Assembly (NCBI GenBank): GCA_963718515.1
Contig: OY970354.1
Span: 46,363-110,362, forward strand
Reading direction: 5' to 3'
DNA length: 64,000 bases
DNA from: an uncultured bacterium
GTDB lineage: Bacteria; Patescibacteriota; Minisyncoccia; UBA6257; 2-01-FULL-56-20
Part shown: piece by piece, positions 1-64,000 of the stretch
Layout: every line of letters starts with the position of its first letter
Position numbering within the stretch: the stretch's first letter is position 1
The notes under the pieces: model-generated
Told to the model about the DNA's origin: nothing
Seen by the model: only the letters and a program-made list of their open reading frames with translations
The model's database searches: none
Translations under genes and position numbers: made by a program

Positions 1-482
1 ATGTTGTGAATGGCAGCCTCGCTATTGATCGCGGTTTTTGCCGCGAGCAAAGCGAATGCCGCTATCCGCCATCGTCCCCCACGTGGATAGAAATGTTCGC
101 TGAGATGATCCACTCCTGCGTTCATGAATACGTTCCCCGCGATGATCGCGGACGTATTCCTGTCGCCGAAGCATTTCGCCCAGCCGGTTTCCACCGCATA
201 GTAATGTGCCAGCAGTTTGCCGTCCACACTATACGCGGCCGTAGGGTGACCCAGCCCATTGGCTGTGGTTGTCATGTCAAACGCGGTTGCCCCCGCGAGC
301 GAAAGCTCTAAGCCCCGAAATGCCCAACTCGGTTTTTGCACCGGTTGTCTCTCGGGAGCCTTCGGCAGATCGCCATCGGGAATGTCGAGCGTTTGAGCAA
401 AGGCGAGTGAAGATGATAAAGCCGTCACGCCCATCACCATCACCCACAACAGACCGAACATACAGGCCTTCGCGTGGTTCAT
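1..482 (-). CDS. partial CDS (N-terminal part; runs off the left edge): secreted hypothetical protein
   Basis: ATG at 482-480. The frame stays open for about 160 codons to position 1. The N-terminus MNHAKACMFGLLWVMVMGVTALSSSLAFAQ looks like a signal peptide. It is absent from the ORF track because no stop lies in the window. Confidence 0.4.
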   Translation of the reverse strand, partial: MNHAKACMFGLLWVMVMGVTALSSSLAFAQTLDIPDGDLPKAPERQPVQKPSWAFRGLELSLAGATAFDMTTTANGLGHPTAAYSVDGKLLAHYYAVETGWAKCFGDRNTSAIIAGNVFMNAGVDHLSEHFYPRGGRWRIAAFALLAAKTAINSEAAIHN

Positions 483-577
483 TTTTGGAGTTTCCCGCTT
501 TCTGCACCCCAATATACTAACCTCAAGGTGCTGGAAGCAATTTTAACATAAACTTTATGATTTGACAAGTCCCAAAG

Positions 578-606
578 AAAACGCCGCGATTTTGGCGCGG
601 CGTTTA
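578..606 (-). terminator. intrinsic terminator downstream of the 632..3463 gene
   Basis: Stem ACGCCGCG/CGCGGCGT (581-588 / 596-603) with a 7-nt loop. In minus sense it is followed by TTTTCTTT. Confidence 0.6.
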
Positions 607-631
607 TCTCTTTATATGGTTCTCGTCTTCC

Positions 632-3463
632 CTACTGCGGCTGAGGGCAACCGGCGCCGTTCGGATTCTGTTCACAGCGTCCCAATCCACCAACACTCAC
701 TTGAACAGTAGACTGTGTTGTCGCGCCGGCAAACCCACCGTTCGTGCAGTCCAATGTGTAGACCGTGGTCGCCTCAGGATCGACGGTGCTTGATCCGGTT
801 ATCGTATTAGAACTCCCCGGGGGGAATAAGGTAATCGTTGCAAAGTTGGGATCGGTTGCGGAAAGCGTGCAGGAGGTCACCGGAGTGCAGGAGTATGTGA
901 GTTGTGACGTTTCTGGAACCACGACATTTGTAGGATTCGCGGTGAGTTCCGGAGAGCAAACGGGCTGGCAACTGGCGTCGCTTGGCGCACACACCGGCAA
1001 ACCAGTCACACTGATGGTTGCATCGGCTGAGGTGCCATCCGGCAGAGTGCCAGTGACCATAGCTGTCCCCGTCGCCGTCGGCGAGTATATACCGGAGGAG
1101 GAATCTATGCTCCCCGGGCCGGCGAGCAACGCCCACGTTACGCTGGACTGTGTGGTGCCGCCAAGAGAAAGCGTGCAGTCGCTCGTCTGACTAAGGTCGA
1201 TAGAGCCCGGAGCGCAGGTTGCGGTGAGGCTCGAAACAACGGCACCGCATGCGTTTGAGCAGGATGTGCCCGCGCCGGTTGAACTTGCTACACAAGATCC
1301 AGCGCCGCACGCATACCCTCCTGGTATTGACGTAACCACTACGCTTGCATCGGCTGAGGTGCCATCCGGCAGAGTGCCGCTGATCATGGCTGTTCCCGTC
1401 GTCGTCGGCGAGTATATACCGGAAGAAGGATCTATGCTCCCCGGGCCGGCGATTACCGCCCATGTTACGTTGGACTGTGTGGTGCCGCCAAGAGAAAGCG
1501 TGCAGTCGCTCGTCTGGGTAAGATCAATGGTACTCGGAGAACAACTTGCACTGAGGCTCGAAGCGGGAACGCCGCATGCGTTGGAGCAGGATGTGCCTGT
1601 GCCGAGCGCGCTTGCCATACAAGAGCCAGCAGAGCACGCGAAACCATCCGGACCAGGCGTGACAATGATTGTCGCTTGTGCCGAACTGCCGCTAGACAAA
1701 GTGCCCTTTACGTTTTCCGGGCCCGTCGAGGACGATGGAGTATACACGCCCGATGCATTGATGCTACCTGTGCTTGCCGGGCCGGCCATCGCCCATGTGA
1801 CTCCTCCCAATTGCTTAACACCATTAACAAAGAGCGTGCACTGACTGGTTTGGCTAGTATCAATAGAACTCGGCGAACAGCTTGCGGTAAGCACCGGGGG
1901 CGGCACCACTGCCGTTACTTTCAGAGTGACGCTCACCGTTTGAGTCGGTAATTTTGACACTCCATTATAGCCAGTAAATATAACTTGCCCCGTATATGAT
2001 CCTGTCGGAAGAGTCTTCACCACCGCTGAGTTGAAAGATATCGTCGCATTTTCAGGTGCGCTTCCTGACGATCCATTAGTGATACCGGGGGCAGGATCTC
2101 CTGCGGGCGCCACCAACCAGTTGCCACCGCTTGTGGTTTTGGCGCTAGCCGTCCACGTCAATGTAGAATATGGGGCGCCGATATTGGTCACCTTAGCAGT
2201 ATCGGTATTTGCGCCGGTCCACGTGGTCGTGAATGATCCTGGGGTGACCTGCATGACAGCGTCTGGTGTCCAAAGTATCGTAAAGCCGGTGGGGGTCGAC
2301 GACGAAATTTGTTGCGACGTTCCCTGAGAGATCGTGACCGCCTGTGCAACCGTGCTGAATACACTATCCACCGCCAGTCTTAATGACACTAAGAAACTGC
2401 CTCCGTTATTAACAGCAATCGGCGTCGCTTCTATCGATTGAAAGCTGTAATCGTATACGCCCGTGGAAAGCGATTTCAAAGGTATTTGATATAAATTTGG
2501 TTTTCCATTCGAACTATTCAACACGGGAAGTCCGGGATACGTCCGCTTTGTCCCCGTGCATGGAACGTTCAGATATTCACAAACATCCGTGCCAGCCACA
2601 TTGCCATTTAGCGCCCATGTGGCATTGACGAGAGTTGAGGTATTATCGGCGTTCTCCGAAGTGACTACAATTGTGCCGACGGCAACGGGTGCGCTGACGG
2701 GTGCATTCACCGTAACATTAGCAGAATCACTTGCACTGCCGCCCGGGCCAGTGCAAGTGATATCGAATGCTGCGGTGCCGGTGGCATTTGGAGTTTCTGA
2801 TTTTGTTCCACTGGTTGGCACCGCGTTCTTCCATGTTGTCCCATCATTTGTGCCCGAAGCGACGCAGGCAGTGGCATTCGTCGTTACTATAGTAAGAAGT
2901 GTTGAACTTCCGAGGGTGATCGTGGAAGGTGATGCGGTGAGGGAAACGGTGGGAGCGGGCGTCGCAACCCCATAGGTGCTTGTTGCGATCAGATCATCGC
3001 CGAGATTATCCACATAGGTGACGGTAACAACATGTCGAGACGTCAAATTGTCCTTAAAGCTAAAGGAATATGTTCCCTCCTCCGGATTGCCTAGATTAGG
3101 ATTGCCCTGGCCGCCGAATCCTGCGCAGTTTTGTGTGGTGGCAGATTTTGTAACAGTATAATCCACTGTATCCCCTTTCCCCGTGTCGGTCGAATAATTA
3201 AATGCACTTGTGGCTCCGCCTTCCGGTAAGGGCACGTCGATCGCGTGACCGCCGGCGCAAACGGTCAGTATCGTTGTAGCTCCTGCCTGATAGTTCCCCG
3301 ATACCGTGACGGTGCTACCGGAAACCGACACGCCCATACTGAGCGATGCACCATATTGATTGTTGTCCGCCTTTACCGTCGGAGCACTCATAAAATATGA
3401 TCCCAAGACGGCTACGATCGCGACAAGGCTTATAAAAAGAAACCTCTTTTTTATATTATGCAT
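632..3463 (-). CDS. large secreted repeat protein (Ig-like modules separated by Cys-rich linkers)
   Basis: ORF 632..3652 trimmed to the ATG at 3463, which gives MHNIKKRFLFISLVAIVAVLGSYFMSAPTVKA, a signal-peptide-like start. It has three ~109-aa repeats of the type SCSPSxIDxxQTSxCTL...GAGTSCSNACG, and the C-terminus is Cys-rich. Confidence 0.75.
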   Translation of the reverse strand: MHNIKKRFLFISLVAIVAVLGSYFMSAPTVKADNNQYGASLSMGVSVSGSTVTVSGNYQAGATTILTVCAGGHAIDVPLPEGGATSAFNYSTDTGKGDTVDYTVTKSATTQNCAGFGGQGNPNLGNPEEGTYSFSFKDNLTSRHVVTVTYVDNLGDDLIATSTYGVATPAPTVSLTASPSTITLGSSTLLTIVTTNATACVASGTNDGTTWKNAVPTSGTKSETPNATGTAAFDITCTGPGGSASDSANVTVNAPVSAPVAVGTIVVTSENADNTSTLVNATWALNGNVAGTDVCEYLNVPCTGTKRTYPGLPVLNSSNGKPNLYQIPLKSLSTGVYDYSFQSIEATPIAVNNGGSFLVSLRLAVDSVFSTVAQAVTISQGTSQQISSSTPTGFTILWTPDAVMQVTPGSFTTTWTGANTDTAKVTNIGAPYSTLTWTASAKTTSGGNWLVAPAGDPAPGITNGSSGSAPENATISFNSAVVKTLPTGSYTGQVIFTGYNGVSKLPTQTVSVTLKVTAVVPPPVLTASCSPSSIDTSQTSQCTLFVNGVKQLGGVTWAMAGPASTGSINASGVYTPSSSTGPENVKGTLSSGSSAQATIIVTPGPDGFACSAGSCMASALGTGTSCSNACGVPASSLSASCSPSTIDLTQTSDCTLSLGGTTQSNVTWAVIAGPGSIDPSSGIYSPTTTGTAMISGTLPDGTSADASVVVTSIPGGYACGAGSCVASSTGAGTSCSNACGAVVSSLTATCAPGSIDLSQTSDCTLSLGGTTQSSVTWALLAGPGSIDSSSGIYSPTATGTAMVTGTLPDGTSADATISVTGLPVCAPSDASCQPVCSPELTANPTNVVVPETSQLTYSCTPVTSCTLSATDPNFATITLFPPGSSNTITGSSTVDPEATTVYTLDCTNGGFAGATTQSTVQVSVGGLGRCEQNPNGAGCPQPQ
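1019..1672. repeat. intragenic tandem repeat, period 327 bp (two well conserved copies; a third diverged copy follows)
   Basis: catcggctgaggtgccatccggcagagtgcc occurs at 1021 and 1348. ggactgtgtggtgccgccaagagaaagcgtgcagtcgctcgtctg occurs at about 1145 and 1472. The offset is exactly 327 nt (109 codons). Confidence 0.85.
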
Positions 3464-3578
3464 ACCTTCATAGTACCAGATATGTCCAAGAATAGGGGTG
3501 TGGATAATTTTAGATAGAAAACGGCCCCGGGTTTCATGTGGATACCCAGGGCCGAGATTGTGTGCTGAATCGTTAAGG

Positions 3579-5702
3579 TTAGAGACTTGGGATGACCTGT
3601 ATGGTCGACCCCTGTGCGCAGGCGGCACCCGTAGAGGTGGCAATGAAGCCACCCGCCAAAAGTCCCTTCTGGCACGCCCCGACGCCGGGAGTATATTTTC
3701 CCGACACCGGATCGATCGCGCCGATATGGGTCACTGCCTCCCCGACGTTTGCGAGGATGTAGCTGACCATCAGCGTGGATTTCAGCGAACCGTCCCGGAC
3801 CGCGATCCCGATAGGGATCTCCGGCACCGCAATACTGTTCGTGATCGCCATATTTTTTCCATTCGACGTATCCGTGCTTATGGTAAGTACGAGTCCGTCC
3901 GATGTGGAGAGTACGGCGGCGGTTCCCGCGGCAGGTCCTTGGTTGAAGACCTGTATTTGGTATGAACCGGCGTTCAGGTTCGCAGTGCGGACGGTGCTCA
4001 CCGGAGTGAAACCGGTAAGTTCCACCGAACCGGCGTTGACTACCGTGTTCCCCGAGATGACGAACTTCGTCAATGTCGGCAGTCCGTTGGGAGACGACTT
4101 GTCCCGAGAGAGAACAAGGGCATCAAGTTCGGTACCGAGCTCCATCATCGCAACTGCCCATGGCTGACCAGGAAGGGAGACCGTCTGGTATCCACTGCAA
4201 TTGCCTTGATAGTCGCTGACCTCGCTCGCAAAGCCCACCAGGTTTGAGTAGGGCATCGTGAAGACGAGGCTCCCGCCCATCGCAGCGCCACTTGATATGT
4301 AGCTGACGTTGGGATTGAGGCCGCACTCGATGAGTCCGGTCTCGTCATTCACTGCAACCGAGGGAGGAACAGCGTCGCTGGAACTATATACCACCCCCGT
4401 GATGATACGGATGATATTTCCAACATCGTCTGCGGCCATGACTATTGGGCTTATGGCGGTTTTGCCCTGAAGCACGGTTGTCGTACCGTCAGTTGCCAGC
4501 ATATAGATACTGCCGGTGATCTCATCGTTTTCGAAAAGCGTTCCCGTCGTCGGTGAGGCAAATAGTGTACTCTGGCTCCCGCTTCCGAGGAAGGCGGTCG
4601 CCCACTGATTGCCATAGGAACCGTCTGGATGTTGGATTTCCCAGATCGGGCTAAATCCTGGCTCAAAGAATCCCTGTTGCCAACGTACGCCGACAACGAA
4701 ACTCGTCTGCCCGGATGACAATGAAAGCGGCAGGCTTCCAAAGCGCCCGGATGCGTCGTTCAGGATGTCTCCGTTCTCACTTCCAGCGGTAGCGAAAGAA
4801 TAGTTCGTGAAAATAAGATTGAACCAATCCATTGCTACGTATCGGGGAGTGAGCCCGGTGATCGTCGGTTGTGCTGGCGCCGCCGGCTTGACGGTGATCT
4901 TCACGCTGGCGGTTGCCGACGTGAAATCAACGGCATCGTTCGGGGTGAAGGCGGCAAGCAGAGTTTGTGACCCTGCCTTCGTCATCACGGTTCCCGCAGG
5001 CGGCGTATAGGCAAATGCTCCAGAAACGGATGACGTAGCATCAAGCTGAGCAGAACTCAGTTTGGTGCCGACGGTTACCGGGGCTGGTGTTGTCCAATTG
5101 ATCGGCGGCACTGCCTGATCCACGTTGATCGTCACTTTTTTGGTAACGGTCGCGTAGTCGACGGCGTCGGTCGGCGTGAAGGTTGCTGAAAGCGTTTGCG
5201 CTTTTCCCGCCGTGAGCACCGTGCCTAACGCGGGAGAGTAAGCGAACGTTCCGGCTACCGGTGATGTGGCGTTCAGCTGAGCGGAGCCGAGCGGCGTCCC
5301 GTAAACGATGTTTGCGGGATCGGACCAAGCGATGATCGATACCGCCTGGTCGACGTTGATCAAAACGGATGCCGAAGCATCGTTGTAATCAGTGGTGTCG
5401 CTTGGTGCGAAACTCACCGAGAGCGTTTGTCCTTTCCCGGCGTTGAGCACCGTGCCCGACGCGGGAGAGTAAGTGAACGTTCCGACTACGGACGCCGTGG
5501 CGTCCAACTGTTTTGAGCCTAGTGCCGTCCCATAGACGATGCCATTGGGATTGGCCCAGCTGATGGTCGGATTGGTCTTCGTAACAAACTTTCCACCCGT
5601 ATTTCCACCGCCACATCCTGTTGCGATGAATGCGATAACGCTCAGGCAAACAGGCCCGAGCGCACGGTACACTACAGACGCTGCAAAAGCCTTGCTGCGC
5701 AT
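3579..5702 (-). CDS. lipoprotein with three tandem YG-type Ig-like repeats and a large beta-rich C-terminal domain
   Basis: 707-aa ORF. The N-terminus ends in the lipobox-like IATGC. The repeat (I/P)xWxxPAxIVYGTxLxxxQLxAT..GTFxYSPAxGTVL is present three times. An AGGAGA Shine-Dalgarno lies 6 nt upstream of the ATG. Confidence 0.75.
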   Translation of the reverse strand: MRSKAFAASVVYRALGPVCLSVIAFIATGCGGGNTGGKFVTKTNPTISWANPNGIVYGTALGSKQLDATASVVGTFTYSPASGTVLNAGKGQTLSVSFAPSDTTDYNDASASVLINVDQAVSIIAWSDPANIVYGTPLGSAQLNATSPVAGTFAYSPALGTVLTAGKAQTLSATFTPTDAVDYATVTKKVTINVDQAVPPINWTTPAPVTVGTKLSSAQLDATSSVSGAFAYTPPAGTVMTKAGSQTLLAAFTPNDAVDFTSATASVKITVKPAAPAQPTITGLTPRYVAMDWFNLIFTNYSFATAGSENGDILNDASGRFGSLPLSLSSGQTSFVVGVRWQQGFFEPGFSPIWEIQHPDGSYGNQWATAFLGSGSQSTLFASPTTGTLFENDEITGSIYMLATDGTTTVLQGKTAISPIVMAADDVGNIIRIITGVVYSSSDAVPPSVAVNDETGLIECGLNPNVSYISSGAAMGGSLVFTMPYSNLVGFASEVSDYQGNCSGYQTVSLPGQPWAVAMMELGTELDALVLSRDKSSPNGLPTLTKFVISGNTVVNAGSVELTGFTPVSTVRTANLNAGSYQIQVFNQGPAAGTAAVLSTSDGLVLTISTDTSNGKNMAITNSIAVPEIPIGIAVRDGSLKSTLMVSYILANVGEAVTHIGAIDPVSGKYTPGVGACQKGLLAGGFIATSTGAACAQGSTIQVIPSL

Positions 5703-5761
5703 GGCGTTTCTCCTTAACGTAAAATTAACAAGCGGCGATAAGCGTAAAGCCTAGCGTCCTA

Positions 5762-5785
5762 GCCATATTATGCGCATAATATGGC
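5762..5785. promoter_or_regulatory. perfect 24-nt palindrome GCCATATTATGCGCATAATATGGC upstream of the lipoprotein gene
   Basis: The sequence is self-complementary as read directly. It lies 60 nt upstream of the 5702 start and 32 nt downstream of the 5817 stop. No U-run follows on the minus strand, so an operator is favoured over a terminator. Confidence 0.4.
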
Positions 5786-5816
5786 CAAAATGTCAAATGG
5801 GAGCTGTGATAAAGCC

Positions 5817-6278
5817 CTAGCCTCCTACGTAGCTGATCGTTACGTCTGATCCTGTGCCCTGGGCGACGATGCTCACATTCACGTTTGCGGAAGCATTTGA
5901 AGCATATATCGCGCCCATCGTACTGGCCGCCGTCAGATTGCTACTATTCGATATCGTCCATCCATTTCCGCTCAAATAGGCTGTGTAATCACCGTAAAGA
6001 GTGGCGAGGGAACTGGACGACGCCCATTGCGCGGTGTACTCATTGTCGCCCGGATTATAGTTGATAGCATAACTGCTCTCCACCTGAGCTTGAGGATCGA
6101 GAATGAGATCTTTAGGAAAATTGGGCGTCAGCTGTCCCTGCGACGCATAGACCGGCGCGGGGCTGGTTGCGGCGGGCTGGCTATTTGGAGTAGCAGGCCT
6201 CCAGAAAAAAATGACGGCGAGGATAACGACCACTACTATTATGCCCACCCATACCCACACGCGCTTTGAATTAACCAT
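5817..6278 (-). CDS. small N-terminally anchored membrane protein
   Basis: 153-aa ORF. One hydrophobic helix (VWVWVGIIVVVVILAVIFFW) is followed by a Ser/Asn/Tyr-rich domain. It is the last gene of the pilus-gene string. Confidence 0.6.
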   Translation of the reverse strand: MVNSKRVWVWVGIIVVVVILAVIFFWRPATPNSQPAATSPAPVYASQGQLTPNFPKDLILDPQAQVESSYAINYNPGDNEYTAQWASSSSLATLYGDYTAYLSGNGWTISNSSNLTAASTMGAIYASNASANVNVSIVAQGTGSDVTISYVGG

Positions 6279-6325
6279 ACCCTTATAGTAACAGATATAG
6301 ATTATAGTGGGGTGTGGATATCCCC

Positions 6326-7021
6326 TTAGCAGCTCCCCAACCCGCCGCCGGGCTCACAGTCGATCGTGCGGGCGCTCACCGTGGTCTCGAGGTTGAACGT
6401 GGTGCTTGCCACCGCGGAATCGGTGGAGCTTGGCGTAATACCCATCGTGATCGTGATGCGCGGCGTCCATTGGTCGCCTTCTACTTGCCCATATAAAAAG
6501 AAGTGGAGATATTCTAATGACACGGTGTTGCCGGTGAGCGATTGGAATGGCCCGTTCTCACAGACGCCCTCGCCGGCGGGATCCACGCTATCACATTCCG
6601 CCAAACTTCCGGCTCCCGGCCCGGCTATGGGCAGAGTATATTCCACATGATTGCCCTCGGCGTCATAGAATATGAGGCTACTGCACTCCCACCAACTCGG
6701 ATTTTCGGAGAATAGCGCGCAACCGCATCCAGGAAGAGCTCCGGGTGATGGGTTGGTCCCTCCCCCATCGGTCACATCGGTATTCCCCGGCGTATTACAA
6801 AAAAGATATCCCGTGCGGATATCGCGCGCCATCTGTTCGAGCGATAAACTCACATTGCTCTCCGCGGAAATGAGCGATGATACCTGTCGTTGGGTCCGAA
6901 GCGCGTTCGTGAATGTTCCGACGGCGATCGCGATAATGATCGTAAAAAGCGCAACGGTGATGAGCAGTTCGACGAGCGTGAACCCTTTTCTATAATTTTT
7001 TTGATTATGGGTGCCAGTCAT
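6326..7021 (-). CDS. minor pilin / pseudopilin (prepilin-type N-terminal cleavage-methylation domain)
   Basis: ORF 6326..7174 trimmed to the ATG at 7021. The N-terminus is MTGTHNQKNYRKGFTLVELLITVALFTIIIAIAVGTF, which carries the G/FTLxE motif. Confidence 0.75.
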   Translation of the reverse strand: MTGTHNQKNYRKGFTLVELLITVALFTIIIAIAVGTFTNALRTQRQVSSLISAESNVSLSLEQMARDIRTGYLFCNTPGNTDVTDGGGTNPSPGALPGCGCALFSENPSWWECSSLIFYDAEGNHVEYTLPIAGPGAGSLAECDSVDPAGEGVCENGPFQSLTGNTVSLEYLHFFLYGQVEGDQWTPRITITMGITPSSTDSAVASTTFNLETTVSARTIDCEPGGGLGSC

Positions 7022-7589
7022 AGAATTGGTCCTCAAGGGTAATGGTGTTCGAGAGCTCTCCGTTATTCCACGTGACGGCGGATTGCACGTCGATCTCTTC
7101 GGGGGTTCCGCCGACATCTCCGTCGGTGATCTCGATCGTGCGGGTGAAGTCGGTTGGAGTACCATCCGCCGCATTCGTGGTATAGAGATCGGCGATCGGA
7201 TCGAAATAGAGCGGGGTGGCTCCGTCGGTTTGATTCGTGCTGAAATTTAGACCCGAACAATCATCTGTCGTCCCCTGAGCAGCAGTGATCGTCTCATAAT
7301 CGATAGGGTAATAGTATCCCGAACTGGGAAAGCAGTTTCCCCAATCATTCGTACTTGAGCTTTGCGCTAATCCAAAATATACGTCGTGGTCGATCAGGCT
7401 CTTTACGATCTCGATGCCTTCCGATGCAAGATATGTCGCCTCGGTGTCATCCGCAGTGGTTCTGTTCAACTGAAATGATTGGGTAAGCAGGGTGGTGATG
7501 CCGACGAATCCCACGGTCAGGATGCTCAGCGCGACGAGCGCCTCAACCAACGTTTGCCCGCGCCGCGAATGGAAGGATTTGAATTTCAT
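7005..7589 (-). CDS. minor pilin / pseudopilin
   Basis: N-terminus MKFKSFHSRRGQTLVEALVALSILTVGFVGITTLL has a prepilin-like hydrophobic helix with Glu at +5. Confidence 0.65.
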   Translation of the reverse strand: MKFKSFHSRRGQTLVEALVALSILTVGFVGITTLLTQSFQLNRTTADDTEATYLASEGIEIVKSLIDHDVYFGLAQSSSTNDWGNCFPSSGYYYPIDYETITAAQGTTDDCSGLNFSTNQTDGATPLYFDPIADLYTTNAADGTPTDFTRTIEITDGDVGGTPEEIDVQSAVTWNNGELSNTITLEDQFYDWHP

Positions 7590-7591
7590 TG

Positions 7592-8194
7592 TTATAGGTC
7601 TACTTGCCCCGTCGGACTCACGCTGATCGTCCGCGAGAGACTTCCGTCGGAGGTCTGTAGATAAATATTGGACTCCGGCGATATCGTGGGATCGGTATAA
7701 GAACTCAGCAACGTCTGTCCATCAGTACTAATAAGAGTGAAAGGATCCGGAGGATAGAACATAACGTACTGAACGGTGTCGCTCGCGGGCGTTGATGTGG
7801 GATTGATAAGCTCCACGCCCGGCGTGATCTGAACAGCCCAGGTTCCTGCGGCATATTCCTGGATGGCATCGGTGTCGATCGTATTTGGGGCGGTCGTACT
7901 CGCGAGCGATGGGCAGAAGCTACCGGGCATCTTTGCATTATAAGCGAACAACGAATATTGCTGATCCGGGTAATTAAAGCTCACGCCGTATGCGCAGGTA
8001 CTGCCATTCTGGCTATACGTCGCAATGGAAAGTTCCTTTGCCTGCAAAATCAGCTCGCCTATCTTTGATTCCTCGATGGAAAGCCCTATCTGCTCTTGCC
8101 CCACATGGCCATAGATGATGGCGATGCTCGAAAGCATGGCCGTGATGGCAAGGACGATAAGCACTTCTATCAAGGTGAATCCGCTTTTCTTCAT
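7592..8194 (-). CDS. minor pilin / pseudopilin
   Basis: N-terminus MKKSGFTLIEVLIVLAITAMLSSIAIIYG matches the canonical prepilin motif. Confidence 0.75.
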   Translation of the reverse strand: MKKSGFTLIEVLIVLAITAMLSSIAIIYGHVGQEQIGLSIEESKIGELILQAKELSIATYSQNGSTCAYGVSFNYPDQQYSLFAYNAKMPGSFCPSLASTTAPNTIDTDAIQEYAAGTWAVQITPGVELINPTSTPASDTVQYVMFYPPDPFTLISTDGQTLLSSYTDPTISPESNIYLQTSDGSLSRTISVSPTGQVDL

Positions 8195-8217
8195 ATGTAT
8201 GCCTTTATTCTATCACT

Positions 8218-9099
8218 TTACCGGATGCCGAGCGCGGAGAAATACCAATTCACTATCGGGAATCCCCAAAAGAAAACGACCACGGCGCCGATCGCAAGGA
8301 ACGGGCCAAATGGCACGGTACCCTTCATGGTATTTTTCCCGCGCATGATACTTATAAGGCCCACGAGCGCGCCCGCGACGAACCCATACATCATCACAAA
8401 GATAATGTCCGGCCAGCCGAAGAGTAGGCCGAGCGGGATCGCAAGCTTGAGGTCGCCCATTCCCATGCCCTTGCCGCGCGTGACGGCGATGAGCAGTGCA
8501 AAGAATACGCCGCCGAATACTGTGGCAATTATTTTATTCACCCACATACTCCCCTGCGCACCGAAGATCGCGGCGTACGGCCCGAGGAAAGAATGGTTTG
8601 CGGCACCGAAATATAGTGCGGAAACGATGGCGAGCGCAACGCCGATCACCACAAGAAAAATATTTATCTCGTCCGGAATGATGCCGAGGCGGATGTCGAT
8701 GAGCGTCATGACGAGTAACGCCTCAAAGGCGAGGACCCAGAGCGCGGCGATCACAACAAGTGAGGCGCTGATTGCGATAGTAGCTCCGCCAACCATGGCA
8801 CAAACTTCCCATGGCACAAAGATAAAGATGAGCGCCGAGAGCAGTTCGACGATCGGGTATTGGATGCTGAGCGGCGCTTTGCACCGGCGGCACCGGCCGG
8901 CTTGGATAAGATAGCTAAAAAGCGGCAGCAATTCGAACCATTGTAATGTTTCTCCGCAATGCGCACAGTGCGACCGTCCGCCGATCGCCTTTGTGCTCAA
9001 TAGGAAACGCTCGCCATCGTAACGCATGGCGACCACGTTCAAAAAACTCCCGATCGCGAGGCCAAAGACGAAGAGAATGAAGATCGTGAAGGGTTCCAC
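8218..9099 (-). CDS. pilD: prepilin peptidase (A24 family)
   Basis: It has an N-terminal Cys-pair zinc motif (CAHCG...CRRCK), multiple TM helices, and a GMGDLKL aspartyl motif. Confidence 0.85.
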   Translation of the reverse strand: MEPFTIFILFVFGLAIGSFLNVVAMRYDGERFLLSTKAIGGRSHCAHCGETLQWFELLPLFSYLIQAGRCRRCKAPLSIQYPIVELLSALIFIFVPWEVCAMVGGATIAISASLVVIAALWVLAFEALLVMTLIDIRLGIIPDEINIFLVVIGVALAIVSALYFGAANHSFLGPYAAIFGAQGSMWVNKIIATVFGGVFFALLIAVTRGKGMGMGDLKLAIPLGLLFGWPDIIFVMMYGFVAGALVGLISIMRGKNTMKGTVPFGPFLAIGAVVVFFWGFPIVNWYFSALGIR

Positions 9100-9121
9100 T
9101 AATCTATGATAACAGAAAAAT

Positions 9122-9149
9122 CAAAAAACCCGCCGAAGCGGGAATTTTG
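9122..9149 (-). terminator. intrinsic terminator after the major pilin gene
   Basis: Minus sense reads CCCGC-ttcg-GCGGG followed by TTTTTT. Confidence 0.7.
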
Positions 9150-9174
9150 ATCAAGAGGGTAAGCTCTTTGAAGA

Positions 9175-9678
9175 CTACAAGGCTAGACAGTAATCCTTGG
9201 TCGCCTGGGTGCACGTACCAACATCGCTATCCGCAGCAACTAAGTTAGCCAGATTGCCAGGAGGAGCATAGCTAGCAGTCCATTCACTGCCTGTGCCATT
9301 CTCTAAAACAGCAGCTATAACATATGTAGTTCCTGCTGCGTCCGTACCATACTGATAGGTCGCTCCCGATGTCGGATCGTTAGGAACAGAGTTGATGCCG
9401 ATAGCATCGCTAGTGAGAGCAGTCTCGAGCGTAGCCCATTTTCCAGCACCGATCACAGGATATGAACCGCCCTTATTGTAGTAGAGCTCCAAACCATTCT
9501 GCACCTCATGAAGGTCGGAGAGACGCCGCGCGTCGCGGCCGAGCGACTGGGTCGGGCCGAGGCCCACCAAGACGACCGACGCCAAAATGGCGATGATCGC
9601 GACGACGATCAAGATTTCGATAAGGGTGAAACCCCTTCTTGCCGCTCTTGCGAGCTCAAGCCTTTCTTTTATTATCAT
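9175..9678 (-). CDS. type IV major pilin
   Basis: ORF 9175..9735 trimmed to the ATG at 9678. The N-terminus is MIIKERLELARAARRGFTLIEILIVVAIIAILASVVLVGL. It is a standalone gene with its own terminator. Confidence 0.8.
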   Translation of the reverse strand: MIIKERLELARAARRGFTLIEILIVVAIIAILASVVLVGLGPTQSLGRDARRLSDLHEVQNGLELYYNKGGSYPVIGAGKWATLETALTSDAIGINSVPNDPTSGATYQYGTDAAGTTYVIAAVLENGTGSEWTASYAPPGNLANLVAADSDVGTCTQATKDYCLAL

Positions 9679-9798
9679 TTTTTTCAATAGAAATCTTTCT
9701 CGACCTTTCAAATTAATACTTTTCAAGTATAACACTTATAAATTCCGTCGGCAGACGGCGGCCTGTGGAAAACTTCGCGACCATAGATAACGCCTGTT

Positions 9799-11010
9799 TT
9801 AATGGATGCTCTCCGTAAAGCTATAGAGTGGGATGAGAATTGAAGCAAAGAGAAGCCCAACCATAAGGCCGATGCTTATCATGAGGGCCGGCTGGATGAG
9901 TTCTACTAGATTGCCTGTGACCTCGTCCGCTTCGCGGGTATAAATGCCGGAAAGCCGCGTGAACATATCCTCGATCTTTCCTGTGGTCTCGCCCACCGCG
10001 ACCATCTGAGGGACCAGCTCCGGAAAATATTGCGGATATTTTGCGATGCTTTGCGAAAGGAGTGAACCCTGCCGCACATCTTCTGCAATGTCGTGGATCA
10101 CGTCCTTGTATACGGTATTGCCTACCATGTGTCCAATGATCTCAAGCGACTGCGCGATAGGAATACCGCCGTGCACGAGAAGCGCCGCCGAATTACCGAA
10201 GCGCGCCATGATCACCGGCAGATATACCTTTTTGAGGATGGGCAAGCGGACCTTCGCTTCATCAAGAATAGCCTTCCCCTCCTCCGTGCGCGCGTAATCG
10301 ACGATGACCGCACCGAGCGCCACGACCGCGATGATGACGGCGACCCACCATCGGCTCAAAAAGGTTCCTGTATTTAAGAGTATCTGCGTATACCACGGAA
10401 GCGAGACGCCGTTTTGCGCGAACACGCTCCCAAGCGACGGATATACAAACGTCAACAGGATGAATGCCACGACGACGAACAATCCGACGACGATGCCCGG
10501 ATAGACGAGCGCCGAGGCCGCCTTGCTCGCAAGGTCGCCTTCCTTTTCTGTATAATCCGCAAGAAACGACGATACCTCGTTCAAGTTGCCCGTCACCTCA
10601 GCGGCGCGCACCATCTCTATATAGTAGTCGGGAAAGACATTGTTCTGCCGTTCCATCGCTTGCGAAAACGAAATGCCCGCGTCGATATCTTCGGTTACCT
10701 GCGAGATAGCCTCTTTGAGCGTGGCATTGGCCGTCTGCTCATAGAGGATCTTGAGCGCGTTGTTGAGCGGAAGCCGCGCCTCAAGTAATGTGGCGAGTTG
10801 GCGGGAAAAAATAATGAGGTCTTTGCGCCGGACGCGAGCAAAAAAGCCGGAAATAGTATCGAGCGCGCCCGGCGGATTTGTGGCAACAAGGCTCAACACA
10901 AAAAGATCGTGGCCGGCGAGTATCGAGCTCGCCGAATCGCGATCCCCCGCCTCCACAAAACCTACCTGCGTTGTGCCATCTTTTGTTTTGGCTTGATATT
11001 TGAACTTCAT
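9799..11010 (-). CDS. pilC: type IV pilus platform protein (GspF/PilC family)
   Basis: 403 aa with the duplicated T2SS-F architecture and three TM segments. It lies directly downstream of pilT, with a 4-nt overlap. Confidence 0.85.
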   Translation of the reverse strand: MKFKYQAKTKDGTTQVGFVEAGDRDSASSILAGHDLFVLSLVATNPPGALDTISGFFARVRRKDLIIFSRQLATLLEARLPLNNALKILYEQTANATLKEAISQVTEDIDAGISFSQAMERQNNVFPDYYIEMVRAAEVTGNLNEVSSFLADYTEKEGDLASKAASALVYPGIVVGLFVVVAFILLTFVYPSLGSVFAQNGVSLPWYTQILLNTGTFLSRWWVAVIIAVVALGAVIVDYARTEEGKAILDEAKVRLPILKKVYLPVIMARFGNSAALLVHGGIPIAQSLEIIGHMVGNTVYKDVIHDIAEDVRQGSLLSQSIAKYPQYFPELVPQMVAVGETTGKIEDMFTRLSGIYTREADEVTGNLVELIQPALMISIGLMVGLLFASILIPLYSFTESIH

Positions 11011-12091
11011 TCGTTATGTCCGCTCCAATAATATGCGGAGTTCCGATGGATTGAGTGAGTCAACTCGGCGTTGTCGAGCGTCACTTCTTTATTTTTTACC
11101 AAGTTTGCAAGCGAACGGTTAAGGGTGACCATCCCCTCCTGGAGGCTGGTCTCGATGACGAGATCGATCTGATAGGTCTTCCGTTCACGGATGAGGTTGC
11201 GGATGGCCGGGTTCACGATCATGATCTCCATCGCGGGAATGCGCCCGCCCGAGATGCGCGGGAGCAAGCGCTGATGGAGATGATCGCGACGAGCGTCGCC
11301 GCGAGCTGTGACGTGATCTGACCCTGCTGATCGGCGGGGAATGAATCGATGATGCGATCGATCGTCTGCGAGGCGGAATTGGTATGCAGGGTGGAAAGCA
11401 CCAAGTGGCCGGTTTCGGAAGCCGTCATGGCCGTGCCGATCGAAACCGCGTCGCGCATCTCACCGATCATCACGACGTCCGGGTCTTGGCGAAGGACGGT
11501 GCGGAGTGCCGCGTGGAAGCTCGTGGCGTCGCTACCCACCTCGCGCTGCGAAACAATGCATTTGATCTTGGGTAAAAAGATATTCCACCGGATCCTCGAT
11601 CGTGATCACGTGGTCGGTGCGGGTGTGATTGATCTCATCCACCATTGCCGCGAGGGTTGAGGACTTTCCGTGCCCGGCGGGACCCACCACCAGACATAAA
11701 TCCCTGCGAGAGTTGGGTGAAGTCATGCAGTAAGCGGCGGCAGATTGAGTTCTTCTATTGTTTTGATCCGCGTGGGGATGAGGCGAAGCGCGGCGGCAAG
11801 ATATCCGCGCTGGAAATAGACGTTCACACGGAAGCGTGCCTTCTCTTCAAAGCTATAGGCAAAGTCTACCTGCCGCTGGGTGATGAGCTTGGCTTTCTGC
11901 TCCGGCGTAAGCATCTGCGACATGATACCCTCCGCCGACTCCGGCGTCATGATCGGTTCTTTTTGGAGTGGTACGAGCACGCCGTCAATGCGGAGCGTTG
12001 GGCGGCGTCCGACTGCAAGGTGAAGATCAGACGCGCTTTGCTTCGCCGTCGTCGTCAAAAGGTTATCGAGCTGCTGTTTGTAATCGTCCAT
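11007..12091 (-). pseudogene. pilT: twitching-motility ATPase PilT, frame-disrupted (pseudogene or assembly indels)
   Basis: The homology runs through ORF fragments 11723..12091, 11532..11726, 11219..11539 and 11007..11267. These include the Walker A GPAGHGKS and the HLVLSTLHT motif. Reading the DNA near 11690-11730 needs two separate 1-nt corrections, so at least four frame changes in total. Confidence 0.8.
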
Positions 12092-12104
12092 GAGGTTTAT
12101 TATA

Positions 12105-13823
12105 TCACGCCTCCTCTGTTTCTCTAATAATTTCTTCTATGGAGACGATGCCTTTGAGCGCTTTTACGATACCGTCCTGGCGAAGGGTTATCATTCCCTG
12201 TTTTTTTGCCTGCTCAGTGATCTTTTGCGTGGTGACGCCAGTGTTGATACTATTTTCCACTTCTTTGGTCACAAGAAACGCTTCATATATCCCGGTTCTT
12301 CCTAATACGCCACGCCCCTTACATGTGGCACATCCTTGCGAATGATAGATCTGATACGGCGCAGTGAACTCCGCTTTGACGTCCGGAGAAAGATCTTCCA
12401 GAGCGGTTGCTGATCACTTTCTGTACCTCCGGCGACGCCGCTTCCGCAGATTTACAATCTGGACACAGGACGCCGACAAGACGCTGGGCGATCACCAGGT
12501 TAAGCGAGACAGGAAGGAGAAATGGCTCTACCTTAAGATCGATAAGACGTGGGATGACGCCGGCGGCGTTGTTCGTGTGGAGCGTGGAAAGCACGACGTG
12601 CCCCGTGAGCGCCGCCTGCACCGCAAGCCCGGCGGTCTCGCCGTCGCGGATCTCGCCGACCATGATCACGTCCGGATCCTGCCGCAATATCTGGCGCAAT
12701 CCCGACGCGAAGTCGTAGCCGATCTCCGGCCGCACTTGGGATTGGTTGATGCCTGAAACAAAATATTCCACCGGGTCTTCAAGGCTCACGATGTTCACGT
12801 CTTCCGTATTGAGCGTCTGGAGGAATGCGTACAGCGTTGTCGTTTTTCCGGAACCGGTGGGGCCGGTGATGAGCACCATGCCGAACGGCTTTGCAAGGCC
12901 TTTCTTGATGGTCTCGCGTGTGCGGTCGAGCAGGTCAACTTATCAAAACTTTTTAAACCGGTCGAAGGATCGAGCACGCGGATGACGATCTTCTCGCCGA
13001 GCGGCGTAGGGAATGTGGCGACACGAAAATCGATGTCACGGTCGAATAATTTTGCGCGGAAGCGGCCGTCCTGCGGCACGCGGTTCTCGTCGATTTTAAG
13101 GCTCGCGACCACTTTTATGCGCGAAGCGATCGGTTGCGCAAGCTCCGCAGGAAGGGATGCCACTTGATGCAGATCGCCGTCAATGCGCAAGCGGATGCGC
13201 AATGATTTTTGCTGGGGCTCAATGTGCACATCGGATGCTTTATTGAGCACCGCCTCTTTGAATGTATCAGCGACGATCTTGATGATCGGCGCATCCTCGC
13301 TCGCGCCTCCCTCGAGCTCGATCGCCTGCTGGCCACCCGTGCCTTCTTTTATATTAAGCGACTGCACCGCCTGCTCGATCTGCGCGCGGAACGGCGAATA
13401 TTTTCTGAGCACTGCCTGGAGGTCATTATATGAAATGAGATAGACGCCGAGATTGATGTGATTCTGCCGTGCGATGAACTTCATCGCTTCCTGCGCCTTC
13501 TCGTCATCCGGATGAAACATGCCGATCACGAGCAGATTATCCTGCAAGCTGATGGGGATCGCCTGATAAATGCGCGCGGTCTCTTCCGGCACGATCCCCA
13601 TCAACTTGGCATCGATCGTCTCGGGATCTATTTTTTTATAGGGGACCTTGAGCAGTTCGCTCTTAAGCTCCGCCATTTTTTCATCAGGAACGATGCGTTC
13701 GCGCCCGATGATGTCTTCGGCGGATTCGTTGTTCACGACCGCATCGCGCTTGAGCCGTGCCACGATCACATCGGTGATCAATCCCCGGCTTCGCAGTTGT
13801 TGGAGAAGTTCATCGCTCGTCAT
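12105..13823 (-). pseudogene. pilB: type IV pilus assembly ATPase PilB (GspE family), frame-disrupted
   Basis: Fragments are 12795..13823 and 12319..12879, plus a third frame that carries ALEDLSPDVKAEFTAPYQIYHSQGCATCKGRGVLGRTGIYEAF to a TGA at 12107-12105. The frame changes lie near 12940 and 12405. Walker A is GPTGSGKTT. Confidence 0.8.
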
Positions 13824-13846
13824 ACTTTCATTCTACCACGACGAAC

Positions 13847-13911
13847 AAAAAGAGGCGGTCATTATTACCTCCCCGCAGATGATAGTTCGGTAATGATGAC
13901 CGCCTCTTTTT
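13847..13911. terminator. long bidirectional hairpin, loop family A
   Basis: 23-bp stem AAAAAGAGGCGGTCATTATTACC / GGTAATGATGACCGCCTCTTTTT with one G-T pair. The 19-nt loop is TCCCCGCAGATGATAGTTC (13870-13888). An A-run precedes it and a T-run follows. Confidence 0.7.
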
Positions 13912-13931
13912 ACGTTATGACTTTTTCAAAC

Positions 13932-14231
13932 CTAAGGAGCTATGAACGGATTCGTACGTCCCACTGCGGCGGGGCCCTGCGGCGACGGCAAGGCAATAGT
14001 AGAGTGCAATGTCTGGAAGATCGATCCCTGCACGATGCTCTGCGGATTCAGCGAAAGCTGGGTGATCGGGGCTATGTTGCTCAATGTTCCCGTCTCGGGG
14101 ATCACGACCAGCTCGGGCTGTGCAAAAAAGATATAATAGACCGCGCCCGCCACGAGCGCGAGAAATACAAGCCATGCACCGATGGCGAAAATATCTGTCC
14201 TTTTCTTTCCTTCTTCTATGACGATTGCCAT
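13932..14231 (-). CDS. small membrane protein of the pilus operon
   Basis: 99-aa ORF with one TM helix (IFAIGAWLVFLALVAGAVYYIFF). It lies between the pilO-like gene and pilB. Confidence 0.55.
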   Translation of the reverse strand: MAIVIEEGKKRTDIFAIGAWLVFLALVAGAVYYIFFAQPELVVIPETGTLSNIAPITQLSLNPQSIVQGSIFQTLHSTIALPSPQGPAAVGRTNPFIAP

Positions 14232-14250
14232 AATGGTATATCTATTTTAT

Positions 14251-14883
14251 TTATGAAGCTTGATAATACGTTACGATCGTCATGCTGTAGCTGAACATAT
14301 CTTGGTTGGCAGCCTGGGTCTTTGTAGCGCTTACTGTTCCCGGCATGAGCGATATGGCGGTCACATTAAAAAGTCTGATATTCGTCTCCAGCCCTTGAAG
14401 GAAGGCTTTGAAGGATTCATAACTGCCGGTACCGTTGATCGTGAATGAGATGGTGCCGGTCGGTTTTACGATCGAACCGTTCGCGGCGGCAGTGGCAACG
14501 GATCCACTCGCAACGGATCCGGACGTTACGGGTGATTGTACCGCTTGGATCGAAACCCCCGCGCTCTGAATAGTGACGTCGGAATTTACCGCGATGCCAT
14601 AGATCTGCGCGAGCGCACCCGACACGTCCTCGCCGACCGGCAACGCGAGTTGCACCAGTTGGCTCGACGACGAATTATTTTGATAGGTGGTGAGCAGACT
14701 CTGGATCTGCGTCACGATCTGCTGTTCGTTGCTCAACACCGTCAATTCCCCGCTTTCCTGTCCTTTGAGGTCTTGAAGGTTCGCATAGGCGGGCACGATG
14801 AGCTCAAAGTACACCACGATCGCCGCCGCTATGATGAGTGCCGCTATGATGATGCTCGAAAAGCGTTTTGTATCCTGTTTCAT
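14251..14883 (-). CDS. PilO-like pilus assembly protein
   Basis: ORF trimmed to the ATG at 14883, which forms an ATGA overlap with the upstream stop. It has an N-terminal TM followed by a coiled segment, and sits after the pilM and pilN-like genes. Confidence 0.55.
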   Translation of the reverse strand: MKQDTKRFSSIIIAALIIAAAIVVYFELIVPAYANLQDLKGQESGELTVLSNEQQIVTQIQSLLTTYQNNSSSSQLVQLALPVGEDVSGALAQIYGIAVNSDVTIQSAGVSIQAVQSPVTSGSVASGSVATAAANGSIVKPTGTISFTINGTGSYESFKAFLQGLETNIRLFNVTAISLMPGTVSATKTQAANQDMFSYSMTIVTYYQAS

Positions 14884-15449
14884 GATGTTGGGACGGATGG
14901 CAAGAAGAGCGACGGGCTCATCATAAGATCGACGTTGAAGGTCCAATTCCCTCCCGGCGCCTGCGGCGCGCTCACGCTCGAGACCGTCATCGATGATATT
15001 TCGGAGGTATTGTTTTCAAATACGGCTATCTGCTCATTTACATCAGCCTCCGATGGCGCCACGCCGATCAGCGTGACCTCGGTCCCCTGAGTGAGGGAGA
15101 ATGATTGAAAATATACATTCGCTTCGGTGTTCTGCTCCAGCCATGTGAAGAATTGCGAAGACAAAACGTGATTCCGTAACAACGTCTGGAGATTCGACAG
15201 CTGGGAATAGAAGTTGATCAAGTGGGTCTGGTCGCTCGGGGAGACCTGGTTACCCAACGCGCTTATCTTGCGTTGCGTTGCGGTGAGTTGGGACTGCAGA
15301 TACGGCGCGTAACCAAAGTTAAGCCCGACATAGATGACGATCGCGAGAAAAAGCACTCCGCCGGAAAAAAATAACGCGCCAAGCGCCCATCCGGGAGTTT
15401 TTGGAGGTTCCTTCCCAAGCTGTTCAATTACTTTATCGGGAAGAGGCAT
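14880..15449 (-). CDS. PilN-like pilus assembly protein
   Basis: 189 aa with a short cytoplasmic N-terminus, one TM (WALGALFFSGGVLFLAIVIYVGL) and a coiled region. It lies immediately after pilM. Confidence 0.55.
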   Translation of the reverse strand: MPLPDKVIEQLGKEPPKTPGWALGALFFSGGVLFLAIVIYVGLNFGYAPYLQSQLTATQRKISALGNQVSPSDQTHLINFYSQLSNLQTLLRNHVLSSQFFTWLEQNTEANVYFQSFSLTQGTEVTLIGVAPSEADVNEQIAVFENNTSEISSMTVSSVSAPQAPGGNWTFNVDLMMSPSLFLPSVPTS

Positions 15450-15456
15450 CTGATTT

Positions 15457-16536
15457 TTATTTGATGAATTCTTTCATACCGAGCCCGAGTGCGACGGTCA
15501 ATCGTGGGTTCAGATCCGGGATGAATGGGGTGATGTCCTGAGGGTATTCAAACCGGGAGAATGGCGCCGTCTTTACGACGGGGACAGAGAACTCTCGTTC
15601 GAAATATTTTTCTATTCCGATGAGGTTGGCGCCGCCGCCAGCAAGCACGACCCGCTCCGCCTTCGATGCAGCCGGGAATTGCTGTTGGTAATTATAGGTA
15701 GCCTTCTTAACATCATTCATTATAGCATCTAAAAACGGCATCATTATTGTGGATAACTCGTAATTCGGGCCGGTTCCCGAAATGCCCCGCTCTTTCTTGA
15801 GCTCTTCCGCGCGCATCGGATTGATCCCGAGGCTCGACGTGAGCGCCTGAGTGAGTGATGCGGACGCGAGATCGCTTTGCACGCTCCACGCGAGCGCGCC
15901 TTTTTCCATGAAAATAGTATTGGTGGAATGGCTCCCGATGTCCACGATGATCGTCGCTGTAGGATCGCCGGAAAATATCCGCGCGACGCTCAACGACTCG
16001 ATCTCAAGCGCGTGCAGGCGCAGGCCCGCGGACTGGAACATGTGCTGATATTTTTTTATCTGCTCCTGAGGAACGGAGATCAATAATATTTTCTGGTGGC
16101 CGAATCCTTTTTCATCCTGGTAGTCCCCTATCTTCATCCAATCGAGTGCGACTTCGGAAAGTGGCAGGGGCACGTACTGCTTTGCCTGGAATAAAAGCGC
16201 CTTCTCCAGATCCTTCGCGTCCATCGCAGGAAAATCCACCATCGTCATAAACACTTCAAAAGGAGGCAGAGACGCGATGACGTCCTTGGTGGACGTACCC
16301 AATTCTTTGACGAGCGCCTTCAGCAACGCAACCACGTCCGCCTCAAAAATCTTCAACCCGCTTGTCTGCAAGGCCTGGTTTGCCCGGGCGAGATACCCGC
16401 TCGATTCCAGGATGCCATAATTCGTGATCCGGGGCATTTTCTTTCCCGCCTTTACCTCGACCATCTTAATGGAGGTTGTTCCAATATCCACGCCAAGATA
16501 GGCGTCCTTTTGAAAAAAATTAAGAAAATTTGCCAT
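15457..16536 (-). CDS. pilM: type IV pilus assembly ATPase-fold protein PilM
   Basis: It has an actin-like fold signature YLGVDIGTTSIKMVEV and a later IVDIGSHSTN. The ATG at 16536 is preferred over the GTG at 16542. Confidence 0.8.
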   Translation of the reverse strand: MANFLNFFQKDAYLGVDIGTTSIKMVEVKAGKKMPRITNYGILESSGYLARANQALQTSGLKIFEADVVALLKALVKELGTSTKDVIASLPPFEVFMTMVDFPAMDAKDLEKALLFQAKQYVPLPLSEVALDWMKIGDYQDEKGFGHQKILLISVPQEQIKKYQHMFQSAGLRLHALEIESLSVARIFSGDPTATIIVDIGSHSTNTIFMEKGALAWSVQSDLASASLTQALTSSLGINPMRAEELKKERGISGTGPNYELSTIMMPFLDAIMNDVKKATYNYQQQFPAASKAERVVLAGGGANLIGIEKYFEREFSVPVVKTAPFSRFEYPQDITPFIPDLNPRLTVALGLGMKEFIK

Positions 16537-16556
16537 GCGCACTTAAGCGTTTTTTA

Positions 16557-17276
16557 ATGGATGATCCACTATCCTATAATACCATGAACTTCGGCGTGAT
16601 CGGAGACATTTTCTTTCCTCCCGCGTGCGTGGCCTGCGGCGACCACATTGCGGACGGCGTCCTCTGCGAACCATGCAGGGGCGGGATTGAAATATATAAA
16701 ACGTTATTTTGTGGCACGTGCGCGGCGCGGCTGCCGGAGCAGAAGAAGATCTGCCACGCGGCTGCCCCGTATATCTTGGGCGCGGCGGGAAGCTATGATG
16801 ACGAAGCGCTCCGGGCGCTCATTCACGCGCTCAAATTCCAGGGAATCGTGGCGGCAGCCGCGCCGCTCGGAGATATTCTCGCCACATATATTGCGACGCT
16901 TAAGCTCCCGCTCGACCAATTCATTGCAACACCGCTCCCGCTCTCCGCGAAGCGGCTCCGCGCGCGAGGGTTCAATCAATCGTCGCTCATCGCGCGCCGC
17001 TTCGCGGAAGCGGTCGGAATGCCTTTCGAAGAACGCATGCTCAAACGGATCCATCATCGCAGACCGCAGAGCGAAACAGAAGATATCTTCGAGCGACGGG
17101 AAAATGTGCGTGGATGCTTTGCGCTTGATGATGCGAGTGGCATTGCCGTCGCCAATAAAAAAATATTTCTTATTGACGACGTAACGACGTCCGGGACCAC
17201 GTTCAACGAGGCCGCACGCATTCTCAAATCCAATGGCGCAAAAAAGATCATCGCCGTCGCCGTCGCACGAGCGTGA
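16557..17276 (+). CDS. comF: ComF family protein (phosphoribosyltransferase-like competence protein)
   Basis: It has N-terminal Cys clusters (CVACG...CEPCRGG...CGTC) and a C-terminal PRT motif IFLIDDVTTSGTT. It is divergent from pilM. The start could instead be 16530 or 16584. Confidence 0.75.
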   Translation: MDDPLSYNTMNFGVIGDIFFPPACVACGDHIADGVLCEPCRGGIEIYKTLFCGTCAARLPEQKKICHAAAPYILGAAGSYDDEALRALIHALKFQGIVAAAAPLGDILATYIATLKLPLDQFIATPLPLSAKRLRARGFNQSSLIARRFAEAVGMPFEERMLKRIHHRRPQSETEDIFERRENVRGCFALDDASGIAVANKKIFLIDDVTTSGTTFNEAARILKSNGAKKIIAVAVARA

Positions 17277-17279
17277 ATG

Positions 17280-18062
17280 CTACTGCGGAAGAATAGTATT
17301 GATAATCGTGCTGATCGTAGAAAAATTCTGATATGTGCTCGAAAGCGACGCGAGCGATTGCTGGATGAGTAAAAGCGACTGATCCGGGGAAAGCCCTTCC
17401 GCAAGTGCGGACTTGGCCGCCATATTTTGATCCTCCGCATCGCTCAGGGATGATTGTGCGGCGTCGAATGCGGCCTGCAGATCGGCATTTGTGGAAACGC
17501 CCTCAAGGAACGAGACCGCCCGCTGGGTTTGGGTCATCCTTGCTTCGGCCGTATCAAAAAGAGTTTGGTTCTGCGACCACAATATATAATTGTTGATGTT
17601 CTCGGCGAGCGGAGCGAATGTGCTCTCACGCCAATCGAAGACCTCCGTCGCGATCGCCTCGGTTCCCGCGATGCCGGCGCCGTTCAATTTGGCGAGCTCA
17701 ATAGTGTAAAAGTCGGATGCACCGGTAAGGCTTCCCGAAAGTTCCGGTTGTAAAGATCGGGAATCGGTGCTCGTGGGCACGGCCTGCAAATTTGCCTGGA
17801 GCGTTTGCACCTCCTGCTCTGCGCATTCGATCGTCTGGCCAACCAATTGTTTGCGCAAGGCGAGTTCCTGTATCAATTCCTCCGCGCTGGTCAACGTCGG
17901 ATCATTTTGTATCGCCGCGATCCGATCGATCTGCGCAGTGGTCACGCCACAATCATCGGCATGCGCGGCATTGATCCGAAATCCTCCAAAACCAAAAACT
18001 CCCGCCGTCAAAAGCAGGACAAAAAATGCGCTAAAGATAAAAACTTTTTGATATTTCATCAC
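17280..18062 (-). CDS. secreted alpha-helical hypothetical protein
   Basis: 260 aa with a signal-like N-terminus MMKYQKVFIFSAFFVLLLTAGVFG. It lies downstream of the sigma/anti-sigma pair. Confidence 0.55.
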   Translation of the reverse strand: MMKYQKVFIFSAFFVLLLTAGVFGFGGFRINAAHADDCGVTTAQIDRIAAIQNDPTLTSAEELIQELALRKQLVGQTIECAEQEVQTLQANLQAVPTSTDSRSLQPELSGSLTGASDFYTIELAKLNGAGIAGTEAIATEVFDWRESTFAPLAENINNYILWSQNQTLFDTAEARMTQTQRAVSFLEGVSTNADLQAAFDAAQSSLSDAEDQNMAAKSALAEGLSPDQSLLLIQQSLASLSSTYQNFSTISTIINTILPQ

Positions 18063-18067
18063 TATCG

Positions 18068-18568
18068 TTAGTGCGATAATTTCTGCAAGGCCTGGTCGAT
18101 AGAAATGCTCGACGATGCGGTGGAGGTCGCGGTCGCGGCGGTGGAACTGGAAGTTGACGTCGCCTGCGAGGCGACCGCTTTTGAAAATGCCGCCTTCAAT
18201 GCATCCGGCGTGGGGACCGCCGCCGCAGATTCTAGCGTGGAGGTCACTTGAGGATAGTTAACGTCGGCGAGCTGGATCTGCATGCTGATCGCCTGCGCTT
18301 CGGCATGCAAGCCCGCCGGATCGATCACCGCATACTGGATGGGCGCGATCGGACGCGTGGCGGGGAAACTGCCCGTTACTACGAGTATGAAAAATCCGGC
18401 GAGCGTGATCGCCGCTCCCGTTTCAACGACACGCAGGAATATGAAGACGCCGCTCATGGTCTTTTTTGCATGCTGCGGTGAAAGTAAAATCTGCGTACGC
18501 GAGCGTTGTGCAACGCCAGCGTCGGGTTCGATATTTTTGAATTGTTTGAGAGTATCAAATAATTTCAT
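18068..18568 (-). CDS. putative anti-sigma factor (single-pass membrane protein)
   Basis: 166 aa with a central TM (AAITLAGFFILVVTG). It overlaps the 3' end of the sigma-factor gene by 14 nt. Confidence 0.45.
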   Translation of the reverse strand: MKLFDTLKQFKNIEPDAGVAQRSRTQILLSPQHAKKTMSGVFIFLRVVETGAAITLAGFFILVVTGSFPATRPIAPIQYAVIDPAGLHAEAQAISMQIQLADVNYPQVTSTLESAAAVPTPDALKAAFSKAVASQATSTSSSTAATATSTASSSISIDQALQKLSH

Positions 18569-19116
18569 CGTCGTTGTCGTTATCCCCCAACTTCTTCTTT
18601 AACTCTTTTATCGCGCGATGCTGGATAAGCTTGATGGCTCCTTCACTTTTTTTGAGCACCGCCGCCGTTTCTTTGAGCGGCAGATCTTCCACGAATCGCA
18701 TGATGATCACATCCTGATGATCGGGCTTGAGCTCTTTGATGGCCCGGTGGACACTTCTCGAGCTGCAACTTTTCCGCAATATCGAACTGCGTGACGGCGG
18801 GAATTATAGAGGACTCCGGATCGATCTTGTCCAAACTGATATCGTTCTTTTTTGAGCGATAATGATCGATCACCAGGTTCCGTGCAATTTGATAGAGCCA
18901 ACTCGAGAACGGATGTCCGCGATGCTTGTAGGTCCGTATCTTGGTCCATGCGGACAAAAATACGTGATGGGTAATATCCTCGGCTTCCTCACGGCTCGAG
19001 ACTTTGATCGCTATAAAACGGTATATAGCCGGATGATAATGGTCATAGAGAGAGCCAAAAGCCGAGGAATTGCCCCCGACGGCCTGTTCTACCAATTGTT
19101 CCTCACCGTCTATCAT
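18555..19116 (-). pseudogene. ECF-type sigma-70 family factor, one frame change
   Basis: Region 2 lies in ORF 18643..19170 (start taken at the ATG at 19116; motif FSSWLYQIARNLVIDHYR). Region 4 lies in ORF 18555..18779 (DVIIMRFVEDLPLKETAAVLKKSEGAIKLIQHRAIKELKKKL). The junction is near 18770. Confidence 0.7.
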
Positions 19117-19178
19117 GTAAAACGTAGAATATGTGGATAAGTTACTGATGCGTGAGCCTTCGCCAAGCATTCCCTAGC

Positions 19179-19205
19179 AAAAATGCCCTACGCAACATAG
19201 GGCAT
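19179..19205 (-). terminator. intrinsic terminator after the 19245..19436 gene
   Basis: Minus sense reads ATGCCCTA-tgttgcg-TAGGGCAT followed by TTTTT. Confidence 0.6.
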
Positions 19206-19244
19206 CTTCTAATACGTTTATAATACCGCTTTTGGGTCGAGGGG

Positions 19245-19436
19245 TCAAAATGAATCGGCGTCCATGAGGTTAGCTTCACGTTCTTTTTTCTCCTCTTCTA
19301 AAAGCGCCAATAATCTTTCCAGATATCGGGTGGCATCTTCCTTTGTCTGTCCATCAGAGATCTCTTTGATGGCCTCCCTTAATTCATCTTCGCCAAGAGG
19401 CTCAACACCCCCCGATTCGAATTTATTTGGTCTCAT
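19245..19436 (-). CDS. small acidic hypothetical protein
   Basis: 63-aa ORF directly downstream of dcd, with its own terminator. Confidence 0.4.
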   Translation of the reverse strand: MRPNKFESGGVEPLGEDELREAIKEISDGQTKEDATRYLERLLALLEEEKKEREANLMDADSF

Positions 19437-19443
19437 CGGACGT

Positions 19444-20037
19444 TCACTTTCCGAACTTCATCCACTGATTATTTTTCTTGAAATTCTTCCAGTACTGAGA
19501 AGCTTGTGGTTTCATCGCCCCAAAGTATTTGCTTCCAAGCCGCGTCTTGCCATACGGATGTTCCGCGGCGGAAGAAAGCGGCGTAAAGGACATCTGTGCG
19601 ATCGGCATTTTGTAATAAAGTTTTATCGGCAACGGCGAAACATTGTGGAGCTCGAGCGTCATCTTAAGTTTGTTGCCAGGATCAAGATATCCGGCGGTCG
19701 CGTGGATAATCAGACCGATGCGGCCGAGCGATGACTTCCCTTCCAAGCGGCCAACGATATCGTCAGCGACGCCGATCGTCTCGTACGTCATGCCGAGCGC
19801 GAACTCTCCCGGATGGATCACAAACTGCCGCTTCGCATCGATCGTCACCGCTTCCATCATGTGATCGATCGGCTCTTTCGGATCGATGCACACATGTTCT
19901 TTTGTCCGAAAGATGAGAAAGTCCGCCCCGAGGTGCAGATCCACCGACGCGGGCTGGAGCGATTTGGGAAACATCGGCTCGATGACGACACGTTTTTCTT
20001 TGAGCGCTTTCTTGATGTCCCGGTCGGAAAGTATCAT
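19444..20037 (-). CDS. dcd: dCTP deaminase
   Basis: 197 aa. The N-terminus MILSDRDIKKALKEKRVVIEP and overall length are typical of the Dcd/dUTPase superfamily. Confidence 0.8.
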   Translation of the reverse strand: MILSDRDIKKALKEKRVVIEPMFPKSLQPASVDLHLGADFLIFRTKEHVCIDPKEPIDHMMEAVTIDAKRQFVIHPGEFALGMTYETIGVADDIVGRLEGKSSLGRIGLIIHATAGYLDPGNKLKMTLELHNVSPLPIKLYYKMPIAQMSFTPLSSAAEHPYGKTRLGSKYFGAMKPQASQYWKNFKKNNQWMKFGK

Positions 20038-20091
20038 GATTTGATAATTGTAATAACATTTTAGGCGTTGGTCAAAGGGGCCCGCAGAAGA

Positions 20092-20119
20092 TTGCTCGAA
20101 GTGAAAGATGTGATATAGT
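20092..20119 (+). promoter_or_regulatory. sigma-70-like promoter TTGCTC-N16-TATAGT
   Basis: The hexamers at 20092-20097 and 20114-20119 were read directly. The promoter points into a region with no ORF that ends at a strong terminator. Confidence 0.45.
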
Positions 20120-20125
20120 GATATG

Positions 20126-20220
20126 AGAAATACATTAAAACTCTCGAGAGGGCCTCAACCCTCTGAGAAGAACCTCAGGCAACTTGGAGGCATCAGAACA
20201 CTGATGCCTCCGATTTTTTT
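20126..20220 (+). ncRNA. candidate small RNA (~95 nt), class unknown
   Basis: It is bounded by the promoter above and by the terminator GGAGGCATCAG-aaca-CTGATGCCTCC plus T7 (20186-20220). Internal hairpins are AGAGGG/CCCTCT and CTGAG/CTCAG. Confidence 0.4.
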
Positions 20221-20239
20221 CTCTTTTATTATATATATG

Positions 20240-20480
20240 ATGTAGCGCGAACGAACAACAGCACACACGCAATGTGCTTTTGAGGGAAGCCGCCGAGCCG
20301 CGAAGGCGGCGAGGCAAGAGGTGGCCGTTCAGCAGGACGGAACGCCGTGCCCGAGAAAACACATTGCGTGTGTGCTGTGCGGATGAGCGGGTAAGGGGAG
20401 TCGGACCCCTGTTATCTGATTGGCAACCAGATGTAATACCGTTATACGATACCCGCGATGTGCGCCCTGCGCACCATAAA
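20240..20480 (+). ncRNA. candidate structured RNA, class unknown
   Basis: An 18-19-bp perfect long-range helix joins 20259-20276 to 20360-20377. It encloses the hairpin GCC-GA-GCCGC-GAAG-GCGGC-GA-GGC (20292-20315, with tandem G-A pairs) and the helix GGTG..CGCC, whose G-T pair only works on the plus strand. No credible ORF is present. The 3' boundary is uncertain. Confidence 0.4.
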
Positions 20481-20499
20481 ATCAGTTCCTAGTATATCC

Positions 20500-21537
20500 C
20501 TAGTCGTTCCCATTTTCAACTTCCTGGTACGCCGCGCTTGAAATGTCCGCGATCGTTTTCTCCTGGGCCGCAATGCTCGTCGTCCCCTTCGTCATCACGC
20601 ATAGCAGATAGGAATGCCCCGGCGCGTACACGATGCCACAATCGTGTAGTTCCCACTGATATGGCACGCCGCCTGAAGTATATGAAGCCAACCCATATTT
20701 ATGTGATACCACCGTCGAGCTCGGCACTCCCGCAACGATCCCCTGCATAAAGGTCGTTTGCGTCATCAACTTTAATGCCTGTTCCGAATAGTTCCGCGAA
20801 AGATATGTCGCGTTGTAAAGTGTTTTGAACAAAATCGCATATTGTTGAGGCGTCATGATATCGCTCGTGGACGCGGTCACGTTTTCGGTGAGCGGGATCT
20901 GAAGATCCGCATATACGCTCTCAAGATCACTCTGGTCCGCCATGTTCGTCAGCACCGCCGCCGCATCGTTATCGGAATACTTGATCATATATTCTATTAA
21001 TTGTTCCGCTGTATAATCCTGCCCTGGCGTAATGGCGTCAATGGGAGGAATCTCCTGCTGTGTATTCAAATCCGGCACTCCTAGCGGAAAACTCCCCTCT
21101 TCGTCAAGAATAGTGCTCGTATTTTCCGCAAGGGCGTAATACGCCATCATGATCGGCACCTTGCCCAAACTCGCAGGGTAATATTTGTCATTACCATTCA
21201 CACTGGCCCACTTCCCCGTAGTAAAGTCCGAGAAATATACGGAAGTATTGGTGACGTCGCCGGCGGCTTGGTCCCGTGAGACCACCGACTGGATGGCGTT
21301 GATCATCGGCTGATCCTGCGAGAATGTCCTGACACTATTAAAGTTACAGCTGATGAGAGGGCTGATGTATTGGTATCCGGTCAAGCGCAATGGCGGCGGC
21401 AGCGTAATGATGGTCGTCACTTGCTTTAAAAACCATCCGAATCCAAAACTCCCCACGCACGCGAGGATCGCGATGACCCAATAAAGCCTCTTTCTGTAAG
21501 GCGCCTCTTTTGCCATTCCTCTTATTATACTACTCAA
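20500..21537 (-). CDS. membrane-anchored class A beta-lactamase-like serine hydrolase
   Basis: 345 aa with an N-terminal TM. Motifs are SxxK (ASLGK), SDN (YSDNDAA) and a KTG-like HKYG. Confidence 0.6.
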   Translation of the reverse strand: MSSIIRGMAKEAPYRKRLYWVIAILACVGSFGFGWFLKQVTTIITLPPPLRLTGYQYISPLISCNFNSVRTFSQDQPMINAIQSVVSRDQAAGDVTNTSVYFSDFTTGKWASVNGNDKYYPASLGKVPIMMAYYALAENTSTILDEEGSFPLGVPDLNTQQEIPPIDAITPGQDYTAEQLIEYMIKYSDNDAAAVLTNMADQSDLESVYADLQIPLTENVTASTSDIMTPQQYAILFKTLYNATYLSRNYSEQALKLMTQTTFMQGIVAGVPSSTVVSHKYGLASYTSGGVPYQWELHDCGIVYAPGHSYLLCVMTKGTTSIAAQEKTIADISSAAYQEVENGND

Positions 21538-21577
21538 TACGCCCCAGCTTTACGTCTGGGTGCGGAGGGAAAAAAGG

Positions 21578-24500
21578 CTAATTAGAAGGAGCTATCGTAA
21601 ATTGCTTCGCGTTGCTCGTACCATTCGCATTTACAACGGTGACCAGGAAGATCTCGTTCTGAATGACCGGGGTTGTCGTCGTGGAACAAGTCTGGCCGCC
21701 GGAACAGGGCGCCGTCAGCGTAGAAGGCACCCGGAAATTCAATCCTGCCGGAGGGAGAGTCATTTGGGCTACGATGTATTTGCCAAACATAATCGTGTTG
21801 AGCGTCGAAGTAGTGAAGCCGGTGCCGAATATGCTCACATCATTCCCTATCTGACTGCTGATCGGGCTGACGCTCGTGATGACGGGCGGGGTCGGAAGCG
21901 CAGGCGGAGGAGTGACAACCACCACGGGATTCACCGTGATGGTATTGCCCACTTGCTGTGTGCCGCCGGGGCCACTGCACTGCAACGCGTATTCCGTTTG
22001 CATGCCAGCCGCGCTCGGCGTGACGGATTGCGTACCACTCGTCGCCTTGGAACCATTCCAGGTACTGCCAGTCGGACCGATGGCGGCGCAGGCGGTTGCG
22101 TTTGCCGTCGTCCATGTGATGGCAAAAGAGTGACCCAGCGTTATCGCCGCGGTGGGCATTGAGAAGTTTACTGTAGGGATGGGAGGAGGCGCGATTATAA
22201 GGCTTGCTCCATTCACGACAAAGCTCAATGAGTTGCTTGTCTTTCCATTCGATACCACGCTGATGCTATAGGTTCCCGGCTGGATCAGCACGGCAGCTTC
22301 GGAACAGGCAGTTGACGTGCACGAGGGAGGATAGACCGACGGCACGACGAACGAGAGACTCGTGCCATTGGTAGAATTCACCGTCGCTACCTGGCTACCA
22401 GCGAAATCAACGAGGTTGCCGGTAGAAGCGAAACCAGAACCGATGACGGTCACCGCCGTGCCAACAGTGCCGGACGCCGGCGTAAGAGACGTGATGGCGG
22501 GGGTGGGCGTAACGACGGGTGCGGCGTTCACCGTCACAGAGACCGACGCACTACTACTGCCACCCGCATCACTACATGTCACCATATATGTGGAAACACC
22601 TGTCTGTGTGGGAGTTACGGTTATAGCCGCACTGGGTAATAAACCACTTCCGCCAAAAGCGCCGGAATCGGTGCACGTCGATCCGGAAGGGCCAGACCAG
22701 GTGATGACGGTTGACTGTCCGAGGGTGATGATCGTTGGATTCGCCGAAACCGTCACCGTGGGAGTCGACGGCAATCCATTCACCGTGACCGTCGCCGATG
22801 CAGGGGCGCTGGTTCCTCCCGGACCACTGCACGTCATGGTATACGTGTATGTGCCTGGCGTTGAAGGAGTGAGAGTCTGGCTCCCGCCGGTAGCTGAAAA
22901 GCCGGCGGCGCCATTATCCAAGTTACAACTCGTCGCGCCCGAGGACGACCATTTAAGAATCAGGGACTGACCGAGGTCGACGTTATTCGGACTAGCCGAA
23001 AGACTAACGGTCGGGGCGATCAGGATCGGCGTCAACGTGGAGCCCTGCGTTACTGTGAATGACTCCGCGTTGCTCGTCTGGCCGCCCGTAACGACGGACA
23101 CCGAATAAGTACCCGGCTCAACCAATCGGGCAAGCTCTGAGCAAACTCCGTCAGTGCAAGCGGGAGCAAAACTGCTAGGGATGGCGAACGAAAGAGTGGT
23201 GCCATTCGCGGAATTTACCGTGGCGATTTGATCGCCGTTGAATTCAACAACGTTACCCGTCGAAGCAAACCCGGAACCCGAAAGCGTCACCGTTGCACCA
23301 ACGGTGCCAGAGGCGGGGCTCACGCCCGTGATACTAAGAGCGGGGGTCGTAGGAGAAACAGCGCTTACACTTACTCCAACCGCCGAGGTGCCAGTACCTC
23401 CCGTGCCACTGCAGGTGATTCCATAGAGCGCAATATAAGGCAGTAGGCCGGAATCATTAATTGGGGTAACGGTTTGGGAGCCGGTCGTGCCAAGATTCTC
23501 GCCGTTCCAAGAAGTGCCAGCGCCACTACCCGTGCCACTGCAGCTCGTCGCATTTGTGCTGGACCAGGAAAGCGTTGTTGACTGACCAACGCCGATCACC
23601 GAAGGATTCGCAGTAATGGTTACCGCAACGGACTGAGGTGTCGTCGTGGTGTTACCACCCGTCACTAGAGTGAACGGACTCGCGCTTTCCACAAACTCAT
23701 TGGCAGCTGGGTACGCGGTCACGTATATCTCATATGAACCGCTGGGGATCGTCGGATCGCTCGCCCATACGTAGGCGCCGGTATTGGGAACGCTGCTAAC
23801 GATCTCTTTCACATTGCCTTGCGTAACGGGGTTGCGGAGATAGATGCTCAGCGGAATACCTCCGAAAATATCTGTGTTCCAAGTGATGGTGGTAATATTA
23901 CCACCCGGCCCATTGGTCAATGTCTGCCCTCCGCTTGGATAGATACCACCCGCGGGAACCGCGGTCACTCCGCCAATGTAAAAGTCCGGAGTCTGACCGA
24001 TGGCAGAGCCCAAGGTTTCGGTTGTGCCAGTATAAGCTGCACCATAAAACAGCGCGTAGTATTCTCCTGCCGGGATGCCCGATGGGACAAAATAACTAAA
24101 TTGTCCATTGGAATCCGGAACGCCGTCGTTCATGGCGGGGCTATCAATAGCGAAACCCTGGGAAGCCGAGCTGTTCACGGGAACAATCTTTATTCCTGCC
24201 ACAGAGGAATTCGCGGTGCCTATGCCGTGCCATTGGAAGACGATCTCGCTCCCGACGGGAAACACTTCATTGGTAACCGGTGCAGTAAACTCGATCGAGG
24301 AAATTGTGGAATTTGGGGCGGTCGCGGTGGGAGTGGACGTCGTTCCACATCCGAACAACGCATTCAACTCAGCCCTCGTCCCCTTACCCGCATAGCCTGT
24401 GCCGTTCTTTAGGCCCGCCGGCGTGAGAATGATCGATGCATATTTTTCCTGGAACGCGGTGACGGCGGCGGCGGTCTCATCATCAAATGTGCCGTTCACC

Positions 24501-24793
24501 GTTATGGATTCCCCATTTTTCTCCAACGCAGTCTGGAGCGCAGTGACGCCCGCTCCGCTCGCGCCGATCGAGAGATTGGTATTGAACGTATAGCACCATG
24601 CACTTGCCGAGGTCGCTGAACTTGCTGAACCGGCTTGAGATTGAGCCTGTCCCTCGAGAGTTTGCAATTCTGCAAGAAGGCTTTGGATCTCTGCCTGGAG
24701 ACTTGCGACGCTTTGGGTTTGCGCAAGCGAGATGCCCGGCAACACAAATGCCGCTACTGCGATTGCGGCGATGATCTTATTTTTTATATGCAT
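21578..24793 (-). CDS. giant surface protein: signal peptide, coiled segment, PG_binding_1-like domain, then alternating Ig-like and IPT/TIG-like repeats
   Basis: The 1071-aa ORF is intact. The N-terminus is MHIKNKIIAAIAVAAFVLPGISLAQ. The GAGVTALQTALEKNG...FDDETAAAVTAFQEKY segment is peptidoglycan-binding-like. There are three PASGTVG...GSGFASTGN repeats. Confidence 0.75.
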   Translation of the reverse strand: MHIKNKIIAAIAVAAFVLPGISLAQTQSVASLQAEIQSLLAELQTLEGQAQSQAGSASSATSASAWCYTFNTNLSIGASGAGVTALQTALEKNGESITVNGTFDDETAAAVTAFQEKYASIILTPAGLKNGTGYAGKGTRAELNALFGCGTTSTPTATAPNSTISSIEFTAPVTNEVFPVGSEIVFQWHGIGTANSSVAGIKIVPVNSSASQGFAIDSPAMNDGVPDSNGQFSYFVPSGIPAGEYYALFYGAAYTGTTETLGSAIGQTPDFYIGGVTAVPAGGIYPSGGQTLTNGPGGNITTITWNTDIFGGIPLSIYLRNPVTQGNVKEIVSSVPNTGAYVWASDPTIPSGSYEIYVTAYPAANEFVESASPFTLVTGGNTTTTPQSVAVTITANPSVIGVGQSTTLSWSSTNATSCSGTGSGAGTSWNGENLGTTGSQTVTPINDSGLLPYIALYGITCSGTGGTGTSAVGVSVSAVSPTTPALSITGVSPASGTVGATVTLSGSGFASTGNVVEFNGDQIATVNSANGTTLSFAIPSSFAPACTDGVCSELARLVEPGTYSVSVVTGGQTSNAESFTVTQGSTLTPILIAPTVSLSASPNNVDLGQSLILKWSSSGATSCNLDNGAAGFSATGGSQTLTPSTPGTYTYTMTCSGPGGTSAPASATVTVNGLPSTPTVTVSANPTIITLGQSTVITWSGPSGSTCTDSGAFGGSGLLPSAAITVTPTQTGVSTYMVTCSDAGGSSSASVSVTVNAAPVVTPTPAITSLTPASGTVGTAVTVIGSGFASTGNLVDFAGSQVATVNSTNGTSLSFVVPSVYPPSCTSTACSEAAVLIQPGTYSISVVSNGKTSNSLSFVVNGASLIIAPPPIPTVNFSMPTAAITLGHSFAITWTTANATACAAIGPTGSTWNGSKATSGTQSVTPSAAGMQTEYALQCSGPGGTQQVGNTITVNPVVVVTPPPALPTPPVITSVSPISSQIGNDVSIFGTGFTTSTLNTIMFGKYIVAQMTLPPAGLNFRVPSTLTAPCSGGQTCSTTTTPVIQNEIFLVTVVNANGTSNAKQFTIAPSN

Positions 24794-24830
24794 AATAGTT
24801 TATACCTTACCGCTCCGGACCGGGGAGCAT

Positions 24831-24854
24831 TGTTTCAATACCTTTATTGAAACA
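24831..24854. promoter_or_regulatory. 24-nt palindrome TGTTTCAATA-cctt-TATTGAAACA upstream of the giant surface protein gene
   Basis: Two 10-bp arms are separated by 4 nt, located 38-61 nt upstream of the ATG at 24793. Confidence 0.35.
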
Positions 24855-24890
24855 TGGATGCTGGACCAGGTCTACTGTGTATAAACTAAC

Positions 24891-24953
24891 AAAAGAAACC
24901 GGCGTGTTCGCCGAACTATCATCTGCCGGGAGGCGAACACGCCGCTTTCTTTT
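24891..24953 (-). terminator. long hairpin terminator, loop family A, 6 nt downstream of tRNA-Arg(GCG)
   Basis: The stem is 22 bp with one mismatch. In minus sense the 19-nt loop reads TCCCGGCAGATGATAGTTC, which matches the loop at 13870-13888 at 18 of 19 positions. Confidence 0.7.
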
Positions 24954-24959
24954 GTTTTG

Positions 24960-25031
24960 TGCCCCCGCGAAGAATCGAACTTCGATTACAAGATCCGCAA
25001 TCTTGCGTCCTATCCGTTGAACGACGAGGGC
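24960..25031 (-). tRNA. tRNA-Arg (anticodon GCG)
   Basis: A manual cloverleaf gives acceptor GCCCTCG/CGGGGGC, anticodon stem CAAGA/TCTTG, loop TTGCGGA and T-arm CGAAG-TTCGATT-CTTCG. No encoded CCA. Confidence 0.8.
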
Positions 25032-25050
25032 TCGTCGTAGAAGAAGAATA

Positions 25051-25518
25051 CTAGAACCGGAGGAATTTTTCAATGGAATCGATGAGGGTCGGCTGGTGTT
25101 CAATCTCCTTCAAAATGGTCTTGAGATTTGCGCGGAGTTCCGGTAATTTTTCTTCCGGCACGATGAGCGAAAGCGACGGCCGCAGATGTGAACGGAAGTA
25201 GAACGCAACATCCGCCCATTCCTCCCCGTTCGAGTCCACGCTCCAGCTCTCGAACTCCTTCAGTGAATATGATTTATATCCGCCGATATCAATTTCGTTG
25301 TCATTCAATGTGAAGGTAACGACGCGTGGCGCGCGGTTACCCCACACGATGAATAGTATCTCCGCAATCACGATAAAAAAACCGAATAAAAAATCCTTAT
25401 CCCAGACCGAGAACGTGATGATGACCGCCGCCGCGATAATAGAGAGCCAATACCACGACACTTCCTTGTGTCGATACTCAAACTCCGGCGCATCCCATAC
25501 GATCTCAAACTTTGCCAT
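25051..25518 (-). CDS. two-TM membrane hypothetical protein
   Basis: 155-aa ORF. It has two adjacent hydrophobic helices after a short N-terminus and a soluble C-terminal domain. Confidence 0.55.
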   Translation of the reverse strand: MAKFEIVWDAPEFEYRHKEVSWYWLSIIAAAVIITFSVWDKDFLFGFFIVIAEILFIVWGNRAPRVVTFTLNDNEIDIGGYKSYSLKEFESWSVDSNGEEWADVAFYFRSHLRPSLSLIVPEEKLPELRANLKTILKEIEHQPTLIDSIEKFLRF

Positions 25519-25552
25519 AAATCCATTTTAGCACCTTTCCAGGAGAGATAAT

Positions 25553-25581
25553 AAAAATCACCGCCTCACGCGGTGATTTTT
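25553..25581 (-). terminator. intrinsic terminator after hup
   Basis: ATCACCGC-loop-GCGGTGAT is flanked by an A5 run and a T5 run. Confidence 0.7.
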
Positions 25582-25617
25582 ATCTTAAGATACTGAAGAA
25601 GGATCCTTTTTCAGCAA

Positions 25618-25893
25618 TTAGAGCACAGCTTCTTTGAGAAGCTTTCCGGCGCGGAACTTCGGCTTGATCGAAGCCTTGATCTGGATCTTTTCGCCGGTCT
25701 TCGGGTTGCGGCCTTCGCGCGCGGCGCGCTTGGCGACGCGGAACGTGCCAAATCCGGTGATCGCGACTTCCTCGCCGCGGCCCATCGTCTTTACGATCGT
25801 ATCAAAAACGGCGTCTACTGCGCGCTCTGCGGCGGCCTTGGTCTCAATACCGGTGGCCTTCATGACCGCTTCCACCAATCCTTTTTTATTCAT
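25618..25893 (-). CDS. hup: HU family DNA-binding protein
   Basis: 91 aa. The sequence MNKKGLVEAV...GFGTFRVAKRAAREGRNPKTGEKIQIKASIKPKFRAGK is a canonical HU signature. Confidence 0.9.
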   Translation of the reverse strand: MNKKGLVEAVMKATGIETKAAAERAVDAVFDTIVKTMGRGEEVAITGFGTFRVAKRAAREGRNPKTGEKIQIKASIKPKFRAGKLLKEAVL

Positions 25894-25988
25894 GATGATA
25901 ATTAATTTCTTTTTCCCGACCTTTTATGGATTGAACTCCTGTTTAGTATAGCAAAATCAGGGAAAAAGGGCACAAGGGGGCTGAAACG

Positions 25989-26018
25989 AAAATCCCCCGG
26001 CCGAAGCCGGGGGATTTT
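25989..26018 (-). terminator. intrinsic terminator after the 26065..29502 gene
   Basis: CCCCCGGC-cgaa-GCCGGGGG with flanking A and T runs. Confidence 0.7.
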
Positions 26019-26064
26019 CTATCACGCTAAGTCACAAGCGAAGCGCAATTTTGTACTGACGAGA

Positions 26065-29000
26065 CTAGAACTGGCCGCCGACCGGAGACGTCAGACTGAC
26101 GACCGTGATCGGTACCTCATTCGAAGTCAAGCCAATGATCGACGTCGTACCATTCGAACCATCGACATACGTGAAGTCGTTGGAACCATTAATGGTCGCG
26201 TTGAGTGATTGAGCCTGTTGGGCAATTGCCGGAATCTGGCTCAAGTCAGCCCACAGCGTGAACGTGTACGAACTGCCTGCGGTTATGACCGGCGACTTGT
26301 TCGTTGACGTCGCGAAGTTCCACTGGATGCTGTTGGAAGATGTAGCTTCCGTAGCCCAGAGGTCGGACGTTACGATGTTGTTGCCGCTCGTATCCTTCAG
26401 CACGATCGAGTTGACGAAGCCTGGCGTCGTCGTAGCAGCAGCACCACCAAGCGTCAGTTTCAGCGTGCTCGGAATGTTGTCACCCGCAGCGTTTGAAGTG
26501 AAGGTGATCGAACCGATCTGCTGGTTTGGAGACGCCGGAGGCAAGCTCGAAGCCGAAGAAGCTGACACCGCGAGGATGCTTCGCAAGGTCGTCTGGAGGT
26601 TGCCATTCGCACCTGAGAGGGTCACCCCGGCGGTCTTGTTCGACGTTGCACCACGAGCAACCACAGCGAGTGATGTCGTGCTGTTATTCGAATCAGTCGT
26701 CGTTGCGATCTCAAACTGCGAGGTCGTGTTATCCGAGAGCGAACCGTTGGTGTACGATCCCGCATTGCCCTTGAGGGTAAGCGTGACCGAATTGCCCTGC
26801 GGAACGATCAACGGATTGGTGAAGCTGTTGAAGACATAGATGTAACCCGTACCCGACGCATCAGGGGTCGGCGATTGAGCAGTGCCGAGTTCCGTGGAAC
26901 CATTCCACAAACTGACATTGCTGAACGCGGCCTTGACGGTCGTGGTTGCGGAAACCACATCCAAGACATTCAACTGCGTAACCTTTACGTTCTCAACGTT
27001 CGAAGTTTCCGTGAAGCGGAAGGCTGCGAGCGTGTCACCCGTGGAGTTCTGGACGATCTGGCCTGCCGGAGGATTGCTCGAATCTGCAGCAATCGTCAAG
27101 GAAGGATTACCGTTGAAGCTCACCGTCTGGCCGGCATACGTGGTGTTGCTCGGGATATTCACCGAAGTGAACGAAACCGCGCCGCTACCCGTGTAACCGA
27201 CAAGCGATGTCGCAGGGGTAAACGTGCCCGTTGCCGAAGACAACGAATCCGCATACACATCAACATTGATCGTCTGACCGGCCGGGACGTTGAAGGCCGA
27301 ACCCGAGAAGGAATACGTTCCTTCACCGGATACCACTCCTTGTGTCGTACCGAACTGCGTTCCATTCACCAAAACTTTGAGGTTCTGGAATGCAGATGCG
27401 GTGCTGTTAGGAGTGAGCTCAACGCTTACCGTGTTAACGTTCACGCCTTCAGCCGAAGAAGCGCTGAATGCGTATGAACCGATCCTGATGCCCGTCGTAC
27501 CAGCGGAAACATTCTGGCTTCCGAGAGCGTTGTTCGTCGATACCGACAAGCTCGAAGATACGAGCGTCAACGAGACACCCGATACGCCGGAAGTGTTGGC
27601 TGTGCGGCTGGACGTCATACCCTGCAAGTTGCTGTTATCGCCCGTCAAATTGGCGACGATACTAGAGAAACTTGCTGTGGTCTGAATATCCGCTTTGATG
27701 CTGAGGACACGTGTCGTGTTCGCCGGAACAATGTAATTGATCGGCGAAGCGGACGTGCCAAAGCAGTCATTGTAGACACCAGTGCCTGTCGAAGTCGAGT
27801 AGCTGGCTACTGCAGCCGTACCAATGGTACCGCTACCCGATGCGCAGTCATTGCTTGACGGAGGCTGGTTGATCGTAGTGCCAACCTGATTGCCTGCATC
27901 ATCGGTGATCTCAACATTTTGGATCTGTTGGTTAAGAGCCAAAGTGTTGTTCTGGCCGGAGAGTTGGATGTTGAAGTCGAGGTACTTTACCTTGACCGGT
28001 TCACCCGCTGCATAGACATCGTACTTAGCCAACACTACGCCGGATTGACCCTTTGCAATGTTGCCCGTCGGGGTGTTCGAATCCTGAGTGACAGTGATCT
28101 GTCCCGTCAAGATATTCACCGGGGTTCCGGGACCGCTAATGTTGTTGATCGAGACCGGAACGTTATACTGGCTGTCAACAGCCAAAACATCGTAGCCGTT
28201 CAAGATCTCGAACTGGAAGAAGTCGCTCGGAGAACCCATTACGTCAGCAACGATCTGAACATTGTTGTTTCCCGTGTTCAGCTTCGCCGGAGCGGCGGAA
28301 GCATCGAAGTCGGCGAGGCCCGAGGCCGGAACCGAAGCCAATGTTGCGCCAACCTGCGTGCCGTTCACGAGCAACTTTACGTTCTGGAGGTTCGCATTAT
28401 TTGCGGAACCAATGACGTGGAAGTTGATGTTATTCAACCATACAGGGCTGTTGCCAACCGTGAAGTTCCACGAACCAACAATGTTGCCCTGCGTACCAGC
28501 CGTCACGGTCGTACCGATTGAGGTCGAAGCGACGGATACGGTTGCGAGGGAAGGATTCGTGACGGACGTTACCGTGAAGACATTACCCGTCAACGGGAAC
28601 AAGCCGGTCGAAGTGATCGCATTGTTGTTGGCATCCCACGCGGTCACATCAGATGCCGCCGGCATAGCGAAGGCAGTGGTGTTACCCGCGGAGAGACCGC
28701 CCGAAATATCAATCGCGAGCGTGAGCGTGACGGTCTGGCCTGCCGGAATCGACAAGGTCATACCGGAGAAGCTCAATAAGCCCGAGTTGAGCGAATTGTA
28801 CTGGGAGAGCACCTGACCATTCTCGATCAAGTATGCACCAGAAATTGCGCTATCCGACGAGAACGCCCGTCTTCTGGAAGTTTACGCCAGAGAGGGTTAC
28901 CGCGCCCGAGTTGCCGGCGGTGAAATTCACTGCCAACACCGGAACGCGCGCCGAACCCGAGCTTGCGCTCGAGATCAACGAGCCGGCCGCCGGATTAGTG

Positions 29001-29502
29001 GAAGCCAAGCTGACCTGCAAACCGGTCGCCGGAGCGGTCACCGTAGTGCCCGTGCCAGTCGTGGTCGTAGTGCCCGTCGAGCTCATCGAATTGACGAACG
29101 CGCGGGTCTTAGGACCGAAGTAACCTACCGAAGGGGTGATACCGTTCGCCGCCTGGAACTTCCGCGAGCGCTGACTGTGTGAGGGCGCCGAAGTAACCGG
29201 TCGGGGCAGAGACTGCCGTAAGATATCCCTTTGCAATCAGGAGCGACTGGAGTGCCGAAACCTGCGAGCCTGTGGAACCAACGGTGAGGTCGCTGGTAAA
29301 GTCATAGGTCATCGCGGTCGTCGCCGCTGCCAGAAGTTCCCAATTGGCTTTGAAGCTGTTGGATCTGCGCGAGCAAAGCCGCGATCTGAGCCTGGAGGCT
29401 CGCCGTGGACTGTGCATTCGCGAGAGGCAACGCGGCTGCGCCAACCATCCACAATACTGTGGTGGCGGTGAGTGCCGCTGAAACCAATTTTTTATAATTC
29501 AT
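26065..29502 (-). pseudogene. giant surface protein (signal peptide, coiled segment, PG_binding_1-like domain, long Ig-like beta-rich body) with three frame changes confined to its 5' 700 nt
   Basis: The fragments are 29302..29502 (MNYKKLVSAALTATTVLWMVGAAALPLANAQ), 29109..29444, 28850..29236 and 26065..28830. The homologous N-terminal module of the 21578..24793 protein is reconstructed only by joining frames. Confidence 0.7.
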
Positions 29503-29721
29503 TTTTAATTTAATTATCGATTTATTATTGGTATCGACCTGAGAATCCTTTATGGACTCTGTGAGCCGTCGACCTTGCCGTGCACCAAATCACGTTTTTG
29601 TTTTCTTGTTTCAGGAACCGTTTCCGGCACTTCACTCTATTCGCTCGAACGGCCGCCTCGTGAGGGAAAGCGACGACCGATCAAATAGAAGAGAGCGACG
29701 AAAACGGGGTTGATTATCTAA

Positions 29722-29814
29722 AAAAGAAAAAACTCGCTTTTGGCGAGGCTGAAAAAACAAGAAAATCGACCATCAAAAAGTCCATTCTCTGCGGTTCAGC
29801 CTCACACCGAACCT
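29722..29814 (-). ncRNA. possible short transcript or leader ending at an internal terminator
   Basis: In minus sense a TTGACC-N19-TATAAT promoter (29851-29821) is followed by a GGCTGAA...TTCAGCC helix and then CTCGC-caaaa-GCGAG plus TTTTTTCTTTTTT (29749-29720). The spacer is long, so the promoter call is weak. Confidence 0.25.
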
Positions 29815-29948
29815 TTTACTATTATACTGTCCGCTATGAGAAAAGGGTCAAATTAACTGGGGAAAACTTCCCCAGAACCCCCTACTTCTCACGGCACATT
29901 AGATAACGTCCGAGCGGATGAAAGGTTACCCTATTTCGCCCAAAAAGT

Positions 29949-30644
29949 CTATGCCGCCTGGGTCACCCGATAGAACACCGACGGTCCAGCGATTCCCACC
30001 CGCTCAATGAGATTTTGTTCAAGGAGTGTTTGTAAATCATAGCGAATAGTTCTCTCACTGCATTCCGGCAAAATTTCCTGAATATCTTTCAATCGGCAAT
30101 TGCCGGATTGCCGGATTCTATCCAAAATTGCCGTTTGCCGGATTGCCGATTTCAATATGCTGTTTATATTACTTGGCTGGTTTTGTTCTTCTTCCGTTGC
30201 CGGTTCTTCTATTTTTGCCGGTTCGATTGCCGATTGCCGGATTATTGCCGGTTCGGACTTTTTTGCCGGTTCAGGTTTCTGGAACGGTTCGCGCTCCGAT
30301 TTAGAGAATATTTCGGCAACGTCTATTTCCTGTCTTTTTACCTTATTCTTTGATTCGGCAATTGCCACATCCAGGACATATATCTCCTGAAGGATAATAT
30401 TGCTATTGGCAATCGCTATAAGGTTCACGTCTCCCGCAAACTTTATAAGGCACTCTGTGACCCGGAGAGATCGCTCCGCCATCGCATAATCCTCCGCCGT
30501 TGCCGCTTCCAACAATCCGGCACCACCTGCCCGGAGCCTTTCGGAAAAATCTTTTTCCTGCATATTCGCCGCCAAACGAAAGATCGCATAGGCTATCTCA
30601 TACGATTTGGTGAGAATAAAACGCTCTTTGCCGGATTCTTTCAT
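29949..30644 (-). CDS. DeoR-type winged-helix regulator with an N-terminal helical-bundle domain and an EPA-rich linker
   Basis: ORF 29949..30680 trimmed to the ATG at 30644. The C-terminus ILDRIRQSGNCRLKDIQEILPECSERTIRYDLQTLLEQNLIERVG matches the DeoR HTH pattern. Confidence 0.6.
   Translation of the reverse strand: MKESGKERFILTKSYEIAYAIFRLAANMQEKDFSERLRAGGAGLLEAATAEDYAMAERSLRVTECLIKFAGDVNLIAIANSNIILQEIYVLDVAIAESKNKVKRQEIDVAEIFSKSEREPFQKPEPAKKSEPAIIRQSAIEPAKIEEPATEEEQNQPSNINSILKSAIRQTAILDRIRQSGNCRLKDIQEILPECSERTIRYDLQTLLEQNLIERVGIAGPSVFYRVTQAA
30096..30117 (+). repeat. left copy of a 22-nt perfect inverted repeat GCAATTGCCGGATTGCCGGATT
   Basis: Its exact reverse complement occurs at 30657-30678. 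This copy lies inside the coding sequence and encodes IRQSGNC. Confidence 0.9.
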
Positions 30645-30651
30645 ATGGCGG

Positions 30652-30680
30652 ATTATAATCCGGCAATCCGGCAATTGCAA
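30652..30680 (-). promoter_or_regulatory. consensus-like promoter TTGCAA-N17-TATAAT ending 7 nt before the ATG (leaderless geometry)
   Basis: -35 at 30680-30675, -10 at 30657-30652, ATG at 30644. Confidence 0.6.
30657..30678 (-). repeat. right copy of the 22-nt inverted repeat, forming the promoter spacer of the same gene
   Basis: The plus strand reads aatccggcaatccggcaattgc. It overlaps the TTGCAA -35 box and abuts the TATAAT -10 box. Confidence 0.9.
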
Positions 30681-30704
30681 GAAATACGGCCTTTTGCCGG
30701 ATTG

Positions 30705-31419
30705 CTATAATACCCAGCGAGCGGAGGCGGTGACGATGACGAGCAGGGTAAAAATGATGGCGGACGTGGCGAATATCTTCTCCCGGGAAAGCTCGCCAAA
30801 AATGTAGCGGGGCACGAGATCGATAAATATCGTGGCGATAAGGAATACAATTGCCGATTGATAAACAAAGTCGAGCGGAAGGAAAAGTCCAACGATCAAG
30901 ACCTGCCATATAAGAACGAACGAAACCCAGCTCATCATGCGCACGAACGCGCGGCCTTCTTCGGGCGAGACCGCGAAATTTTTTACGAAGCTCGATGCCA
31001 TCGCGCTCATTGCCCATGCGACGAGAAGGCTGTATAGAAGCGACAGGCCCCCAAAATCTCCGCCCGCTTTCATGAAAAAGCTCCGCACCAGCAAATACGT
31101 GAGTATAAGCACAAGGATCTCATATGCCGACTTGCGATCGATGATGAGGAGATCCTTTATGAGAAGTATGAGGTAAAAAATACCGGCAAGGAGGACGGCA
31201 AAGAAGAGGTTCGGCGCCTCAAGAAGAGAAATAACAAGCACAACCAAAAACGGCAGCCGCAACCCTTCCGCTTCCTGCGATTGGGAAGAAATAGAGATAA
31301 AGCGCGACGAAGAAAAACAACCAGAATGGGAGCGCCAGCCACGCGGCGGCAAAAACAACGGCCCTAAGAACTAAAGACCAATGAATTCGCTTTAAAATTG
31401 ACTTTAACTTTTCCGCCAT
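30705..31419 (-). pseudogene. polytopic membrane protein, one frame change near 31260
   Basis: The N-terminal part (MAEKLKSILKRIHWSLVLRAVVFAAAWLALPFWLFFFVALYLYFFPI) lies in ORF 31219..31461. The rest lies in ORF 30705..31358. The start is uncertain because it overlaps the clpB 3' end. Confidence 0.5.
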
Positions 31420-34050
31420 CTTTGAATTCGCCGCGGATGATCTTATCCGCCAACCTATCAAGGATAACCTTCTGCATCAATCGCTTCAAGGGGCGCGCGC
31501 CATACTCCGCGCTGAAGCCTTCCTTTGCAAGGTGCGCGCGCGCGGCCGGCTCGATCTCGAGCTTGATGTGGCGGTCCGCCAGGCGCTTTTCGATGAGCTT
31601 GATCTGGATGTCCACGATCTTCTCGATATCCGCTCTTGCGAAGCGGGTTGAAGATGACGACGTCATCGATACGGTTCAAGAACTCCGGGCGGAAGCTGCG
31701 ATCGCAATGCCTCCATCACTTTTTCGCGATAATCCCCTTCCTCGAGCGATGCTTCGTTATCTTCCGAGCTAAAACCAATGCGCGACATGGCCTTGAGATA
31801 TTCGCTTCCAACGTTCGACGTCATGATGATGATCGAGTTCTTGAAGTTGACGGTCTTGCCCTTGCTATCGGTAAGGCGGCCATTGTCGAGCACTTGCAAA
31901 AGCAAGTTGAACACTTCCGGATGCGCCTTTTCGATCTCGTCAAAAAGGATCAGGCTGTATGGCCGATGGCGCACGATCTCGGTGAGCTGGCCGCCTTCTT
32001 CGTGGCCCACATAGCCCGGAGGCGAGCCGATCAACCGGCTGACCGCATGCCGCTCCATATATTCGGACATATCCACGCGCACGAGCGCCTTTTCATCGTT
32101 GAACATAAATTCCGCGAGCGCCCGCGCGAGCTCGGTTTTGCCGACGCCGGTCGGGCCGAGGAACATGAACGATCCGATCGGGCGGTTCTCATCCGAAAGC
32201 CCCGCGCGCGAGCGGCGCAATGCCGACGCGACGGAAGCGATCGCCTCGTCCTGGCCGATCACCCGTTCGCGCAAAACCTCTTCGATGCGAATCAGCTTGT
32301 CGCGTATCGGTCTCAAGCATCCGCTTTAAAGGAATGCCGGTCCAAACAGCGACGACCGCGGCAACGTCCTCTTTATCCACTGATTCCTTTAAGGAACCTG
32401 TCGGTCGTGGCGCCGGTTGCCGTGGCGGATGAGGAATTCTTTGATTTCCGCGATTTTGCCGCTGCCGGGCCGCCAAAATTCTTCTTTTCGAACATCTGAA
32501 AATCCTTCTCGGCTGCGGGCAATTCGCCATAAATGATCTGCGCCACACGCTCAAGATTGCCTTCACGCTCGGCCACTTCCGCCTCGCGCTTTAAGTTATC
32601 CACTTTTTGGCGAAGCTGGTGCAAAGTCTCGAATTTTATCTTTTCCGAATGCCATTTGCTTGAAAGCTCGTCGTTCTGCTCTTTTAATAGCGCGAGTTGT
32701 TTATCGATCTCTTTGATCCGCTCGTGGTGACGCTTTTCTGCCCTTCTTTGACAAGCGCCTGCTTTTCGATCTCCAGGCGCGTGATCTCGCGGCGCGCCTG
32801 GTCAATTTCTTTCGGCAAACTCTCCGATCCAAGCCGGCGCGCCGCGGCGGCTTCGTCGATAAGATCCACCGCTTTATCCGGCAAAAAACGGTCGGTGATG
32901 TAACGCGCGGAAAGATTGACGGCCTCGATGATGGCCTCGTCGCTGATGCGCATGCCATGATGGATCTCATATTTTTCTTTAAGCCCGCGCAAAATAGAGA
33001 TCGAATCCTCGATCGATCGGCTCCTCTACTATGATCGGCTGGAAGCGCCGCTCGAGCGCCGGATCCTTCTCTATATATTTCTGATATTCGCGGATGGTCG
33101 TCGCGCCGATCGCGTGCAGTTCGCCGCGCGCAAGCGCCGGCTTGAGCAAATTCGAAGCATCGATCGCGCCTTCGGCGGCACCCGCGCCGACGATCGTGTG
33201 GATCTCATCTATAAATAAGATAATATTGCCGGCCGCGTTCTTCACTTCTTTCATAAACGCTTTCAAGCGATCTTCAAATTCGCCGCGGAATTTTGTTCCG
33301 GCGATGAGCGATCCGAGATCGAGCATCAACACCTGCTTGCCCTTAAGAAGCTCCGGCACGTCGCCCGAGGCGATGCGCTGAGCCAATCCCTCTACGATTG
33401 CGGTCTTTCCAACGCCCGGCTCGCCGATAAGGCACGGATTGTTCTTGGTGCGGCGCGAAAGCACCTGCATCAAGCGGCGCAATTCTTCCTCGCGGCCGAT
33501 CACCGGATCAAGCTCGCCTGCCTTGGCTTTGTCGCTCAAATTGATCGCATATTTTTCCAACACCTGGAATTTGCTCTCCGGCGTTTCGTCCGTGACGCGC
33601 ACCGAACCGCGCAACTGCGCCAAAACCCGGAAAGCGCTCTCGCGGCGGACGCCAAATTTTTCAAGCAACGATTTTGCCGTACCTTGCACATCGAGGAGCG
33701 CCAGCAAAAGATGTTCGCACGAAACAAATTCATCTTTTTGCTGCGCAGCAATCTTTGCCGCCTGGTCGAGCACTTTCATCAATTCCTGCGAAAGATAGAG
33801 CTGGCCGAGCGCGGAATTGCTCACGATGGGCGGAATGCGATCGAGCTCGAGTCTCGATCTGTTCATCCAGCTGTTCGAGATTGACCCCGGAGCGCTCGAG
33901 CACCGGAATGACGAGCGACTGCTCGTCTTCTAATAACGCCGCAAGCAAATGAAGCGATTTCAACTCGCCATGATTCTTCTTTGCCGCGATCTCCTGCGCA
34001 TTCTGCAAGGCTTCCTGCGCTTTTATAGTGAAACGGTGAAAGTTTGGCAT
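31364..34050 (-). pseudogene. clpB: ClpB chaperone (AAA+ disaggregase), multiply frame-disrupted
   Basis: The homology passes through fragments 33730..34050, 32979..33866, 32684..32992, 32373..32624, 31663..32316 and 31364..31666. Both Walker A motifs are present ([16 protein letters not shown]), as is the middle coiled-coil. At least five frame changes. Confidence 0.85.
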
Positions 34051-34161
34051 TGATTTTTATTATTATCACCCGATTATACTCTGCGGGGCATTAAAAAATT
34101 CTTAAACCAAGATTGAAAGTTCCTTAACTTATTATACCGCGCAAAGCGCTGATATATATCA

Positions 34162-34189
34162 ATTATAGCCGGCGGGCGGGCATTGTCAA
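34162..34189 (-). promoter_or_regulatory. consensus promoter TTGACA-N16-TATAAT upstream of clpB
   Basis: -35 at 34189-34184 and -10 at 34167-34162. The palindrome TGATATATATCA follows the -10 box directly. Confidence 0.6.
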
Positions 34190-34281
34190 TCTCGGGGTGA
34201 GATTGCTAATGGCATCTTATTCCCCTGCTGGCCGCTCTGCGAGCGTTGCTTGCGGGGTTATCTCCTGCCCGGCCCGCCCGT

Positions 34282-35481
34282 CTATCGCAACGCCTTCTCT
34301 ATAATACTGGCCGCCACCGCTATCTCCCTCTTCGCTGTTCCTTTTCCTAGGCTGAAGCGGACGCTTGATGCGGCCCGGGTTTTATCGTATCCCAATGCCT
34401 CGATCACGTACGACAACTCCGCCGCGCGCGAGCGGCACGCCGAACCGGAAGAGACAGCAAGGCCGGCCCGATCGAATCGCGTGAGCAGATCCTGCGCGTC
34501 GTGGCCCGGGAAATAAATATTTAAAATATGCGGCGCTTTTGCGCCCCCCACCGGACCGTTGATTTCCGCTGCGGGAGCAATGTTTTTTATCTGCCGCCAC
34601 AAATCGTCACGCAGTGCGGCGATCCGCGCGGACGTTTTCCCGCGAGTGTCGGCGGCAAGCTCCGCGGCACGAGCAAATCCCACTACGCCCGGCACGTTCT
34701 CCGTACCGGAGCGCAATCCAAATTCCTGGCCACCTCCGCTCACTTGCGCAATGAGCGGGAAACCACCGTTCTTCCCAAAAATCTTTTCATTGCGGCGCAC
34801 GTACAATGCGCCGACCCCCTTTGGTCCGTACATTTTATGCGAGGACAATGTCATCATATCCACGCCGAGCAATTCGACATCGCAATAGAGATAGGGAAAG
34901 GACTGCGCGGCGTCGGTGTGAAAAAGCGGATATTCCGGATGCAATGAATTTTTGCGGAATGCATCGATCATAAATTTTATCTCGCGGAGCGGCTGGACGG
35001 TGCCGACTTCGTTGTTCACGTGCATGACCGATACGACGACCGTGTCTTCATTCAACGCTTCTTTTAAAGAGACAATATCCACGACGCCCTCTTTATTGAC
35101 CGGCAATCGTACGACTTCGACCCCGGACTCTTCCAAGGCTTTTGCCGTTTCGAGGATCGACTCATGCTCTATTGACGAGATGACAATGCGCGGCCGGGCG
35201 ACGTGCGGGTGATGTTTCTTATAAAATTCCACTGCGCCGCGGAACGCGAGATTATTCGCCTCGGTCGCGCTGGCCGTAAAAATGATCTCGCGAAAATGCG
35301 CGGCGCCGATAAGTTTTCCAAGTTTCTCACGCGACGCGTCCACGGCGGCAATCGCTTTCTGTCCAAATGAATGGAGTGAGCCGGGGTTGCCGAACTCGTT
35401 CCGAAAATATGGCTTCATCGCCCTAAGCACGCGCGGGTCGACCGGCGTCGATGCGGCATAGTCAAAATAAAGGCGGCGCAT
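34282..35481 (-). CDS. cysteine desulfurase (class V aminotransferase, NifS/IscS-like)
   Basis: 399 aa with the PLP-lysine motif SSHKMYGPKGVGALYVR and the catalytic SSGSAC loop. Confidence 0.85.
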   Translation of the reverse strand: MRRLYFDYAASTPVDPRVLRAMKPYFRNEFGNPGSLHSFGQKAIAAVDASREKLGKLIGAAHFREIIFTASATEANNLAFRGAVEFYKKHHPHVARPRIVISSIEHESILETAKALEESGVEVVRLPVNKEGVVDIVSLKEALNEDTVVVSVMHVNNEVGTVQPLREIKFMIDAFRKNSLHPEYPLFHTDAAQSFPYLYCDVELLGVDMMTLSSHKMYGPKGVGALYVRRNEKIFGKNGGFPLIAQVSGGGQEFGLRSGTENVPGVVGFARAAELAADTRGKTSARIAALRDDLWRQIKNIAPAAEINGPVGGAKAPHILNIYFPGHDAQDLLTRFDRAGLAVSSGSACRSRAAELSYVIEALGYDKTRAASSVRFSLGKGTAKREIAVAASIIEKALR

Positions 35482-35513
35482 GATAGTGATTATTAAAGTC
35501 TACTACGATTCCG

Positions 35514-36095
35514 CTAAAGAAGCGCGGGCGTGGCAGACGGCTTTGCAAATTCCACTTTGATGATCTCACCGGTTTTCTTGCTCGGCATCAAAAGAAAATT
35601 TTGCTTGCGATAGAGATCGTACAATTCCTTTGTCAGCTTCACGTCGTTCACGCAATATTCTTTAAGCTCCTCCATCTTTCCATCGCGATAGAGCGCGATC
35701 GCTTCGGAGCCGTGATGGGTCTTGTTCATGCCGAGGTTTGCGCTGGCGAGACGATCGAGGCTCACGCGTTGTCCCGTCGCCATTTCGATTTCCTCCAGCA
35801 GATCGACGCGTTCCATCTCCCACAGCTTGGGCCCGTTCTTCAACCGCTGGAAATAATTATTGAGCACCGGCACGTCGTAGCGGTTCATGCTGAAGCCCAC
35901 GATCCGCCGCGCGTCGTTGAATAATTCCGCGAGCTTATCCATCTCATGCTCTTCGTAACAATAATAGCGATCTTCCAAATAGGAATAGACGCCGACCACC
36001 GAAATTTTTAGCGCATCAAAATTATCCCAGCCCACATCCGGGTCGGTGAAAAAATTCTGTGTTTCGATGTCGAACACGAGCGTATCTAAGGTCAT
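35514..36095 (-). CDS. DEDDy-type 3'-5' exonuclease fold protein (RNase H-like superfamily)
   Basis: 193 aa. Motifs are DIETQ (Exo I), GFSMNRYDVPVL (Exo II) and YCVNDVKLT (Exo III). Confidence 0.6.
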   Translation of the reverse strand: MTLDTLVFDIETQNFFTDPDVGWDNFDALKISVVGVYSYLEDRYYCYEEHEMDKLAELFNDARRIVGFSMNRYDVPVLNNYFQRLKNGPKLWEMERVDLLEEIEMATGQRVSLDRLASANLGMNKTHHGSEAIALYRDGKMEELKEYCVNDVKLTKELYDLYRKQNFLLMPSKKTGEIIKVEFAKPSATPALL

Positions 36096-36128
36096 GGTAT
36101 ATATTACTAAAATTACTTCTGCGCAAAC

Positions 36129-36608
36129 CTATACGTGCCTGTCGGCGACGTTTGTGGCGGCATAGCTGTCCGGCTTGATCTTTACTTCAAAATTATTCGC
36201 ACGGATCATGCCGACGATCTCCTGGATGACGGCTTTCGTAGGCCCGTTCATGCCGACGTCCGCGTGGATCTCGAACTCGAACTCTGGGAGCGGGAATTTT
36301 TTGAGCTCGGCGAGAATGCCCTGCGCGACCTCGAGCGAGATCAGCGCTTCTTTTATCATCCGGTCGCGGAGCGTGTGGAACTTTCCGAGCTCGAAGCGGC
36401 GGTAGAAGTAGCGGCCGCCGTTGCCGATGCGATGCACGACGACGGCATTCACAAAATCGGCGTTCTTACTGGAGAGCAATTGCGAATCGGTGCCGATCGT
36501 TACTCTATACTTGTACAAAAGATCAGCGCCCATAAACGCCATGATCTCGCCCACCACTTGCGGCACCGTGAGCTTAATTCCCAGCGAACTGATGAACGTA
36601 TCTGGCAT
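36129..36608 (-). CDS. YkuK/DUF458-like RNase H-fold protein
   Basis: ORF trimmed to the ATG at 36608. The central segment is VTIGTDSQLLSSKNADFVNAVVVHRIGNGGRYFYRR. Confidence 0.5.
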   Translation of the reverse strand: MPDTFISSLGIKLTVPQVVGEIMAFMGADLLYKYRVTIGTDSQLLSSKNADFVNAVVVHRIGNGGRYFYRRFELGKFHTLRDRMIKEALISLEVAQGILAELKKFPLPEFEFEIHADVGMNGPTKAVIQEIVGMIRANNFEVKIKPDSYAATNVADRHV

Positions 36609-36627
36609 TACCCAGAATATACGCCCT

Positions 36628-37416
36628 TCAGGGGCGCGAGTCAATTATTTTTTTAATGATCGCGATCGTGTCTTTTGGGCCGCTTGTCGCTATCGTCTGC
36701 ACGCCGGTCTTCTTTGCCGCCGCATCGTTCCCGCCCGGATAGAGCGCATCGCCGATGAAGACCATATCCTTGATACGGATTTTTAATACTTTCTCAATCT
36801 GCCGAACGCCGTACGCTTTGTCGATGCCATGTTGGGTTATATCGATCGTAGTGAACCCCGCGGCATGCACTTCAAGGCCCGGAAGCTTCTTCTGAAGCAT
36901 GCGTGCAATGTTAAGCTTGAGCGGCGTGTTCTTTTTGACCCACTGCTCCTTGAGACGCACACCCCTTGCTCCCAACCGAGCCACCACGTCCTGCCCTAGG
37001 AATGAATATGACATTTGCGATTCCCTATCCTCAAGAGTTTTGCCATATACCCTCTCTGGAGGAACATAATGAACTTCTTTAAGAACATCCCTGACGGCTT
37101 TTCTGACTTTTTGCTTTTGAGCCTTAGATAAAAAATGGGCGTATATATTTTTCCATCCTTTATTGTATCGGTAAAATGCCGTTGCGGTAGTTGGAAAAAG
37201 AAATAAATTCTTTAACGATTCAGGTGGGCAATCAAGGTTCGCAAGAAACTGCTTACGGAACTGGCGATAGCTTCCACCCCCGATCACGGCGACTTTCTTT
37301 TGGGCAAGGAGTACGGCGAGTGCGCGGGCCATGTCCGGCTCAAGCGGTGACTTGCTGGGTGCGAGCGTGCCGTCGAGATCGAAGACGATAAGGGATTTCT
37401 TTGAGAGCGATGCCAT
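36628..37416 (-). CDS. HAD-IIB family hydrolase (phosphomannomutase-like)
   Basis: 262 aa with motif I LIVFDLDGTL and the late motif FIGDALYPGGNDAAA. Confidence 0.7.
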   Translation of the reverse strand: MASLSKKSLIVFDLDGTLAPSKSPLEPDMARALAVLLAQKKVAVIGGGSYRQFRKQFLANLDCPPESLKNLFLFPTTATAFYRYNKGWKNIYAHFLSKAQKQKVRKAVRDVLKEVHYVPPERVYGKTLEDRESQMSYSFLGQDVVARLGARGVRLKEQWVKKNTPLKLNIARMLQKKLPGLEVHAAGFTTIDITQHGIDKAYGVRQIEKVLKIRIKDMVFIGDALYPGGNDAAAKKTGVQTIATSGPKDTIAIIKKIIDSRP

Positions 37417-37472
37417 ATCCTCAATTGTAGCAAATGCATAAATAGCCGAGTGATGTTAAAATAAATCTCGTA

Positions 37473-39710
37473 ATGGCGAAAAAGAAGAAGAATCGGAATA
37501 AGGGTCAGAACGGCGGGTCGAACTCCGGCAATGGAAACGGCGGCGGCAGGATCAATGGCGGATCGCGACGCAACGACGACCGCGAGCCGCGCCTCCATTC
37601 CGAAACCAAAAACAGCATCTGGGCGATAAGCTTTGTCTGCATCGCCGTCATTTTGGTGCTCGCGGGCTTTGCCGAGGCCGGACCGGCCGGCGCGCTCATA
37701 TATAGAGGGCTCGATGCCCTGCTTGGCTGGGGATACTTCATCTTGCCCACCACGCTCGTTTTTGCCGCCATCGTCTTCTGGCTCTCGCGGCAAAAAAGGA
37801 TCTTGGCCACGACGCTCATCGGGTCGACACTGCTCATTCTCTCGTTTTTGGGCTTGATCGAACTCTTTTCGCCCACGCACGGTGGCTGGCTCGGCCTAAT
37901 CCTCGGCTCGCTCCGGACGCCGTTCGGTAATATCGCCGCCATCGTCATCGACATATTTATACTCATCATCTCTATCCTCGTAACGGCAAACGTTCCGCTC
38001 AAATTGAAGCTATCGTCTGGCGATGACGCCGATGAGGATGAAGATGATGAAGAGGATGATATCCCCCTGCTCGTGACAGGCGCCGACGGGGAAAAAGTTA
38101 CGCCGGAAAAAGCGGCTGACCAAAAAGGTGAAAATGACGAAAAAGATGCGAAAGGAAAAAATGGCAACGGTGGTGGCAGTGAACCCGCCGTTGTGCACGC
38201 GAAGGATGGCGCGGAACTCGCCAAGATGAAAAAGCCCGCAAAGGCGCCCGTGTTTACGAATTACGTTCCGCCGCCGCTCTCACTGCTCAAGTCAGACACG
38301 TCGAAGCCGACCACGGGCGATCTCCTTGCGCACGCGAACATCATCAAACGCACGCTCGACAGCTTCGGCATCCCCGTCGAGATGGGAGAAATCAACGTCG
38401 GCCCGGCCGTGACGCGCTATACGCTCAAGCCCGCGGAGGGCGTTAAGCTCTCGCGCATCACGGCGCTGAACGCCGACCTTGCGCTCTCGCTCGCGGCGCA
38501 TCCGATCCGCATCGAGGCGCCGATTCCGGGCAAGTCGCTCGTCGGGATCGAGGTGCCGAACAAGTCCGCTGCACTCGTGCGCCTCGGATCGCTCATGAAC
38601 TATCCAGAATTCATGCAATCCGGGCCGCTCGGTTTCGTCCTCGGCCGCGATGTCTCCGGCGAACCGATCTTTGGGAATATCGAAAAGATGCCGCACATGC
38701 TCGTTGCGGGCGCGACCGGTTCCGGAAAATCGATCCTTGTGCACTCGCTCATCACATCGCTCTTATATAAAAACTCGCCGGCAACCCTCCGCCTCGTACT
38801 CATCGATCCCAAGCGCGTGGAACTTTCGATGTATGATGGCATCCCCCACTTGATCACGCCTGTCATCACGGAAAACAAGAAAGCACTCGGCGTGCTCAGG
38901 TGGGCAATCCAGGAAATGGATCGGCGCTATGAAATTCTACAGAAGGCTGGCAGCCGCGACATCAAGAGTTATAACGCAAAGCAAACAAAGCCGGAGGATA
39001 CACTTCCCTTCATTCTTATCGGCATCGACGAGATGGCAGATCTCATGAGCTCATTCGGCCGCGAAGTAGAAGGTGCGATCGTCCGCTTGGCGCAGATGGC
39101 GCGCGCGACCGGCATCCATCTCTTGCTCGCCACCCAGCGCCCGTCGGTGGAAGTGATCACCGGCCTCATCAAGGCAAACATCCCCGCGCGCGTCGCGCTC
39201 CAGGTTGCATCACAGATTGATTCGCGCACCATTTTGGATGGCGCGGGCGCGGAAAAATTGCTCGGTCACGGCGATTTGCTCTTTCTCTCTGCAGAACTTT
39301 CCAAGCCAAAACGTATCCAGGGATCGTACATCACCGAAGAAGAATTAAAGAGTGTTGTGGAATTTATAAAGGAAAATAATAAAGTGGAGGCAGCGGAAGC
39401 GAGCGAGGACGATTTGGGAGAAGAAAACATTGAAAAAGCCGGACCGCTGGTGCCCGTCGGCTTCGATCATTTTATGGAAGCAAGCGGTAGCAGCGAAGAT
39501 GAAGACGATGATCTTTTTGATGAGGCGCTCGCCGTCGTTCTCGAAGCAAAGAAAGCATCTGCGTCATTGCTCCAGCGCCGCCTCAAAGTGGGCTACGCCC
39601 GCGCCGCGCGCTTGCTCGACCTCATGCAGGCCGGCGACTACATCGGCCCCGGCGACGGCGCCAAGCCCCGCGACGTGAACGAAGATAAAATAGCGCAGAG
39701 ACTGACGTAG
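37473..39710 (+). CDS. ftsK: DNA translocase FtsK/SpoIIIE
   Basis: 745 aa. It has N-terminal TM helices, an acidic linker, the Walker A AGATGSGKS and a C-terminal gamma-like winged helix. Confidence 0.9.
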   Translation: MAKKKKNRNKGQNGGSNSGNGNGGGRINGGSRRNDDREPRLHSETKNSIWAISFVCIAVILVLAGFAEAGPAGALIYRGLDALLGWGYFILPTTLVFAAIVFWLSRQKRILATTLIGSTLLILSFLGLIELFSPTHGGWLGLILGSLRTPFGNIAAIVIDIFILIISILVTANVPLKLKLSSGDDADEDEDDEEDDIPLLVTGADGEKVTPEKAADQKGENDEKDAKGKNGNGGGSEPAVVHAKDGAELAKMKKPAKAPVFTNYVPPPLSLLKSDTSKPTTGDLLAHANIIKRTLDSFGIPVEMGEINVGPAVTRYTLKPAEGVKLSRITALNADLALSLAAHPIRIEAPIPGKSLVGIEVPNKSAALVRLGSLMNYPEFMQSGPLGFVLGRDVSGEPIFGNIEKMPHMLVAGATGSGKSILVHSLITSLLYKNSPATLRLVLIDPKRVELSMYDGIPHLITPVITENKKALGVLRWAIQEMDRRYEILQKAGSRDIKSYNAKQTKPEDTLPFILIGIDEMADLMSSFGREVEGAIVRLAQMARATGIHLLLATQRPSVEVITGLIKANIPARVALQVASQIDSRTILDGAGAEKLLGHGDLLFLSAELSKPKRIQGSYITEEELKSVVEFIKENNKVEAAEASEDDLGEENIEKAGPLVPVGFDHFMEASGSSEDEDDDLFDEALAVVLEAKKASASLLQRRLKVGYARAARLLDLMQAGDYIGPGDGAKPRDVNEDKIAQRLT

Positions 39711-39752
39711 TAAAGTGGACTATTTCCCCGCATCGCTTTAGAATCAGTCTAT

Positions 39753-40520
39753 ATGAATCCGAACGACACTCCCTTTGAACAATTCTTTGCGGAAAAAATA
39801 AAAGAGCGCGGGATCACCCTTAAAAAACTTTCCGAAGCGACGGGGATCGCGCCGTCGCACATCGAATCCCTCCTGCGCGGCGACTTTGAGAGCATGCCCT
39901 CATCGCCGTACTTTCATGGGTACATGCTCCGGCTCGGCTCGGCGCTCGACTTTGATGGCGAGGAATGGTGGGCGAAATTTAAAAAAGACGGCGTGATAAA
40001 AAATTCCGGCGAGCTCGATACGCTTCCCAAAAATCGCTTCCTCAAAAAATCGCCGCCAAAATATTTATGGTTCATTGGCGTCGGCGTCGTCATCCTCATT
40101 TACCTCGCCTTCCAGGCACCGCGGATTTTTGGAAAGCCAACGCTCACCATATTGTCACCCGGCACAAATCCCTACGTGACGGGCTCGAGCACGCTCACGC
40201 TCGCCGGCACCGTAAGCAATGCGGACTCGCTCTATCTCGTGGGCGCGAACGGCGAGACCGAGCAAATCATCATCGCGCCGGACGGCTCATGGCAAAAGGG
40301 CGTCCTTCTGGGCGTTGGCCAAAATCCCTTTGAAATAGAGGCAAAAAAGTTCCTTGGGGGCGAAACGAATGTCACGGAACAGGTCATTTATGAGGCTCCG
40401 GGGACGACTGCGAGCTCTACTTTAGGCGCTACGAGCGCGACCAGCAGCAGCTCATCTACAACCACCCCAACGATCCCCCCGCAGAGCAATTTCACTCCCA
40501 CTTCAAGCTCCTCCCTTTAA
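39753..40520 (+). CDS. RodZ-like HTH membrane protein
   Basis: 255 aa. An N-terminal HTH (ITLKKLSEATGIAPSHIESLLRGDF) is followed by one TM and an extracytoplasmic domain with a Ser/Thr-rich tail. Confidence 0.55.
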   Translation: MNPNDTPFEQFFAEKIKERGITLKKLSEATGIAPSHIESLLRGDFESMPSSPYFHGYMLRLGSALDFDGEEWWAKFKKDGVIKNSGELDTLPKNRFLKKSPPKYLWFIGVGVVILIYLAFQAPRIFGKPTLTILSPGTNPYVTGSSTLTLAGTVSNADSLYLVGANGETEQIIIAPDGSWQKGVLLGVGQNPFEIEAKKFLGGETNVTEQVIYEAPGTTASSTLGATSATSSSSSTTTPTIPPQSNFTPTSSSSL

Positions 40521-40556
40521 TATAAATTTAATGACGGCGGTGATATAATGAAGCCT

Positions 40557-41654
40557 ATGAAAACAACTAAAAAGGCTCAGCAGGAAACGCCGACCCATGC
40601 CAAAGCCGATAGCCACAAAGCCACGGCGGAGAAACAAACGAGCGCAAAGGAGTTCGACGAGCTCCTTTCATCGCTCCAGGATAAGTTCGGCGAAGGCGCG
40701 ATCATGAAACTCGGCGACGTGAGCCACGTGGACGTCGCGGTGATACCCACCGGATCATTCTCGCTCGACCTCGCACTCGGCGTCGGCGGGTTGCCGCGCG
40801 GCAGGATCACGGAAATCTTTGGCCCTGAATCGAGCGGGAAGACCACGCTTGCTTTAAACGTCGTGGCGCAAGCGCAGAAGCAGGGCGGCAAAGCGGCATT
40901 CATTGATGCGGAGCACGCGATGGATCCTGAGTATGCCGCCAAGCTTGGCGTCAACGTGAACGAACTGCTCATCTCCCAGCCGGACAGCGGTGAGGAAGCG
41001 CTGAATATTCTGGAAAGTCTTGTGCGATCGGGAATGATCTCTGTTGTCGTCGTCGACTCTGTCGCCGCGCTCACGCCGCGCGCGGAACTCGAGGGTGAAA
41101 TGGGCGAACAGCACGTCGGCCGCCAGGCGCGGATGATGGGCCAGGCGCTCCGCAAACTGACCGCGATCGCGAACAACAGCCAGACACTTGTTATTTTTAT
41201 CAACCAGCTCCGCATGAAGATCGGTATCATGTTCGGCAATCCGGAAACGACGCCGGGCGGCCGCGCGCTCCCCTTCGCCGCATCGGTACGCATCGACATC
41301 CGCCGCATCGCGCAGGTTAAAAAAGGCGAAGCGGTCGTCGGCAACCGCGTAAAAGCAAAGGTGGCGAAGAATAAGGTTGCGGCGCCATTTAAATCGGCGG
41401 AGTTTGATATTTTATTCGGCGAAGGCATCTCCTATGAAGGCGATGTGCTGAACGCCGCCGTTATGTATGGCGTCGTCAAAAAATCCGGCGCAAGCTTTAG
41501 CTACGAAGGCGAACGCCTGGGCGTTGGATTTGAAAATGCAAAAACAAAATTAAAAGAAGATAAAAAGATCTTGAATGAAATAAAAAAGAAGACCGCGGAA
41601 GCTTTCAAGAACGGCGATGCCCCGACGAAAACAGAAAAGGAAGACAAAGAATGA
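40557..41654 (+). CDS. recA: recombinase RecA
   Basis: It has the Walker [13 protein letters not shown] and a full RecA core. The track start is 40548, but an extended -10 (TGaTATAAT, 40541-40549) overlaps that ATG and ends 7 nt before the ATG at 40557. The later start is therefore preferred. Confidence 0.9.
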
Positions 41655-41659
41655 TGCCC

Positions 41660-42094
41660 TTATTTCGCAAAAGTTATATAAGCAAAATAACCCACGACCG
41701 CAATCGCGACGATCGCCACCAGAACGACGATCAATATTGGAACTAGGTGACTTTCTGGTTGGTCGCCCGAAACGTCTTGTTGCGCTGAAGCATCGGGGGA
41801 TTGCGCCGCTGACGCAGGCGCAGATGTGGGCGCTTCCGTAGGCGTTGAAGCAGACTTTGTTGCAATCTCAGCCACCGCCGGTACCGTGGGCTGTTGCCGT
41901 TCTGCAAACGGCGCCTGAGCCTGAACCGGCGAATGATATCCCTTTTCTATAGAAAGCCCCGAAACGTTCACGTTCTGGAATTTCGGCATTCCTCCCCCAC
42001 TGCTGCGCATGGATGCGAGGTCCGAACGCATGGTGCGAATCTTGATCTCCGACGGCGGAGGCGGTGCGCCAGTAATGACGGTCTTGTCTTCCAT
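41660..42094 (-). CDS. tail-anchored membrane protein, Pro/Ala/Ser-rich
   Basis: 144-aa ORF with a C-terminal TM (LVPILIVVLVAIVAIAVVGYFAYITF). It is convergent with recA. Confidence 0.5.
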   Translation of the reverse strand: MEDKTVITGAPPPPSEIKIRTMRSDLASMRSSGGGMPKFQNVNVSGLSIEKGYHSPVQAQAPFAERQQPTVPAVAEIATKSASTPTEAPTSAPASAAQSPDASAQQDVSGDQPESHLVPILIVVLVAIVAIAVVGYFAYITFAK

Positions 42095-42120
42095 ATAACA
42101 CTCATTTTACCATATAAAAC

Positions 42121-42181
42121 AAAAAGCCCTCTCCTTTGGCCGAATTATTCTTATCACGAGGCCAAAGGAGAGGGCTTTTTG
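42121..42181 (-). terminator. long hairpin terminator, loop family B, directly after pnp
   Basis: The 21-bp perfect stem is AAAAAGCCCTCTCCTTTGGCC / GGCCAAAGGAGAGGGCTTTTT. The 18-nt loop is GAATTATTCTTATCACGA (42142-42159). Confidence 0.7.
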
Positions 42182-42183
42182 TT

Positions 42184-44333
42184 TTATACCTCCATCTGCT
42201 TCAGCGACAAGCCGATTTTCCCGTTCTCTGCTTTGATGATCTTTGCGCGGACGCGGTCGCCGAGATGCACGACGTTTTCCACCTGCTTCACAAATCCCTG
42301 CTTGAGCTCCGAGACGTGGATCATGCCGTCGTTGCCGCCGCCGAGATCGACGATCGCGCCGAACTCGAGGATCTTCACGATCGGCCCTTCAACGATCTCG
42401 CCCACTTTGAATTCTTTGGTAAGACCCAAAATCTCCGCGACCGCGGCTTCGACTTTCGCAAGGTCAACGCCGGAGACATACACTCCGCCGTCTTCTTCTA
42501 TATCAATGCCAGCGAGTGAATATTTTGCGATAAGGCCATTGATCATTTTGCCGCCAGGGCCGATAACGGTGCCGATCTTCGCCGGATCGATCTTGAACTG
42601 GCGGATCTTCGGCACGAACTGCGAGATCGCATCGCGATGTTTTGGTAATGTCGCCTTGATCGTTTTCAAAATATGGATGCGCGCGGCTGCTTTGCCTGTT
42701 CAAACGCTTCTTCCAATATCTCCATAGTGAGTCCGTCCACTTTGACATCCATCTGCATGCCGGTCACGCCATCGTTCGTTCCCGCAACTTTGAGATCCAT
42801 ATCGCCATGATGGTCTTCGGGGCCTTGGATGTCGGTCAGCACTTTGTAATTATTCACATCGGCCATACCGTCCGCATTGAACGCCATCATGAGTCCCATC
42901 GCGATGCCCGCGGCCGGCTTCTTGAGCGGCACGCCGGCGTCCATGAGCGAGAGCGACGGACGCGCACACTGTCGCCATGCGAGGACGAACCGTTGGATGA
43001 CATGATTTCCGAAACAACACGGATCGTGTACGGGAATTCTTCCTTGCTCGGGATCAATCGCTCAAGCGATTTGCGCGCAAGATTGCCATGGCCGATCTCG
43101 CGGCGCCCGGGCCGCGGAATGAACCGACTTCGCCAACCGAGAACGGCGGGAAGTTGTAGTGCAACATAAAACGCCGCTTGCCGGTGGTCTCCATCGTCTC
43201 GATCATCTGCTCGGCTCCGGGCGCCGCGAGCGTCGTTATCGCGAGCGCCTGCGTATTGCCGCGCACAAAAAGCGCCGAGCCGTGCGTGCGCGAGAACAAT
43301 CCCACTTCGCCATCAAGCGCGCGAACTTCGTCAAGCTTGCGGCCATCGGGACGCTGTTCCTTTTCTAAAACATTCTTATGGACAAGGTCATTCACCATCT
43401 CGTCGTAGAAAAATTCCACCGCCTTCCAATTGATACTTGTCTTTCGTGGCGCCGAACTTTTCTTTGATGTGCAGAATGAGCTCGTGATGGAGCGCGCCGA
43501 CCGCGGTCGTGTGTTCCACTTTTGTCGGCTTATAGATCGCCGCCTCGAGCTTGTCCGCCAGGAACGCGCGCACTTCCGCCTGAATGTCGGCATCGGGCTC
43601 TGCGAGCGCAACCTCCGTCTTTGGCTTACCGATCTCCTTCCGGATGTTCTCCTGGAACGCGATCAGCTTGTTGATCTCGCCCTGCGCGAGCGTGAAGCCC
43701 GCGACGACGTCTTTCTCTTGCGCATCCAAGCCGCCAAGCTCGATCATGTTGATGCGATCCTTGGAGCCGGAAACGAACGCATCGAATATCGGCAGGTTCG
43801 GTTCGGCGACGGCGCTGTTATCCGGATTGATGATAAATTGTTTGTCCGCAGTTTTTTGCGCGACGCGCACACCCGCCACCGGGCCATTCCATGGGATGTC
43901 GGAGATAAAGAGCGCGGTCGAAACGCCGAGCAGTCCGACGAATTCCGGATCGTTCTGCTCATCGATCTGCAATACCGTCACGACCACCTGTATCTCGCGG
44001 CGCATTTTGTCGTTGAAGAGCGGGCGGATGGTGCGGTCGACCAAGTCGGCCGGCGAGGATCGCCTCTTCGGACGAGCGGCCTTCGCGGCGCACATAGCGG
44101 CTGCCCAAAATTTTTCCTGCGGCATAGAACTTTTCTTCATAATCCACTTTGAGCGGCAGGTAATCGATGTCGCTATCCTTACGCGCCATCACCGCCGTCG
44201 CGAGTACCACTGTCTCGCCATACTTTGCGATCACTGCCGCATTCGCCTGCTCGGCCAACGCCGAAATCTCTATCGTCAACGTCTTTCCTGCGATCTCAAC
44301 CGAAAATGCTTTTTTTGCAACATATATTTTGAT
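42184..44333 (-). pseudogene. pnp: polynucleotide phosphorylase, multiply frame-disrupted
   Basis: The homology runs through fragments 43959..44279, 43388..44140, 43054..43611, 42666..42944 and 42184..42669 (KH and S1 domains at the end). The likely ATG at 44333 is out of frame across an A7 run. At least five frame changes. Confidence 0.85.
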
Positions 44334-44349
44334 GATGAACCGCGAACCC

Positions 44350-44440
44350 GGAGAGTTCTGTCATCCTGAGCTTTAGGAAGGATCGCTTGTAATGGCTACT
44401 TTGCCATCGGATCCCGCACAAAGCTCGGAATGACATCTCC
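44350..44440 (-). promoter_or_regulatory. long imperfect hairpin in the pnp 5' leader
   Basis: In minus sense GGAGATGTCATTCCGAGCTTT pairs with AAAGCTCAGGATGACAGAACTCTCC, about 20 bp with a 4-nt bulge and a 45-nt loop. It ends 16 nt before the ATG. Confidence 0.45.
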
Positions 44441-44472
44441 TTTATCGCGCTTCGTGTTAGTTTAATTATTTT

Positions 44473-45160
44473 TTAATGACTGTCCGACTGCGGCCTCTTG
44501 CTTCTCCCCACAAACCGCGGCTTCATGATCGCGCGCGGGACGGTCTCAATATTTACGAACTCGTCCGCGGCTTCCACGATCTTTGATGATGCGCTCCGTC
44601 TGAATGCGGCGACCTCGACCACTCGCCCGCCTCCCCATTTTACGTAATTGACCAACGGAATAAAATCGCCGTCGCCCGTCACCAAAATGATCACATCGAG
44701 GAACGGCATCATGCGGATGACGTCCACCGTCAGGCCAACATCCCAATCGCCTTTCTTCATGCCGCCGGCGTAGATCTGCAAGTCTTTCATGCGCAATTCA
44801 AGTCCGGCTTTTTCGAGAGCTTCAAAGAAGCTTGCTTCAGAAGATGCGCCGCCGCTCGAATCGCCATTGCCGCTACCACTACCATTCCCATTTGCCGACG
44901 CCGGCGCGAGCGAAACTGCCGCCGCCTGATCCTTTTCCGCCATGCGCGCGTGCGCGCCACGCGCCTGCTGCGGCTCCACGCCTTCACTCCGCACCACGTA
45001 CGCCATGGCGCGGATCAGCTGGCGGCCGCCGACAAGGTGCTTTATAAGTTCCGCATAATTGACGCGGCCCTGATATAGATTTTTTGCTGAGTGATACAGA
45101 TTCGACACATCAACAAAAATCCCAACACGCTGGTTGGAATAATTTGGTTCCTTGCTTCAT
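44473..45160 (-). pseudogene. NYN-domain (LabA-like) nuclease family protein, probable frame change near 45135
   Basis: ORF 44473..45108 carries the DWDVGLTVD and VTGDGDF motifs. The first strand, NQRVGIFVDVSNLYH, is only open upstream in the same frame without a start codon. An ATG at 45160 lies in another frame. Confidence 0.6.
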
Positions 45161-45166
45161 TATTTT

Positions 45167-45427
45167 TTAAGATCGAGCTTCTTGATCAAGTTTTTCGTAC
45201 GAAGAAGGCTCGTGCTTCTTCATGTACGCGAGCAGTTTTCTGCGCTTTGAGACCATCTTCAAAAGGCCGCGGCGGGAATGATTATCCTTCGGATTTTTCT
45301 TGAGATGTCCGGCCAATTCATCGATCTGGCGGGAGGTCATCGCGATCTGCACCTGGGCAGAACCCGTGTCTTTATCGTGTTTCTTATTTTCCCCGACGAT
45401 GCGGGATTTTACTCGTTTAGTAAGCAT
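45167..45427 (-). CDS. rpsO: 30S ribosomal protein S15
   Basis: 86 aa. The segment TGSAQVQIAMTSRQIDELAGHLKKNPKDNHSRRGLLKMVSKRRKLLAYM is a canonical S15 core. The last ~7 residues may be affected by a 1-nt indel. Confidence 0.85.
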   Translation of the reverse strand: MLTKRVKSRIVGENKKHDKDTGSAQVQIAMTSRQIDELAGHLKKNPKDNHSRRGLLKMVSKRRKLLAYMKKHEPSSYEKLDQEARS

Positions 45428-45467
45428 TATTTGGAATGATACATCAAAGTCAGAATTTTAGCAAGGG

Positions 45468-45708
45468 CAAAAGAAAATCGCCGCCTTGTGAGAAGCGGCG
45501 ATTGTTGGGAGGGCGAATGCCCTATTCGCGGTTAAGCTCCCGATCGGGAGTGTAAGAGATGATGAGTCGTACTGCAGGGCCGCCAGACCTATGGATGCTA
45601 CCAATGGTCGATCCGAGAACAAAGTCAGCGAACCCGCACGCCTTCAGAAGCCCCCTGCCGACAAACCGCAAAGCCTTCATACCCCGACCCCCCAAAAAAA
45701 CTCGCTCT
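45468..45708 (-). ncRNA. promoter- and terminator-bounded ~240-nt transcript upstream of rpsO (leader or independent RNA), class unknown
   Basis: It starts about 7 nt after the TATAGT box. Hairpins are CTCCC-gatc-GGGAG and GCGAAT-agggc-ATTCGC. A 5' G-run could pair with the 3' CCCTCCC. It ends at AATCGCCGC-loop-GCGGCGATT plus TTTTCTTTT (45503-45468). The overlapping ORF 45522..45908 has no convincing RBS. Confidence 0.4.
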
Positions 45709-45714
45709 AAGAAC

Positions 45715-45743
45715 ACTATACTATTTCCGCTCTCTGCGGTCAA
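45715..45743 (-). promoter_or_regulatory. promoter TTGACC-N17-TATAGT
   Basis: -35 at 45743-45738 and -10 at 45720-45715. It is divergent from the xer promoter. Confidence 0.6.
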
Positions 45744-45779
45744 AAAACATTGTGCGACACATCGGCGTATAATGAAGCT

Positions 45780-46726
45780 ATGGCAGAAAAAGTGACGGCA
45801 AAAAAAACTGTTCCAAAGACGGAGATCGAGCGGCTCCTCCAAGATTATTTGAATTATCTCGAGATCGAAAAAAATCGGTCGCCGAAGACGAGCGAGAACT
45901 ATAAGCACTATCTCGGCGAATTCTTGAAATTTGCAAAAATATCCCGGCCTGACGAAATCACGGACAGCGTGGTGCGCGAGTTCCGTTTAGCGCTCGCGCG
46001 GCGCGAAGGCCTTAAGCGCATCACGCAGGGATACTACGTGATCGCCTTGCGTAATTTTTTGAAGTATTTAGCGCGGCGCGATATCAAGGCGCTCTCGGCG
46101 GAAAAGATCGAGCTCCCCAAAGTGCCCGGACGCCAGATCGACACGCTTGAGTATGGTGACCTTGAGCGCCTACTCGCCGCTCCAAAGGGCGATTCACTCC
46201 GCGACCTGCGCGACAAAGCAATCCTCGAAATGTTTTTCTCGACCGGCCTGCGTCTCGCCGAGCTCTGCGCACTCCCCCGTGGGATCGACCTCAAGCGCGG
46301 TGAAATGTCCGTGCGTGGCAAGGGCGACAAACTGCGCGTCGTATTCATCTCCGACTCCGCGCGTGAGGCGGTGAAGCGCTATCTTGGGCGCGCGCGGCAA
46401 AGGGCGGTGGCGATGCCATAGAGGAAAAGTTGTTCGTCAGCCTCGACCGGCGCGGCAACGTGATCGGCCCCATCACCCCGCGCGCCGTCCAGCGCCTCGT
46501 CGCCGCGCGTGCCGTCCAAGCCGGCATCCCCAAGCATATCCATGCGCATCTGCTCCGCCACAGCTTCGCCACCGATCTATTGGTGAACGGTGCCGACCTG
46601 CGCTCCGTGCAAGAGCTCCTCGGCCACGCAAATATTTCAACAACGCAGGTCTACACTCACCTCACGAACAAGCAGTTGCGCGAAACACACAAGGCGTTCC
46701 ACGGAGTGAGGAGAGTAGAAAAATAA
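45780..46726 (+). pseudogene. xerC: tyrosine recombinase XerC/XerD family, one frame change near 46400-46425
   Basis: The N-terminal SAM-like and core domains lie in ORF 45750..46421 (ATG at 45780 preferred). The catalytic C-terminus ([12 protein letters not shown]...[15 protein letters not shown]) lies in ORF 46430..46726. Confidence 0.8.
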
Positions 46727-46730
46727 AACG

Positions 46731-46790
46731 CATAGCTATTGAGCGAGTGGACGTTCCTACGTCGGAGCGAAATAGCTATGGGTTTTTATT
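46731..46790 (+). terminator. terminator after the xer gene
   Basis: 10-bp stem CATAGCTATT/AATAGCTATG with a 30-nt structured loop, followed by GGTTTTTATTTT. Confidence 0.5.
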
Positions 46791-46927
46791 TTGCAGCGGT
46801 GCAGGAGATGGGACGAAGTTGGAACTATCGTCGCCCTAAGTTATATATAGGATTTTAGCAGGAATTTTTTATCAGGGCTACTCGCGATTAGGATTGCGTA
46901 GTTTCCGCGAAGGATTATACTTTTCGT

Positions 46928-47668
46928 ATGTTCACGCCAAAAACCAAGAGGATCGACGAGCTGGCAAAGAAATTCCCCGACCGGATTGCCGAACTGGAAG
47001 GCATTTTCAATCAGAAAACGAATGTCTATATCGACTATGCCAACATCAGGCCTTGGGCGAATAAATTAGGATGGCACATTGAACCACGACGATTGAAGCA
47101 ATTTTTGGATTCTTTTGATACCGTTCATGCAGTTAATTTTTATAACGGCACATTGACGGGCGATTCTGATTCCGAAGTTTTTATGGCTGAGATAAGGCGG
47201 TATGGCTTCAATGTCCATACGAAGCCGGTCAAGAAGATGAAGCTCTCTATCGACGTTTCAAGTATCCCGTCCAATTCACCGGATATTCTAAAGGATTTTA
47301 TTCGTAAGCCCTTACTCCAGAAACTCAAGATTGAAACAACCGAATTTTTGAATGGCCAACTGAAAGACCTGAACAGCCAAGGGGTTTTATTCATCGAAGA
47401 CCTCAAGTGTAATTTTGACGTGGAAATCGGCAGAGATATGCTGCTTGATGATAAAAATAGGGTAACCAGCTTTGTGCTTTGGAGTGGCGACAGCGATTTC
47501 GCCGATCCAGTTCAGCAATTATTGGGCGATGGCAAAAGAGTCGTTTTATTCGCGACGGCCCGCCGCGTTTCTTCGGAACTTAACGCGCTCACCCACAAAG
47601 GACTATTCATTTTCGATATTCAAAAGATCAGAGATTTTATCTGCTGGAAAAAAGAAATAGCCCCATAA
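46928..47668 (+). CDS. NYN-domain (LabA-like) nuclease family protein
   Basis: 246 aa. Motifs are VYIDYANIRPWA, NFDVEIGRDML and LWSGDSDFADPV. The promoter TTGCGT-N16-TATACT ends 6 nt before the ATG. Confidence 0.7.
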   Translation: MFTPKTKRIDELAKKFPDRIAELEGIFNQKTNVYIDYANIRPWANKLGWHIEPRRLKQFLDSFDTVHAVNFYNGTLTGDSDSEVFMAEIRRYGFNVHTKPVKKMKLSIDVSSIPSNSPDILKDFIRKPLLQKLKIETTEFLNGQLKDLNSQGVLFIEDLKCNFDVEIGRDMLLDDKNRVTSFVLWSGDSDFADPVQQLLGDGKRVVLFATARRVSSELNALTHKGLFIFDIQKIRDFICWKKEIAP

Positions 47669-47674
47669 AATTGC

Positions 47675-47712
47675 AAAGGGGACTCCTTTCGGAGCCCCCA
47701 AGCTTTTGATTT
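47675..47712. terminator. bidirectional terminator between convergent genes
   Basis: GGGGACTCC-tttc-GGAGCCCCC with one mismatch. An A-run lies on one side and T-rich sequence on the other. Confidence 0.55.
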
Positions 47713-47859
47713 CGTGATCATTACTGATCCCTATCAGGTTATTGCAAAGCGAGCCGCTTGTCAATAACCCTTAATTAATACCGGGATTTATTAGGTTTTG
47801 TTTCAGGGGGCTATAGCTGGATACCAACGGGCTGCCAGTGAGATCAGAAGCACAACTTT

Positions 47860-49479
47860 CTATTTCTTATCCCTTGCCTCGCGCTGTTTTTCCAAGATAA
47901 CATCCATCAAGATCAGTCGTGATTCGGAATCGACGGCGCGTCCGCTTCGCAAATCGTCAATAAATTTTTCTTGCATCAAGTGTAAATCCCATAGCGACAT
48001 CTTCCTTAAATTTTCTAATTCGCCCATTTTTTCGGGACTAACTTTTACTCTCGGTTCGCCACCCTCTGCGAATTCAAATGAAACTCGATTTCCCGTTTTG
48101 CGTTCGCTCAATTTGTCGGCCGCGAGAATTTTGTCGATCACGCGAATCATGATCATACTATGCAAAGTTCCGAATTGTTTTTGGCCTCTGTTACTATCCA
48201 ACCATTCTTGAATCCCGCGCTTAACCTCGTTTAGTATTTCTTGCGGTGGAGTCCCTTGCGATAGATAGTAAGCAATATCAGGGTCTTTGATTTGTTCGCC
48301 CAACGTTAATGTATCTTGATAAATATCTCCGGTGATCGGAACATCAATCAATTTTAGGCTCTCCAAATCTTTCGATGATTCGCCACCGAATAACGACGAA
48401 CGGCCTTCTGCCCGATTAATGGTTCCTATTATTTTTTCAATCGAGCGTGAATCTTGAGACGTAATGGCATCAACTAATGCGTCGCTCATTTTTTCTGCAA
48501 CCATCGCTTCTTCATCGGAAGATGCGCCAAGATAATCTCGCCATTCGGCAAGCGGTTTTTCAGTACCCGTGCCCGATTTTTGTTCATAAGGCGGAATCGT
48601 GTTGTAGGGGATGTTATATTTAGCGCCCGCTTCAGCAGCTGCCGTATTTAGCTTTGCCACAAAAGCATTTTTTTGATCAGTGGTAAGAGCATCTTGATAT
48701 TCTTGCAACTTCCCAAACGCAAACCAGTACCAACTGCCGATCGCCTGAATCACGTCCGCATTCGATCCCTCCGCTTTCATCACATCGTCAAGATGATTTA
48801 ATGATCCCTCGATTTCCGTGCTCGCCGCGCTGTTTTCCAGTGCAATCGCCCTCGCTTCAAGGTTTTCAATGTGAGACAGATCAGCCCCCGCTTCTTTCGC
48901 TTTGGCAATGTCTTCAAAAAGTCCGTCCATGGCACGCTTGCTGGTAATTTGTTTTTCGCGAACCGCTTGCTCCGCTATCTGTAAACTGCTATCAACCACT
49001 CGTAGCCGGTAATCTTTTCGCCCCTGTTCTTTATCGTGTCCGATCTCTACTGCATTTTCTTGCGGCTTGGGTTCGTGATTTTCCATACCTCCATTATCTC
49101 CTTGAACAGCCCTTGCGTCAACTGAATCTTCGGGTGATTTTTTGACCGAATCTATTTCTGATTTTGCTTCGCGAGAGATGGTTTCTGCTTCGGCGTTGAT
49201 TTCGCTTAATTGCTCGTCAATATGATATTCATTTCGTAGTCCGCGCAATGCTTCATCCGAAAAATCGAAGCTCTGGCCAGCATCTTCGATTTTTTGATTT
49301 CCTTCAACCGCGATTGACGCCGCTTCTTGCGAAATCTCCGTCTCGGCAACTTCGGCATGAGCTTCTGGCGATGCTTCGATTGTAATTTCCTGACGAACTT
49401 CCGCGACGGGAATTTCAGGTGTGGGCTGTTGTTCCGTCGGTGTTATATTTGATTGCTCGAAATTTTTGGATTGATTCAT
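47860..49479 (-). CDS. hypothetical protein, acidic N-terminal third, no recognisable domain
   Basis: The 539-aa ORF is intact. Its start overlaps the stop of the upstream 71-aa ORF (ATGA). Confidence 0.6.
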   Translation of the reverse strand: MNQSKNFEQSNITPTEQQPTPEIPVAEVRQEITIEASPEAHAEVAETEISQEAASIAVEGNQKIEDAGQSFDFSDEALRGLRNEYHIDEQLSEINAEAETISREAKSEIDSVKKSPEDSVDARAVQGDNGGMENHEPKPQENAVEIGHDKEQGRKDYRLRVVDSSLQIAEQAVREKQITSKRAMDGLFEDIAKAKEAGADLSHIENLEARAIALENSAASTEIEGSLNHLDDVMKAEGSNADVIQAIGSWYWFAFGKLQEYQDALTTDQKNAFVAKLNTAAAEAGAKYNIPYNTIPPYEQKSGTGTEKPLAEWRDYLGASSDEEAMVAEKMSDALVDAITSQDSRSIEKIIGTINRAEGRSSLFGGESSKDLESLKLIDVPITGDIYQDTLTLGEQIKDPDIAYYLSQGTPPQEILNEVKRGIQEWLDSNRGQKQFGTLHSMIMIRVIDKILAADKLSERKTGNRVSFEFAEGGEPRVKVSPEKMGELENLRKMSLWDLHLMQEKFIDDLRSGRAVDSESRLILMDVILEKQREARDKK

Positions 49480-49691
49480 CGTTGTATCGATTTCTTGATT
49501 TCCGCCAGCTTCTCTTGCCGCAGGACTTCAACGAAATTTGATATGATGTTATCTCGACGTTTTTTCAATTCAATCAGCCGCCCAACATGCCTTTGCTTGA
49601 TTGCGTCAATTTTTTTATTCTTTTGTTCGTCAACGGCTGACATACAACCCAGTTTACATGCTTTTCCCCTCATTTTCAACGGCAGGTCCAC
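49476..49691 (-). CDS. small basic coiled-coil-like hypothetical protein
   Basis: The 71-aa ORF is translationally coupled to 47860..49479. The true start may be the internal Met at 49643. Confidence 0.4.
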   Translation of the reverse strand: MDLPLKMRGKACKLGCMSAVDEQKNKKIDAIKQRHVGRLIELKKRRDNIISNFVEVLRQEKLAEIKKSIQR

Positions 49692-49837
49692 TTCACTGGA
49701 CTTTCCGTATCCGTCCCCGCTATACTAAGCTTGCGCGAACGCGCAGCCATCCGATTATGGCGCACGTTACCAAGCGTAGTATAGATTCCCGACGCATCCC
49801 TGATGCGCCGTTTTTGTATCTGGTAAAATGAAGCAAT

Positions 49838-50521
49838 ATGTTGCGGTATCTGTTCACGTCAAAGTATTTCAAATACGGTCTCAGTTTGACGCTTTTGGGA
49901 GCCCTCGGCATAGCCCTCTTCGGCGTGTTCCGCATCGCCGCTTTTTCATATTTCGGCCCGATCACTTTGCCCTACACGACGCCGATTGACGACATTTCAG
50001 CCATCCTCTTTTTCGGCGGCTTGCCCGTCTTTGAAGCCATCGCTTTGCATAAATGGCTGTATGGCGACATACGACAGGAAATAGAAGCGAGAGAACAGAA
50101 CCAAGCGACAGTTTCAGTGCAAGAAATCGCTCCGGCTGTTGCGACTTTGGCGGCAGCGACCATCATGCCAGTTGCCGCGCCCGTCGCCACCCCTTCCACC
50201 ACCACCGATCTTGTTTTTATGGACGAAGAAGGCATTTTGAGACTTGACAACACGACCGCTGAACTGCCAGCCATGAAAAGCGAGCATCTGCTCTGCCGCG
50301 CCATGTTCAAGTATCCGGTGGGCAAGTTGGTTGATTGGACTATCCCCTATGAGGAGATGACGGGCGAGGAGCTGAACAAGGTGAACTATCCCGACGAATA
50401 TTGGAAAGCATGGCACTCGCTTTATGACACGACGAAAGCATTGAACACACGAGTGAACGAAGGGCTTGGCATTGAGCGCTTGGTGAAATGGAAAGACAAC
50501 ACATTGCAACGGACAAGGTAG
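49838..50521 (+). CDS. membrane protein with a possible C-terminal winged-helix-like domain
   Basis: 227 aa with two N-terminal TM helices. The C-terminal ~90 aa loosely resemble an OmpR-type DNA-binding domain, with low confidence. Confidence 0.45.
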   Translation: MLRYLFTSKYFKYGLSLTLLGALGIALFGVFRIAAFSYFGPITLPYTTPIDDISAILFFGGLPVFEAIALHKWLYGDIRQEIEAREQNQATVSVQEIAPAVATLAAATIMPVAAPVATPSTTTDLVFMDEEGILRLDNTTAELPAMKSEHLLCRAMFKYPVGKLVDWTIPYEEMTGEELNKVNYPDEYWKAWHSLYDTTKALNTRVNEGLGIERLVKWKDNTLQRTR

Positions 50522-50595
50522 ATTTTCGTCGTCGTTTTTCGTTTGAGTCAAACGATTCAAACCCAGTCAAATAGCTGTCCGGTACGCTTCATCAT

Positions 50596-50790
50596 GTGAA
50601 GCGCCAATTTTCCGAACAACTTATCTCGCGCATGATCGAATATGCGCACCGCAAATGGAACCTACGCATTTCAGAAGACGAAGCGGAGGAACGTTTGCGT
50701 TCCCTTGCGAGCGTCTACATCACCGTCTCGAAGATTCGGGCGCGGAAGCACAAGGAAAAGTTAGACGACAACCAAACCCATGCAAGTTAA
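50596..50790 (+). CDS. small hypothetical protein
   Basis: The 64-aa ORF has a GTG start and overlaps the next ORF by 11 nt. Confidence 0.3.
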   Translation: MKRQFSEQLISRMIEYAHRKWNLRISEDEAEERLRSLASVYITVSKIRARKHKEKLDDNQTHAS

Positions 50791-51262
50791 CTTCACCCGC
50801 GTACCGAATAGGATTCTTACGGCGCTCATCACGCTCGATTTGACGAAGCGGCAGATCAAAATTATCTGCCTTGTCTTGCGCCTGACGTATGGCTGCCACG
50901 TGCCGTGGGCGTTTTATGAAAAGAAATATTTCCGTGCCGCAGGATTGCATAGGAGCGCGATCGGGGCCGAACCGACGAGAAACATCTTCTTGCAAGGGAT
51001 TTCCGCATATAACGATTATGTTGATGCCGATCCTGATGAAAAGAAAGAATTGCTTTCTGAACTACTCTGGAACTTTTCGATACAAAACAAAATTGTTCAG
51101 GATTTCCGCTTCAAACCGACGTATGAAGCTATCGCAAAAGAACCGAAACCGACCAATTTTGCAATGATGTGCCCAGGAGAGGACTTGAACCTCCACGCCT
51201 TTCGGCATCAGCTCCTAAAGCTGACGTGTATGCCATTTCACCACCTGGGCAGAATACTATGA
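50780..51262 (+). CDS. phage replication protein O-like N-terminal domain protein (3' extent unreliable)
   Basis: MQVNFTRVPNRILTALITLDLTKRQIKIICLVLRLTYG matches the FTxIPNxLL...L(S/T)xxExRVLLxIxRxTYG pattern of Rep-O N-terminal domains. The last ~30 codons read through tRNA-Leu, so the gene is truncated or fused. Confidence 0.45.
   Translation: MQVNFTRVPNRILTALITLDLTKRQIKIICLVLRLTYGCHVPWAFYEKKYFRAAGLHRSAIGAEPTRNIFLQGISAYNDYVDADPDEKKELLSELLWNFSIQNKIVQDFRFKPTYEAIAKEPKPTNFAMMCPGEDLNLHAFRHQLLKLTCMPFHHLGRIL
51170..51250 (-). tRNA. tRNA-Leu (anticodon TAG), long variable arm
   Basis: The cloverleaf gives acceptor GCCCAGG/CCTGGGC, anticodon stem TCAGC/GCTGA, loop TTTAGGA, variable arm GCC-GAAA-GGC and a T-loop TTCAAGT. 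Confidence 0.85.
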
Positions 51263-51304
51263 TTTACGGGCTTCTTTGGGTAAGTATATGACATATTCCT
51301 ATAT

Positions 51305-51333
51305 TTGACAATACCATATATATATGGTATTCT
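51305..51333 (+). promoter_or_regulatory. promoter TTGACA-N17-TATTCT whose spacer is a 20-nt perfect palindrome ATACCATATATATATGGTAT
   Basis: -35 at 51305-51310, palindrome at 51311-51330, -10 at 51328-51333. An RBS GAAGGTGAG lies upstream of the ATG at 51402. Confidence 0.6.
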
Positions 51334-51401
51334 GTTCCCAGTAGTATTGTCATCATTTCAAAGGGACATCGTCCCATTTCAAGAGAGAGAAGGTGAGAAA
51401 C

Positions 51402-52976
51402 ATGGCAGATGACTCGGCAAAAGACCGCAAGTGGTGGTGGTTCATAAGAGACGCCGGGATTTCCCTGGTGACGGCCCTTGGCCTTGATCTCTTGATGCAG
51501 GAGATCAAGAAGAAAGGCGCGCAGATGGCCGCGGAACAACTCGGGAAAATCGGCGAAAAGGTCTTTAAGGACCAGCGCGCCGAACTCCTGGAGGACTTCA
51601 GGATACTGGAGCAAAAAGATCCGAAGAACACAGCCAATCTTAAGCGCAGGCATTGCAAGGCAATAAAGGAGCTCAAGGAAGGCCGGTTCGTAACCCTGCT
51701 CTGCAAGATCTGTCCCACTGAAACCGAGGGACGCCGCGATACGCTCCTCTGGCTGAACAACATGTCCGATAAGGACTTCGACCAGTACCTCTATATGCTG
51801 GAGCATGATACATGGCTTCAGTGGTTAGAGCGTGGGTGGCGCGGTCTCTGCAGGATTTGTGAAAAGGCCTGGAACGACCTGAAGTCGGGGCTCAACCGAT
51901 TCCGTCGGCGCGCGAGGAGTATGGGCACAACCGCCATCGTGAAGTTCAGGCAAGGTGCCCAGGGAACGTGGGATCGCATTGATCGCTTGTTCAACTGGCT
52001 CAGGCCTGACGGATCGATCGAATCCTGGATTCGCTTGATCCTGCTTTGCTTGCCGGTGTTCGCCCTGATCGCTTTACTGCTTGGCTTTGCGACCCTGACG
52101 TTCATCGTCGTGAGCGCTCGAAGGCTGGGGCTTTGGACATACCTGCGTGGCCTGATCGGCATCATGCTCCTTCTACTCGTCTGGCTACTCATGGAGCATG
52201 GCCATCGACCCTCCCTGACCATAGCTTTGATCCTGACGGTAATGCTTATCTGTCTTTTCAGATACAGCATTCTCAAAATTCCACTCTGGTTCCTTTTCGT
52301 CTGGCTGTTGTTCGCCTGGATCTGCAGTCGTACCGACATCGCCCAACACAAGATCGAAGTTGGGTGGCATCGGTACGCGAAGGGACATGACCACAACTCA
52401 AGCAAGGGAACGGGGGTAAATCAGGCTCAGTCCCCTGCGGATCCGAAGGGTCGCGTTGCACCCAAGGAAATCCCTATGGAGGAACCGCTCAGTTCGGGTC
52501 GCGCCGATGATGAAGACGCGATAACCGATAAGACTCCGATGTTGTTAGCGCCAGCTTCGGCCTCTCCTGCGAACACTGCGGGGAGCGCCGGTCTGCCGCG
52601 CGGGCCGCTGCAAGTCATGACGTCTCAAGATCAACTGAGCGTCTGGATCGACAAATGCCGCCACACGGTAGGAGGAAAATTCATTACCTGTGACGTATTC
52701 GTCGAAAGCGAGGCCGACAAGGCGCAAGAACTCGCCTTCAAGGAAGGCGGGGCGGCAACGGACAACGAAGGGAATACGATCCCTATCGCGCTCGGCGGGA
52801 TCACCTCCGGCGCAGGATGGAACGTAACCCTTCAGCATGGGATCCCCACAAAGTTTGGTCTTCGCTTTAGAGATCCAAGCCAGGGGAGCTCGAAACAAAC
52901 CACGATCAAATTCCACGTGCGATGGAACGGGAATTATGGCGATATCGACACGCTCGCCAGCATTCGAATTTCCTAA
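51402..52976 (+). CDS. orphan Trp-rich polytopic membrane protein with soluble N- and C-terminal domains
   Basis: ORF 51393..52976 trimmed to the ATG at 51402 behind a strong RBS. It has 4-5 central TM helices and no family was recognised. Confidence 0.6.
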   Translation: MADDSAKDRKWWWFIRDAGISLVTALGLDLLMQEIKKKGAQMAAEQLGKIGEKVFKDQRAELLEDFRILEQKDPKNTANLKRRHCKAIKELKEGRFVTLLCKICPTETEGRRDTLLWLNNMSDKDFDQYLYMLEHDTWLQWLERGWRGLCRICEKAWNDLKSGLNRFRRRARSMGTTAIVKFRQGAQGTWDRIDRLFNWLRPDGSIESWIRLILLCLPVFALIALLLGFATLTFIVVSARRLGLWTYLRGLIGIMLLLLVWLLMEHGHRPSLTIALILTVMLICLFRYSILKIPLWFLFVWLLFAWICSRTDIAQHKIEVGWHRYAKGHDHNSSKGTGVNQAQSPADPKGRVAPKEIPMEEPLSSGRADDEDAITDKTPMLLAPASASPANTAGSAGLPRGPLQVMTSQDQLSVWIDKCRHTVGGKFITCDVFVESEADKAQELAFKEGGAATDNEGNTIPIALGGITSGAGWNVTLQHGIPTKFGLRFRDPSQGSSKQTTIKFHVRWNGNYGDIDTLASIRIS

Positions 52977-53046
52977 GCCAACTTAGGATGAGACCCCTGA
53001 CAGTTTTTACTGCCGGGGGTCCTTTTTATTATTTAACCCACCAAAA

Positions 53047-53075
53047 AACAAAAAGCCCCGCGTGGGGGCTTTTTG
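53047..53075. terminator. bidirectional terminator
   Basis: AAAAAGCCCC-loop-GGGGCTTTTT lies between convergent genes. Confidence 0.75.
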
Positions 53076-53096
53076 AAATCTTCTCCGAGGGCCGAA

Positions 53097-53498
53097 TTAG
53101 CAAGCCTGGAGACTGCCGCCAGTGGAGCTGAACACGCTTCCAACAACAAGCGGAAGGGCGCGGGCCAGGAGGCCTACACCAATGGCGATGGCCGCGTAGA
53201 GCAACGTGGCTCCAGCGCTTTTTACCTTCTCCGGATCGCCCGCCGCGGTGAGATACTTGAATGCAGCGACGATGACAAAGATGATCGCAAGTACGACGAG
53301 GAAATAGAATGCCCAGAGGAAACCAATACACAAGAGACCGAGGATACCACCAATGCTCGTGATTCCACTGGTAGGACCACCTACTGAGCCCGGAAGTGCG
53401 GGCGATGTGTTTGATGTCTGTGCGAACGAGAGCACCGGCAGAACCAATGCAATGATCGACGGGCTGAATTCCTTTGCAAAATTGATTACTTTCTTCAT
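53097..53498 (-). CDS. TrbC/VirB2-like small pilin-type membrane protein, paralog 1
   Basis: 133 aa. It has a signal peptide, TM1, the loop FKYLTAAGDPEKVKSAGATLLYAAIAIG and TM2. Cys residues lie before TM1 and at the C-terminus. Confidence 0.6.
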   Translation of the reverse strand: MKKVINFAKEFSPSIIALVLPVLSFAQTSNTSPALPGSVGGPTSGITSIGGILGLLCIGFLWAFYFLVVLAIIFVIVAAFKYLTAAGDPEKVKSAGATLLYAAIAIGVGLLARALPLVVGSVFSSTGGSLQAC

Positions 53499-53591
53499 TT
53501 TCTAATGAATATTACAGAATGTTCGACCTTTCGAATTTACTCTATGAGGATACCATAATGGGTCTCTTGTGGGCAAACCCAAAAGCCCAAC

Positions 53592-53978
53592 CTAGCCTAG
53601 GCAATCCACATTGGCACTTACCTTGGTGGGGAAAACGCTTGCAACGATCGAGGGGAATCCTGCGGCGAGGAGGGCGACCGCAACCCCTACTGCGGCATAG
53701 GTCAACGTCCTCCGCGCCCGCGACGTTTTTTCCGTGTCGTCGCCGGCGGTAACGTACTCAAAAGCTGCGTACAATACCATAATGACCGAAACGATAATGA
53801 TGATCCAGAAGAACCAATCCACAACGCTACACAAAAACTCCTGAAGATCGGATGCGTCGGTAATCGGAGATGTCGCCCCGGAAGTAGAAGCGGCTAATGC
53901 CGTAGAGATCTGTATGCCCCATAACATCGGCGCGATGAGAATCGGCGATGAAACAAAAAATCTTTTGATCTTATTCAT
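53592..53978 (-). CDS. TrbC/VirB2-like small pilin-type membrane protein, paralog 2
   Basis: 128 aa with the same architecture. The loop is FEYVTAGDDTEKTSRARRTLTYAAVGV. Confidence 0.6.
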   Translation of the reverse strand: MNKIKRFFVSSPILIAPMLWGIQISTALAASTSGATSPITDASDLQEFLCSVVDWFFWIIIIVSVIMVLYAAFEYVTAGDDTEKTSRARRTLTYAAVGVAVALLAAGFPSIVASVFPTKVSANVDCLG

Positions 53979-54048
53979 GGAACGCTAAGATTTATTTCGA
54001 CCGTTTTTATTACTATCAGTATGGCACATTCTCCCTAAAAACTCCATG

Positions 54049-54432
54049 TTAATTATTCGGCAGGATGCTCTTAATAATATAGGGAACCCCGCCTGCAATA
54101 AGCGCTAAGGCGAGTCCTATGGCGGCATAGGTTATGGTTTTTCTCCCTTTTGAAAACTTCTCCGGATCGCCTGCGGCGGTCATGATCTGAAATGCCCCGA
54201 CAAGCACCATAATGACGCTGAGAGGAATCGCAACGTCCGTGATGAGAAATCCCATGACGCTTTCCAACACGCTCAAAAAACTTTCACTTCCCTGATTGCA
54301 ACCGGTTCCCAACGGATCACATAATTTGACCGGATCAGTTTGGGCGAACGCGATGCTCGCCACCGCAAAAAAGGCCATCACACTTCCGCTCACCCCTGCC
54401 ACCTTCTTCCAAAGTCCTTTCATTCCCTTCAT
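54049..54432 (-). CDS. TrbC/VirB2-like small pilin-type membrane protein, paralog 3
   Basis: 127 aa. The loop is FQIMTAAGDPEKFSKGRKTITYAAIGL. Confidence 0.6.
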   Translation of the reverse strand: MKGMKGLWKKVAGVSGSVMAFFAVASIAFAQTDPVKLCDPLGTGCNQGSESFLSVLESVMGFLITDVAIPLSVIMVLVGAFQIMTAAGDPEKFSKGRKTITYAAIGLALALIAGGVPYIIKSILPNN

Positions 54433-54441
54433 TATAGCAAA

Positions 54442-54996
54442 TCAATACGCGGGATTCGTTGCGGCGGGCGCGGTGGCGGCACCGGTGGTGCAGAAGCTGA
54501 GCGGGAAGGATTGGCCGGAGAGCGTGCTCGTCGCGCTATAGAACGCACCGACCGAGACGTCGAGCTTGCATGCGGCGGTCGTTGTGACGCCAAGCGTGGC
54601 GAGAAACGCCTGCTCCGCCGCGGGGCGCACGGCATTGAACTGCGCGGGGTCGATGCCGATCCAGAAACTGCTGCCGATCGTATCGTAGGTGATCTCGTAC
54701 TCGGTCGTGCTCGCAATGATCACCGTATCGCCGCCATCCGTAACGTCCGGATCCGCCAGATAGAAGTTATTCACTTGGACGGAGCCATTTGCCGTGCCGA
54801 TCGTAAGAAGTGGAGTCGTGGGCGCATCAGGGATGGCTTGCGATGCCGGAAGCGTCGCTTCATATCCCGCGCCTGCGGGCACCGTCGTCACGCCGGCCGC
54901 CATGCCGTTGCGCCTGCTCGCGATAAGAAAATACGCACCGATGCAAATGATGAGCAGTGCGGCGATTGCGACGATTATTATAGTGCGAGGTTTCAT
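54442..54996 (-). CDS. N-terminally anchored extracytoplasmic hypothetical protein
   Basis: 184 aa with one TM (IIIVAIAALLIICIGAYFLIA). It is embedded in the pilin-like cluster. Confidence 0.55.
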   Translation of the reverse strand: MKPRTIIIVAIAALLIICIGAYFLIASRRNGMAAGVTTVPAGAGYEATLPASQAIPDAPTTPLLTIGTANGSVQVNNFYLADPDVTDGGDTVIIASTTEYEITYDTIGSSFWIGIDPAQFNAVRPAAEQAFLATLGVTTTAACKLDVSVGAFYSATSTLSGQSFPLSFCTTGAATAPAATNPAY

Positions 54997-55020
54997 GGTG
55001 GAATGGTGATCAGGGCGTCA

Positions 55021-55854
55021 TTAGCAGCCGTTGCCGGGAACGCCGTTTATGTGCACGTTGCCGCCGGTGGTCGTGGGGTAGATCTTACTTCCGGCGCATC
55101 CCGCGTATTCATCAGCGGCGGTGGTGTGGCAGGTGATAGCGGCATTTACGAGCGCATTGATCTGGTCGCAGGTCGGATTGTTCAATGCGGTATCAACGCA
55201 ACAACCATCCTGATGGCACTTTGATTGGTGCGGCACGGTGGGCGGCATCGCTTCCGTCACGGTAAAGTCGCCCTGGCCGACGATATTCTGGATGCACTCC
55301 AGCGTATCAACCATATCCTGCGATGCCGAACAACTCGACTGGCCGTTGGGCTGTTGGCTCGCGGCTTTGCAGGCGAATCCGTCGTCGCTCAAACTCTGGC
55401 ATCCATCCCCCACGCATCCGGTGGCCGTCGTGCCATTGCCCGGACCCGGACCGCCCGTGGGGCCCGTGATGTTCAATGTTTGTAGAGGCGGCAACGTCAA
55501 ATTGACCAACTGCGGATTGATCACATAAAGCACAAAATACGCGCCGCCGAGAAGTAATAATCCGAGGAGCGCCGCCTCTATCCACTCCTTCGCATCGCTC
55601 TGGCCCGAGGGGTTGCCCGCGGACGTCATATACTTTACGCCCCCATAGACGATGACGCCGAAGGCCAGCACGCCGCCGATCATCAGTGCAAATTCATAAA
55701 GATTGCCGACGAAGGCGCCGGGACCCTGGGTGGCAACACTGTACGTGCCGGGGATATTCGCCGTGATCTGTGTTTGCGCGGAAACAAAGAACGGCACGAC
55801 GAACACCGAGAGTGCTATCGCGATCAGTGCAAAGAAAAAAATATTTTTCTTCAT
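55021..55854 (-). CDS. pilin-type domain protein with a Cys-rich C-terminal extension, paralog 4
   Basis: Trimmed to the ATG at 55854 (MKKNIFFFALIAIALSVFV). The loop is VKYMTSAGNPSGQSDAKEWIEAALLGL. It is followed by a ~140-aa domain with 14 Cys. Confidence 0.55.
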   Translation of the reverse strand: MKKNIFFFALIAIALSVFVVPFFVSAQTQITANIPGTYSVATQGPGAFVGNLYEFALMIGGVLAFGVIVYGGVKYMTSAGNPSGQSDAKEWIEAALLGLLLLGGAYFVLYVINPQLVNLTLPPLQTLNITGPTGGPGPGNGTTATGCVGDGCQSLSDDGFACKAASQQPNGQSSCSASQDMVDTLECIQNIVGQGDFTVTEAMPPTVPHQSKCHQDGCCVDTALNNPTCDQINALVNAAITCHTTAADEYAGCAGSKIYPTTTGGNVHINGVPGNGC

Positions 55855-55859
55855 GAGGA

Positions 55860-56339
55860 TTAATCGACTTTGCATCCGGGGCCGCCGAAGCCGGCGATGC
55901 CGCTGATACCGATCACTTTAATGAACGTTGCGACGATAAGATAGGAGCATAAAACGATGATGAGTCCGATGACGGTGCCGAGAAGGATTTTCTTCCCCTG
56001 TCCGAGCATTTCAGGATTCGCACCGGAGATCATGATCATGATCGCCCCCACTATGAACGATACCGGCGTGATGATGAATATCGCGATCGAAAGGATGAAA
56101 TAGACAATATTAATGAACGTATTGATGAGATCGCAGAGGTTCGTGCAGGGATTCGTTCCGGCGGGAGCATTTGGAAGATAATTCCCGGTACAAGAAATAA
56201 GCCCCCCTTGTCCCCAATATCCCGTCGGCCAAAGACTCGGCGGATTATAGGTCTGCGCCGAGGCAACGAGAGGAAGTATTACGGATGAACCAACCACCAG
56301 GATGAATACTATCTTTGCGAGGGTGATCTTTGAGGGCAT
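55860..56339 (-). CDS. TrbC/VirB2-like small pilin-type membrane protein, paralog 5
   Basis: 159 aa. The loop is IMIMISGANPEMLGQGKKILLGTVIGL, with Cys before TM1 and near the C-terminus. Confidence 0.55.
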   Translation of the reverse strand: MPSKITLAKIVFILVVGSSVILPLVASAQTYNPPSLWPTGYWGQGGLISCTGNYLPNAPAGTNPCTNLCDLINTFINIVYFILSIAIFIITPVSFIVGAIMIMISGANPEMLGQGKKILLGTVIGLIIVLCSYLIVATFIKVIGISGIAGFGGPGCKVD

Positions 56340-56357
56340 GGTGGTATTGTTATCGCG

Positions 56358-57694
56358 TTAATTCCCAATAGCGTTCATCGCGGATTGCGCCTGGGTGAGG
56401 GCATCGGTGGAATCGGCGGAACCGTTCAAAACATCTTTGATGGCAGTGTCCATAATGGTATCGATCTCTTCGCTGTTTGATTCGGACCATGAGCGGGCGG
56501 TCAACGCCTGGGCGGCAAACACCGCGAGCGATGGATCGGTGAGGTCGGCCGCGATCGCAGAGCGCAATGCCGGCGGCGCGCCGGTGTCCTTTGTATACAG
56601 CGCATCATTCGTAGCCGACGTCGTCAAATTAATGATGAAATTCCATGCGCCCGCCACATTCGCGCTGTCTTTCGAGACCGCCAGGCCGTTGTAATTTGCG
56701 TAGTTAACCGCGACCGTCGCGTTCGCGGGTTGCGGCATCGCTGCAATGCCATAGTTAAGGAACGGCGACTTTGCAGTTATCCCGGCAATTGCCGAGGAAT
56801 AATCAAAGATGACCGCCGTCTTCCCTTGCGCAAAACTGTCGATCGAATCACCAAAGCCATCGCTCCACGTGTAATTCGGGTCCGTGGCATTTGAAAATTG
56901 TAAATAATAATTGAACGCGTTGAGACCAGAGTTGTCGGAGCTCGCGCCACTGCCCGTGCTACTACCACCACCACTTGCAAAGGCGACCGACGATCCGTCG
57001 GACGACGTCATCTGCGTGCCATTCTGCATCATTAAAAGGAAAATAATGTCGGGCGCATCCTCGATGCTCGCTTCCGATCCGCCGAGCGCGGCGCCAGCCT
57101 GCGTGATCTGGCCCTGCGCGTTCACGACGCGAAGCGATGGCAAGTCAGCCTGCAACCCCTCCCACGTGGTGGGCACCGTCGCGATGCCGGCCGTATCAAA
57201 AAGATCTTTGTTATAGATCATCGCAAGCGTATCGATCGAAAGCGGCAGGGCATAAATATTTCCACCGTCAACAAAGTCCTGCGCGACGACGTCCGGGAAA
57301 TCACTTTGCAGAGTCACCTGGTTGAATTGCGTCGCCATCGTGGCGGGGATGGGCGCGAGATCGTTCGTCCACTGCGGCAGGTCGCGATTGCCGATCTCAA
57401 AAATATCCGGGCCGGTACCGGCGGCAAGTGCCGAGAGCAATTTGCTTTGGTAATCACTCGGGTCGATCTGCGTGTACACTATACTTGATTGTGTTCCTGA
57501 ACCCGGGCCGGCGGATGCCTGGATAAGGTCGTCGAATGCCTTTTGGTCGTCGGTTCCCCAAATGGTCAGCTTGACCTGTTGTTGTGCGCCGCCATTGGAA
57601 CGAATGTTGAATAGAAATACCACAATGCCGAGAATGACGACAAGCGCCGCCCCGGCGATGATAATGATCTGTTTTTGGGTGAAATTTTTGGGCA

Positions 57695-57695
<1 letters not shown>
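56358..57695 (-). CDS. extracellular solute-binding protein (ABC family 1-like), membrane-anchored, no adjacent permease
   Basis: 445 aa with an N-terminal TM anchor followed by a typical SBP start VKLTIWGTDDQ. The start overlaps the gyrA stop (TAATG). Confidence 0.6.
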
Positions 57696-60133
<2,438 letters not shown>

Positions 60134-60137
60134 GGGA

Positions 60138-60494
60138 TTAATTACCTTGCGGTTGAATACTGTAATTCGACGGCCGTTTGAAAATATTCCCAATCCACGC
60201 GAAACCGCCCTCTATATTTTGCCACACGGTGGGGCCGCTCGGCGCGGGTGCTGTCGCTTGCGTCGTCGCCGGCACCGCGATCGGCGTCACTGTAGCCGCG
60301 GCCGAAGCCGTTTGATCCGCCGCCGTCAACTGCGCCCCACCCTGCGCGATGATGTTATTGAAATAAGAGAACCACACGCCGATCACGATCACCATGATGA
60401 TGATCGTGCCAACCACGAGCACGCGTTTTTTATTCGCCTCGCTCATCGACTGGATCTCTTCGAGAAAATTTTTTGATGGTGCGCCGTTTTCCAT
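60138..60494 (-). CDS. small single-pass membrane protein
   Basis: 118-aa ORF with TM VLVVGTIIIMVIVIGVWFSYF. It lies directly upstream of gyrA. Confidence 0.5.
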   Translation of the reverse strand: MENGAPSKNFLEEIQSMSEANKKRVLVVGTIIIMVIVIGVWFSYFNNIIAQGGAQLTAADQTASAAATVTPIAVPATTQATAPAPSGPTVWQNIEGGFAWIGNIFKRPSNYSIQPQGN

Positions 60495-60496
60495 AA

Positions 60497-61084
60497 TCAG
60501 TTTGCCTTAAGAATTATCGCGCGACCCTTATCGGTGATAATATCTTTTTGTTTGAAAACAAATTTATCCATGTCTTCGGCTTTTTTGCCGAACGCCTTCA
60601 AAAATTCCGCGGGATCTTTATAAAAACTCGGAATAACAATCCGCGCCTCGAGCTGTTTCGCGATCTTCGCCGCAACCTCCGGCTCCAAAAAGTGTCCACC
60701 GCCCACCGGCAAGAAGAGAACATCCGGCTCAGAGAATTCTTCCATCAGCGTCGCGTCCATCGGTTTTGAAAGATGACCGAGGAACACAAACTTCATCCCC
60801 TCCCACGAAACTGCGTACGCGGTCTTTAAAAACTTCTCGGTCGATTCTTCGACGACCGGAACTCCCAATATTTCGATCTCTTTTTCTTCGTACTCACCCG
60901 GGAATGAAATAACTACTTCATCGGGCGTCTCCGCACCCCCATTTCCCGCCTCATCCACTTCTGTCGCGGTAAGCGTCTTCAACGTCACGTCGGCTTTAAG
61001 GCGGTTATTATCAGGATTCACAAGCACTGACGTCTCTCCGCTTTGCAACCGAAAACACCCATTCCCGAAGTAATTGATGACCAT
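60497..61084 (-). CDS. MBL-fold (beta-lactamase superfamily) protein, degenerate metal motif
   Basis: Trimmed to the ATG at 61084 (MVINYFGNGCFRLQSGETSVLVNPD). No clear HxHxDH motif was seen. Confidence 0.5.
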   Translation of the reverse strand: MVINYFGNGCFRLQSGETSVLVNPDNNRLKADVTLKTLTATEVDEAGNGGAETPDEVVISFPGEYEEKEIEILGVPVVEESTEKFLKTAYAVSWEGMKFVFLGHLSKPMDATLMEEFSEPDVLFLPVGGGHFLEPEVAAKIAKQLEARIVIPSFYKDPAEFLKAFGKKAEDMDKFVFKQKDIITDKGRAIILKAN

Positions 61085-61222
61085 ATATGGATAGATTTTA
61101 GCAGAGTTGGGACAAAAAATCCATACCAAAATTTAAGTTTTTTAAATGAGCGCGCAGTTGCACAAATACCCGAAAAGTTGTATAAATAACCCAGAGAAAA
61201 TCCCGCTCCAAAGGAGTATTCC

Positions 61223-61483
61223 ATGTCGTATATCGCGCTAGTCAATGATTGCGGACACGCATTGGTCGAGGTCGAATCAGACCCAAAGAGCTCTGCCGAA
61301 CTCCTTGTCGGCGAAGAATCATTCGTTCCAGGTCTGTACCAACTCACACGGTCGGGCACGTTGGACGACGGAAGGACCATCTACCCCTTCTACTTTACAA
61401 AACGGATCCGCGACTGCGCCCCCGGTGAAGAACCGCTGAGATCCATACCATTCAACCTCAAGGGTGAGCCCGCATACGCATAG
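61223..61483 (+). CDS. hypothetical protein
   Basis: 86-aa ORF with a good AAGGAG RBS 6 nt upstream and its own terminator. Confidence 0.55.
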   Translation: MSYIALVNDCGHALVEVESDPKSSAELLVGEESFVPGLYQLTRSGTLDDGRTIYPFYFTKRIRDCAPGEEPLRSIPFNLKGEPAYA

Positions 61484-61514
61484 CGCCCTTGTTATGTGCG
61501 CATCAAACCAACAA

Positions 61515-61541
61515 GCCCCCGAAAGAACGGGGGCTTTCTTT
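61515..61541 (+). terminator. intrinsic terminator
   Basis: GCCCCCG-aaagaa-CGGGGGC followed by TTTCTTT. Confidence 0.7.
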
Positions 61542-61586
61542 AAAGGTCGTTCTCCCTCTTTATCACCCAAAAAAGATGAGGTGCCC

Positions 61587-61614
61587 TTGCAAAAGCGGGA
61601 ATCTTCTCTATAAT
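61587..61614 (+). promoter_or_regulatory. promoter TTGCAA-N16-TATAAT ending 7 nt before the S1 start codon
   Basis: -35 at 61587-61592, -10 at 61609-61614, ATG at 61622. No Shine-Dalgarno lies between them. Confidence 0.6.
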
Positions 61615-61621
61615 TATCCCC

Positions 61622-62717
61622 ATGCCACAAATCGAAGACCCGAAAGCAACTGCCGTCGCGCAGGCGCTCAAAACGGAGATTTCCACCACCGACTGGCCCA
61701 AGGAAGGCAGCGTGGTAGAGGTCACCCTGCTTAAGAAACTCCACCGCAAAGCCTACTTTGATATGGGCCGCTTTGGCACCGGTATCGTGTTCGGCGCAGA
61801 GATCGCGAACGCGCGCGAAGCCATCCGCAATCTCAAGCCGGGCGACAAGCTCCAGGCAAAGATCGTCACGCTCGACGGCGAGGAAGGAGACATCGAGCTC
61901 TCGCTCTCCGAAGCCGGCAAGCAGAAGCTCTGGGCAGCATCGCAAAGGAACTCACCGAGTCGGGCGAGGTCATCAAGGCAAAGATCGTCGGCGCGAACGC
62001 GGGCGGACTCATGACCGTTGTCGCGGAAGAATTGAAGGCATTCCTTCCCGTCTCTCAGCTTTCCCTCGAGCACTATCCCAAAGTTCCGGACGGTGATCGC
62101 ATCAAGATCGCAGAGGAATTGAAAAAGTTTGTGGGCCAGGAATTGAACGTTAAGATCATCGACGTCAATCCGCGCACCAATAAAGTGATCGTCTCGGAGC
62201 GCGAAGTACTTTCCGCGAACGTGAAAGAATTGCTCAACGCGTACGCCGTCGGCCAGGTCGTCGACTGCATGGTGTCCGGCACCGCAGACTTCGGCGTCTT
62301 CGTCCGCTTTACCGACAACCCGCAGATCGAGGGCATGATCCACATCTCCGAGCTCGATTACAAATTGATCGACAATCCGAAAGAACTCGTAAAGGTGAAC
62401 GATCCGCTCAAGGCAAAAATTATTGATATAAAAGAGGGCCGCGTCTTCCTTTCGCTCAAAGCGCTCAAAGAGGATCCGTGGGTCAAAGCCGGCGACACAT
62501 TCAAGCCGGGCGAGACCGTGCAAGGCAAGGTCTACAAGTTCAATCCGTTCGGCGCAGTCGTTGCGCTCGACGGCGACCTCCAGGGCATGGTGCACATCTC
62601 CGAGTTCGGCGGCCAGGATGAAATGAAAACGCACTCACCGTTGGCCAGAGTTATCCGTTCGTAGTGGACACGGTCAAACAGGAGGAAAAGCGCATCACGC
62701 TGAAGACGAAGAAATAA
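61622..62717 (+). pseudogene. rpsA: ribosomal protein S1-like (multiple S1 domains), two frame changes
   Basis: The fragments are 61622..62014 and 62011..62664, plus a third frame ending VGQSYPFVVDTVKQEEKRITLKTKK with TAA at 62715-62717. Four S1-type OB motifs are present (for example GxVxxxxxFGAFVxL-like segments). Confidence 0.8.
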
Positions 62718-62718
62718 C

Positions 62719-62773
62719 AAAAAGCCCTCCTTCACCTCCAGACAGATGACCGTTCGGTGAAGGAGGGCTTTTT
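62719..62773 (+). terminator. long hairpin terminator, loop family A, after the S1 gene
   Basis: The 18-bp perfect stem is AAAAAGCCCTCCTTCACC / GGTGAAGGAGGGCTTTTT. The 19-nt loop is TCCAGACAGATGACCGTTC (62737-62755). Confidence 0.7.
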
Positions 62774-62825
62774 GTTTCTTTACTTCACATGGAAAATCCG
62801 ATATTCTAAAACCTGAATTAAGGAC

Positions 62826-62896
62826 GCCGCGATAGCTCAATGGTAGAGCACTCGCCTGAAGAGCGAGCTAAGTGAGTTCGATTCTCTCTCGCGGCA
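62826..62896 (+). tRNA. tRNA-Phe (anticodon GAA)
   Basis: Acceptor GCCGCGA/TCGCGGC, D-arm GCTC-AATGGTA-GAGC, anticodon loop CTGAAGA and T-loop TTCGATT. Confidence 0.85.
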
Positions 62897-62914
62897 CAAC
62901 ATCAGCGTCTTAAT

Positions 62915-62984
62915 AAAAAAGAGGGACAGATGTTTTCAGCAAATTATTCTTATCACGAGTTGAAAACATCTGCCCCTCTTTTTT
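62915..62984. terminator. long bidirectional hairpin, loop family B, between convergent tRNA-Phe and tRNA-Arg
   Basis: The ~26-bp stem AAAAAAGAGGGACAGATGTTTTCAGC / GTTGAAAACATCTGCCCCTCTTTTTT has one mismatch and one G-T pair. The 18-nt loop is AAATTATTCTTATCACGA (62941-62958). Confidence 0.7.
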
Positions 62985-62990
62985 GCCTTG

Positions 62991-63062
62991 TGCCCTCGGT
63001 AGGAATCGAACCTACATAACCAGCTTAGAAGTCTGGAGTTCTATCCATTGAACTACAAGGGC
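62991..63062 (-). tRNA. tRNA-Arg (anticodon TCT)
   Basis: Acceptor GCCCTTG/CGAGGGC, D-arm GTTC/GAAC, anticodon loop CTTCTAA (one A-G mismatch at the stem end) and T-arm GTAGG-TTCGATT-CCTAC. Confidence 0.8.
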
Positions 63063-63128
63063 AGTTGAACGTCGCCGTTCGTCGCATTGATTCTAAACTA
63101 AAAATAGGATAGTTTAAAGGGGCTTACG

Positions 63129-63199
63129 CGGGATGTCGTATACCGGTAGTACGCTTGCTTTGGGAGCAAGTAGACAGGGTTCAATTCCCTGCATCCCGA
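63129..63199 (+). tRNA. tRNA-Pro (anticodon TGG)
   Basis: Acceptor CGGGATG/CATCCCG, anticodon stem CTTGC/GCAAG, loop TTTGGGA and T-arm CAGGG-TTCAATT-CCCTG. Confidence 0.85.
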
Positions 63200-63284
63200 C
63201 AGAGATATATTTCAATATTATCCACAAGGAACATTTGCCCGATGTTCTATACTAAAGACAGGCACCACCCATCACCTATCCCTT

Positions 63285-63458
63285 AAGGAGGACTCGCCAT
63301 TTGAGAAATCTAGTTTTGGTAATTCGACCGCAGACGTTGTTTGCACCCACCATCGACAAAACTAGTCTTGCCTGAAGGAGGTGATCCACGTTCCGGGAAG
63401 GCAAAACCCCTTCCATGGCCCCGTGTGTTCAAAAGGACGCACGGGGTTTCGCTTTTTT
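63285..63458 (+). other. leader-like unit: SD, 24-codon sORF, 13-nt perfect anti-16S-3'-end sequence, hairpin, terminator
   Basis: AAGGAGG (63285-63291) is followed 9 nt later by TTG at 63301. The sORF MRNLVLVIRPQTLFAPTIDKTSLA ends with TGA at 63373-63375. AAGGAGGTGATCC lies at 63375-63387. The hairpin GGAAGG/CCTTCC follows, then the terminator CCCCGTG..CACGGGG plus a T-run (63419-63458). Confidence 0.35.
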
Positions 63459-63490
63459 AAAATTCCCTGTAGGATGTGAAAGAATAAATC

Positions 63491-63562
63491 GCGCGCTTAG
63501 CTCAGCGGTAGAGCAACTCGTTTACACCGAGTGGGCCGGGGGTTCAACTCCCTCAGCGCGCA
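63491..63562 (+). tRNA. tRNA-Val (anticodon TAC)
   Basis: Acceptor GCGCGCT/AGCGCGC, D-arm GCTC-AGCGGTA-GAGC, anticodon loop TTTACAC and T-loop TTCAACT. Confidence 0.85.
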
Positions 63563-63612
63563 CAAGCAAAAAAACACCGCTCCCATCGGAACGGTGCACA
63601 AGGTTTTAAAAA

Positions 63613-63897
63613 TCATCGGATGACCCCTCTATTTCTCAACGCGTCGAGGATCTGTCTGTTCAGAAGATCACGTCTCCATTTTTCTCCGGCCGAAAGTGTT
63701 TCCTCTTCTTTTTTGATCGAATCGATCAGGGCTCTGTCGTATTCGTTGAATGCTTTTAGGCAGGATCCATTGGAACAACGCATGACGTGGGCCAGGATCA
63801 CACCCTCGGCGTCGATATCCACCATCACGCGTTCAAACTGATCGGAGCCGAGTGCGCTCACGAAAGCGCACAGTTCTTCATCGGACGGCGCATTCAT
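63613..63897 (-). CDS. hypothetical protein
   Basis: 94-aa ORF with a GGAGGA RBS 7 nt upstream of the ATG and a good promoter further upstream. Confidence 0.6.
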   Translation of the reverse strand: MNAPSDEELCAFVSALGSDQFERVMVDIDAEGVILAHVMRCSNGSCLKAFNEYDRALIDSIKKEEETLSAGEKWRRDLLNRQILDALRNRGVIR

Positions 63898-63917
63898 CGC
63901 AATCTCCTCCTGCCAAA

Positions 63918-63945
63918 GTTATACGCTGGCTATATCTTTTGTCAA
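63918..63945 (-). promoter_or_regulatory. promoter TTGACA-N16-TATAAC
   Basis: -35 at 63945-63940 and -10 at 63923-63918, upstream of the 63613..63897 gene. Confidence 0.55.
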
Positions 63946-64000
63946 CTGTTCAGCGTGTAAAAATTCTCAAACAGTTTTGCGACGAGGATCGGGCCGGTGC

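Follow-up and report, generated by a model that had tools for sequence, protein, structure and literature searches.

The 64-kb window (the whole stretch of DNA analysed here) carries three copies of a family of dispersed hairpins, hereafter family A, in which the loop is fixed and the stem is free to change provided that it still pairs. In total, 86 distinct copies from nine Patescibacteria MAGs and from metagenomes were collected after deduplication, and they form a gapless alignment. In our judgement, at roughly even odds (about 0.5), these elements are best accounted for as REP-like, lineage-specific intrinsic-terminator cassettes of Patescibacteria (CPR; Minisyncoccota/'Paceibacterota'), whose loop would be kept by a putative sequence-specific reader. 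This inverted conservation appears to be new among dispersed palindromic terminator-associated repeats. The family appears to be undescribed so far, and the motif was not found described in a full-text literature search. Patescibacteria make up a large share of bacterial diversity and are mostly uncultured; to our knowledge, almost nothing is known about their transcription termination, RNA processing, and repeat-element biology. An element of 65 nt with a 19-nt loop of invariant length is sharply defined and searchable by covariance model, and it offers a handle for pull-downs, Term-seq on metatranscriptomes, and phylogenetic profiling. The family may also serve as a natural experiment on the upkeep of a palindrome in DNA while its single-stranded loop is under selection.

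Three hairpins of the window

Every copy in the window consists of an A-run, a near-perfect inverted repeat of 21-25 bp, and a T-run. The initial annotation had described three such elements with 19-nt loops closed by a C:G pair, the second and third loops matching the first at 18/19 and 14/19 positions, respectively, and all of this was reproduced base for base. Copy 1 (13847-13911) reads AAAAAGAGGCGGTCATTATTACC / tccccgcagatgatagttc / GGTAATGATGACCGCCTCTTTTT as arm, loop, and arm. The loop of copy 2 is tcccggcagatgatagttc / TCCCGGCAGATGATAGTTC, the reverse complement of 24913-24931, and that of copy 3, read over 62716-62776, is tccagacagatgaccgttc / TCCAGACAGATGACCGTTC (62737-62755); the three loops together are TCCNNNCAGATGAYMGTTC. 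The hairpins and their neighbouring features are as follows.

12795 to 13823, minus strand: N-terminal part of PilB (MshEN + T2SSE), frameshifted, with its continuation in 12319-12879; the start codon is 23 nt away from copy 1
13830 to 13838, minus strand: TGGTAGAAT, predicted pilB promoter element, extended -10-like, in the gap between copy 1 and the start codon
13847 to 13869, plus strand: 5' arm of copy 1, an A-run and then an 18-nt stem, pairing with 13889-13911 over 23 bp including one T-G
13870 to 13888, plus strand: 19-nt loop of copy 1, TCCCCGCAGATGATAGTTC, 'TA' subtype, antisense to the pil genes
13889 to 13911, plus strand: 3' arm and T-run of copy 1
13932 to 14231, minus strand: 99-aa membrane-type ORF closing the pilM/pilN-side operon, with its stop codon 20 nt away from copy 1
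24888 to 24956, minus strand: copy 2, whole hairpin, with the loop at 24913-24931 on the minus strand; covariance-model score 77 bits
24959 to 25031, minus strand: tRNA-Arg(gcg), its 3' end capped by copy 2
42113 to 42188, plus strand: family-B hairpin with loop GAATTATTCTTATCACGA and an architecture like that of family A; covariance-model score 41.2 bits on the minus strand
62714 to 62778, plus strand: copy 3, whole hairpin, 'CC' subtype, with the loop at 62737-62755; covariance-model score 76.6 bits
62915 to 62984, plus strand: second family-B hairpin, between convergent tRNA-Phe and tRNA-Arg(tct)

The stems of copies 1, 2, and 3 are 23, 25, and 21 bp long with 96-100% complementarity, and the predicted folding energy of each hairpin is between -36 and -41 kcal/mol (z of about -7 to -8). 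Copy 1 scores 68.6 bits against the covariance model on the plus strand versus 30.9 bits on the minus strand. The pattern TCCNNNCAGATGANNGTTC has three exact matches in the window; in shuffles the mean was 0.47 even with two mismatches allowed, and none of 100 shuffles reached three.

The gene content of the window is typical of CPR, with genes for a type IV pilus and numerous large proteins that lack Pfam domains. Copy 1 lies where the initial annotation had placed it, between the 99-aa ORF of the pilM/pilN side and pilB, with its loop antisense to these minus-strand genes. Copy 2 begins 2 nt past tRNA-Arg(gcg) in sense orientation, so that copies 1 and 2, only 11 kb apart in a uniformly minus-strand gene block, have opposite orientations. 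Copy 3 is also sense; it begins at the TAA that ends an S1-domain (rpsA-like) gene, with tRNA-Phe 44 nt further downstream, and it has orthologous hairpins at loci L036 and L123. Locus L035, from a 'Paceibacterota' MAG, is collinear with the window from 9.8 to 17.9 kb at approximately 78-82% amino-acid identity.

Family size and taxonomic spread

We scanned one genome per GTDB species with the pattern CCTCCNNNCAGATGANNGTTCGG and obtained 56 loci, approximately 45 of which are long hairpins in nine CPR MAGs carrying labels such as Paceibacterota, Parcubacteria, and Minisyncoccia ('Candidatus Paceibacterota' is the phylum Minisyncoccota according to a taxonomy lookup). At nearly all CPR loci the motif forms the apex of a 17-37-bp hairpin with A/T runs. 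Approximately 10 single matches in Proteobacteria, Chloroflexota, and other phyla are without a stem and fit chance, our own estimate being approximately 17 matches for 18 fixed bases in 1.2e12 positions. The MAG MFD04780.bin.2.65 alone has at least 19 strict-pattern copies, and the window has three per 64 kb.

Furthermore, metagenome contigs were scanned with the centre of the loop left free (TCGCCTCC-N12-GTTCGGCGA). This gave 121 matches, including 75 with stems of at most 11 bp and random centres. The other 46 are long-stemmed, and all of these have CAGATGA at the centre, or a version differing by one or two bases. Given that the search did not impose this centre, its presence in 46 of 46 long-stemmed matches indicates that the centre of the loop is conserved. 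The central claim of the initial annotation was thereby borne out. The loop motif recurs well beyond the window, in 86 distinct copies from MAGs and metagenomes, with the source genome of the window not among the matches of the genome scan; and a conserved loop on variable stems, the opposite of the REP pattern, holds across these copies.

Viral contigs scanned with the pattern gave no matches, which speaks against a phage origin. Only tRNAs passed an Rfam gathering search of the window, and in an E-value search of the hairpin the best sub-threshold models were generic miRNA hairpins, at 22 bits versus the 67-99 required.

Outside hairpins the motif was absent from 1.24 Mb of sequence, where the ten-mers of the apex occurred at chance level, all in coding sequence; neither a complementary sequence nor a second context of the motif was found in the same 1.24 Mb. 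These results bear on the idea that the loop is a 19-bp double-stranded DNA site housed in terminator spacers, bound for example by a nucleoid protein or global regulator, or serving as an uptake signal for the competence pilus. CPR bacteria rely on DNA uptake, and the DUS of Neisseria and the USS of Haemophilus are likewise short conserved motifs enriched in terminator hairpins of competent bacteria. Copies often lie immediately 5' of the next promoter, and in some ortholog sets the loop is kept whatever its orientation, both of which would suit a duplex site. However, uptake signals and operators are found within genes and away from palindromes as well, and DUS and USS build the stem of a terminator as inverted pairs, whereas here a single copy of the motif is the loop and is never seen outside hairpins. 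The fixed geometry of a 14-bp stem and a 19-nt loop points instead to recognition of a folded hairpin, and we regard a duplex site as improbable.

A fixed loop on a covarying stem

The unit is approximately 65 nt long and comprises an A-run of about 9 nt, a G+C-rich 14-bp stem, the 19-nt loop, and a T-run of about 9 nt. In approximately 80% of 84 copies the A-run starts at position -15 and the T-run at +15 (A in 66-69 of the 84 at -15 to -17, and T in 65-68 at +15 to +17), and the two runs are of equal strength. The resulting A-T extension lengthens the 14-bp stem to approximately 23 bp, while the loop is 19 nt long in all copies. Its consensus is UCC NNN CAGAUGA YM GUUC, closed by two C-G pairs. 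Positions 1-3, 7-13, and 16-19 are near-invariant, and positions 4-6 and 14-15 are variable; the apical pairs are C-G, C-G, G-C, C-G, U-A, and Y-R. Among the copies, which were gathered with patterns fixing parts of the motif, the loop and apex hold approximately 2 bits of information, whereas stem positions -7 to -14, with a pyrimidine-rich 5' arm, hold 0.05-0.46 bits. The initial annotation held that the stems share no sequence. This is true of the three copies in the window; the wider family has a weak stem consensus and a fixed stem length.

Two linked loop subtypes were recognized, one with A/G at position 4 and CC at positions 14-15, and one with a pyrimidine at position 4 and TA at positions 14-15. 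Both coexist in single genomes and interchange at orthologous sites.

Across the 23 stem pairs, 94.3% of cells are paired and 581 cells are altered on both sides. None of 500 shuffles reached the observed value, and slid controls pair at 46-51%. G-U makes up approximately 1.8% of stem pairs, and under a symmetric definition there are 13 isolated mismatches of the G-U type versus 14 of the A-C type. In an RNA helix selected on one strand, G-U would be tolerated and A-C would be purged. The equal numbers of G-U and A-C, the near-perfect Watson-Crick pairing, and the equal A- and T-runs point to a palindrome kept perfect at the DNA level.

Within the loop, RNAfold gives only marginal pairings of 2-3 bp. 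An inner helix (3-16, 4-15, 5-14, and 6-13) was rejected, as positions 4 and 15 are unpaired in 76 of 86 copies. By inspection, the loop does not fit a K-turn or box C/D, a T-loop, anticodon-loop mimicry, the CsrA GGA motif, or group II intron domain 5. A derivation from tRNA was also rejected: the best match, 12 of 13 nt at the junction of the variable loop and T-arm of one tRNA-Arg among 95 tRNAs, is probably due to chance. The segment GGCAGAUGAC may resemble E. coli 4.5S RNA, a likeness that we judge coincidental.

Position and orientation at gene ends

Genes outside the window were called crudely, as the longest non-overlapping ORFs together with ARAGORN predictions, and 84 distinct copies had usable flanks. 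On these calls, a gene or tRNA 3' end lies within 40 nt on the loop-sense 5' side of 60 of the 84 copies, and the hairpin base lies a median of 0 nt (mostly -10 to +11) from the stop codon or tRNA end. Copies abutting a 3' end on one side only are sense in 48 cases and antisense in 9 (binomial p = 1.5e-7), and 12 copies lie between convergent genes. Among the 77 tRNA genes in these loci, 26 have a copy at the 3' end, 22 in sense and 4 in antisense orientation. Downstream, an extended -10-like TGnTATAAT often precedes the next gene, with only a very short leader between them; the order of hairpin, TGnTATAAT, and ATG seen upstream of pilB in the window recurs at L020, L022, L041, L057, and L049. 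Because they abut 3' ends and are followed by a promoter-like element, the copies fill the slot of an intrinsic terminator between transcription units. Their position and their hairpin-plus-T-run form suggest that they act as terminators. Against such a role, a 19-nt loop is expected to slow hairpin folding and so to weaken a classical intrinsic terminator.

Divergence at orthologous sites

Flank alignments yielded 32 orthologous pairs of hairpins, and the 23 non-identical pairs, whose flanks are approximately 81% identical, were used to estimate divergence. The loop has diverged by 10.5%, the apical 6 bp by 16.7%, and the lower 8 bp by 39.9%, and the flanks by approximately 19%. Divergence of the lower stem is thus about fourfold that of the loop, which changes more slowly than the mostly coding flanks as well; the loop is conserved even between genomes whose PilB proteins are only 55-63% identical. 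Stem changes in the 23 pairs are two-sided in 88 cases and one-sided in 17, and the arms change in concert even through indels, as in the hairpins behind the S1 gene in the window and L036.

Such slow divergence is hard to reconcile with a functionless loop whose similarity merely reflects recent common descent or gene conversion among copies. The linked subtypes and the narrow taxonomic range would fit that explanation, but a functionless loop should not outlast its flanks or persist at the PilB distances given above. Given the requirements of RecA, the 31 nt of identity would probably be too short for efficient homologous conversion. We give this explanation very little weight.

The 3' arm complements the tRNA 3' end, CCA included, at L002, L013, L037, and L039, and the last codons of a pilus ATPase gene at L068 and L045. 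An element that builds its stems from flanking DNA, as the initial annotation had proposed, is therefore realized only at the margins, where the outer stem runs into tRNA 3' ends or last codons; the core stem is absent from empty sites. Template switching or repair from arm to arm would also account for stems that enter such constrained flanks.

Gain, loss, and inversion

A comparison of orthologous sites, which the initial annotation had recommended, revealed hairpins that were gained, lost, or exchanged for ordinary terminators. The clearest case is L055, which has a complete hairpin between a stop codon and the promoter of tRNA-Pro, whereas the collinear L006 is empty there, with flanks 82-88% identical. 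The next hairpin, after tRNA-Pro, is common to L055 and L006 and differs by three compensated stem changes; L036 also has a copy after tRNA-Pro, which is absent from the window. At another orthologous site, L057 has a family-A hairpin and L049 has an ordinary terminator of unrelated sequence, with a 5-bp stem and a 5-nt loop. No target-site duplication is visible at the single clean pair of empty and filled sites (L006/L055); the inverted repeats of the elements comprise the whole arms.

Since the whole hairpin is the unit of change, these comparisons argue against a miniature element dropping into existing hairpin apices, another of the initial proposals. For an element of 19-31 nt inserting into the apices of pre-existing terminators, one would cite the restriction of conservation to the loop and approximately 6 apical bp. 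Nevertheless, L006 is without the entire hairpin rather than the apex, the stem of the L049 terminator is unrelated to that of L057, and a stem fixed at 14 bp is unexpected if the hosts were arbitrary terminators. The proposal largely fails at these sites, and we consider apex insertion highly unlikely.

Similar stem 'types', for example AAAATACCCGCTTCGCC, recur at non-orthologous sites within and between genomes (L008/L053 and L003/L010). This recurrence suggests paralogous spread; the alternative is convergence on a favoured terminator stem.

The loop is inverted in 4 of the 32 orthologous pairs. At the pilO|pilB site it is sense in L035 and antisense in the window, L119, and L121; as the stems of L121 and L035 are similar, the flip corresponds to an inversion of the spacer between the arms. 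Even so, the loop can stay perfect in antisense orientation, as in the four orthologs L007, L042, L078, and L112. The argument against a purely RNA-level role, made initially from the antisense loop of copy 1, is weaker than it seemed. Copy 1 is indeed antisense, but the family is sense-biased by 48 to 9, and with its site flipped relative to the sense ortholog in L035, copy 1 is an exception in that family. Independent evidence does point to processes at the DNA level, namely stems that are almost purely Watson-Crick without an excess of G-U and antisense orthologs that keep a perfect loop.

Search for a putative factor that reads the loop

We clustered 696 flank ORFs and searched the recurrent families against Pfam. 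All are housekeeping: PilB, PilC, an ABC transporter, a sigma factor, PheS, an RluA-type pseudouridine synthase, MscL, PAP2, and topoisomerase I. No transposase, HUH, integrase, Nop, or other suggestive gene recurs beside the copies or occurs among the window ORFs scanned, and no RAYT (Y1 HUH transposase) was seen among the window ORFs or the recurrent flank families. A sequence-specific ligand that reads the presented loop, as suggested in the initial annotation, is still the best explanation of the slow divergence of the loop, although no candidate ligand emerged from the flanks or the window ORFs.

Proposed role of the hairpins

We propose the following scheme for the terminator cassettes. 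The units stand where protein and tRNA genes end, in most cases right ahead of the next promoter, and there they would most likely act as intrinsic, potentially bidirectional terminators and 3'-end hairpins. Their stem need only pair, and a change in one arm would be matched in the other, probably through template switching or templated repair inside the palindrome. The unpaired loop would be kept nearly constant across species by a putative sequence-specific factor, taken here to be a protein, acting on the presented hairpin. As the loop is sense to the upstream gene by approximately 5:1, this factor may act mainly on the transcript, in termination efficiency or in 3'-end protection or processing. 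At the DNA level the units would behave in the manner of REPs, with whole units gained, lost, and swapped, and recombination between the arms could turn the loop around.

That the copies lie at 3' ends, mostly in sense orientation, favours a reader acting on the transcript. Two observations pull the other way: antisense copies with a perfect loop at L007, L042, L078, and L112 are unexpected if only sense RNA matters, which argues against transcript-only reading, and stems that look like DNA palindromes (few G-U pairs, and G-U and A-C mismatches about equal) argue against reading as an RNA helix. Together with the turnover of whole units and the linked subtypes, they keep a DNA-hairpin enzyme very much alive as the reader. 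The two accounts are not mutually exclusive.

In its DNA-centred form, the explanation would be a selfish or semi-selfish mobile palindrome of the REP/MITE kind, in which the loop and apical stem are the site of a DNA-hairpin-specific enzyme (HUH/RAYT-like, or a recombinase encoded elsewhere). Terminator activity would then be tolerated or co-opted, and the orientation bias would depend on the strand that is exposed in single-stranded form (the lagging-strand template or the non-template strand). Watson-Crick stems without excess G-U, symmetry that extends to the A/T runs, and a discrete, fixed unit length speak for such a palindrome. So do stem types shared by non-orthologous sites, whole units that are present, absent, or substituted for other terminators at orthologous sites, linked subtypes, antisense orthologs that retain the loop, and the confinement of many copies per genome to a narrow set of CPR genomes. 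However, no transposase, HUH, or integrase gene recurs near the copies, the one clean empty site has no visible target-site duplication, and the near-zero spacing to 3' ends with a 5:1 sense bias demands either selection or very specific insertion. Moreover, the opposite orientations of copies 1 and 2 within 11 kb mean that strict coupling to the replication strand fails in the window. We hold the mobile palindrome to be a possible but tentative explanation.

We further entertain, speculatively, that a self-renewing cassette marks many CPR transcript ends, including those of a third of the tRNA genes. The 19-nt loop might dock a dedicated factor for 3'-end formation, stability, or processing genome-wide, or the factor might propagate the cassette as DNA; families B and C could then be parallel tags for other readers. 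In the first case, the factor would be a bacterial counterpart of the histone stem-loop and SLBP logic. An RNA-binding protein as the reader would make the family a global 3'-end system of a new sort, and a DNA-hairpin enzyme would make it a REP-like mobile element of a new type.

Comparison with known systems

Ordinary intrinsic terminators share with family A a G+C-rich hairpin preceded by an A-run and followed by a T-run where transcription units end, often in the narrow gap of two convergent genes or directly ahead of the next promoter. Their loops are arbitrary and 3-8 nt long, whereas the loop here is conserved and 19 nt long, the stem has a set length of 14 bp, or 23 bp once the A-T extension is counted, and the copies form a repeat family.

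The REP/BIME elements and their RAYT proteins in Enterobacteria and Pseudomonas are similar in being dispersed extragenic palindromes at gene 3' ends, with tens of copies per genome, lineage specificity, gain and loss between relatives, and possible roles in termination or mRNA stability. REPs have a conserved stem with a 5' GTAG head and a variable loop, the reverse of what is seen here. BIMEs are clustered, whereas the family-A copies are single, and no RAYT gene was seen in the flank families or window ORFs searched.

Conserved loops on variable stems are also found in the origin hairpins of HUH Rep proteins (geminiviruses, circoviruses, and rolling-circle plasmids), in which a sequence-specific enzyme reads the loop on a DNA hairpin. 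This is a resemblance only. Those origins occur once per replicon beside rep and carry the nonanucleotide nick site NANTATTAC or its plasmid equivalent, whereas family A has dozens of chromosomal copies at gene ends, a different 19-nt loop, and no rep beside the copies. Integron attC sites, arrayed next to intI, are conserved in the R and L boxes at the stem base and variable at the apex; in family A conservation is at the apex, and the copies are dispersed behind housekeeping genes and tRNAs. The histone mRNA 3' stem-loop of eukaryotes, a conserved apical hairpin on many transcripts whose 3' end is defined and protected by one protein (SLBP), offers an analogy only, with a 6-bp stem and a 4-nt loop in another domain of life.

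The closest match in the literature is the TIGR-Tas system, whose stem-loop units in CPR have variable stems with conservation only beside the loop; in tigRNA loops, box C/D motifs flank two variable spacers, and the units lie in arrays beside tas (PMC12045711; bioRxiv 10.64898/2026.09.09.750476). Family A shares CPR hairpins with variable stems and conservation at the loop-proximal end, and its commonest loop contains CCA and UG, the letters of the TasR boxes C and D. One might accordingly see orphan guide-RNA units related to tigRNAs in the family. The loop here, however, is invariant, only 19 nt long, and without a pair of variable spacers, and the copies are dispersed singly at gene ends rather than arrayed beside tas. 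CCA is missing from the 'TA' subtype, and no Nop-domain protein was found among the window ORFs scanned. An origin as guide-RNA units seems to us exceedingly unlikely.

A relative of family A may lie within the window itself. The family-B hairpin at 42113-42188 has a stem of the same type as copy 3, which further qualifies the unrelatedness of stems noted initially. With its family-A-like architecture and its minus-strand covariance-model score, it may be a diverged relative read on the opposite strand.

Further hairpin families on terminator-like stems

Two hairpins in the window share the A-run, long stem and T-run of the family-A hairpins (the terminator-like elements with a conserved 19-nt loop) and were assigned to a second loop family, B.

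42113-42188, family-B hairpin
62915-62984, family-B hairpin

Their loops have a 17-nt core in common, AATTATTCTTATCACGA, which on the opposite strand reads TCGTGATAAGAATAATTC, with TC at its start and TTC at its end, as in family A. In that reading, the differences between the loops of the two families are mostly transitions. The stem at 42113 is similar to that of family-A copy 3. No match to family B was found among the 56 genome-scan loci (L001-L056), to which the search was confined. A third family, C, has a 30-nt apex.

46719-46792, family-C hairpin in the window
L020 6896-6957, family-C hairpin in a genome-scan locus

The apex comprises GAGCGAGUGG, then a 4-bp stem with a UCCN loop, then YGGAGCGA. 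Its inner stem covaries between the window and the L020 genomes (ACGU/ACGU versus CAGU/ACUG), and GAGCGA, which recurs on both strands, could form tandem G-A pairs. Family C resembles a protein-binding module or a structured RNA, carried on a terminator stem of the same kind as in family A.

Hairpins at tRNA 3' ends

In four genome-scan loci, the hairpin stem overlaps the 3' end of a tRNA gene.

L002 4023-4099
L013 965-1051
L037 1596-1664
L039 4925-5019

Here, 5-16 nt of the acceptor/CCA end of the upstream tRNA are included in the stem, and the 3' arm therefore carries the reverse complement of that end. The long hairpin helix of the precursor transcript would compete with the tRNA acceptor stem. 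A short hairpin also follows tRNA-Val in the window.

63563-63620, AAAAAAACACCG / ctcccatcggaa / CGGTG

Its A-run, stem start (CACC) and loop start (CTCCCAT) are reminiscent of family A, above all of the divergent loop in metagenome locus L121, TCCCATGGATGGATCGTTC. The hairpin may be a decayed or deleted family-A copy; the family-A covariance model did not report it.

Genes and base composition around the hairpins

An extended -10-like element, TGnTA(T/G)AAT, lies at 13830-13838 (minus strand) in the window and just 3' of the hairpins in L041, L022, L057 and L049. Genes that follow the hairpins start 6-12 nt past it with no obvious -35, pointing to mRNAs of this lineage being leaderless or nearly so. 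Frameshifts split several genes.

12319-13823, PilB, two overlapping ORFs
61622-62716, S1-domain gene, frame lost ~60 nt 5' of the TAA used by the L036 ortholog
45750-46839, tyrosine recombinase

They are either pseudogenes or assembly indel errors. The stretch at ~44000-56500 has a lower GC content (0.48-0.51) and encodes two NYN-domain nucleases, the tyrosine recombinase, three T4SS-pilin-like proteins and a Phage_rep_O-like ORF overlapping tRNA-Leu; it may be a mobile element integrated at tRNA-Leu. Cumulative GC skew peaks at ~28000-32000, where the skew turns from slightly positive upstream to negative downstream, and a few kb beyond, genes mostly on the minus strand give way to a mixed or plus orientation.

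Follow-up and report, generated by a model that had tools for sequence, protein, structure and literature searches.

A small regulator gene of an uncultivated ultra-small bacterium, coding for 231 aa and located within the 64 kb stretch of DNA analysed as a whole (hereafter the window), is packed with about a dozen copies of a short asymmetric motif extending from its core promoter into its coding sequence. As 33 related genomes keep the layout of these units at the nucleotide level, the gene most likely doubles as a binding platform for its own product. The explanation that we favour, with a confidence a little above even, is that of a conserved self-operator array, whose product would repress its own core promoter with the help of intragenic sites acting via looping or multivalent binding. 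A putative array of this kind is carried by each member of a Paceibacterota-wide family.

Motif units at the regulator locus

The features of the locus are given below, in window coordinates.

29949..30644, minus strand: regulator gene, an ORF of 231 aa coding for a Paceibacterota protein
30062..30071, minus strand: reverse unit TTGCCGGAAT, codons L192-P193 (ILPE)
30096..30117: coding arm of the inverted repeat (site C), AATCCGGCAATCCGGCAATTGC on the gene strand, codons R176-C183 (RIRQSGNC)
30125..30152: site B cluster, plus-strand units at 30128, 30135 and 30143, encoding KSAIRQTAI
30197..30272: linker array, six plus-strand units at 30197, 30215, 30227, 30234, 30245 and 30263
30628..30637: site D, forward unit in codons 3-6 (GAA TCC GGC AAA)
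30646..30666: near-palindrome centred on the -10 box, TGCCGGATTA followed by TAATCCGcCA, one mismatch
30652..30680, minus strand: core promoter, with -35 box TTGCAA (30680-30675), 17-nt spacer TTGCCGGATTGCCGGAT and -10 box TATAAT (30657-30652)
30657..30674, minus strand: candidate promoter operator, two tandem 8-bp units TTGCCGGATTGCCGGATT, reversed relative to the gene and filling the -35/-10 spacer
30657..30678: promoter arm of the 22-nt exact inverted repeat, GCAATTGCCGGATTGCCGGATT when read on the minus strand
30694..30703: upstream forward unit, 14 bp upstream of the -35 box and symmetric to site D

An earlier note on this DNA had described the regulator gene as saturated with TGCCGG, and this observation is real. 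The hexamer occurs 14 times in about 650 bp, with 10 copies on the plus strand (30101, 30109, 30136, 30198, 30216, 30235, 30246, 30264, 30629 and 30695) and 4 on the minus strand (30065, 30517, 30660 and 30668). The minimum of 13 copies announced in the note and its ten plus-strand copies are recovered, and its minus-strand count, given as three, has to be corrected. Because 65 further copies are spread over the remaining 63 kb or so of the window (about 0.7 per 650 bp), the chance expectation for the hexamer is under one, not well under one as had been stated. The longer motif TTGCCGGATT provides stronger evidence: its 8 exact copies in the 64 kb window all lie within 30100-30703. When up to one mismatch is tolerated, 10 matches are detected within 30062-30703 and 8 elsewhere in the window, for 7.9 expected by chance.

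Some of the copies had been attributed to peptide repeats. We held the protein sequence of the window gene fixed and redrew its codons from the window's own usage in 3000 draws. CCGGCA is observed 11 times for 1.5 expected, with a maximum of 7 over all draws, and AATCCGGCAA is observed 5 times for 0.13 expected. As both motifs far exceed their codon-resampled counts, the motif is created by codon choice and not by the peptide, contrary to this attribution.

The perfect 22-nt inverted repeat between 30096-30117 and 30657-30678 is exact and brackets 539 bp, as previously reported; its arms can be extended to 25 nt (30096-30120 and 30654-30678) at 96% complementarity, 22 nt of them being exact. 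The coding arm, which had been placed in the HTH-coding part, corresponds to the first helix of the winged-helix domain (codons R176-C183), and the promoter arm is indeed flanked by TTGCAA and TATAAT on the minus strand. This core promoter is the best sigma-70-like match of the region (10/12). The unit TTGCCG resembles a -35 hexamer.

The ATG begins 7 nt after the -10 box, and the regulator mRNA is probably leaderless, judging from this arrangement. The same TATAAT-N7/8-ATG architecture, devoid of a Shine-Dalgarno sequence, recurs among homologues, and RNA folding predicts an unstructured 5' end for the leaderless transcript. Site D follows the promoter tandem at a distance of 19 bp and is inverted with respect to it. 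The L192-P193 reverse unit lies 26 nt downstream of site C (46 nt start-to-start). The palindrome over the -10 box is perfect (TGCCGGATTATAATCCGGCA) in the homologous loci L008, L014 and L018; the forward unit at 30694..30703 is not conserved among homologues. The units form two separated clusters, one at the promoter (-31 to +16) and one inside the gene (+370 to +580, within looping range), and both are conserved among homologues. Taken as a pair, the promoter tandem and the most conserved of the intragenic tandems make up the 22-nt inverted repeat.

Conservation across homologous loci

The comparison set comprised 33 homologous loci with 32-70% amino acid identity, some analyses covering 22, 23 or 24 homologues. 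The repeat unit was defined as the tandem 8-bp (N)CGGCAA(T). A forward tandem is found inside the coding region of 33/33 loci and a reverse tandem inside none of them (0/33), while the upstream tandem is reversed wherever it is present. The latter was detected in 20 of the 33 loci with a strict pattern and in 26 with a loose one; 13 loci have a promoter without a strict copy and 7 show no recognisable tandem in the 120 bp upstream. The promoter operator is identical or nearly so in L002, L003, L007, L008, L010, L011, L014, L018 and L155, with variants elsewhere, and recognisable variants persist down to 32-40% identity. In a scan of genome contigs, cTTGCAATTGCCGGATTGCCGGATTATAAT is almost identical in 8 genomes (about 51-63% amino acid identity) whose upstream sequence is unrelated. 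The earlier note had set against its own proposals the case of relatives that keep the coding repeats and miss the promoter copy; the promoter copy is conserved, which favours function.

The extent of the exact inverted repeat varies. Between the promoter and site C it reaches 18-22 nt in 9/24 loci, and in L151 and L152 in addition; counting L014, whose 20-nt repeat involves a linker copy, 10/24 loci have inverted repeats of this length. In 7/24 loci the longest exact promoter-versus-coding inverted repeat is just 8-11 nt, yet the motif is kept in all.

Site C is encoded by ATC CGG CAA TCC GGC AAT TGC (I177-C183) in 21-23 of 23 homologues, except for ATC (16/23). The informative codons are those of Arg (CGG), Ser (TCC) and Gly (GGC), whose background use is 37-43%, and also Gln CAA; Asn AAT (65%) and Cys TGC (91%) match as well but are already common codons. 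Flanking and other conserved Arg, Leu and Gly codons are free to vary. Similarly, R169-Q170 of site B are CGG CAA in 19-20 of 22 homologues, Gly5 of site D is GGC in 17/17, with a recurrent CCGGCA at +10, and L192-P193 are TTG CCG in 18/19 for a background use of TTG of 19%. The L192-P193 reverse unit is missing in L005, L019, L020 and L023 (4/22 homologues), in which site C stays.

Over 22 homologues, CGGCAA/TTGCCG is observed 289 times for 43.6 expected when codons are resampled at fixed protein sequence, and each of the 22 genes exceeds all 1000 of its own resampled versions. Units occur at 12.9 per kb within the gene and at 1.07 per kb over 113 kb of flanks, an excess of about 12-fold. These genes are enriched in the motif and are under selection at the nucleotide level, with a conserved layout and unit orientation. 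Coding-region units are forward in 203 cases and reverse in 86, all three reading frames are used (58/79/66), and a spacing of 7-8 bp dominates among tandems; (CCGGCAAT)x3 translates to PAIRQSGN. The linker array, which encodes a disordered EPAK/EPAIIRQSAIEPAK/EEPA stretch in the window (30197..30272), is present in every homologue and differs in number of units (5-23), position and reading frame.

The promoter spacer of the L012 subfamily matches site B as an exact 15-nt reverse complement. One matched substitution affects both the promoter and the coding arms in L151/L152; three to four site C variants, in L153-L155 and L023, come without a matching promoter change. Taken from these alignments, a covariation of the two arms would be suggestive, not decisive. 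The promoter tandem and site C are separated by about 500 to 680 bp, depending on the homologue. As the spacing between promoter and array shifts by tens of bp, there is no evident helical phasing, and phasing matters little for loops of this size.

Architecture of the regulator

The regulator is composed of an N-terminal four-helix bundle (residues 5-106), a disordered linker (115-158) and a C-terminal DeoR-like winged helix (159-227). The latter matches PF08220 HTH_DeoR over residues 169-216 (E = 8e-8, 32.4 bits for a cut-off of 21) and resembles the HxlR/ArsR/MarR-type DNA-binding domains in a structure comparison of the model. The AlphaFold2 monomer model has a mean pLDDT of 77.7, with a confident bundle and a linker below 50. 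Homologues (n=572) are labelled Paceibacterota or Pacebacteria where a source name is given. The domain search of the regulator did not return the DeoRC sensor domain (PF00455), the HTH sits at the C-terminus and not at the N-terminus, and the NCBIfam DeoR/GlpR equivalogs reached only 12-25 bits for cut-offs of 250-350.

The N-terminal 115 residues matched no Pfam or NCBIfam model, and a PDB sequence search with the N-terminal domain returned spurious DARPin matches only. By structure, the bundle resembles 2gsc/2rld with a weak Foldseek E-value (2.5e-3; TM 0.78, or 0.72-0.79 on the target over the matches, rmsd 1.6 Å), five chains of 2gsc (A-E) being among the matches. Membership of the 23S rRNA-IVS/S23-like family (PF05635) was not found by sequence, with no Pfam match even at E <= 10. 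The 2gsc/2rld fold family includes Avd, which is pentameric. On the basis of this fold resemblance, the bundle probably oligomerises, and the predicted architecture of bundle, flexible linker and winged helix fits multivalent binding.

Restriction of the motif to the regulator locus

Compared with about 280 kb of other related DNA, the motif is private to the regulator gene, apart from two flank spots. The 64 kb window outside the gene contains no exact 10-mer and no strict tandem, and the same holds outside the gene for three 20-kb neighbourhoods; over about 113 kb of flanks, strict tandems were detected at the two spots only. In the DNA examined the motif is thus restricted to the gene. The scan of the source genome covered about 8% of it, and the motif may have further targets.

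Scanning metagenome contigs with the 17-mer TTGCCGGATTGCCGGAT gave at least 120 loci. Among the matches listed, ten have a recognisable homologue by tblastn, to which a promoter fragment at a contig end (L070) can be added. The scan was not retained as a regulon search, the remaining listed matches being chance or 8-mer microsatellites from unrelated organisms. Tandem copies in the gene-less contigs L064 and L101, about 250 bp upstream of a YraN-like ORF, are leads only, as is L109 from the same 17-mer scan.

The gene lies in a conserved chromosomal synteny, clpB-membrane protein-regulator-surface protein, shared by the window with L145, L146 and L147. We considered a control of these neighbours and rejected it: no unit is found in the clpB promoter, which contains a CIRCE-like repeat, nor in the conserved leader of the downstream surface-protein gene. 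Our literature search found no paper describing this regulator family or the motif.

Proposed function and alternative explanations

The earlier note had listed an operator array for autoregulation among its possible readings, and the comparative evidence (promoter conservation, synonymous constraint and a motif private to the gene) favours it. The binding unit would be a short asymmetric (N)CGGCAA(T), mostly paired as a tandem of 8-bp period. Two reverse units would fill the -35/-10 spacer, with additional ones across the -10 box, the start of transcription and codons 3-6. The product, made of a helical bundle, a flexible tether of about 45 residues and a C-terminal winged helix, would bind the promoter units and shut off the access of RNA polymerase, placing a leaderless transcript under negative autoregulation. 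Further downstream, at 370-580 bp, the sequence that encodes the linker and the opening helix of the DNA-binding domain holds 10-20 forward units in a denser cluster. These would serve as auxiliary operators, concentrating the multivalent repressor locally and keeping it on the promoter through DNA looping or bridging. They may, in addition, stop read-through coming from the clpB-membrane-protein genes upstream. From the co-occurrence of gene and motif, and from the privacy of the motif, we infer that the regulator itself recognises these units; repression, an oligomeric state and looping are likewise inferred.

The array model has a limit in its period of 8 bp (sometimes 7 bp), which is too short for adjacent winged helices on one duplex face, so that not all units would be occupied at once. 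Moreover, simpler mechanisms can account for linker units that all point forward: either slippage-type duplication or a coding constraint, as forward units encode R, Q, P, A, S, G and N and reverse ones L-P or C-R. The inverted-repeat relation may then be no more than a side effect.

A bolder version, which we hold to be rather unlikely, is that coding sequence and operator array are one co-evolved object, a self-nucleating platform for a multivalent, possibly pentameric, tethered winged-helix protein. The IRQSGN helix and the linker peptides (PAIRQ, SGN and NPA) would then literally be the binding units of the protein translated in three frames. One possible role of such an array is to set or buffer the protein copy number, one molecule representing about 100 nM in such small cells; another is at the level of the chromosome, centromere-like or fork-barrier-like, and not ordinary gene regulation.

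The strong sense-strand bias of the coding units (203 forward, 86 reverse) can also be read as an element acting in RNA: forward mRNA units would bind an RNA-binding protein, possibly the winged helix itself, or pair with the few reverse units, while promoter copies would matter only in read-through transcripts, where pairing with the +10 unit would bury the start codon. A hairpin is predicted between site C and L192-P193 (-23 kcal/mol, z = -2.9), the protein has a weak match to HTH_12 (RNase R winged helix), and the absence of a terminator between the stop codon of the upstream gene (30705) and the promoter makes read-through RNA containing the promoter units plausible, with a predicted hairpin around the AUG of -20 kcal/mol. 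The latter hairpin is however unexceptional (z = -1.6), and the L192-P193 partner is lost in 4/22 homologues that retain site C. No compensatory covariation can be scored since all pairs are invariant, and no Rfam family was detected at gathering score or at E <= 1. We consider this reading improbable, the best-conserved copies being in the -35/-10 spacer, outside the gene's own leaderless transcript. A low probability is likewise given to a scheme where the promoter operator alone is functional and the intragenic copies come from slippage-type expansion of an 8-mer, occasional gene conversion and conservation of IRQSGNC at the protein level. Linker arrays varying in number and position as in birth-and-death, the dominant 7-8-bp spacing, a disordered linker and arms that at times change together, as expected of gene conversion, all agree with it. 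They have to be weighed against synonymous positions that are near-invariant at the conserved units across 32-70% identity while neighbouring codons drift, and against the codon resampling, which all 22 genes exceed in each of 1000 versions; a neutral microsatellite would not last in every lineage at a 12-fold excess. It is equally doubtful that some other factor, for instance a global regulator, a nucleoid protein or sigma region 4, recognises the units and has the regulator gene as a target. In L021 and L023 a unit occupies the position of the -35 hexamer, the -35 box TTGCAA of the window continues the unit register, and the gene-less contigs L064 and L101 carry tandems near the YraN-like ORF; but the motif accompanies the regulator gene in 33/33 loci and is absent from the 280 kb or so of other DNA from the same organisms, and a global factor would be expected to have sites elsewhere.

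Functions other than transcriptional were also weighed. Ten to 20 short direct repeats in the linker-coding part of the gene of a DNA-binding protein, two groups of units in opposite orientation and a sign change of the GC skew near 30 kb recall an iteron-like nucleoprotein site, that is a centromere, a replication origin or a fork-arrest site placed on the binder's own gene. The skew change tracks the switch of coding strand (third-position skew), no dnaA, dnaN or par gene was seen nearby, the synteny is chromosomal and conserved, unlike that of a mobile element, and genes are unidirectional over at least 8 kb upstream and at least 7 kb downstream in three genomes, a continuity that argues against an origin or a terminus. 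We regard such a site as very unlikely. A replication terminus or origin proposed from the skew near 30 kb was rejected as a coding-strand effect, the neighbours being FtsK, RecA and RNase H-like and not dnaA/dnaN. The earlier note had also envisaged a phase switch, in which flipping of the segment between the arms would part the -35 from the -10 box. Recombination between the 22-nt arms would flip 30118-30656 and also split the gene, with junctions predicted to read ..TTGCAATTGCCGGATTGCCGGATT joined to CTATCCAAAA... Exact inverted repeats of 18-22 nt in the window and at least 10 homologues speak for such a switch, and a matched L151/L152 substitution is compatible with exchange between arms. 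None of the 33 loci and no homologue-bearing metagenome contig is inverted, all genes being colinear, and the Pfam lists for 10 kb on each side in L145-L147 contain no integrase, resolvase or invertase family. Flipping would destroy the coding sequence and bring in a poor -10 box (TTCTAT). Furthermore, the exact inverted repeat is down to 8-11 nt in 7/24 loci, all of which retain the motif, most of the constrained units are direct-oriented and irrelevant to inversion, and site C variants are mostly unmatched in the promoter (L153-L155 and L023). With no inverted allele in 33 loci, no recombinase in three neighbourhoods and a gene that would break, the phase switch appears extremely unlikely. 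Its companion proposal, a recombination hotspot, finds no evidence beyond at most a hint of occasional sequence exchange between the arms. Slipped-strand phase variation was discarded as well: the broken homologues carry an in-frame TAG (L003) or a 1-nt insertion (L018), and no gain or loss of units.

Significance

To our knowledge, experiments have revealed almost nothing about how Patescibacteria (CPR) control transcription, and these bacteria have very few regulators. The present analysis supplies a phylum-wide regulator family, a precisely predicted binding unit and an apparently leaderless promoter architecture that can be tested. It also provides an unusually clear natural case of dual coding, a putative array of cis-elements running through a coding region in three frames with frozen synonymous sites. 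The array dictates part of the peptide, including the helix of the DNA-binding domain that presumably reads it, and regions of such dual coding are misread by codon-based selection analyses. These observations bear on the evolution of disordered linkers and on how minimal cells build autoregulation. Should its role extend beyond the regulation of transcription, the array would point to a new kind of chromosomal organising site.

Comparison with known systems

In the invertible promoter switches fimS and hin, as at this locus, short inverted repeats bracket a segment of a few hundred bp next to or including promoter elements. Here, in contrast, no recombinase and no inverted alleles were found, the segment holds most of the gene itself, and the two arms belong to a much larger set of copies of a binding motif. 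Sites within or at the gene of their own binder are known for ParB/Spo0J, with parS inside spo0J, and for RTP and Tus, with Ter sites at the rtp and tus promoters. The regulator would share with them an autoregulating site in its own gene; parS and Ter are however single sites of 16-30 bp with many more chromosomal copies and a function in segregation or fork arrest, whereas our locus has no sign of a terminus or origin and its product no sequence or domain relation to these proteins.

Short repeated units are used by the ribbon-helix-helix Omega repressor of pSM19035, which binds arrays of 7-bp heptads all located upstream of genes, and by plasmid Rep initiators such as RepE and pi, which bind direct iterons of about 20 bp at plasmid origins and an inverted-repeat operator in the rep promoter. 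Very short units in variable number, both direct and inverted, and autorepression at a promoter combined with an array elsewhere would be common to these systems and to the one proposed here, which differs by its tethered winged helix on a helical bundle and by an array within a chromosomal coding sequence. In phage lambda, the four 19-bp iterons of ori-lambda, where replication initiates, lie inside gene O in the part coding for the interdomain linker. As in our putative array, repeats for the gene's own product occupy the DNA of a flexible linker, and the lambda linker peptide is largely a by-product of the DNA element. Unlike gene O, the regulator gene is chromosomal, syntenic and phylum-wide, has units in its core promoter as well, and displays no origin features that we could find.

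The closest logic is that of repressors with auxiliary intragenic operators and looping, namely LacI (O1/O2, with O2 in lacZ), GalR (OE/OI, with OI in galE) and E. coli DeoR (O1/O2/OE). Here too, the putative main operator covers the core promoter and others are placed hundreds of bp away in coding sequence, an oligomeric repressor is proposed to occupy them cooperatively, and the DNA-binding domain is DeoR-like. By contrast with DeoR, the regulator has no C-terminal sugar-phosphate sensor domain and its HTH is at the C-terminus. By contrast with all three, the auxiliary sites are in the regulator's own gene and number 10-20 rather than one, and they are asymmetric 8-bp units in all three frames rather than palindromes of 16-20 bp. 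The proposed array is of a known kind, that of auxiliary intragenic operators, but an unusually extreme variant of it.

Motif clustering and promoter layout

Between 30060 and 30710, TGCCGG was counted 10 times on the plus strand and 4 times on the minus strand, against ~0.7 per 650 bp in the rest of the window. This bears out the clustering described in the earlier note and its ten plus-strand copies; the minus-strand copies number four rather than three, and the chance expectation is below one, not "well under one". The longer motif TTGCCGGATT is stronger evidence than the hexamer, all 8 of its copies in the 64-kb window lying inside 30100-30703. With at most one mismatch, 10 matches fall within 30062-30703 and 8 elsewhere in the window, the latter being the shuffled expectation (7.9 per window). 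The inverted repeat was confirmed; its arms at 30096-30120 and 30654-30678, exact over 22 nt, bracket 539 bp.

The repeating unit, named forward or reverse relative to the gene, is (N)CGGCAA(T), the preceding base being C in 110/201 copies and the following base T in 113/203. Neighbouring units are mostly spaced by 8 bp (61 cases), then by 7 bp (21 cases). The upstream arm does lie between TTGCAA and TATAAT boxes, as had been claimed, and these form the top sigma-70-like site of the region (10/12). The ATG at 30644 stands 7 nt past the -10 box and is not preceded by a Shine-Dalgarno sequence, so that the transcript is probably leaderless. Units are laid out nearly symmetrically around the promoter, and the palindrome across the -10 box is perfect in three loci (L008, L014 and L018).

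Promoter features and units of the window
30680-30675, minus: -35 box TTGCAA (sigma-70-like match)
between -35 and -10, minus: 17-nt spacer TTGCCGGATTGCCGGAT (sigma-70-like match)
30657-30652, minus: -10 box TATAAT (sigma-70-like match)
30694: forward unit
30657-30674, minus: two reverse units
spanning the -10 box: near-palindromic partner, TGCCGGATTA / TAATCCGcCA
30628: forward unit at codons 3-6

Distal cluster of the window
30197-30272: linker array
30125-30152: site B
30096-30117: site C, the coding arm of the inverted repeat
30062-30071: reverse unit at L192-P193

No conserved unit was found in the part coding for the N-terminal domain, which in the window holds only one single-mismatch copy (30514-30523). 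An antisense promoter-like TTGCCG-N16-TATATT, taking a unit as its -35 hexamer, was seen inside the coding region (30143-30170, plus strand); its score of 9/12 is no better than expected by chance in the region.

Conservation across homologous loci

The DNA of 33 independent loci, window included, was compared. The layout of promoter and coding units is a trait of the regulator family.

Tandem units in the 33 loci
Reverse-oriented tandem, <=120 bp upstream, strict pattern: 20/33
Reverse-oriented tandem, <=120 bp upstream, loose pattern: 26/33
At least one reverse unit upstream: 29/33
Forward tandem, coding region: 33/33
Reverse tandem, coding region: 0/33

The promoter sequence cTTGCAATTGCCGGATTGCCGGATTATAAT is near-identical in L002, L003, L007, L008, L010, L011, L014, L018 and L155, whose proteins share ~51-63% amino acid identity with that of the window and whose DNA farther upstream is unrelated to the window's. 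Promoter variants are still recognisable in relatives at 32-40% identity. Among its refuting observations the earlier note named absence of the promoter copy from relatives keeping the coding repeats; the copy is instead conserved, the reverse tandem persisting upstream in 20-26 of the 33 loci. Two homologues are interrupted, L003 by an in-frame TAG at codon 111 (3331-3333), between bundle and linker, and L018 by a 1-nt insertion (about 3420) immediately ahead of the first linker unit; neither lesion gains or loses a unit.

In some loci the two arms vary together. In L012, site B and the promoter spacer CTTGCCGCATTTCCG of the same gene are exact reverse complements of each other, and in L151 and L152 a TCC to ACC change in the coding arm (IRQTGN) is accompanied by the matching A to T in the promoter, keeping exact repeats of 22 nt and 18 nt, respectively. 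The variants of L153, L154, L155 and L023 have no match in the other arm. This suggests occasional exchange between arms, or joint selection, and no more. The inverted-repeat relation may be a side effect of two separate constraints, because no function is needed to explain the strict orientation rule: as peptide, forward units give polar or small residues fitting a disordered linker while reverse units give L-P or C-R, and reverse units in the promoter provide a TTG-type -35.

Selection on the coding copies

In site C (I177-C183), the window codons recur among 23 homologues with counts of ATC 16, CGG 22, CAA 23, TCC 21, GGC 23, AAT 23 and TGC 22. In these genes CGG, TCC and GGC have shares of only 37-43% within their codon families; AAT and TGC are the usual choice anyway, so matches there carry little information. 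The flanking arginine codons (R176, R184) drift freely, as do those of R198, R201, R215 and R226. Similar fixation is found at R169-Q170 (CGG CAA in 19-20/22 homologues), G5 (GGC in 17/17) and L192-P193 (TTG CCG in 18/19, with a background TTG use of 19%).

For 22 genes the protein was kept fixed and codons were redrawn from neighbouring genes in 1000 resamples per gene. CGGCAA/TTGCCG occurred 289 times against 43.6 expected, each gene exceeding all 1000 of its own resamples. CGGCAA reaches 12.9 per kb on the sense strand of the gene versus 1.07 per kb in the flanks (113 kb), with 58, 79 and 66 copies in the three reading frames. The coding copies are selected as nucleotides. Neutral slippage does not account for the frozen synonymous sites.

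Linker arrays of 5-23 units are present in every homologue examined, with varying positions and peptides. Three tandem units translate as PAIRQSGN; the IRQSGN helix and the linker peptide PAIRQ, which recurs in 42/114 homologues, are therefore the motif in successive frames. The proposal that peptide repeats explain some motif copies did not hold, CCGGCA being found 11 times in the window gene against 1.5 expected by codon resampling; the motif accounts for the peptides and not the peptides for the motif. In L017 (2935-3060) the true start precedes the stretch matched by tblastn, a run of CGGCAA units encodes the N-terminal extension (MRQNGNGNRQDNRQSGK), and the linker holds ~20 further units.

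The regulator protein

The ORF (29949-30644, minus strand) encodes 231 aa, the C-terminal domain being a winged helix like that of DeoR (PF08220, E = 8e-8, residues 169-216). Family-model searches found none of the remaining parts of a DeoR regulator in the protein, which is not a canonical DeoR-family member. An AlphaFold2 model built from a 22-sequence alignment predicts a confident four-helix bundle (residues 5-106), a linker (115-158) with pLDDT below 50 and a winged helix (159-227). In profile searches the bundle was matched by no Pfam or NCBIfam model. Using Foldseek on the model, the bundle resembles 2gsc and 2rld (TM 0.78, rmsd 1.6 A, E = 2.5e-3), of the S23 / 23S-rRNA-IVS type, and the C-terminal domain resembles HxlR/ArsR/MarR DNA-binding domains. 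The DGR accessory protein Avd belongs to the same fold family as this bundle. Avd forms a pentameric barrel (PMC6182149). We take this likeness as a lead on oligomerisation of the bundle, not as a result. Of 572 detectable homologues, every one with a named source carries the label Paceibacterota or Pacebacteria, and an identical protein is present on an 829-kb contig.

Neighbourhood of the gene and units outside it

In the DNA examined the motif is private to the regulator gene. Neither exact 10-mers nor strict tandems were found elsewhere in the 64-kb window or, beyond the gene itself, in three neighbourhoods of 20 kb, and ~113 kb of flanks yielded only two strict tandems (L018 at -281 and L019 at -836), which are possible extra targets. 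Of these two (L018 about 2720; L019 about 2125-2170), one lies inside a neighbouring small gene, with peptide YPAIRQ, and the other is an intergenic inverted pair beside small paralogous ORFs.

The conserved gene order is clpB, membrane protein, regulator, a ~450-nt conserved leader and a large PG_binding_1 surface protein, sometimes with a small protein or nucleotidyltransferase between membrane protein and regulator. No units were found in the clpB promoter or in the leader. A CIRCE-like inverted repeat, TTAGCAATCTC-N5-GAGATTGACAA (34183-34209, minus strand), overlaps the TTGACA -35 of clpB, which is probably under HrcA-type control and not under the regulator studied here. The leader (29503-29948, minus strand), non-coding and conserved across the family (aligned with 19 loci), contains a hairpin GGTTCGGTGTGAGGCTGAACC at 29793-29813 and, at 29733-29747, a terminator-like CTCGCCAAAAGCGAG with a T-run behind it; GGTCGA blocks recur in the leader as well. 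It had no match in Rfam and could be a structured 5' leader or attenuator, so far without a name, belonging to an envelope gene expressed at a high level.

Both clpB (31364-34050) and the surface-protein gene (26065-29502), on the minus strand, are broken into several overlapping-frame ORFs, unlike the regulator gene, which is intact. Orthologues are intact in three other genomes for ClpB (L145-L147, 856-888 aa) and in L145 and L147 for the surface protein (1089-1194 aa), which points to long-read assembly indel errors, or pseudogenes. In L149 an rve-type integrase/transposase gene (51-1277) lies upstream on the opposite strand instead of clpB-membrane protein; it looks like an isolated insertion.

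Proposed mechanism and alternatives

The parsimonious reading, to which we give slightly better than even chances, has the product bind its units and repress its own promoter, where they cover the spacer, the -10 flank and the start site; the intragenic cluster would raise avidity through looping or bridging. An oligomerising bundle carrying winged helices on ~45-residue tethers would fit irregular, mixed-orientation sites. Of the operator array with looping first proposed, it is shown that the motif is enriched, selected, conserved, consistently oriented and private to the gene; binding, repression, oligomeric state and looping are inferred. Several points fit this reading poorly: the 8-bp period leaves too little room for neighbouring sites on duplex DNA to be filled at once, no phasing between promoter and array was seen, and unit orientation can be accounted for without function.

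It is improbable that the units act as RNA. Folding gave a hairpin between site C and L192-P193 (-23 kcal/mol, z = -2.9) and, for read-through RNA, one around the AUG (-20 kcal/mol, z = -1.6), but the copies conserved best are those of the spacer, outside the transcript of the regulator promoter, four lineages do without the L192-P193 partner, and no Rfam family matched. Binding of the units by a different factor has a similarly small chance; it is favoured by tandems in two metagenome contigs without a regulator homologue, upstream of a YraN-like ORF (MNNVETGKIGE...). These contigs, L064 (1158-1440) and L101 (1370-1540), share TTGCCGGATTGCCGGATTAAATC..ACGGCAAAACCCGATAA, ~250 bp and ~150 bp upstream of that ORF, respectively, set among further palindromes (GTTTTACGGAAAACAC).

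An origin, terminus or centromere role is very unlikely, gene direction being continuous through the locus and the skew explained by the coding strand. Cumulative GC skew over 1-64000 has its maximum near 28-30 kb; third positions favour C over G on the coding strand and genes are mostly minus-strand on the left, mixed or plus-strand right of about 36 kb, so that the peak is poor evidence of a terminus. The invertible segment or phase switch suggested earlier is hardly credible: the inverted form occurs in no locus examined, no recombinase was found up to 10 kb away in the three neighbourhoods that were checked, inversion would split the gene, and 7/24 loci retain the motif with merely 8-11 nt of exact repeat.

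Comparison with known systems

A literature search found no paper on the regulator family or motif. The gene is a clean case of dual coding, and the family offers a way into CPR gene regulation that can be tested. Lac O2, gal OI and deo are auxiliary intragenic operators alongside promoter operators, and self-binding here, as read from sequence, would follow the same logic. The repeats in the linker-coding part of this gene recall the ori-lambda iterons, which lie where gene O encodes its linker, and its arrays of short units recall the omega repressor's arrays of 7-bp heptads. Compared with these systems, the present array lies inside the regulator's own gene, is dense, and is made of short units that use all three frames.

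Follow-up and report, generated by a model that had tools for sequence, protein, structure and literature searches.

A lineage-specific family of terminator-type palindromes with conserved, exchangeable centres in CPR bacteria

Introduction

How do two hairpins with different stems come to carry the same loop? The question is raised by a 64-kb stretch of bacterial DNA, called here the window, in which a hairpin that follows pnp and another that lies between a tRNA-Phe and a tRNA-Arg gene share an 18-nt loop. A first-pass annotation had noticed that the two loops agree at 17 of 18 positions and are both closed by C:G, and that the stems below them differ. Direct comparison of the two hairpins confirms each of these points. 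The annotation went on to propose two classes of loop, interchangeable on terminator scaffolds, and could name no known class of feature to which they would belong. Here we describe the elements of the window and their relatives elsewhere, and consider how such palindromes may be maintained and spread.

The PNPase homologues point to Parcubacteria-type CPR bacteria. A type IV pilus cluster also lies in the window, as does a ComFC-like gene.

The hairpin at the 3' end of pnp

The hairpin is a perfect palindrome. Its arms (42113-42141 and 42160-42188) are 29 bp long and 100% complementary, and they enclose an 18-nt centre, GAATTATTCTTATCACGA, at 42142-42159. On the plus strand the whole element reads TATAAAACAAAAAGCCCTCTCCTTTGGCC-gaattattcttatcacga-GGCCAAAGGAGAGGGCTTTTTGTTTTATA; in the RNA of pnp sense the centre reads UCGUGAUAAGAAUAAUUC. 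The stem had been recorded as perfect and 21 bp long; it is perfect, but the length was too short. Folding of the gene-sense strand gives an MFE of -50.7 kcal/mol (z = -10.1 against shuffles), and on the minus strand the element reaches 79.1 bits with the class B covariance model. The palindrome extends into the gene, the stop codon of pnp (42184-42186) falling within the stem.

The pnp gene is broken into about five frame pieces in the window. It is likewise in pieces in its nearest relatives, which are ENA contigs with long-read-style names, and the fragmentation is therefore most likely due to assembly indels, not to pseudogene formation. The minus strand carries, in order, rpsO, a gene with an NYN domain, pnp, the hairpin and a 144-aa ORF, and ahead of this rpsO-pnp block the plus strand carries recA, an HTH gene and ftsK. 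An extended -10-like sequence adjoins the hairpin (Table 1) and probably serves as a near-leaderless promoter of the 144-aa ORF's own. TAAAAT-like -10 boxes are found at the equivalent position in two of the fetched loci (L158 and L160; fetched loci are cited by L numbers throughout).

Module hairpins elsewhere in the window

In all, the window has six module hairpins in its 64 kb, or about one element per 10 kb, and all are intergenic (Table 1). The second class B hairpin has a stem of 24-26 bp with two mismatches (one A.C and one G.T) and is a decaying copy. Its fold has z = -6.8 against shuffles on the gene-sense strand, and the covariance model gives it 68.4 bits on the minus strand. The centre, AAATTATTCTTATCACGA (also written aaattattcttatcacga), is identical to GAATTATTCTTATCACGA at 17 of 18 positions and reads UCGUGAUAAGAAUAAUUU in tRNA-Arg sense. 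There are exactly two copies of the 17-mer in the window. Where as many as three mismatches are allowed, 0.23 occurrences are expected, and two or more copies were seen in 0 of 100 shuffles. Searched with the class B covariance model, the window yielded no class B hairpins beyond these two, and the fetched loci yielded few new variants.

The three hairpins to which the first-pass annotation had assigned loop A are all real. With the class B model, class A hairpins reach 29-34 bits when oriented UCC...GUUC (31 bits for the one at 24888-24956), which is consistent with a distant relationship between classes A and B. Simple terminators with loops of 4-5 nt are also present in the window and resemble the outer part of the module stems by itself, the one at 53049-53075 being an example. 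This bears on the AAAAAG and GC-rich stem starts that had been remarked on as common to the two class B hairpins: they are indeed present, but they are generic for terminators of this DNA.

Table 1. Coordinates of module hairpins and neighbouring features in the window
Feature	Coordinates	Strand	Remarks
Class A palindrome between two minus-strand genes	13847-13911	.	Upstream of pilB-like gene
Class A palindrome directly 3' of tRNA-Arg(gcg)	24888-24956	-	Centre GAACTATCATCTGCCGGGA on plus strand
Simple terminator	25551-25583		Loop of 4-5 nt
Simple terminator	25988-26019		Loop of 4-5 nt
144-aa ORF	41660-42094	-	ATG at 42092-42094
Extended -10-like TGGTAAAAT adjoining the pnp hairpin	42104-42112	-	9 nt ahead of the ATG of the 144-aa ORF
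Class B terminator palindrome 3' of pnp	42113-42188	-	Arms 42113-42141 and 42160-42188; centre 42142-42159
pnp (polynucleotide phosphorylase)	42184-44300	-	5' end (~44300) approximate
rpsO	45167-45427	-	
Class C' palindrome just past Xer-like tyrosine recombinase gene	46719-46792	+	Centre GAGCGAGTGG-ACGT-TCCT-ACGT-CGGAGCGA
Simple terminator	53049-53075		CAAAAAGCCCC-gcgtg-GGGGCTTTTTG; loop of 4-5 nt
Class A palindrome upstream of tRNA-Phe	62716-62776	.	Centre tccagacagatgaccgttc on plus strand; perfect 21-bp stem
tRNA-Phe(gaa)	62826-62897	+	Convergent with tRNA-Arg(tct) across the class B hairpin
Class B palindrome between convergent tRNA-Phe(+) and tRNA-Arg(tct)(-)	62915-62984	-	Centre 62941-62958
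tRNA-Arg(tct)	62990-63062	-	3' end 5 nt away from the class B hairpin

Distribution of class B

A scan of 185,579 species genomes with the 17-mer gave 72 matches, against about 70 expected by chance. Sixteen of these matches tip long perfect hairpins, and all sixteen are in three CPR MAGs (11 in CAYQFA01, 3 in JBEKBG01 and 2 in CAVVHF01); the remaining matches have no stem. Among metagenome contigs a 20-mer returned 85 loci, overwhelmingly on long hairpins and nearly all from a few JGI sample series. The combined set comprises 93 hairpins, with about 70 different stems among them. It should be noted that exact-match scans catch only unaltered centres and so make the 18-mer look more invariant than it is; about half of the additional copies within the fetched loci are variants. 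An attribution to soil or peat is drawn solely from the isolate names of two MAGs, SPRUCE and MFD (the latter presumably standing for Microflora Danica).

Confinement of loop B to the two window loci, as the outcome of a recent local duplication, had been named as the finding that would overturn the idea of a loop family. The wider search disposes of it: with loop B on about 70 distinct stems, in three MAGs and 85 contigs, the feature is a family. More generally, we discard the view that the two loops agree by chance, through a recent local duplication or as an artefact of assembly. By raw count over all genomes the 17-mer is about as common as chance predicts, and the window assembly is prone to indels, both of which would suit this view, but the shuffles, the concentration of hairpin-embedded matches in three MAGs and the 85 metagenome loci on long hairpins all speak against it. 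So do the different stems of the two window copies and the presence of the elements in contigs whose names follow the SPAdes, MEGAHIT, JGI and long-read styles.

Viral contigs searched with a 22-mer gave 0 matches. Ten of 162 occurrences lie within 35 nt of the end of a contig or locus. With Rfam in gathering mode only tRNAs pass in the window, and in E-value mode three hairpin-rich loci gave only sub-threshold matches resembling miRNA precursors. In the literature on CPR/Patescibacteria terminators and palindromic repeats we found no description of such elements. In sum, a group of CPR bacteria (Patescibacteria) harbours a lineage-specific, multi-class family of repeated terminator-type palindromes, apparently undescribed so far.

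Anatomy of the stem

The stems of class B hairpins have a median length of 27 bp and are perfect in 43 of the 66 unique hairpins; T-rich tails (48/66) and A-rich heads (51/66) are common. The parts expected of a terminator are thus at hand: a stable, GC-containing hairpin and then a U-tract, sited at the 3' ends of transcription units. As read from the sequence, the layout is that of a bidirectional intrinsic terminator, and from such an anatomy the elements may be expected to terminate transcription in both directions.

The outer portions of the stem are locus-specific. Next to the centre the stem is semi-conserved (TTTCAGC, TTTCTGGC, TTTCCGCC and CTTCGCC are examples, and the class B pattern is YTTTCNGSC), and the inner stems differ within one genome. 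Whole-hairpin subfamilies also recur across different tRNAs and genomes. One of them, AAAAAGAAGGAnAGGTnTTTTCAGC, is found at tRNA-Tyr, Lys, Ser, Leu and Val and includes the window hairpin at 62915-62984. The picture of interchangeable loops on stem scaffolds thus holds insofar as one centre is found on many unrelated stems and several classes occur per genome; it fails insofar as the stems are not arbitrary, the same whole hairpins recurring at different tRNAs.

Evolution of the arms

The arms of 70 unique class B hairpins were aligned over 20 pairs either side of the centre. Standard pairing is found in 97.1% of the 1400 cells, and changes on both sides have occurred at 19 of the 20 pairs. 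The covariation score is 0.965, compared with 0.228 for shuffled arms and about 0.18-0.22 for a slid partner column. The 55 non-Watson-Crick cells comprise 14 GT/TG, 24 AC/CA and 17 others, so that an excess of G.U on the transcribed strand is absent (14 GT/TG against 24 AC/CA among 1400 cells). This lack of preference for G.U indicates that pairing is maintained as palindromy of the DNA, or is required on both strands, and not by selection on one RNA. Arms that are paired by Watson-Crick rules only, in stems that reach into tRNA ends and a stop codon, fit templated correction of one arm by the other. Quasipalindrome template switching is an established mechanism of this kind in E. coli (PMC7202029).

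Structure and classes of the centre

The tips are 17-30 nt long and are conserved in sequence in discrete classes, each common to many loci and genomes. Where two classes of loop had been proposed, there are at least five, class B being accompanied by at least four others in the same genomes. Class A, with three copies in the window, has the centre GAACKRTCATCTNNNNGGA. Class C has GACGG-tcACGTtcctACGTggcattt-CCGTC and comes from the fetched CPR loci, as do other classes with various centres. Class C' is represented in the window, and class D has GTT-GTG-TCTG-CAC-GGCA, with variants in which GCG/CGC and GAG/CTC are found.

The class B centre had been taken for an open 18-nt loop. In L092 the sequence GAATT-AT-TCTT-AT-CACGA has changed to -CG-TCTT-CG- and in L110 to -CT-TCTT-AG-, and these compensatory changes argue for a mini-stem and a tetraloop within the centre. 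The centre is thus not open: it holds a covarying inner mini-stem of 2 bp with a tetraloop (AAGA in gene sense), flanked by non-canonical positions, and has semi-conserved flanking pairs. According to ViennaRNA, however, the class B tip has no stable fold. The variants of class B in L119, L121 and L144 bear GAGCGA...GAGCGA flanks, as class C' does, which indicates that the two classes are related.

Comparison of the centre by eye with the DnaA box, parS, dif, the LexA box, the -10 promoter element, the K-turn, the CsrA GGA-loop and attC gave no fit. A half-site search for class B centres interrupted by a larger element yielded chance matches and two truncated relics only. The first-pass annotation had also suggested looking for RNAs complementary to the loops; at the level of sequence, complementary 9-mers number 10 against about 5 expected, which is not an excess.

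Association with tRNA genes

Class B hairpins are concentrated at the 3' ends of tRNA genes, and with a strong bias of orientation. Fifty-six of 92 (61%) start between -6 and +30 nt from a tRNA 3' end, and the tRNAs have many different anticodons. The orientation at these tRNAs is 53:3, that is, the RNA of tRNA sense reads UCGUGAUAAGAAUAAUUC in 53 of 56; for unique tRNA trailers only, it is 43:3. Two of the three exceptions belong to convergent pairs, one being the tRNA-Phe/tRNA-Arg pair of the window and the other L081, where a minus-strand ORF ends 16 nt off. At several independent loci the stem takes in the last 3-6 nt of the tRNA. The bias at protein genes is weaker, about 15:6, as counted from crude ORF calls; these are too noisy, and orientation is therefore judged from the tRNAs and from aligned orthologues.

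Turnover of centres at orthologous sites

The sequence downstream of pnp offers a direct view of how the centres change. It was fetched from relatives in which the C-terminal part of PNPase has 79-86% nucleotide identity (51-69% at third codon positions). At this one site the window has class B, L161 and L164 have class C' (sense UCGCU...AGGA/UUGA...CGCUC), L163 has class D and L165 has another class; the L162 contig ends within a stem, and L158 has no hairpin (z = 0.09). Similar outer stems (AAAAA(C)GCCC...) are seen in the window, in L161 and in L162.

The same is seen elsewhere, mostly in cases brought out by an all-against-all comparison of the flanks of fetched loci. Upstream of pilB the window has class A (13847-13911), while L067, L157 and L120 have class B on stems that are recognisably related. 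L067 and L157 are collinear, with about 80-85% identity by direct alignment, and yet their class B centres are inverted with respect to each other. L136 (class B) and L142/L078 (C'-like) have a common outer stem, AAATAAAAATA.CC, and different inner modules. A class B hairpin follows tRNA-Pro in L144 and is missing in L002. L003 and L086 differ by one SNP within the centre. At the tRNA-Arg(tct) site, L002 and L096, the orthologues of 62915-62984, retain a truncated half only.

Between orthologous loci, then, centres are replaced, inverted and lost. That they are found swapped, flipped, lost and decaying supports the notion of interchangeable modules, and the alternation of classes at one locus, which the first-pass annotation had suggested looking for, is borne out at the pnp site (B, C', D, another class or none) and upstream of pilB (A or B). 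The same turnover speaks against the centre having, at every locus, an indispensable role that depends on its orientation.

Two considerations on the nature of the centres pull in different directions. If they were mere passengers of copying at the DNA level, the 43:3 bias at tRNAs and the presence of identical centres in genomes whose flanks are about 80% identical would be left unexplained. If they were signals in the sense RNA, one would expect neither an inverted centre at the pilB locus nor a bias that weakens to about 15:6 at protein genes.

How the palindromes may arise and spread

The account that we favour, and consider probable though well short of secure, is that both window hairpins are lineage-specific repeated palindromes which act as bidirectional terminators and 3'-end hairpins, and which combine self-correcting arms with exchangeable centres. 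Each element has three layers: an outer stem of A-run, GC-rich segment and T-run, much like an ordinary terminator; a semi-conserved inner stem (YTTTCNGSC in class B); and an asymmetric centre conserved in sequence, of which loop B is one example. The arms would be perfected, and extended into tRNA 3' ends and stop codons, by quasipalindrome template switching during replication. Centres with their inner stems may be copied from one terminator to another when template switching or conversion takes place ectopically through the T-rich/A-rich inner stems that terminators have in common; alternatively, they may spread by a transposition-like process. Switching within a hairpin would flip the centre. 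The conservation of the centre could mean that a cellular factor reads it, as trailer RNA or as single-stranded DNA, or that the centre drives its own copying. A bolder version, which we put forward only tentatively, is that palindromes with conserved centres and free arms are a previously undescribed kind of element, whose cassettes (A, B, C, C', D and others) colonise, replace one another and flip within CPR terminators and tRNA 3' flanks, as selfish drivers of conversion or as sites for a clade-specific factor.

Other readings give the centre a different identity. It may be an RNA signal, the tip UCGUGAUAAGAAUAAUUC with its AAGA tetraloop being bound or cut by a dedicated protein or RNase in the 3' trailers of tRNAs and mRNAs, for 3' processing, for decay of an otherwise indestructible hairpin or for making a stable trailer small RNA; the classes would then be alternative ligand sites. 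The orientation bias with respect to tRNA transcription (53:3, or 43:3 for unique trailers) and the placement of hairpins 0-15 nt past the tRNA end are what such a signal would predict. The covarying inner mini-stem and the identity of centres between genomes with diverged flanks agree with it, as does class C', which keeps its UC...AGGA/AAGA...UC sense after pnp (L161 and L164) and after tRNA-Pro (L125). We are nevertheless doubtful of this reading: the centre is inverted at orthologous mRNA sites (L157 and L067), the same locus holds unrelated classes or nothing, decaying copies exist and the window copy of class C' has the opposite sense. Nor do the lack of excess of loop-complementary 9-mers (10 against about 5 expected), the ViennaRNA prediction, which has no stable tip fold, or the lack of an Rfam match favour it.

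The centre and inner stem could also be a miniature mobile element, with a transposase (e.g., of the HUH/Y1 kind, acting on single-stranded hairpins) that targets terminator loops and tRNA 3' flanks; the orientation bias would then track the replication strand. Swapping of the module on a conserved outer stem, presence/absence polymorphisms, the many copies, the breaking of contigs at them (10/162 within 35 nt of a contig or locus end) and the resemblance of simple terminators in the same genomes to outer stems with a 4-5 nt loop can all be read in this way. Several classes coexist, as do the REP classes of E. coli. Yet this origin appears unlikely. Target-site duplications and terminal inverted repeats are absent, the inner stems vary inside one genome, no split half-sites hint at a full-length parent, and there are no copies among viral contigs. 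A tblastn search with E. coli RayT, which covered part of the CPR genome sequence, had a best E of 1, and Pfam found no transposase in about 58 ORFs of the window, where the sole recombinase is Xer-like. Far less probable still is that the 18-bp centre is a binding or recombination site in double-stranded DNA (for a tyrosine recombinase, a roadblock terminator protein or a nucleoid protein), the arms being incidental. Tolerance of centre inversion and Watson-Crick-only arms would suit a site of this sort. A gene for an Xer-like recombinase lies beside the class C' copy of the window and another beside rpsO in L160, and by inspection an 11+6+11 reading of the class C' centre is possible, the arms being symmetrical at 6/11. 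But recombination among dozens of dispersed sites would scramble the chromosome, inspection found no match to a DnaA box, parS or dif, and neither the tRNA orientation bias nor the placement at the tip of a long palindrome at gene ends would be accounted for.

Relation to known systems

The family is not without relatives. Although the first-pass annotation could name no feature class, repeated extragenic palindromes and bidirectional intrinsic terminators come close; the layout, however, is the inverse of that of REP, REPIN or MITE. Intrinsic (Rho-independent) terminators have the same A-run, GC-rich stem and T-run at gene 3' ends and between convergent genes. Their loops are ordinarily short and unconserved, in contrast to the class-conserved tips of 17-30 nt on Watson-Crick stems of 20-33 bp described here.

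E. coli has several classes of REP, and BIMEs likewise come in several sequence classes per genome. The present elements resemble REP/REPIN in being multi-copy and extragenic and in having several classes; class B copies number 11 in CAYQFA01 alone. REP/REPIN have conserved arms and a variable spacer, whereas here the arms vary at 19 of 20 pairs and the ascertained set shows no variation in the centre. The family is also set apart by its host clade (CPR) and by its close association with tRNA 3' ends. REP, BIME and REPIN are multi-copy extragenic hairpins, often at gene 3' ends, with roles in termination or mRNA stabilisation (PMC3116915, PMC3337134). No RAYT homologue came up in the tblastn search with E. 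coli RayT, which covered a part of each CPR genome. The features by which MITEs are recognised differ as well: the outer arms are locus-specific and flanking direct repeats are absent.

Repeated sequences within terminator hairpins at many loci are known from paired uptake sequences (the Neisseria DUS and the Haemophilus USS) and from MITE terminators (the Correia elements). There the repeat is the stem or the whole element and the copies are far more numerous; here only the tip and inner stem are repeated, with about one element per 10 kb. A structured trailer right after a tRNA, which by analogy could persist as a small RNA, recalls the RNA of tRNA 3' external transcribed spacers such as 3'ETS-leuZ of E. 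coli. The differences are that loop-complementary targets are not enriched and that the same element is also found behind protein genes. Integron attC sites have R''/R' boxes (RYYYAAC/GTTRRRY) at the base, an unpaired central spacer and extrahelical bases, and are used by the IntI integrase. The stems here are free of bubbles, AAC/GTT motifs lie at the outer and not the inner ends, and the neighbouring genes are tRNAs and pnp, not cassettes.

Inversion of hairpin loops has a precedent in chloroplasts. To our knowledge, quasipalindrome switching has not been described as the mode of maintenance of a genome-wide family. It is a single-site mutational mechanism as known, and leaves the conserved centres and their transfer between loci unexplained. 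What it shares with the present case is copying of arm from arm at the DNA level, which perfects and extends palindromes and can invert the loop (PMC7202029). It thereby explains the Watson-Crick-only covariation, the growth of stems into tRNA ends and the L157/L067 inversion.

Significance

The genomes of CPR bacteria are tiny and are regarded as almost devoid of repeats. An element present at about one copy per 10 kb and shaping most tRNA 3' ends would be notable in such genomes. The elements break short-read assemblies and could find use as strain markers. They would also offer a natural system in which to follow the upkeep of long perfect palindromes at the DNA level and the movement of cassettes between them. 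Finally, if the centres are read by a protein, they would point to a so far unknown layer in the way 3' ends are processed in this uncultured phylum.

Truncated Copies and Contig Breaks

The same truncated hairpin of class B, the family with a conserved 18-nt centre on varying terminator-like stems, lies at tRNA-Arg(tct) in two different genomes among the related CPR loci compared here (L002 and L096). It consists of the left arm plus GAATTATTCTTAT, fused directly to the tRNA end, and its locus is orthologous to window 62915-62984, the class B copy between the convergent tRNA-Phe and tRNA-Arg(tct) genes. The truncation is an old deletion that both genomes inherited. Several metagenome contigs terminate within hairpins of this kind, at the ends of L005, L093, L094, L108, L162, and L164, and the class B centre is located ≤35 nt from a contig or locus end in 10 of its 162 occurrences. 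The hairpin repeats have apparently broken short-read assemblies.

Several long conserved genes are split in the window (pnp, pilB-like, and clpB-like). pnp is equally fragmented in the closest relatives, L158-L160, which are ENA contigs with long-read-style names. The split genes look like the product of long-read indel errors rather than pseudogenes.

Other Hairpin Classes and Their Surroundings

The window hairpin of class C′, another centre class, directly follows the Xer-like tyrosine recombinase gene (hairpin at 46719-46792). It is in the GAGCGA sense, whereas the copies that follow pnp and tRNA-Pro in relatives have the opposite sense. A similar integrase gene adjoins rpsO in L160.

In L081, a stem formed by AGCTTTTGAAAGG/CCTTTCAAAAGCT surrounds a centre of ~60 nt (about 2070-2200), at a locus where L148 (356-418) and L125 carry a hairpin of class C. 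Stem and centre together may represent a module that is composite or simply larger.

Two further observations concern other elements. The sequence TTGCCGG(A/T)TT occurs about 15 times, in either orientation, in a dense cluster at window 30060-30705; it is probably a coding repeat. ARAGORN also reported, in two loci, tRNA-like genes of undetermined identity with a two-base “anticodon.”

Features in the window and in related loci
Feature	Locus	Position	Remark
Truncated class B hairpin	L002	1405-1434
Truncated class B hairpin	L096	about 1369	minus strand
pnp	window	42184-44300	multiple frames/short ORFs
pilB-like gene	window	11219-13823	multiple frames/short ORFs
clpB-like gene	window	31364-33866	multiple frames/short ORFs
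Xer-like tyrosine recombinase gene	window	45750-46839	frameshift-split
NYN-domain (predicted RNase) gene	window	44473-45108	between rpsO and pnp; position conserved in clade (L159, L160)
Second NYN-domain gene	window	46928-47668	after class C′ hairpin
243-aa ORF	window	29949-30680	minus strand; DeoR-type HTH at C-terminus; encloses TTGCCGG(A/T)TT cluster
tRNA-like gene	L059	7467-7541	“anticodon” gc; ARAGORN
tRNA-like gene	L156	about 1648	“anticodon” gc; ARAGORN
TAAAAT-type −10 box	window	42104-42112	extended TGn form
TAAAAT-type −10 box	L158	about 5125-5135
TAAAAT-type −10 box	L160	about 4825-4833	extended TGn form

Start of the Gene Downstream of pnp

In the window, L158, and L160, the gene downstream of pnp has a TAAAAT-type −10 box 7-10 nt ahead of its start codon. 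Such placement suggests that the window's clade has leaderless or nearly leaderless mRNAs.
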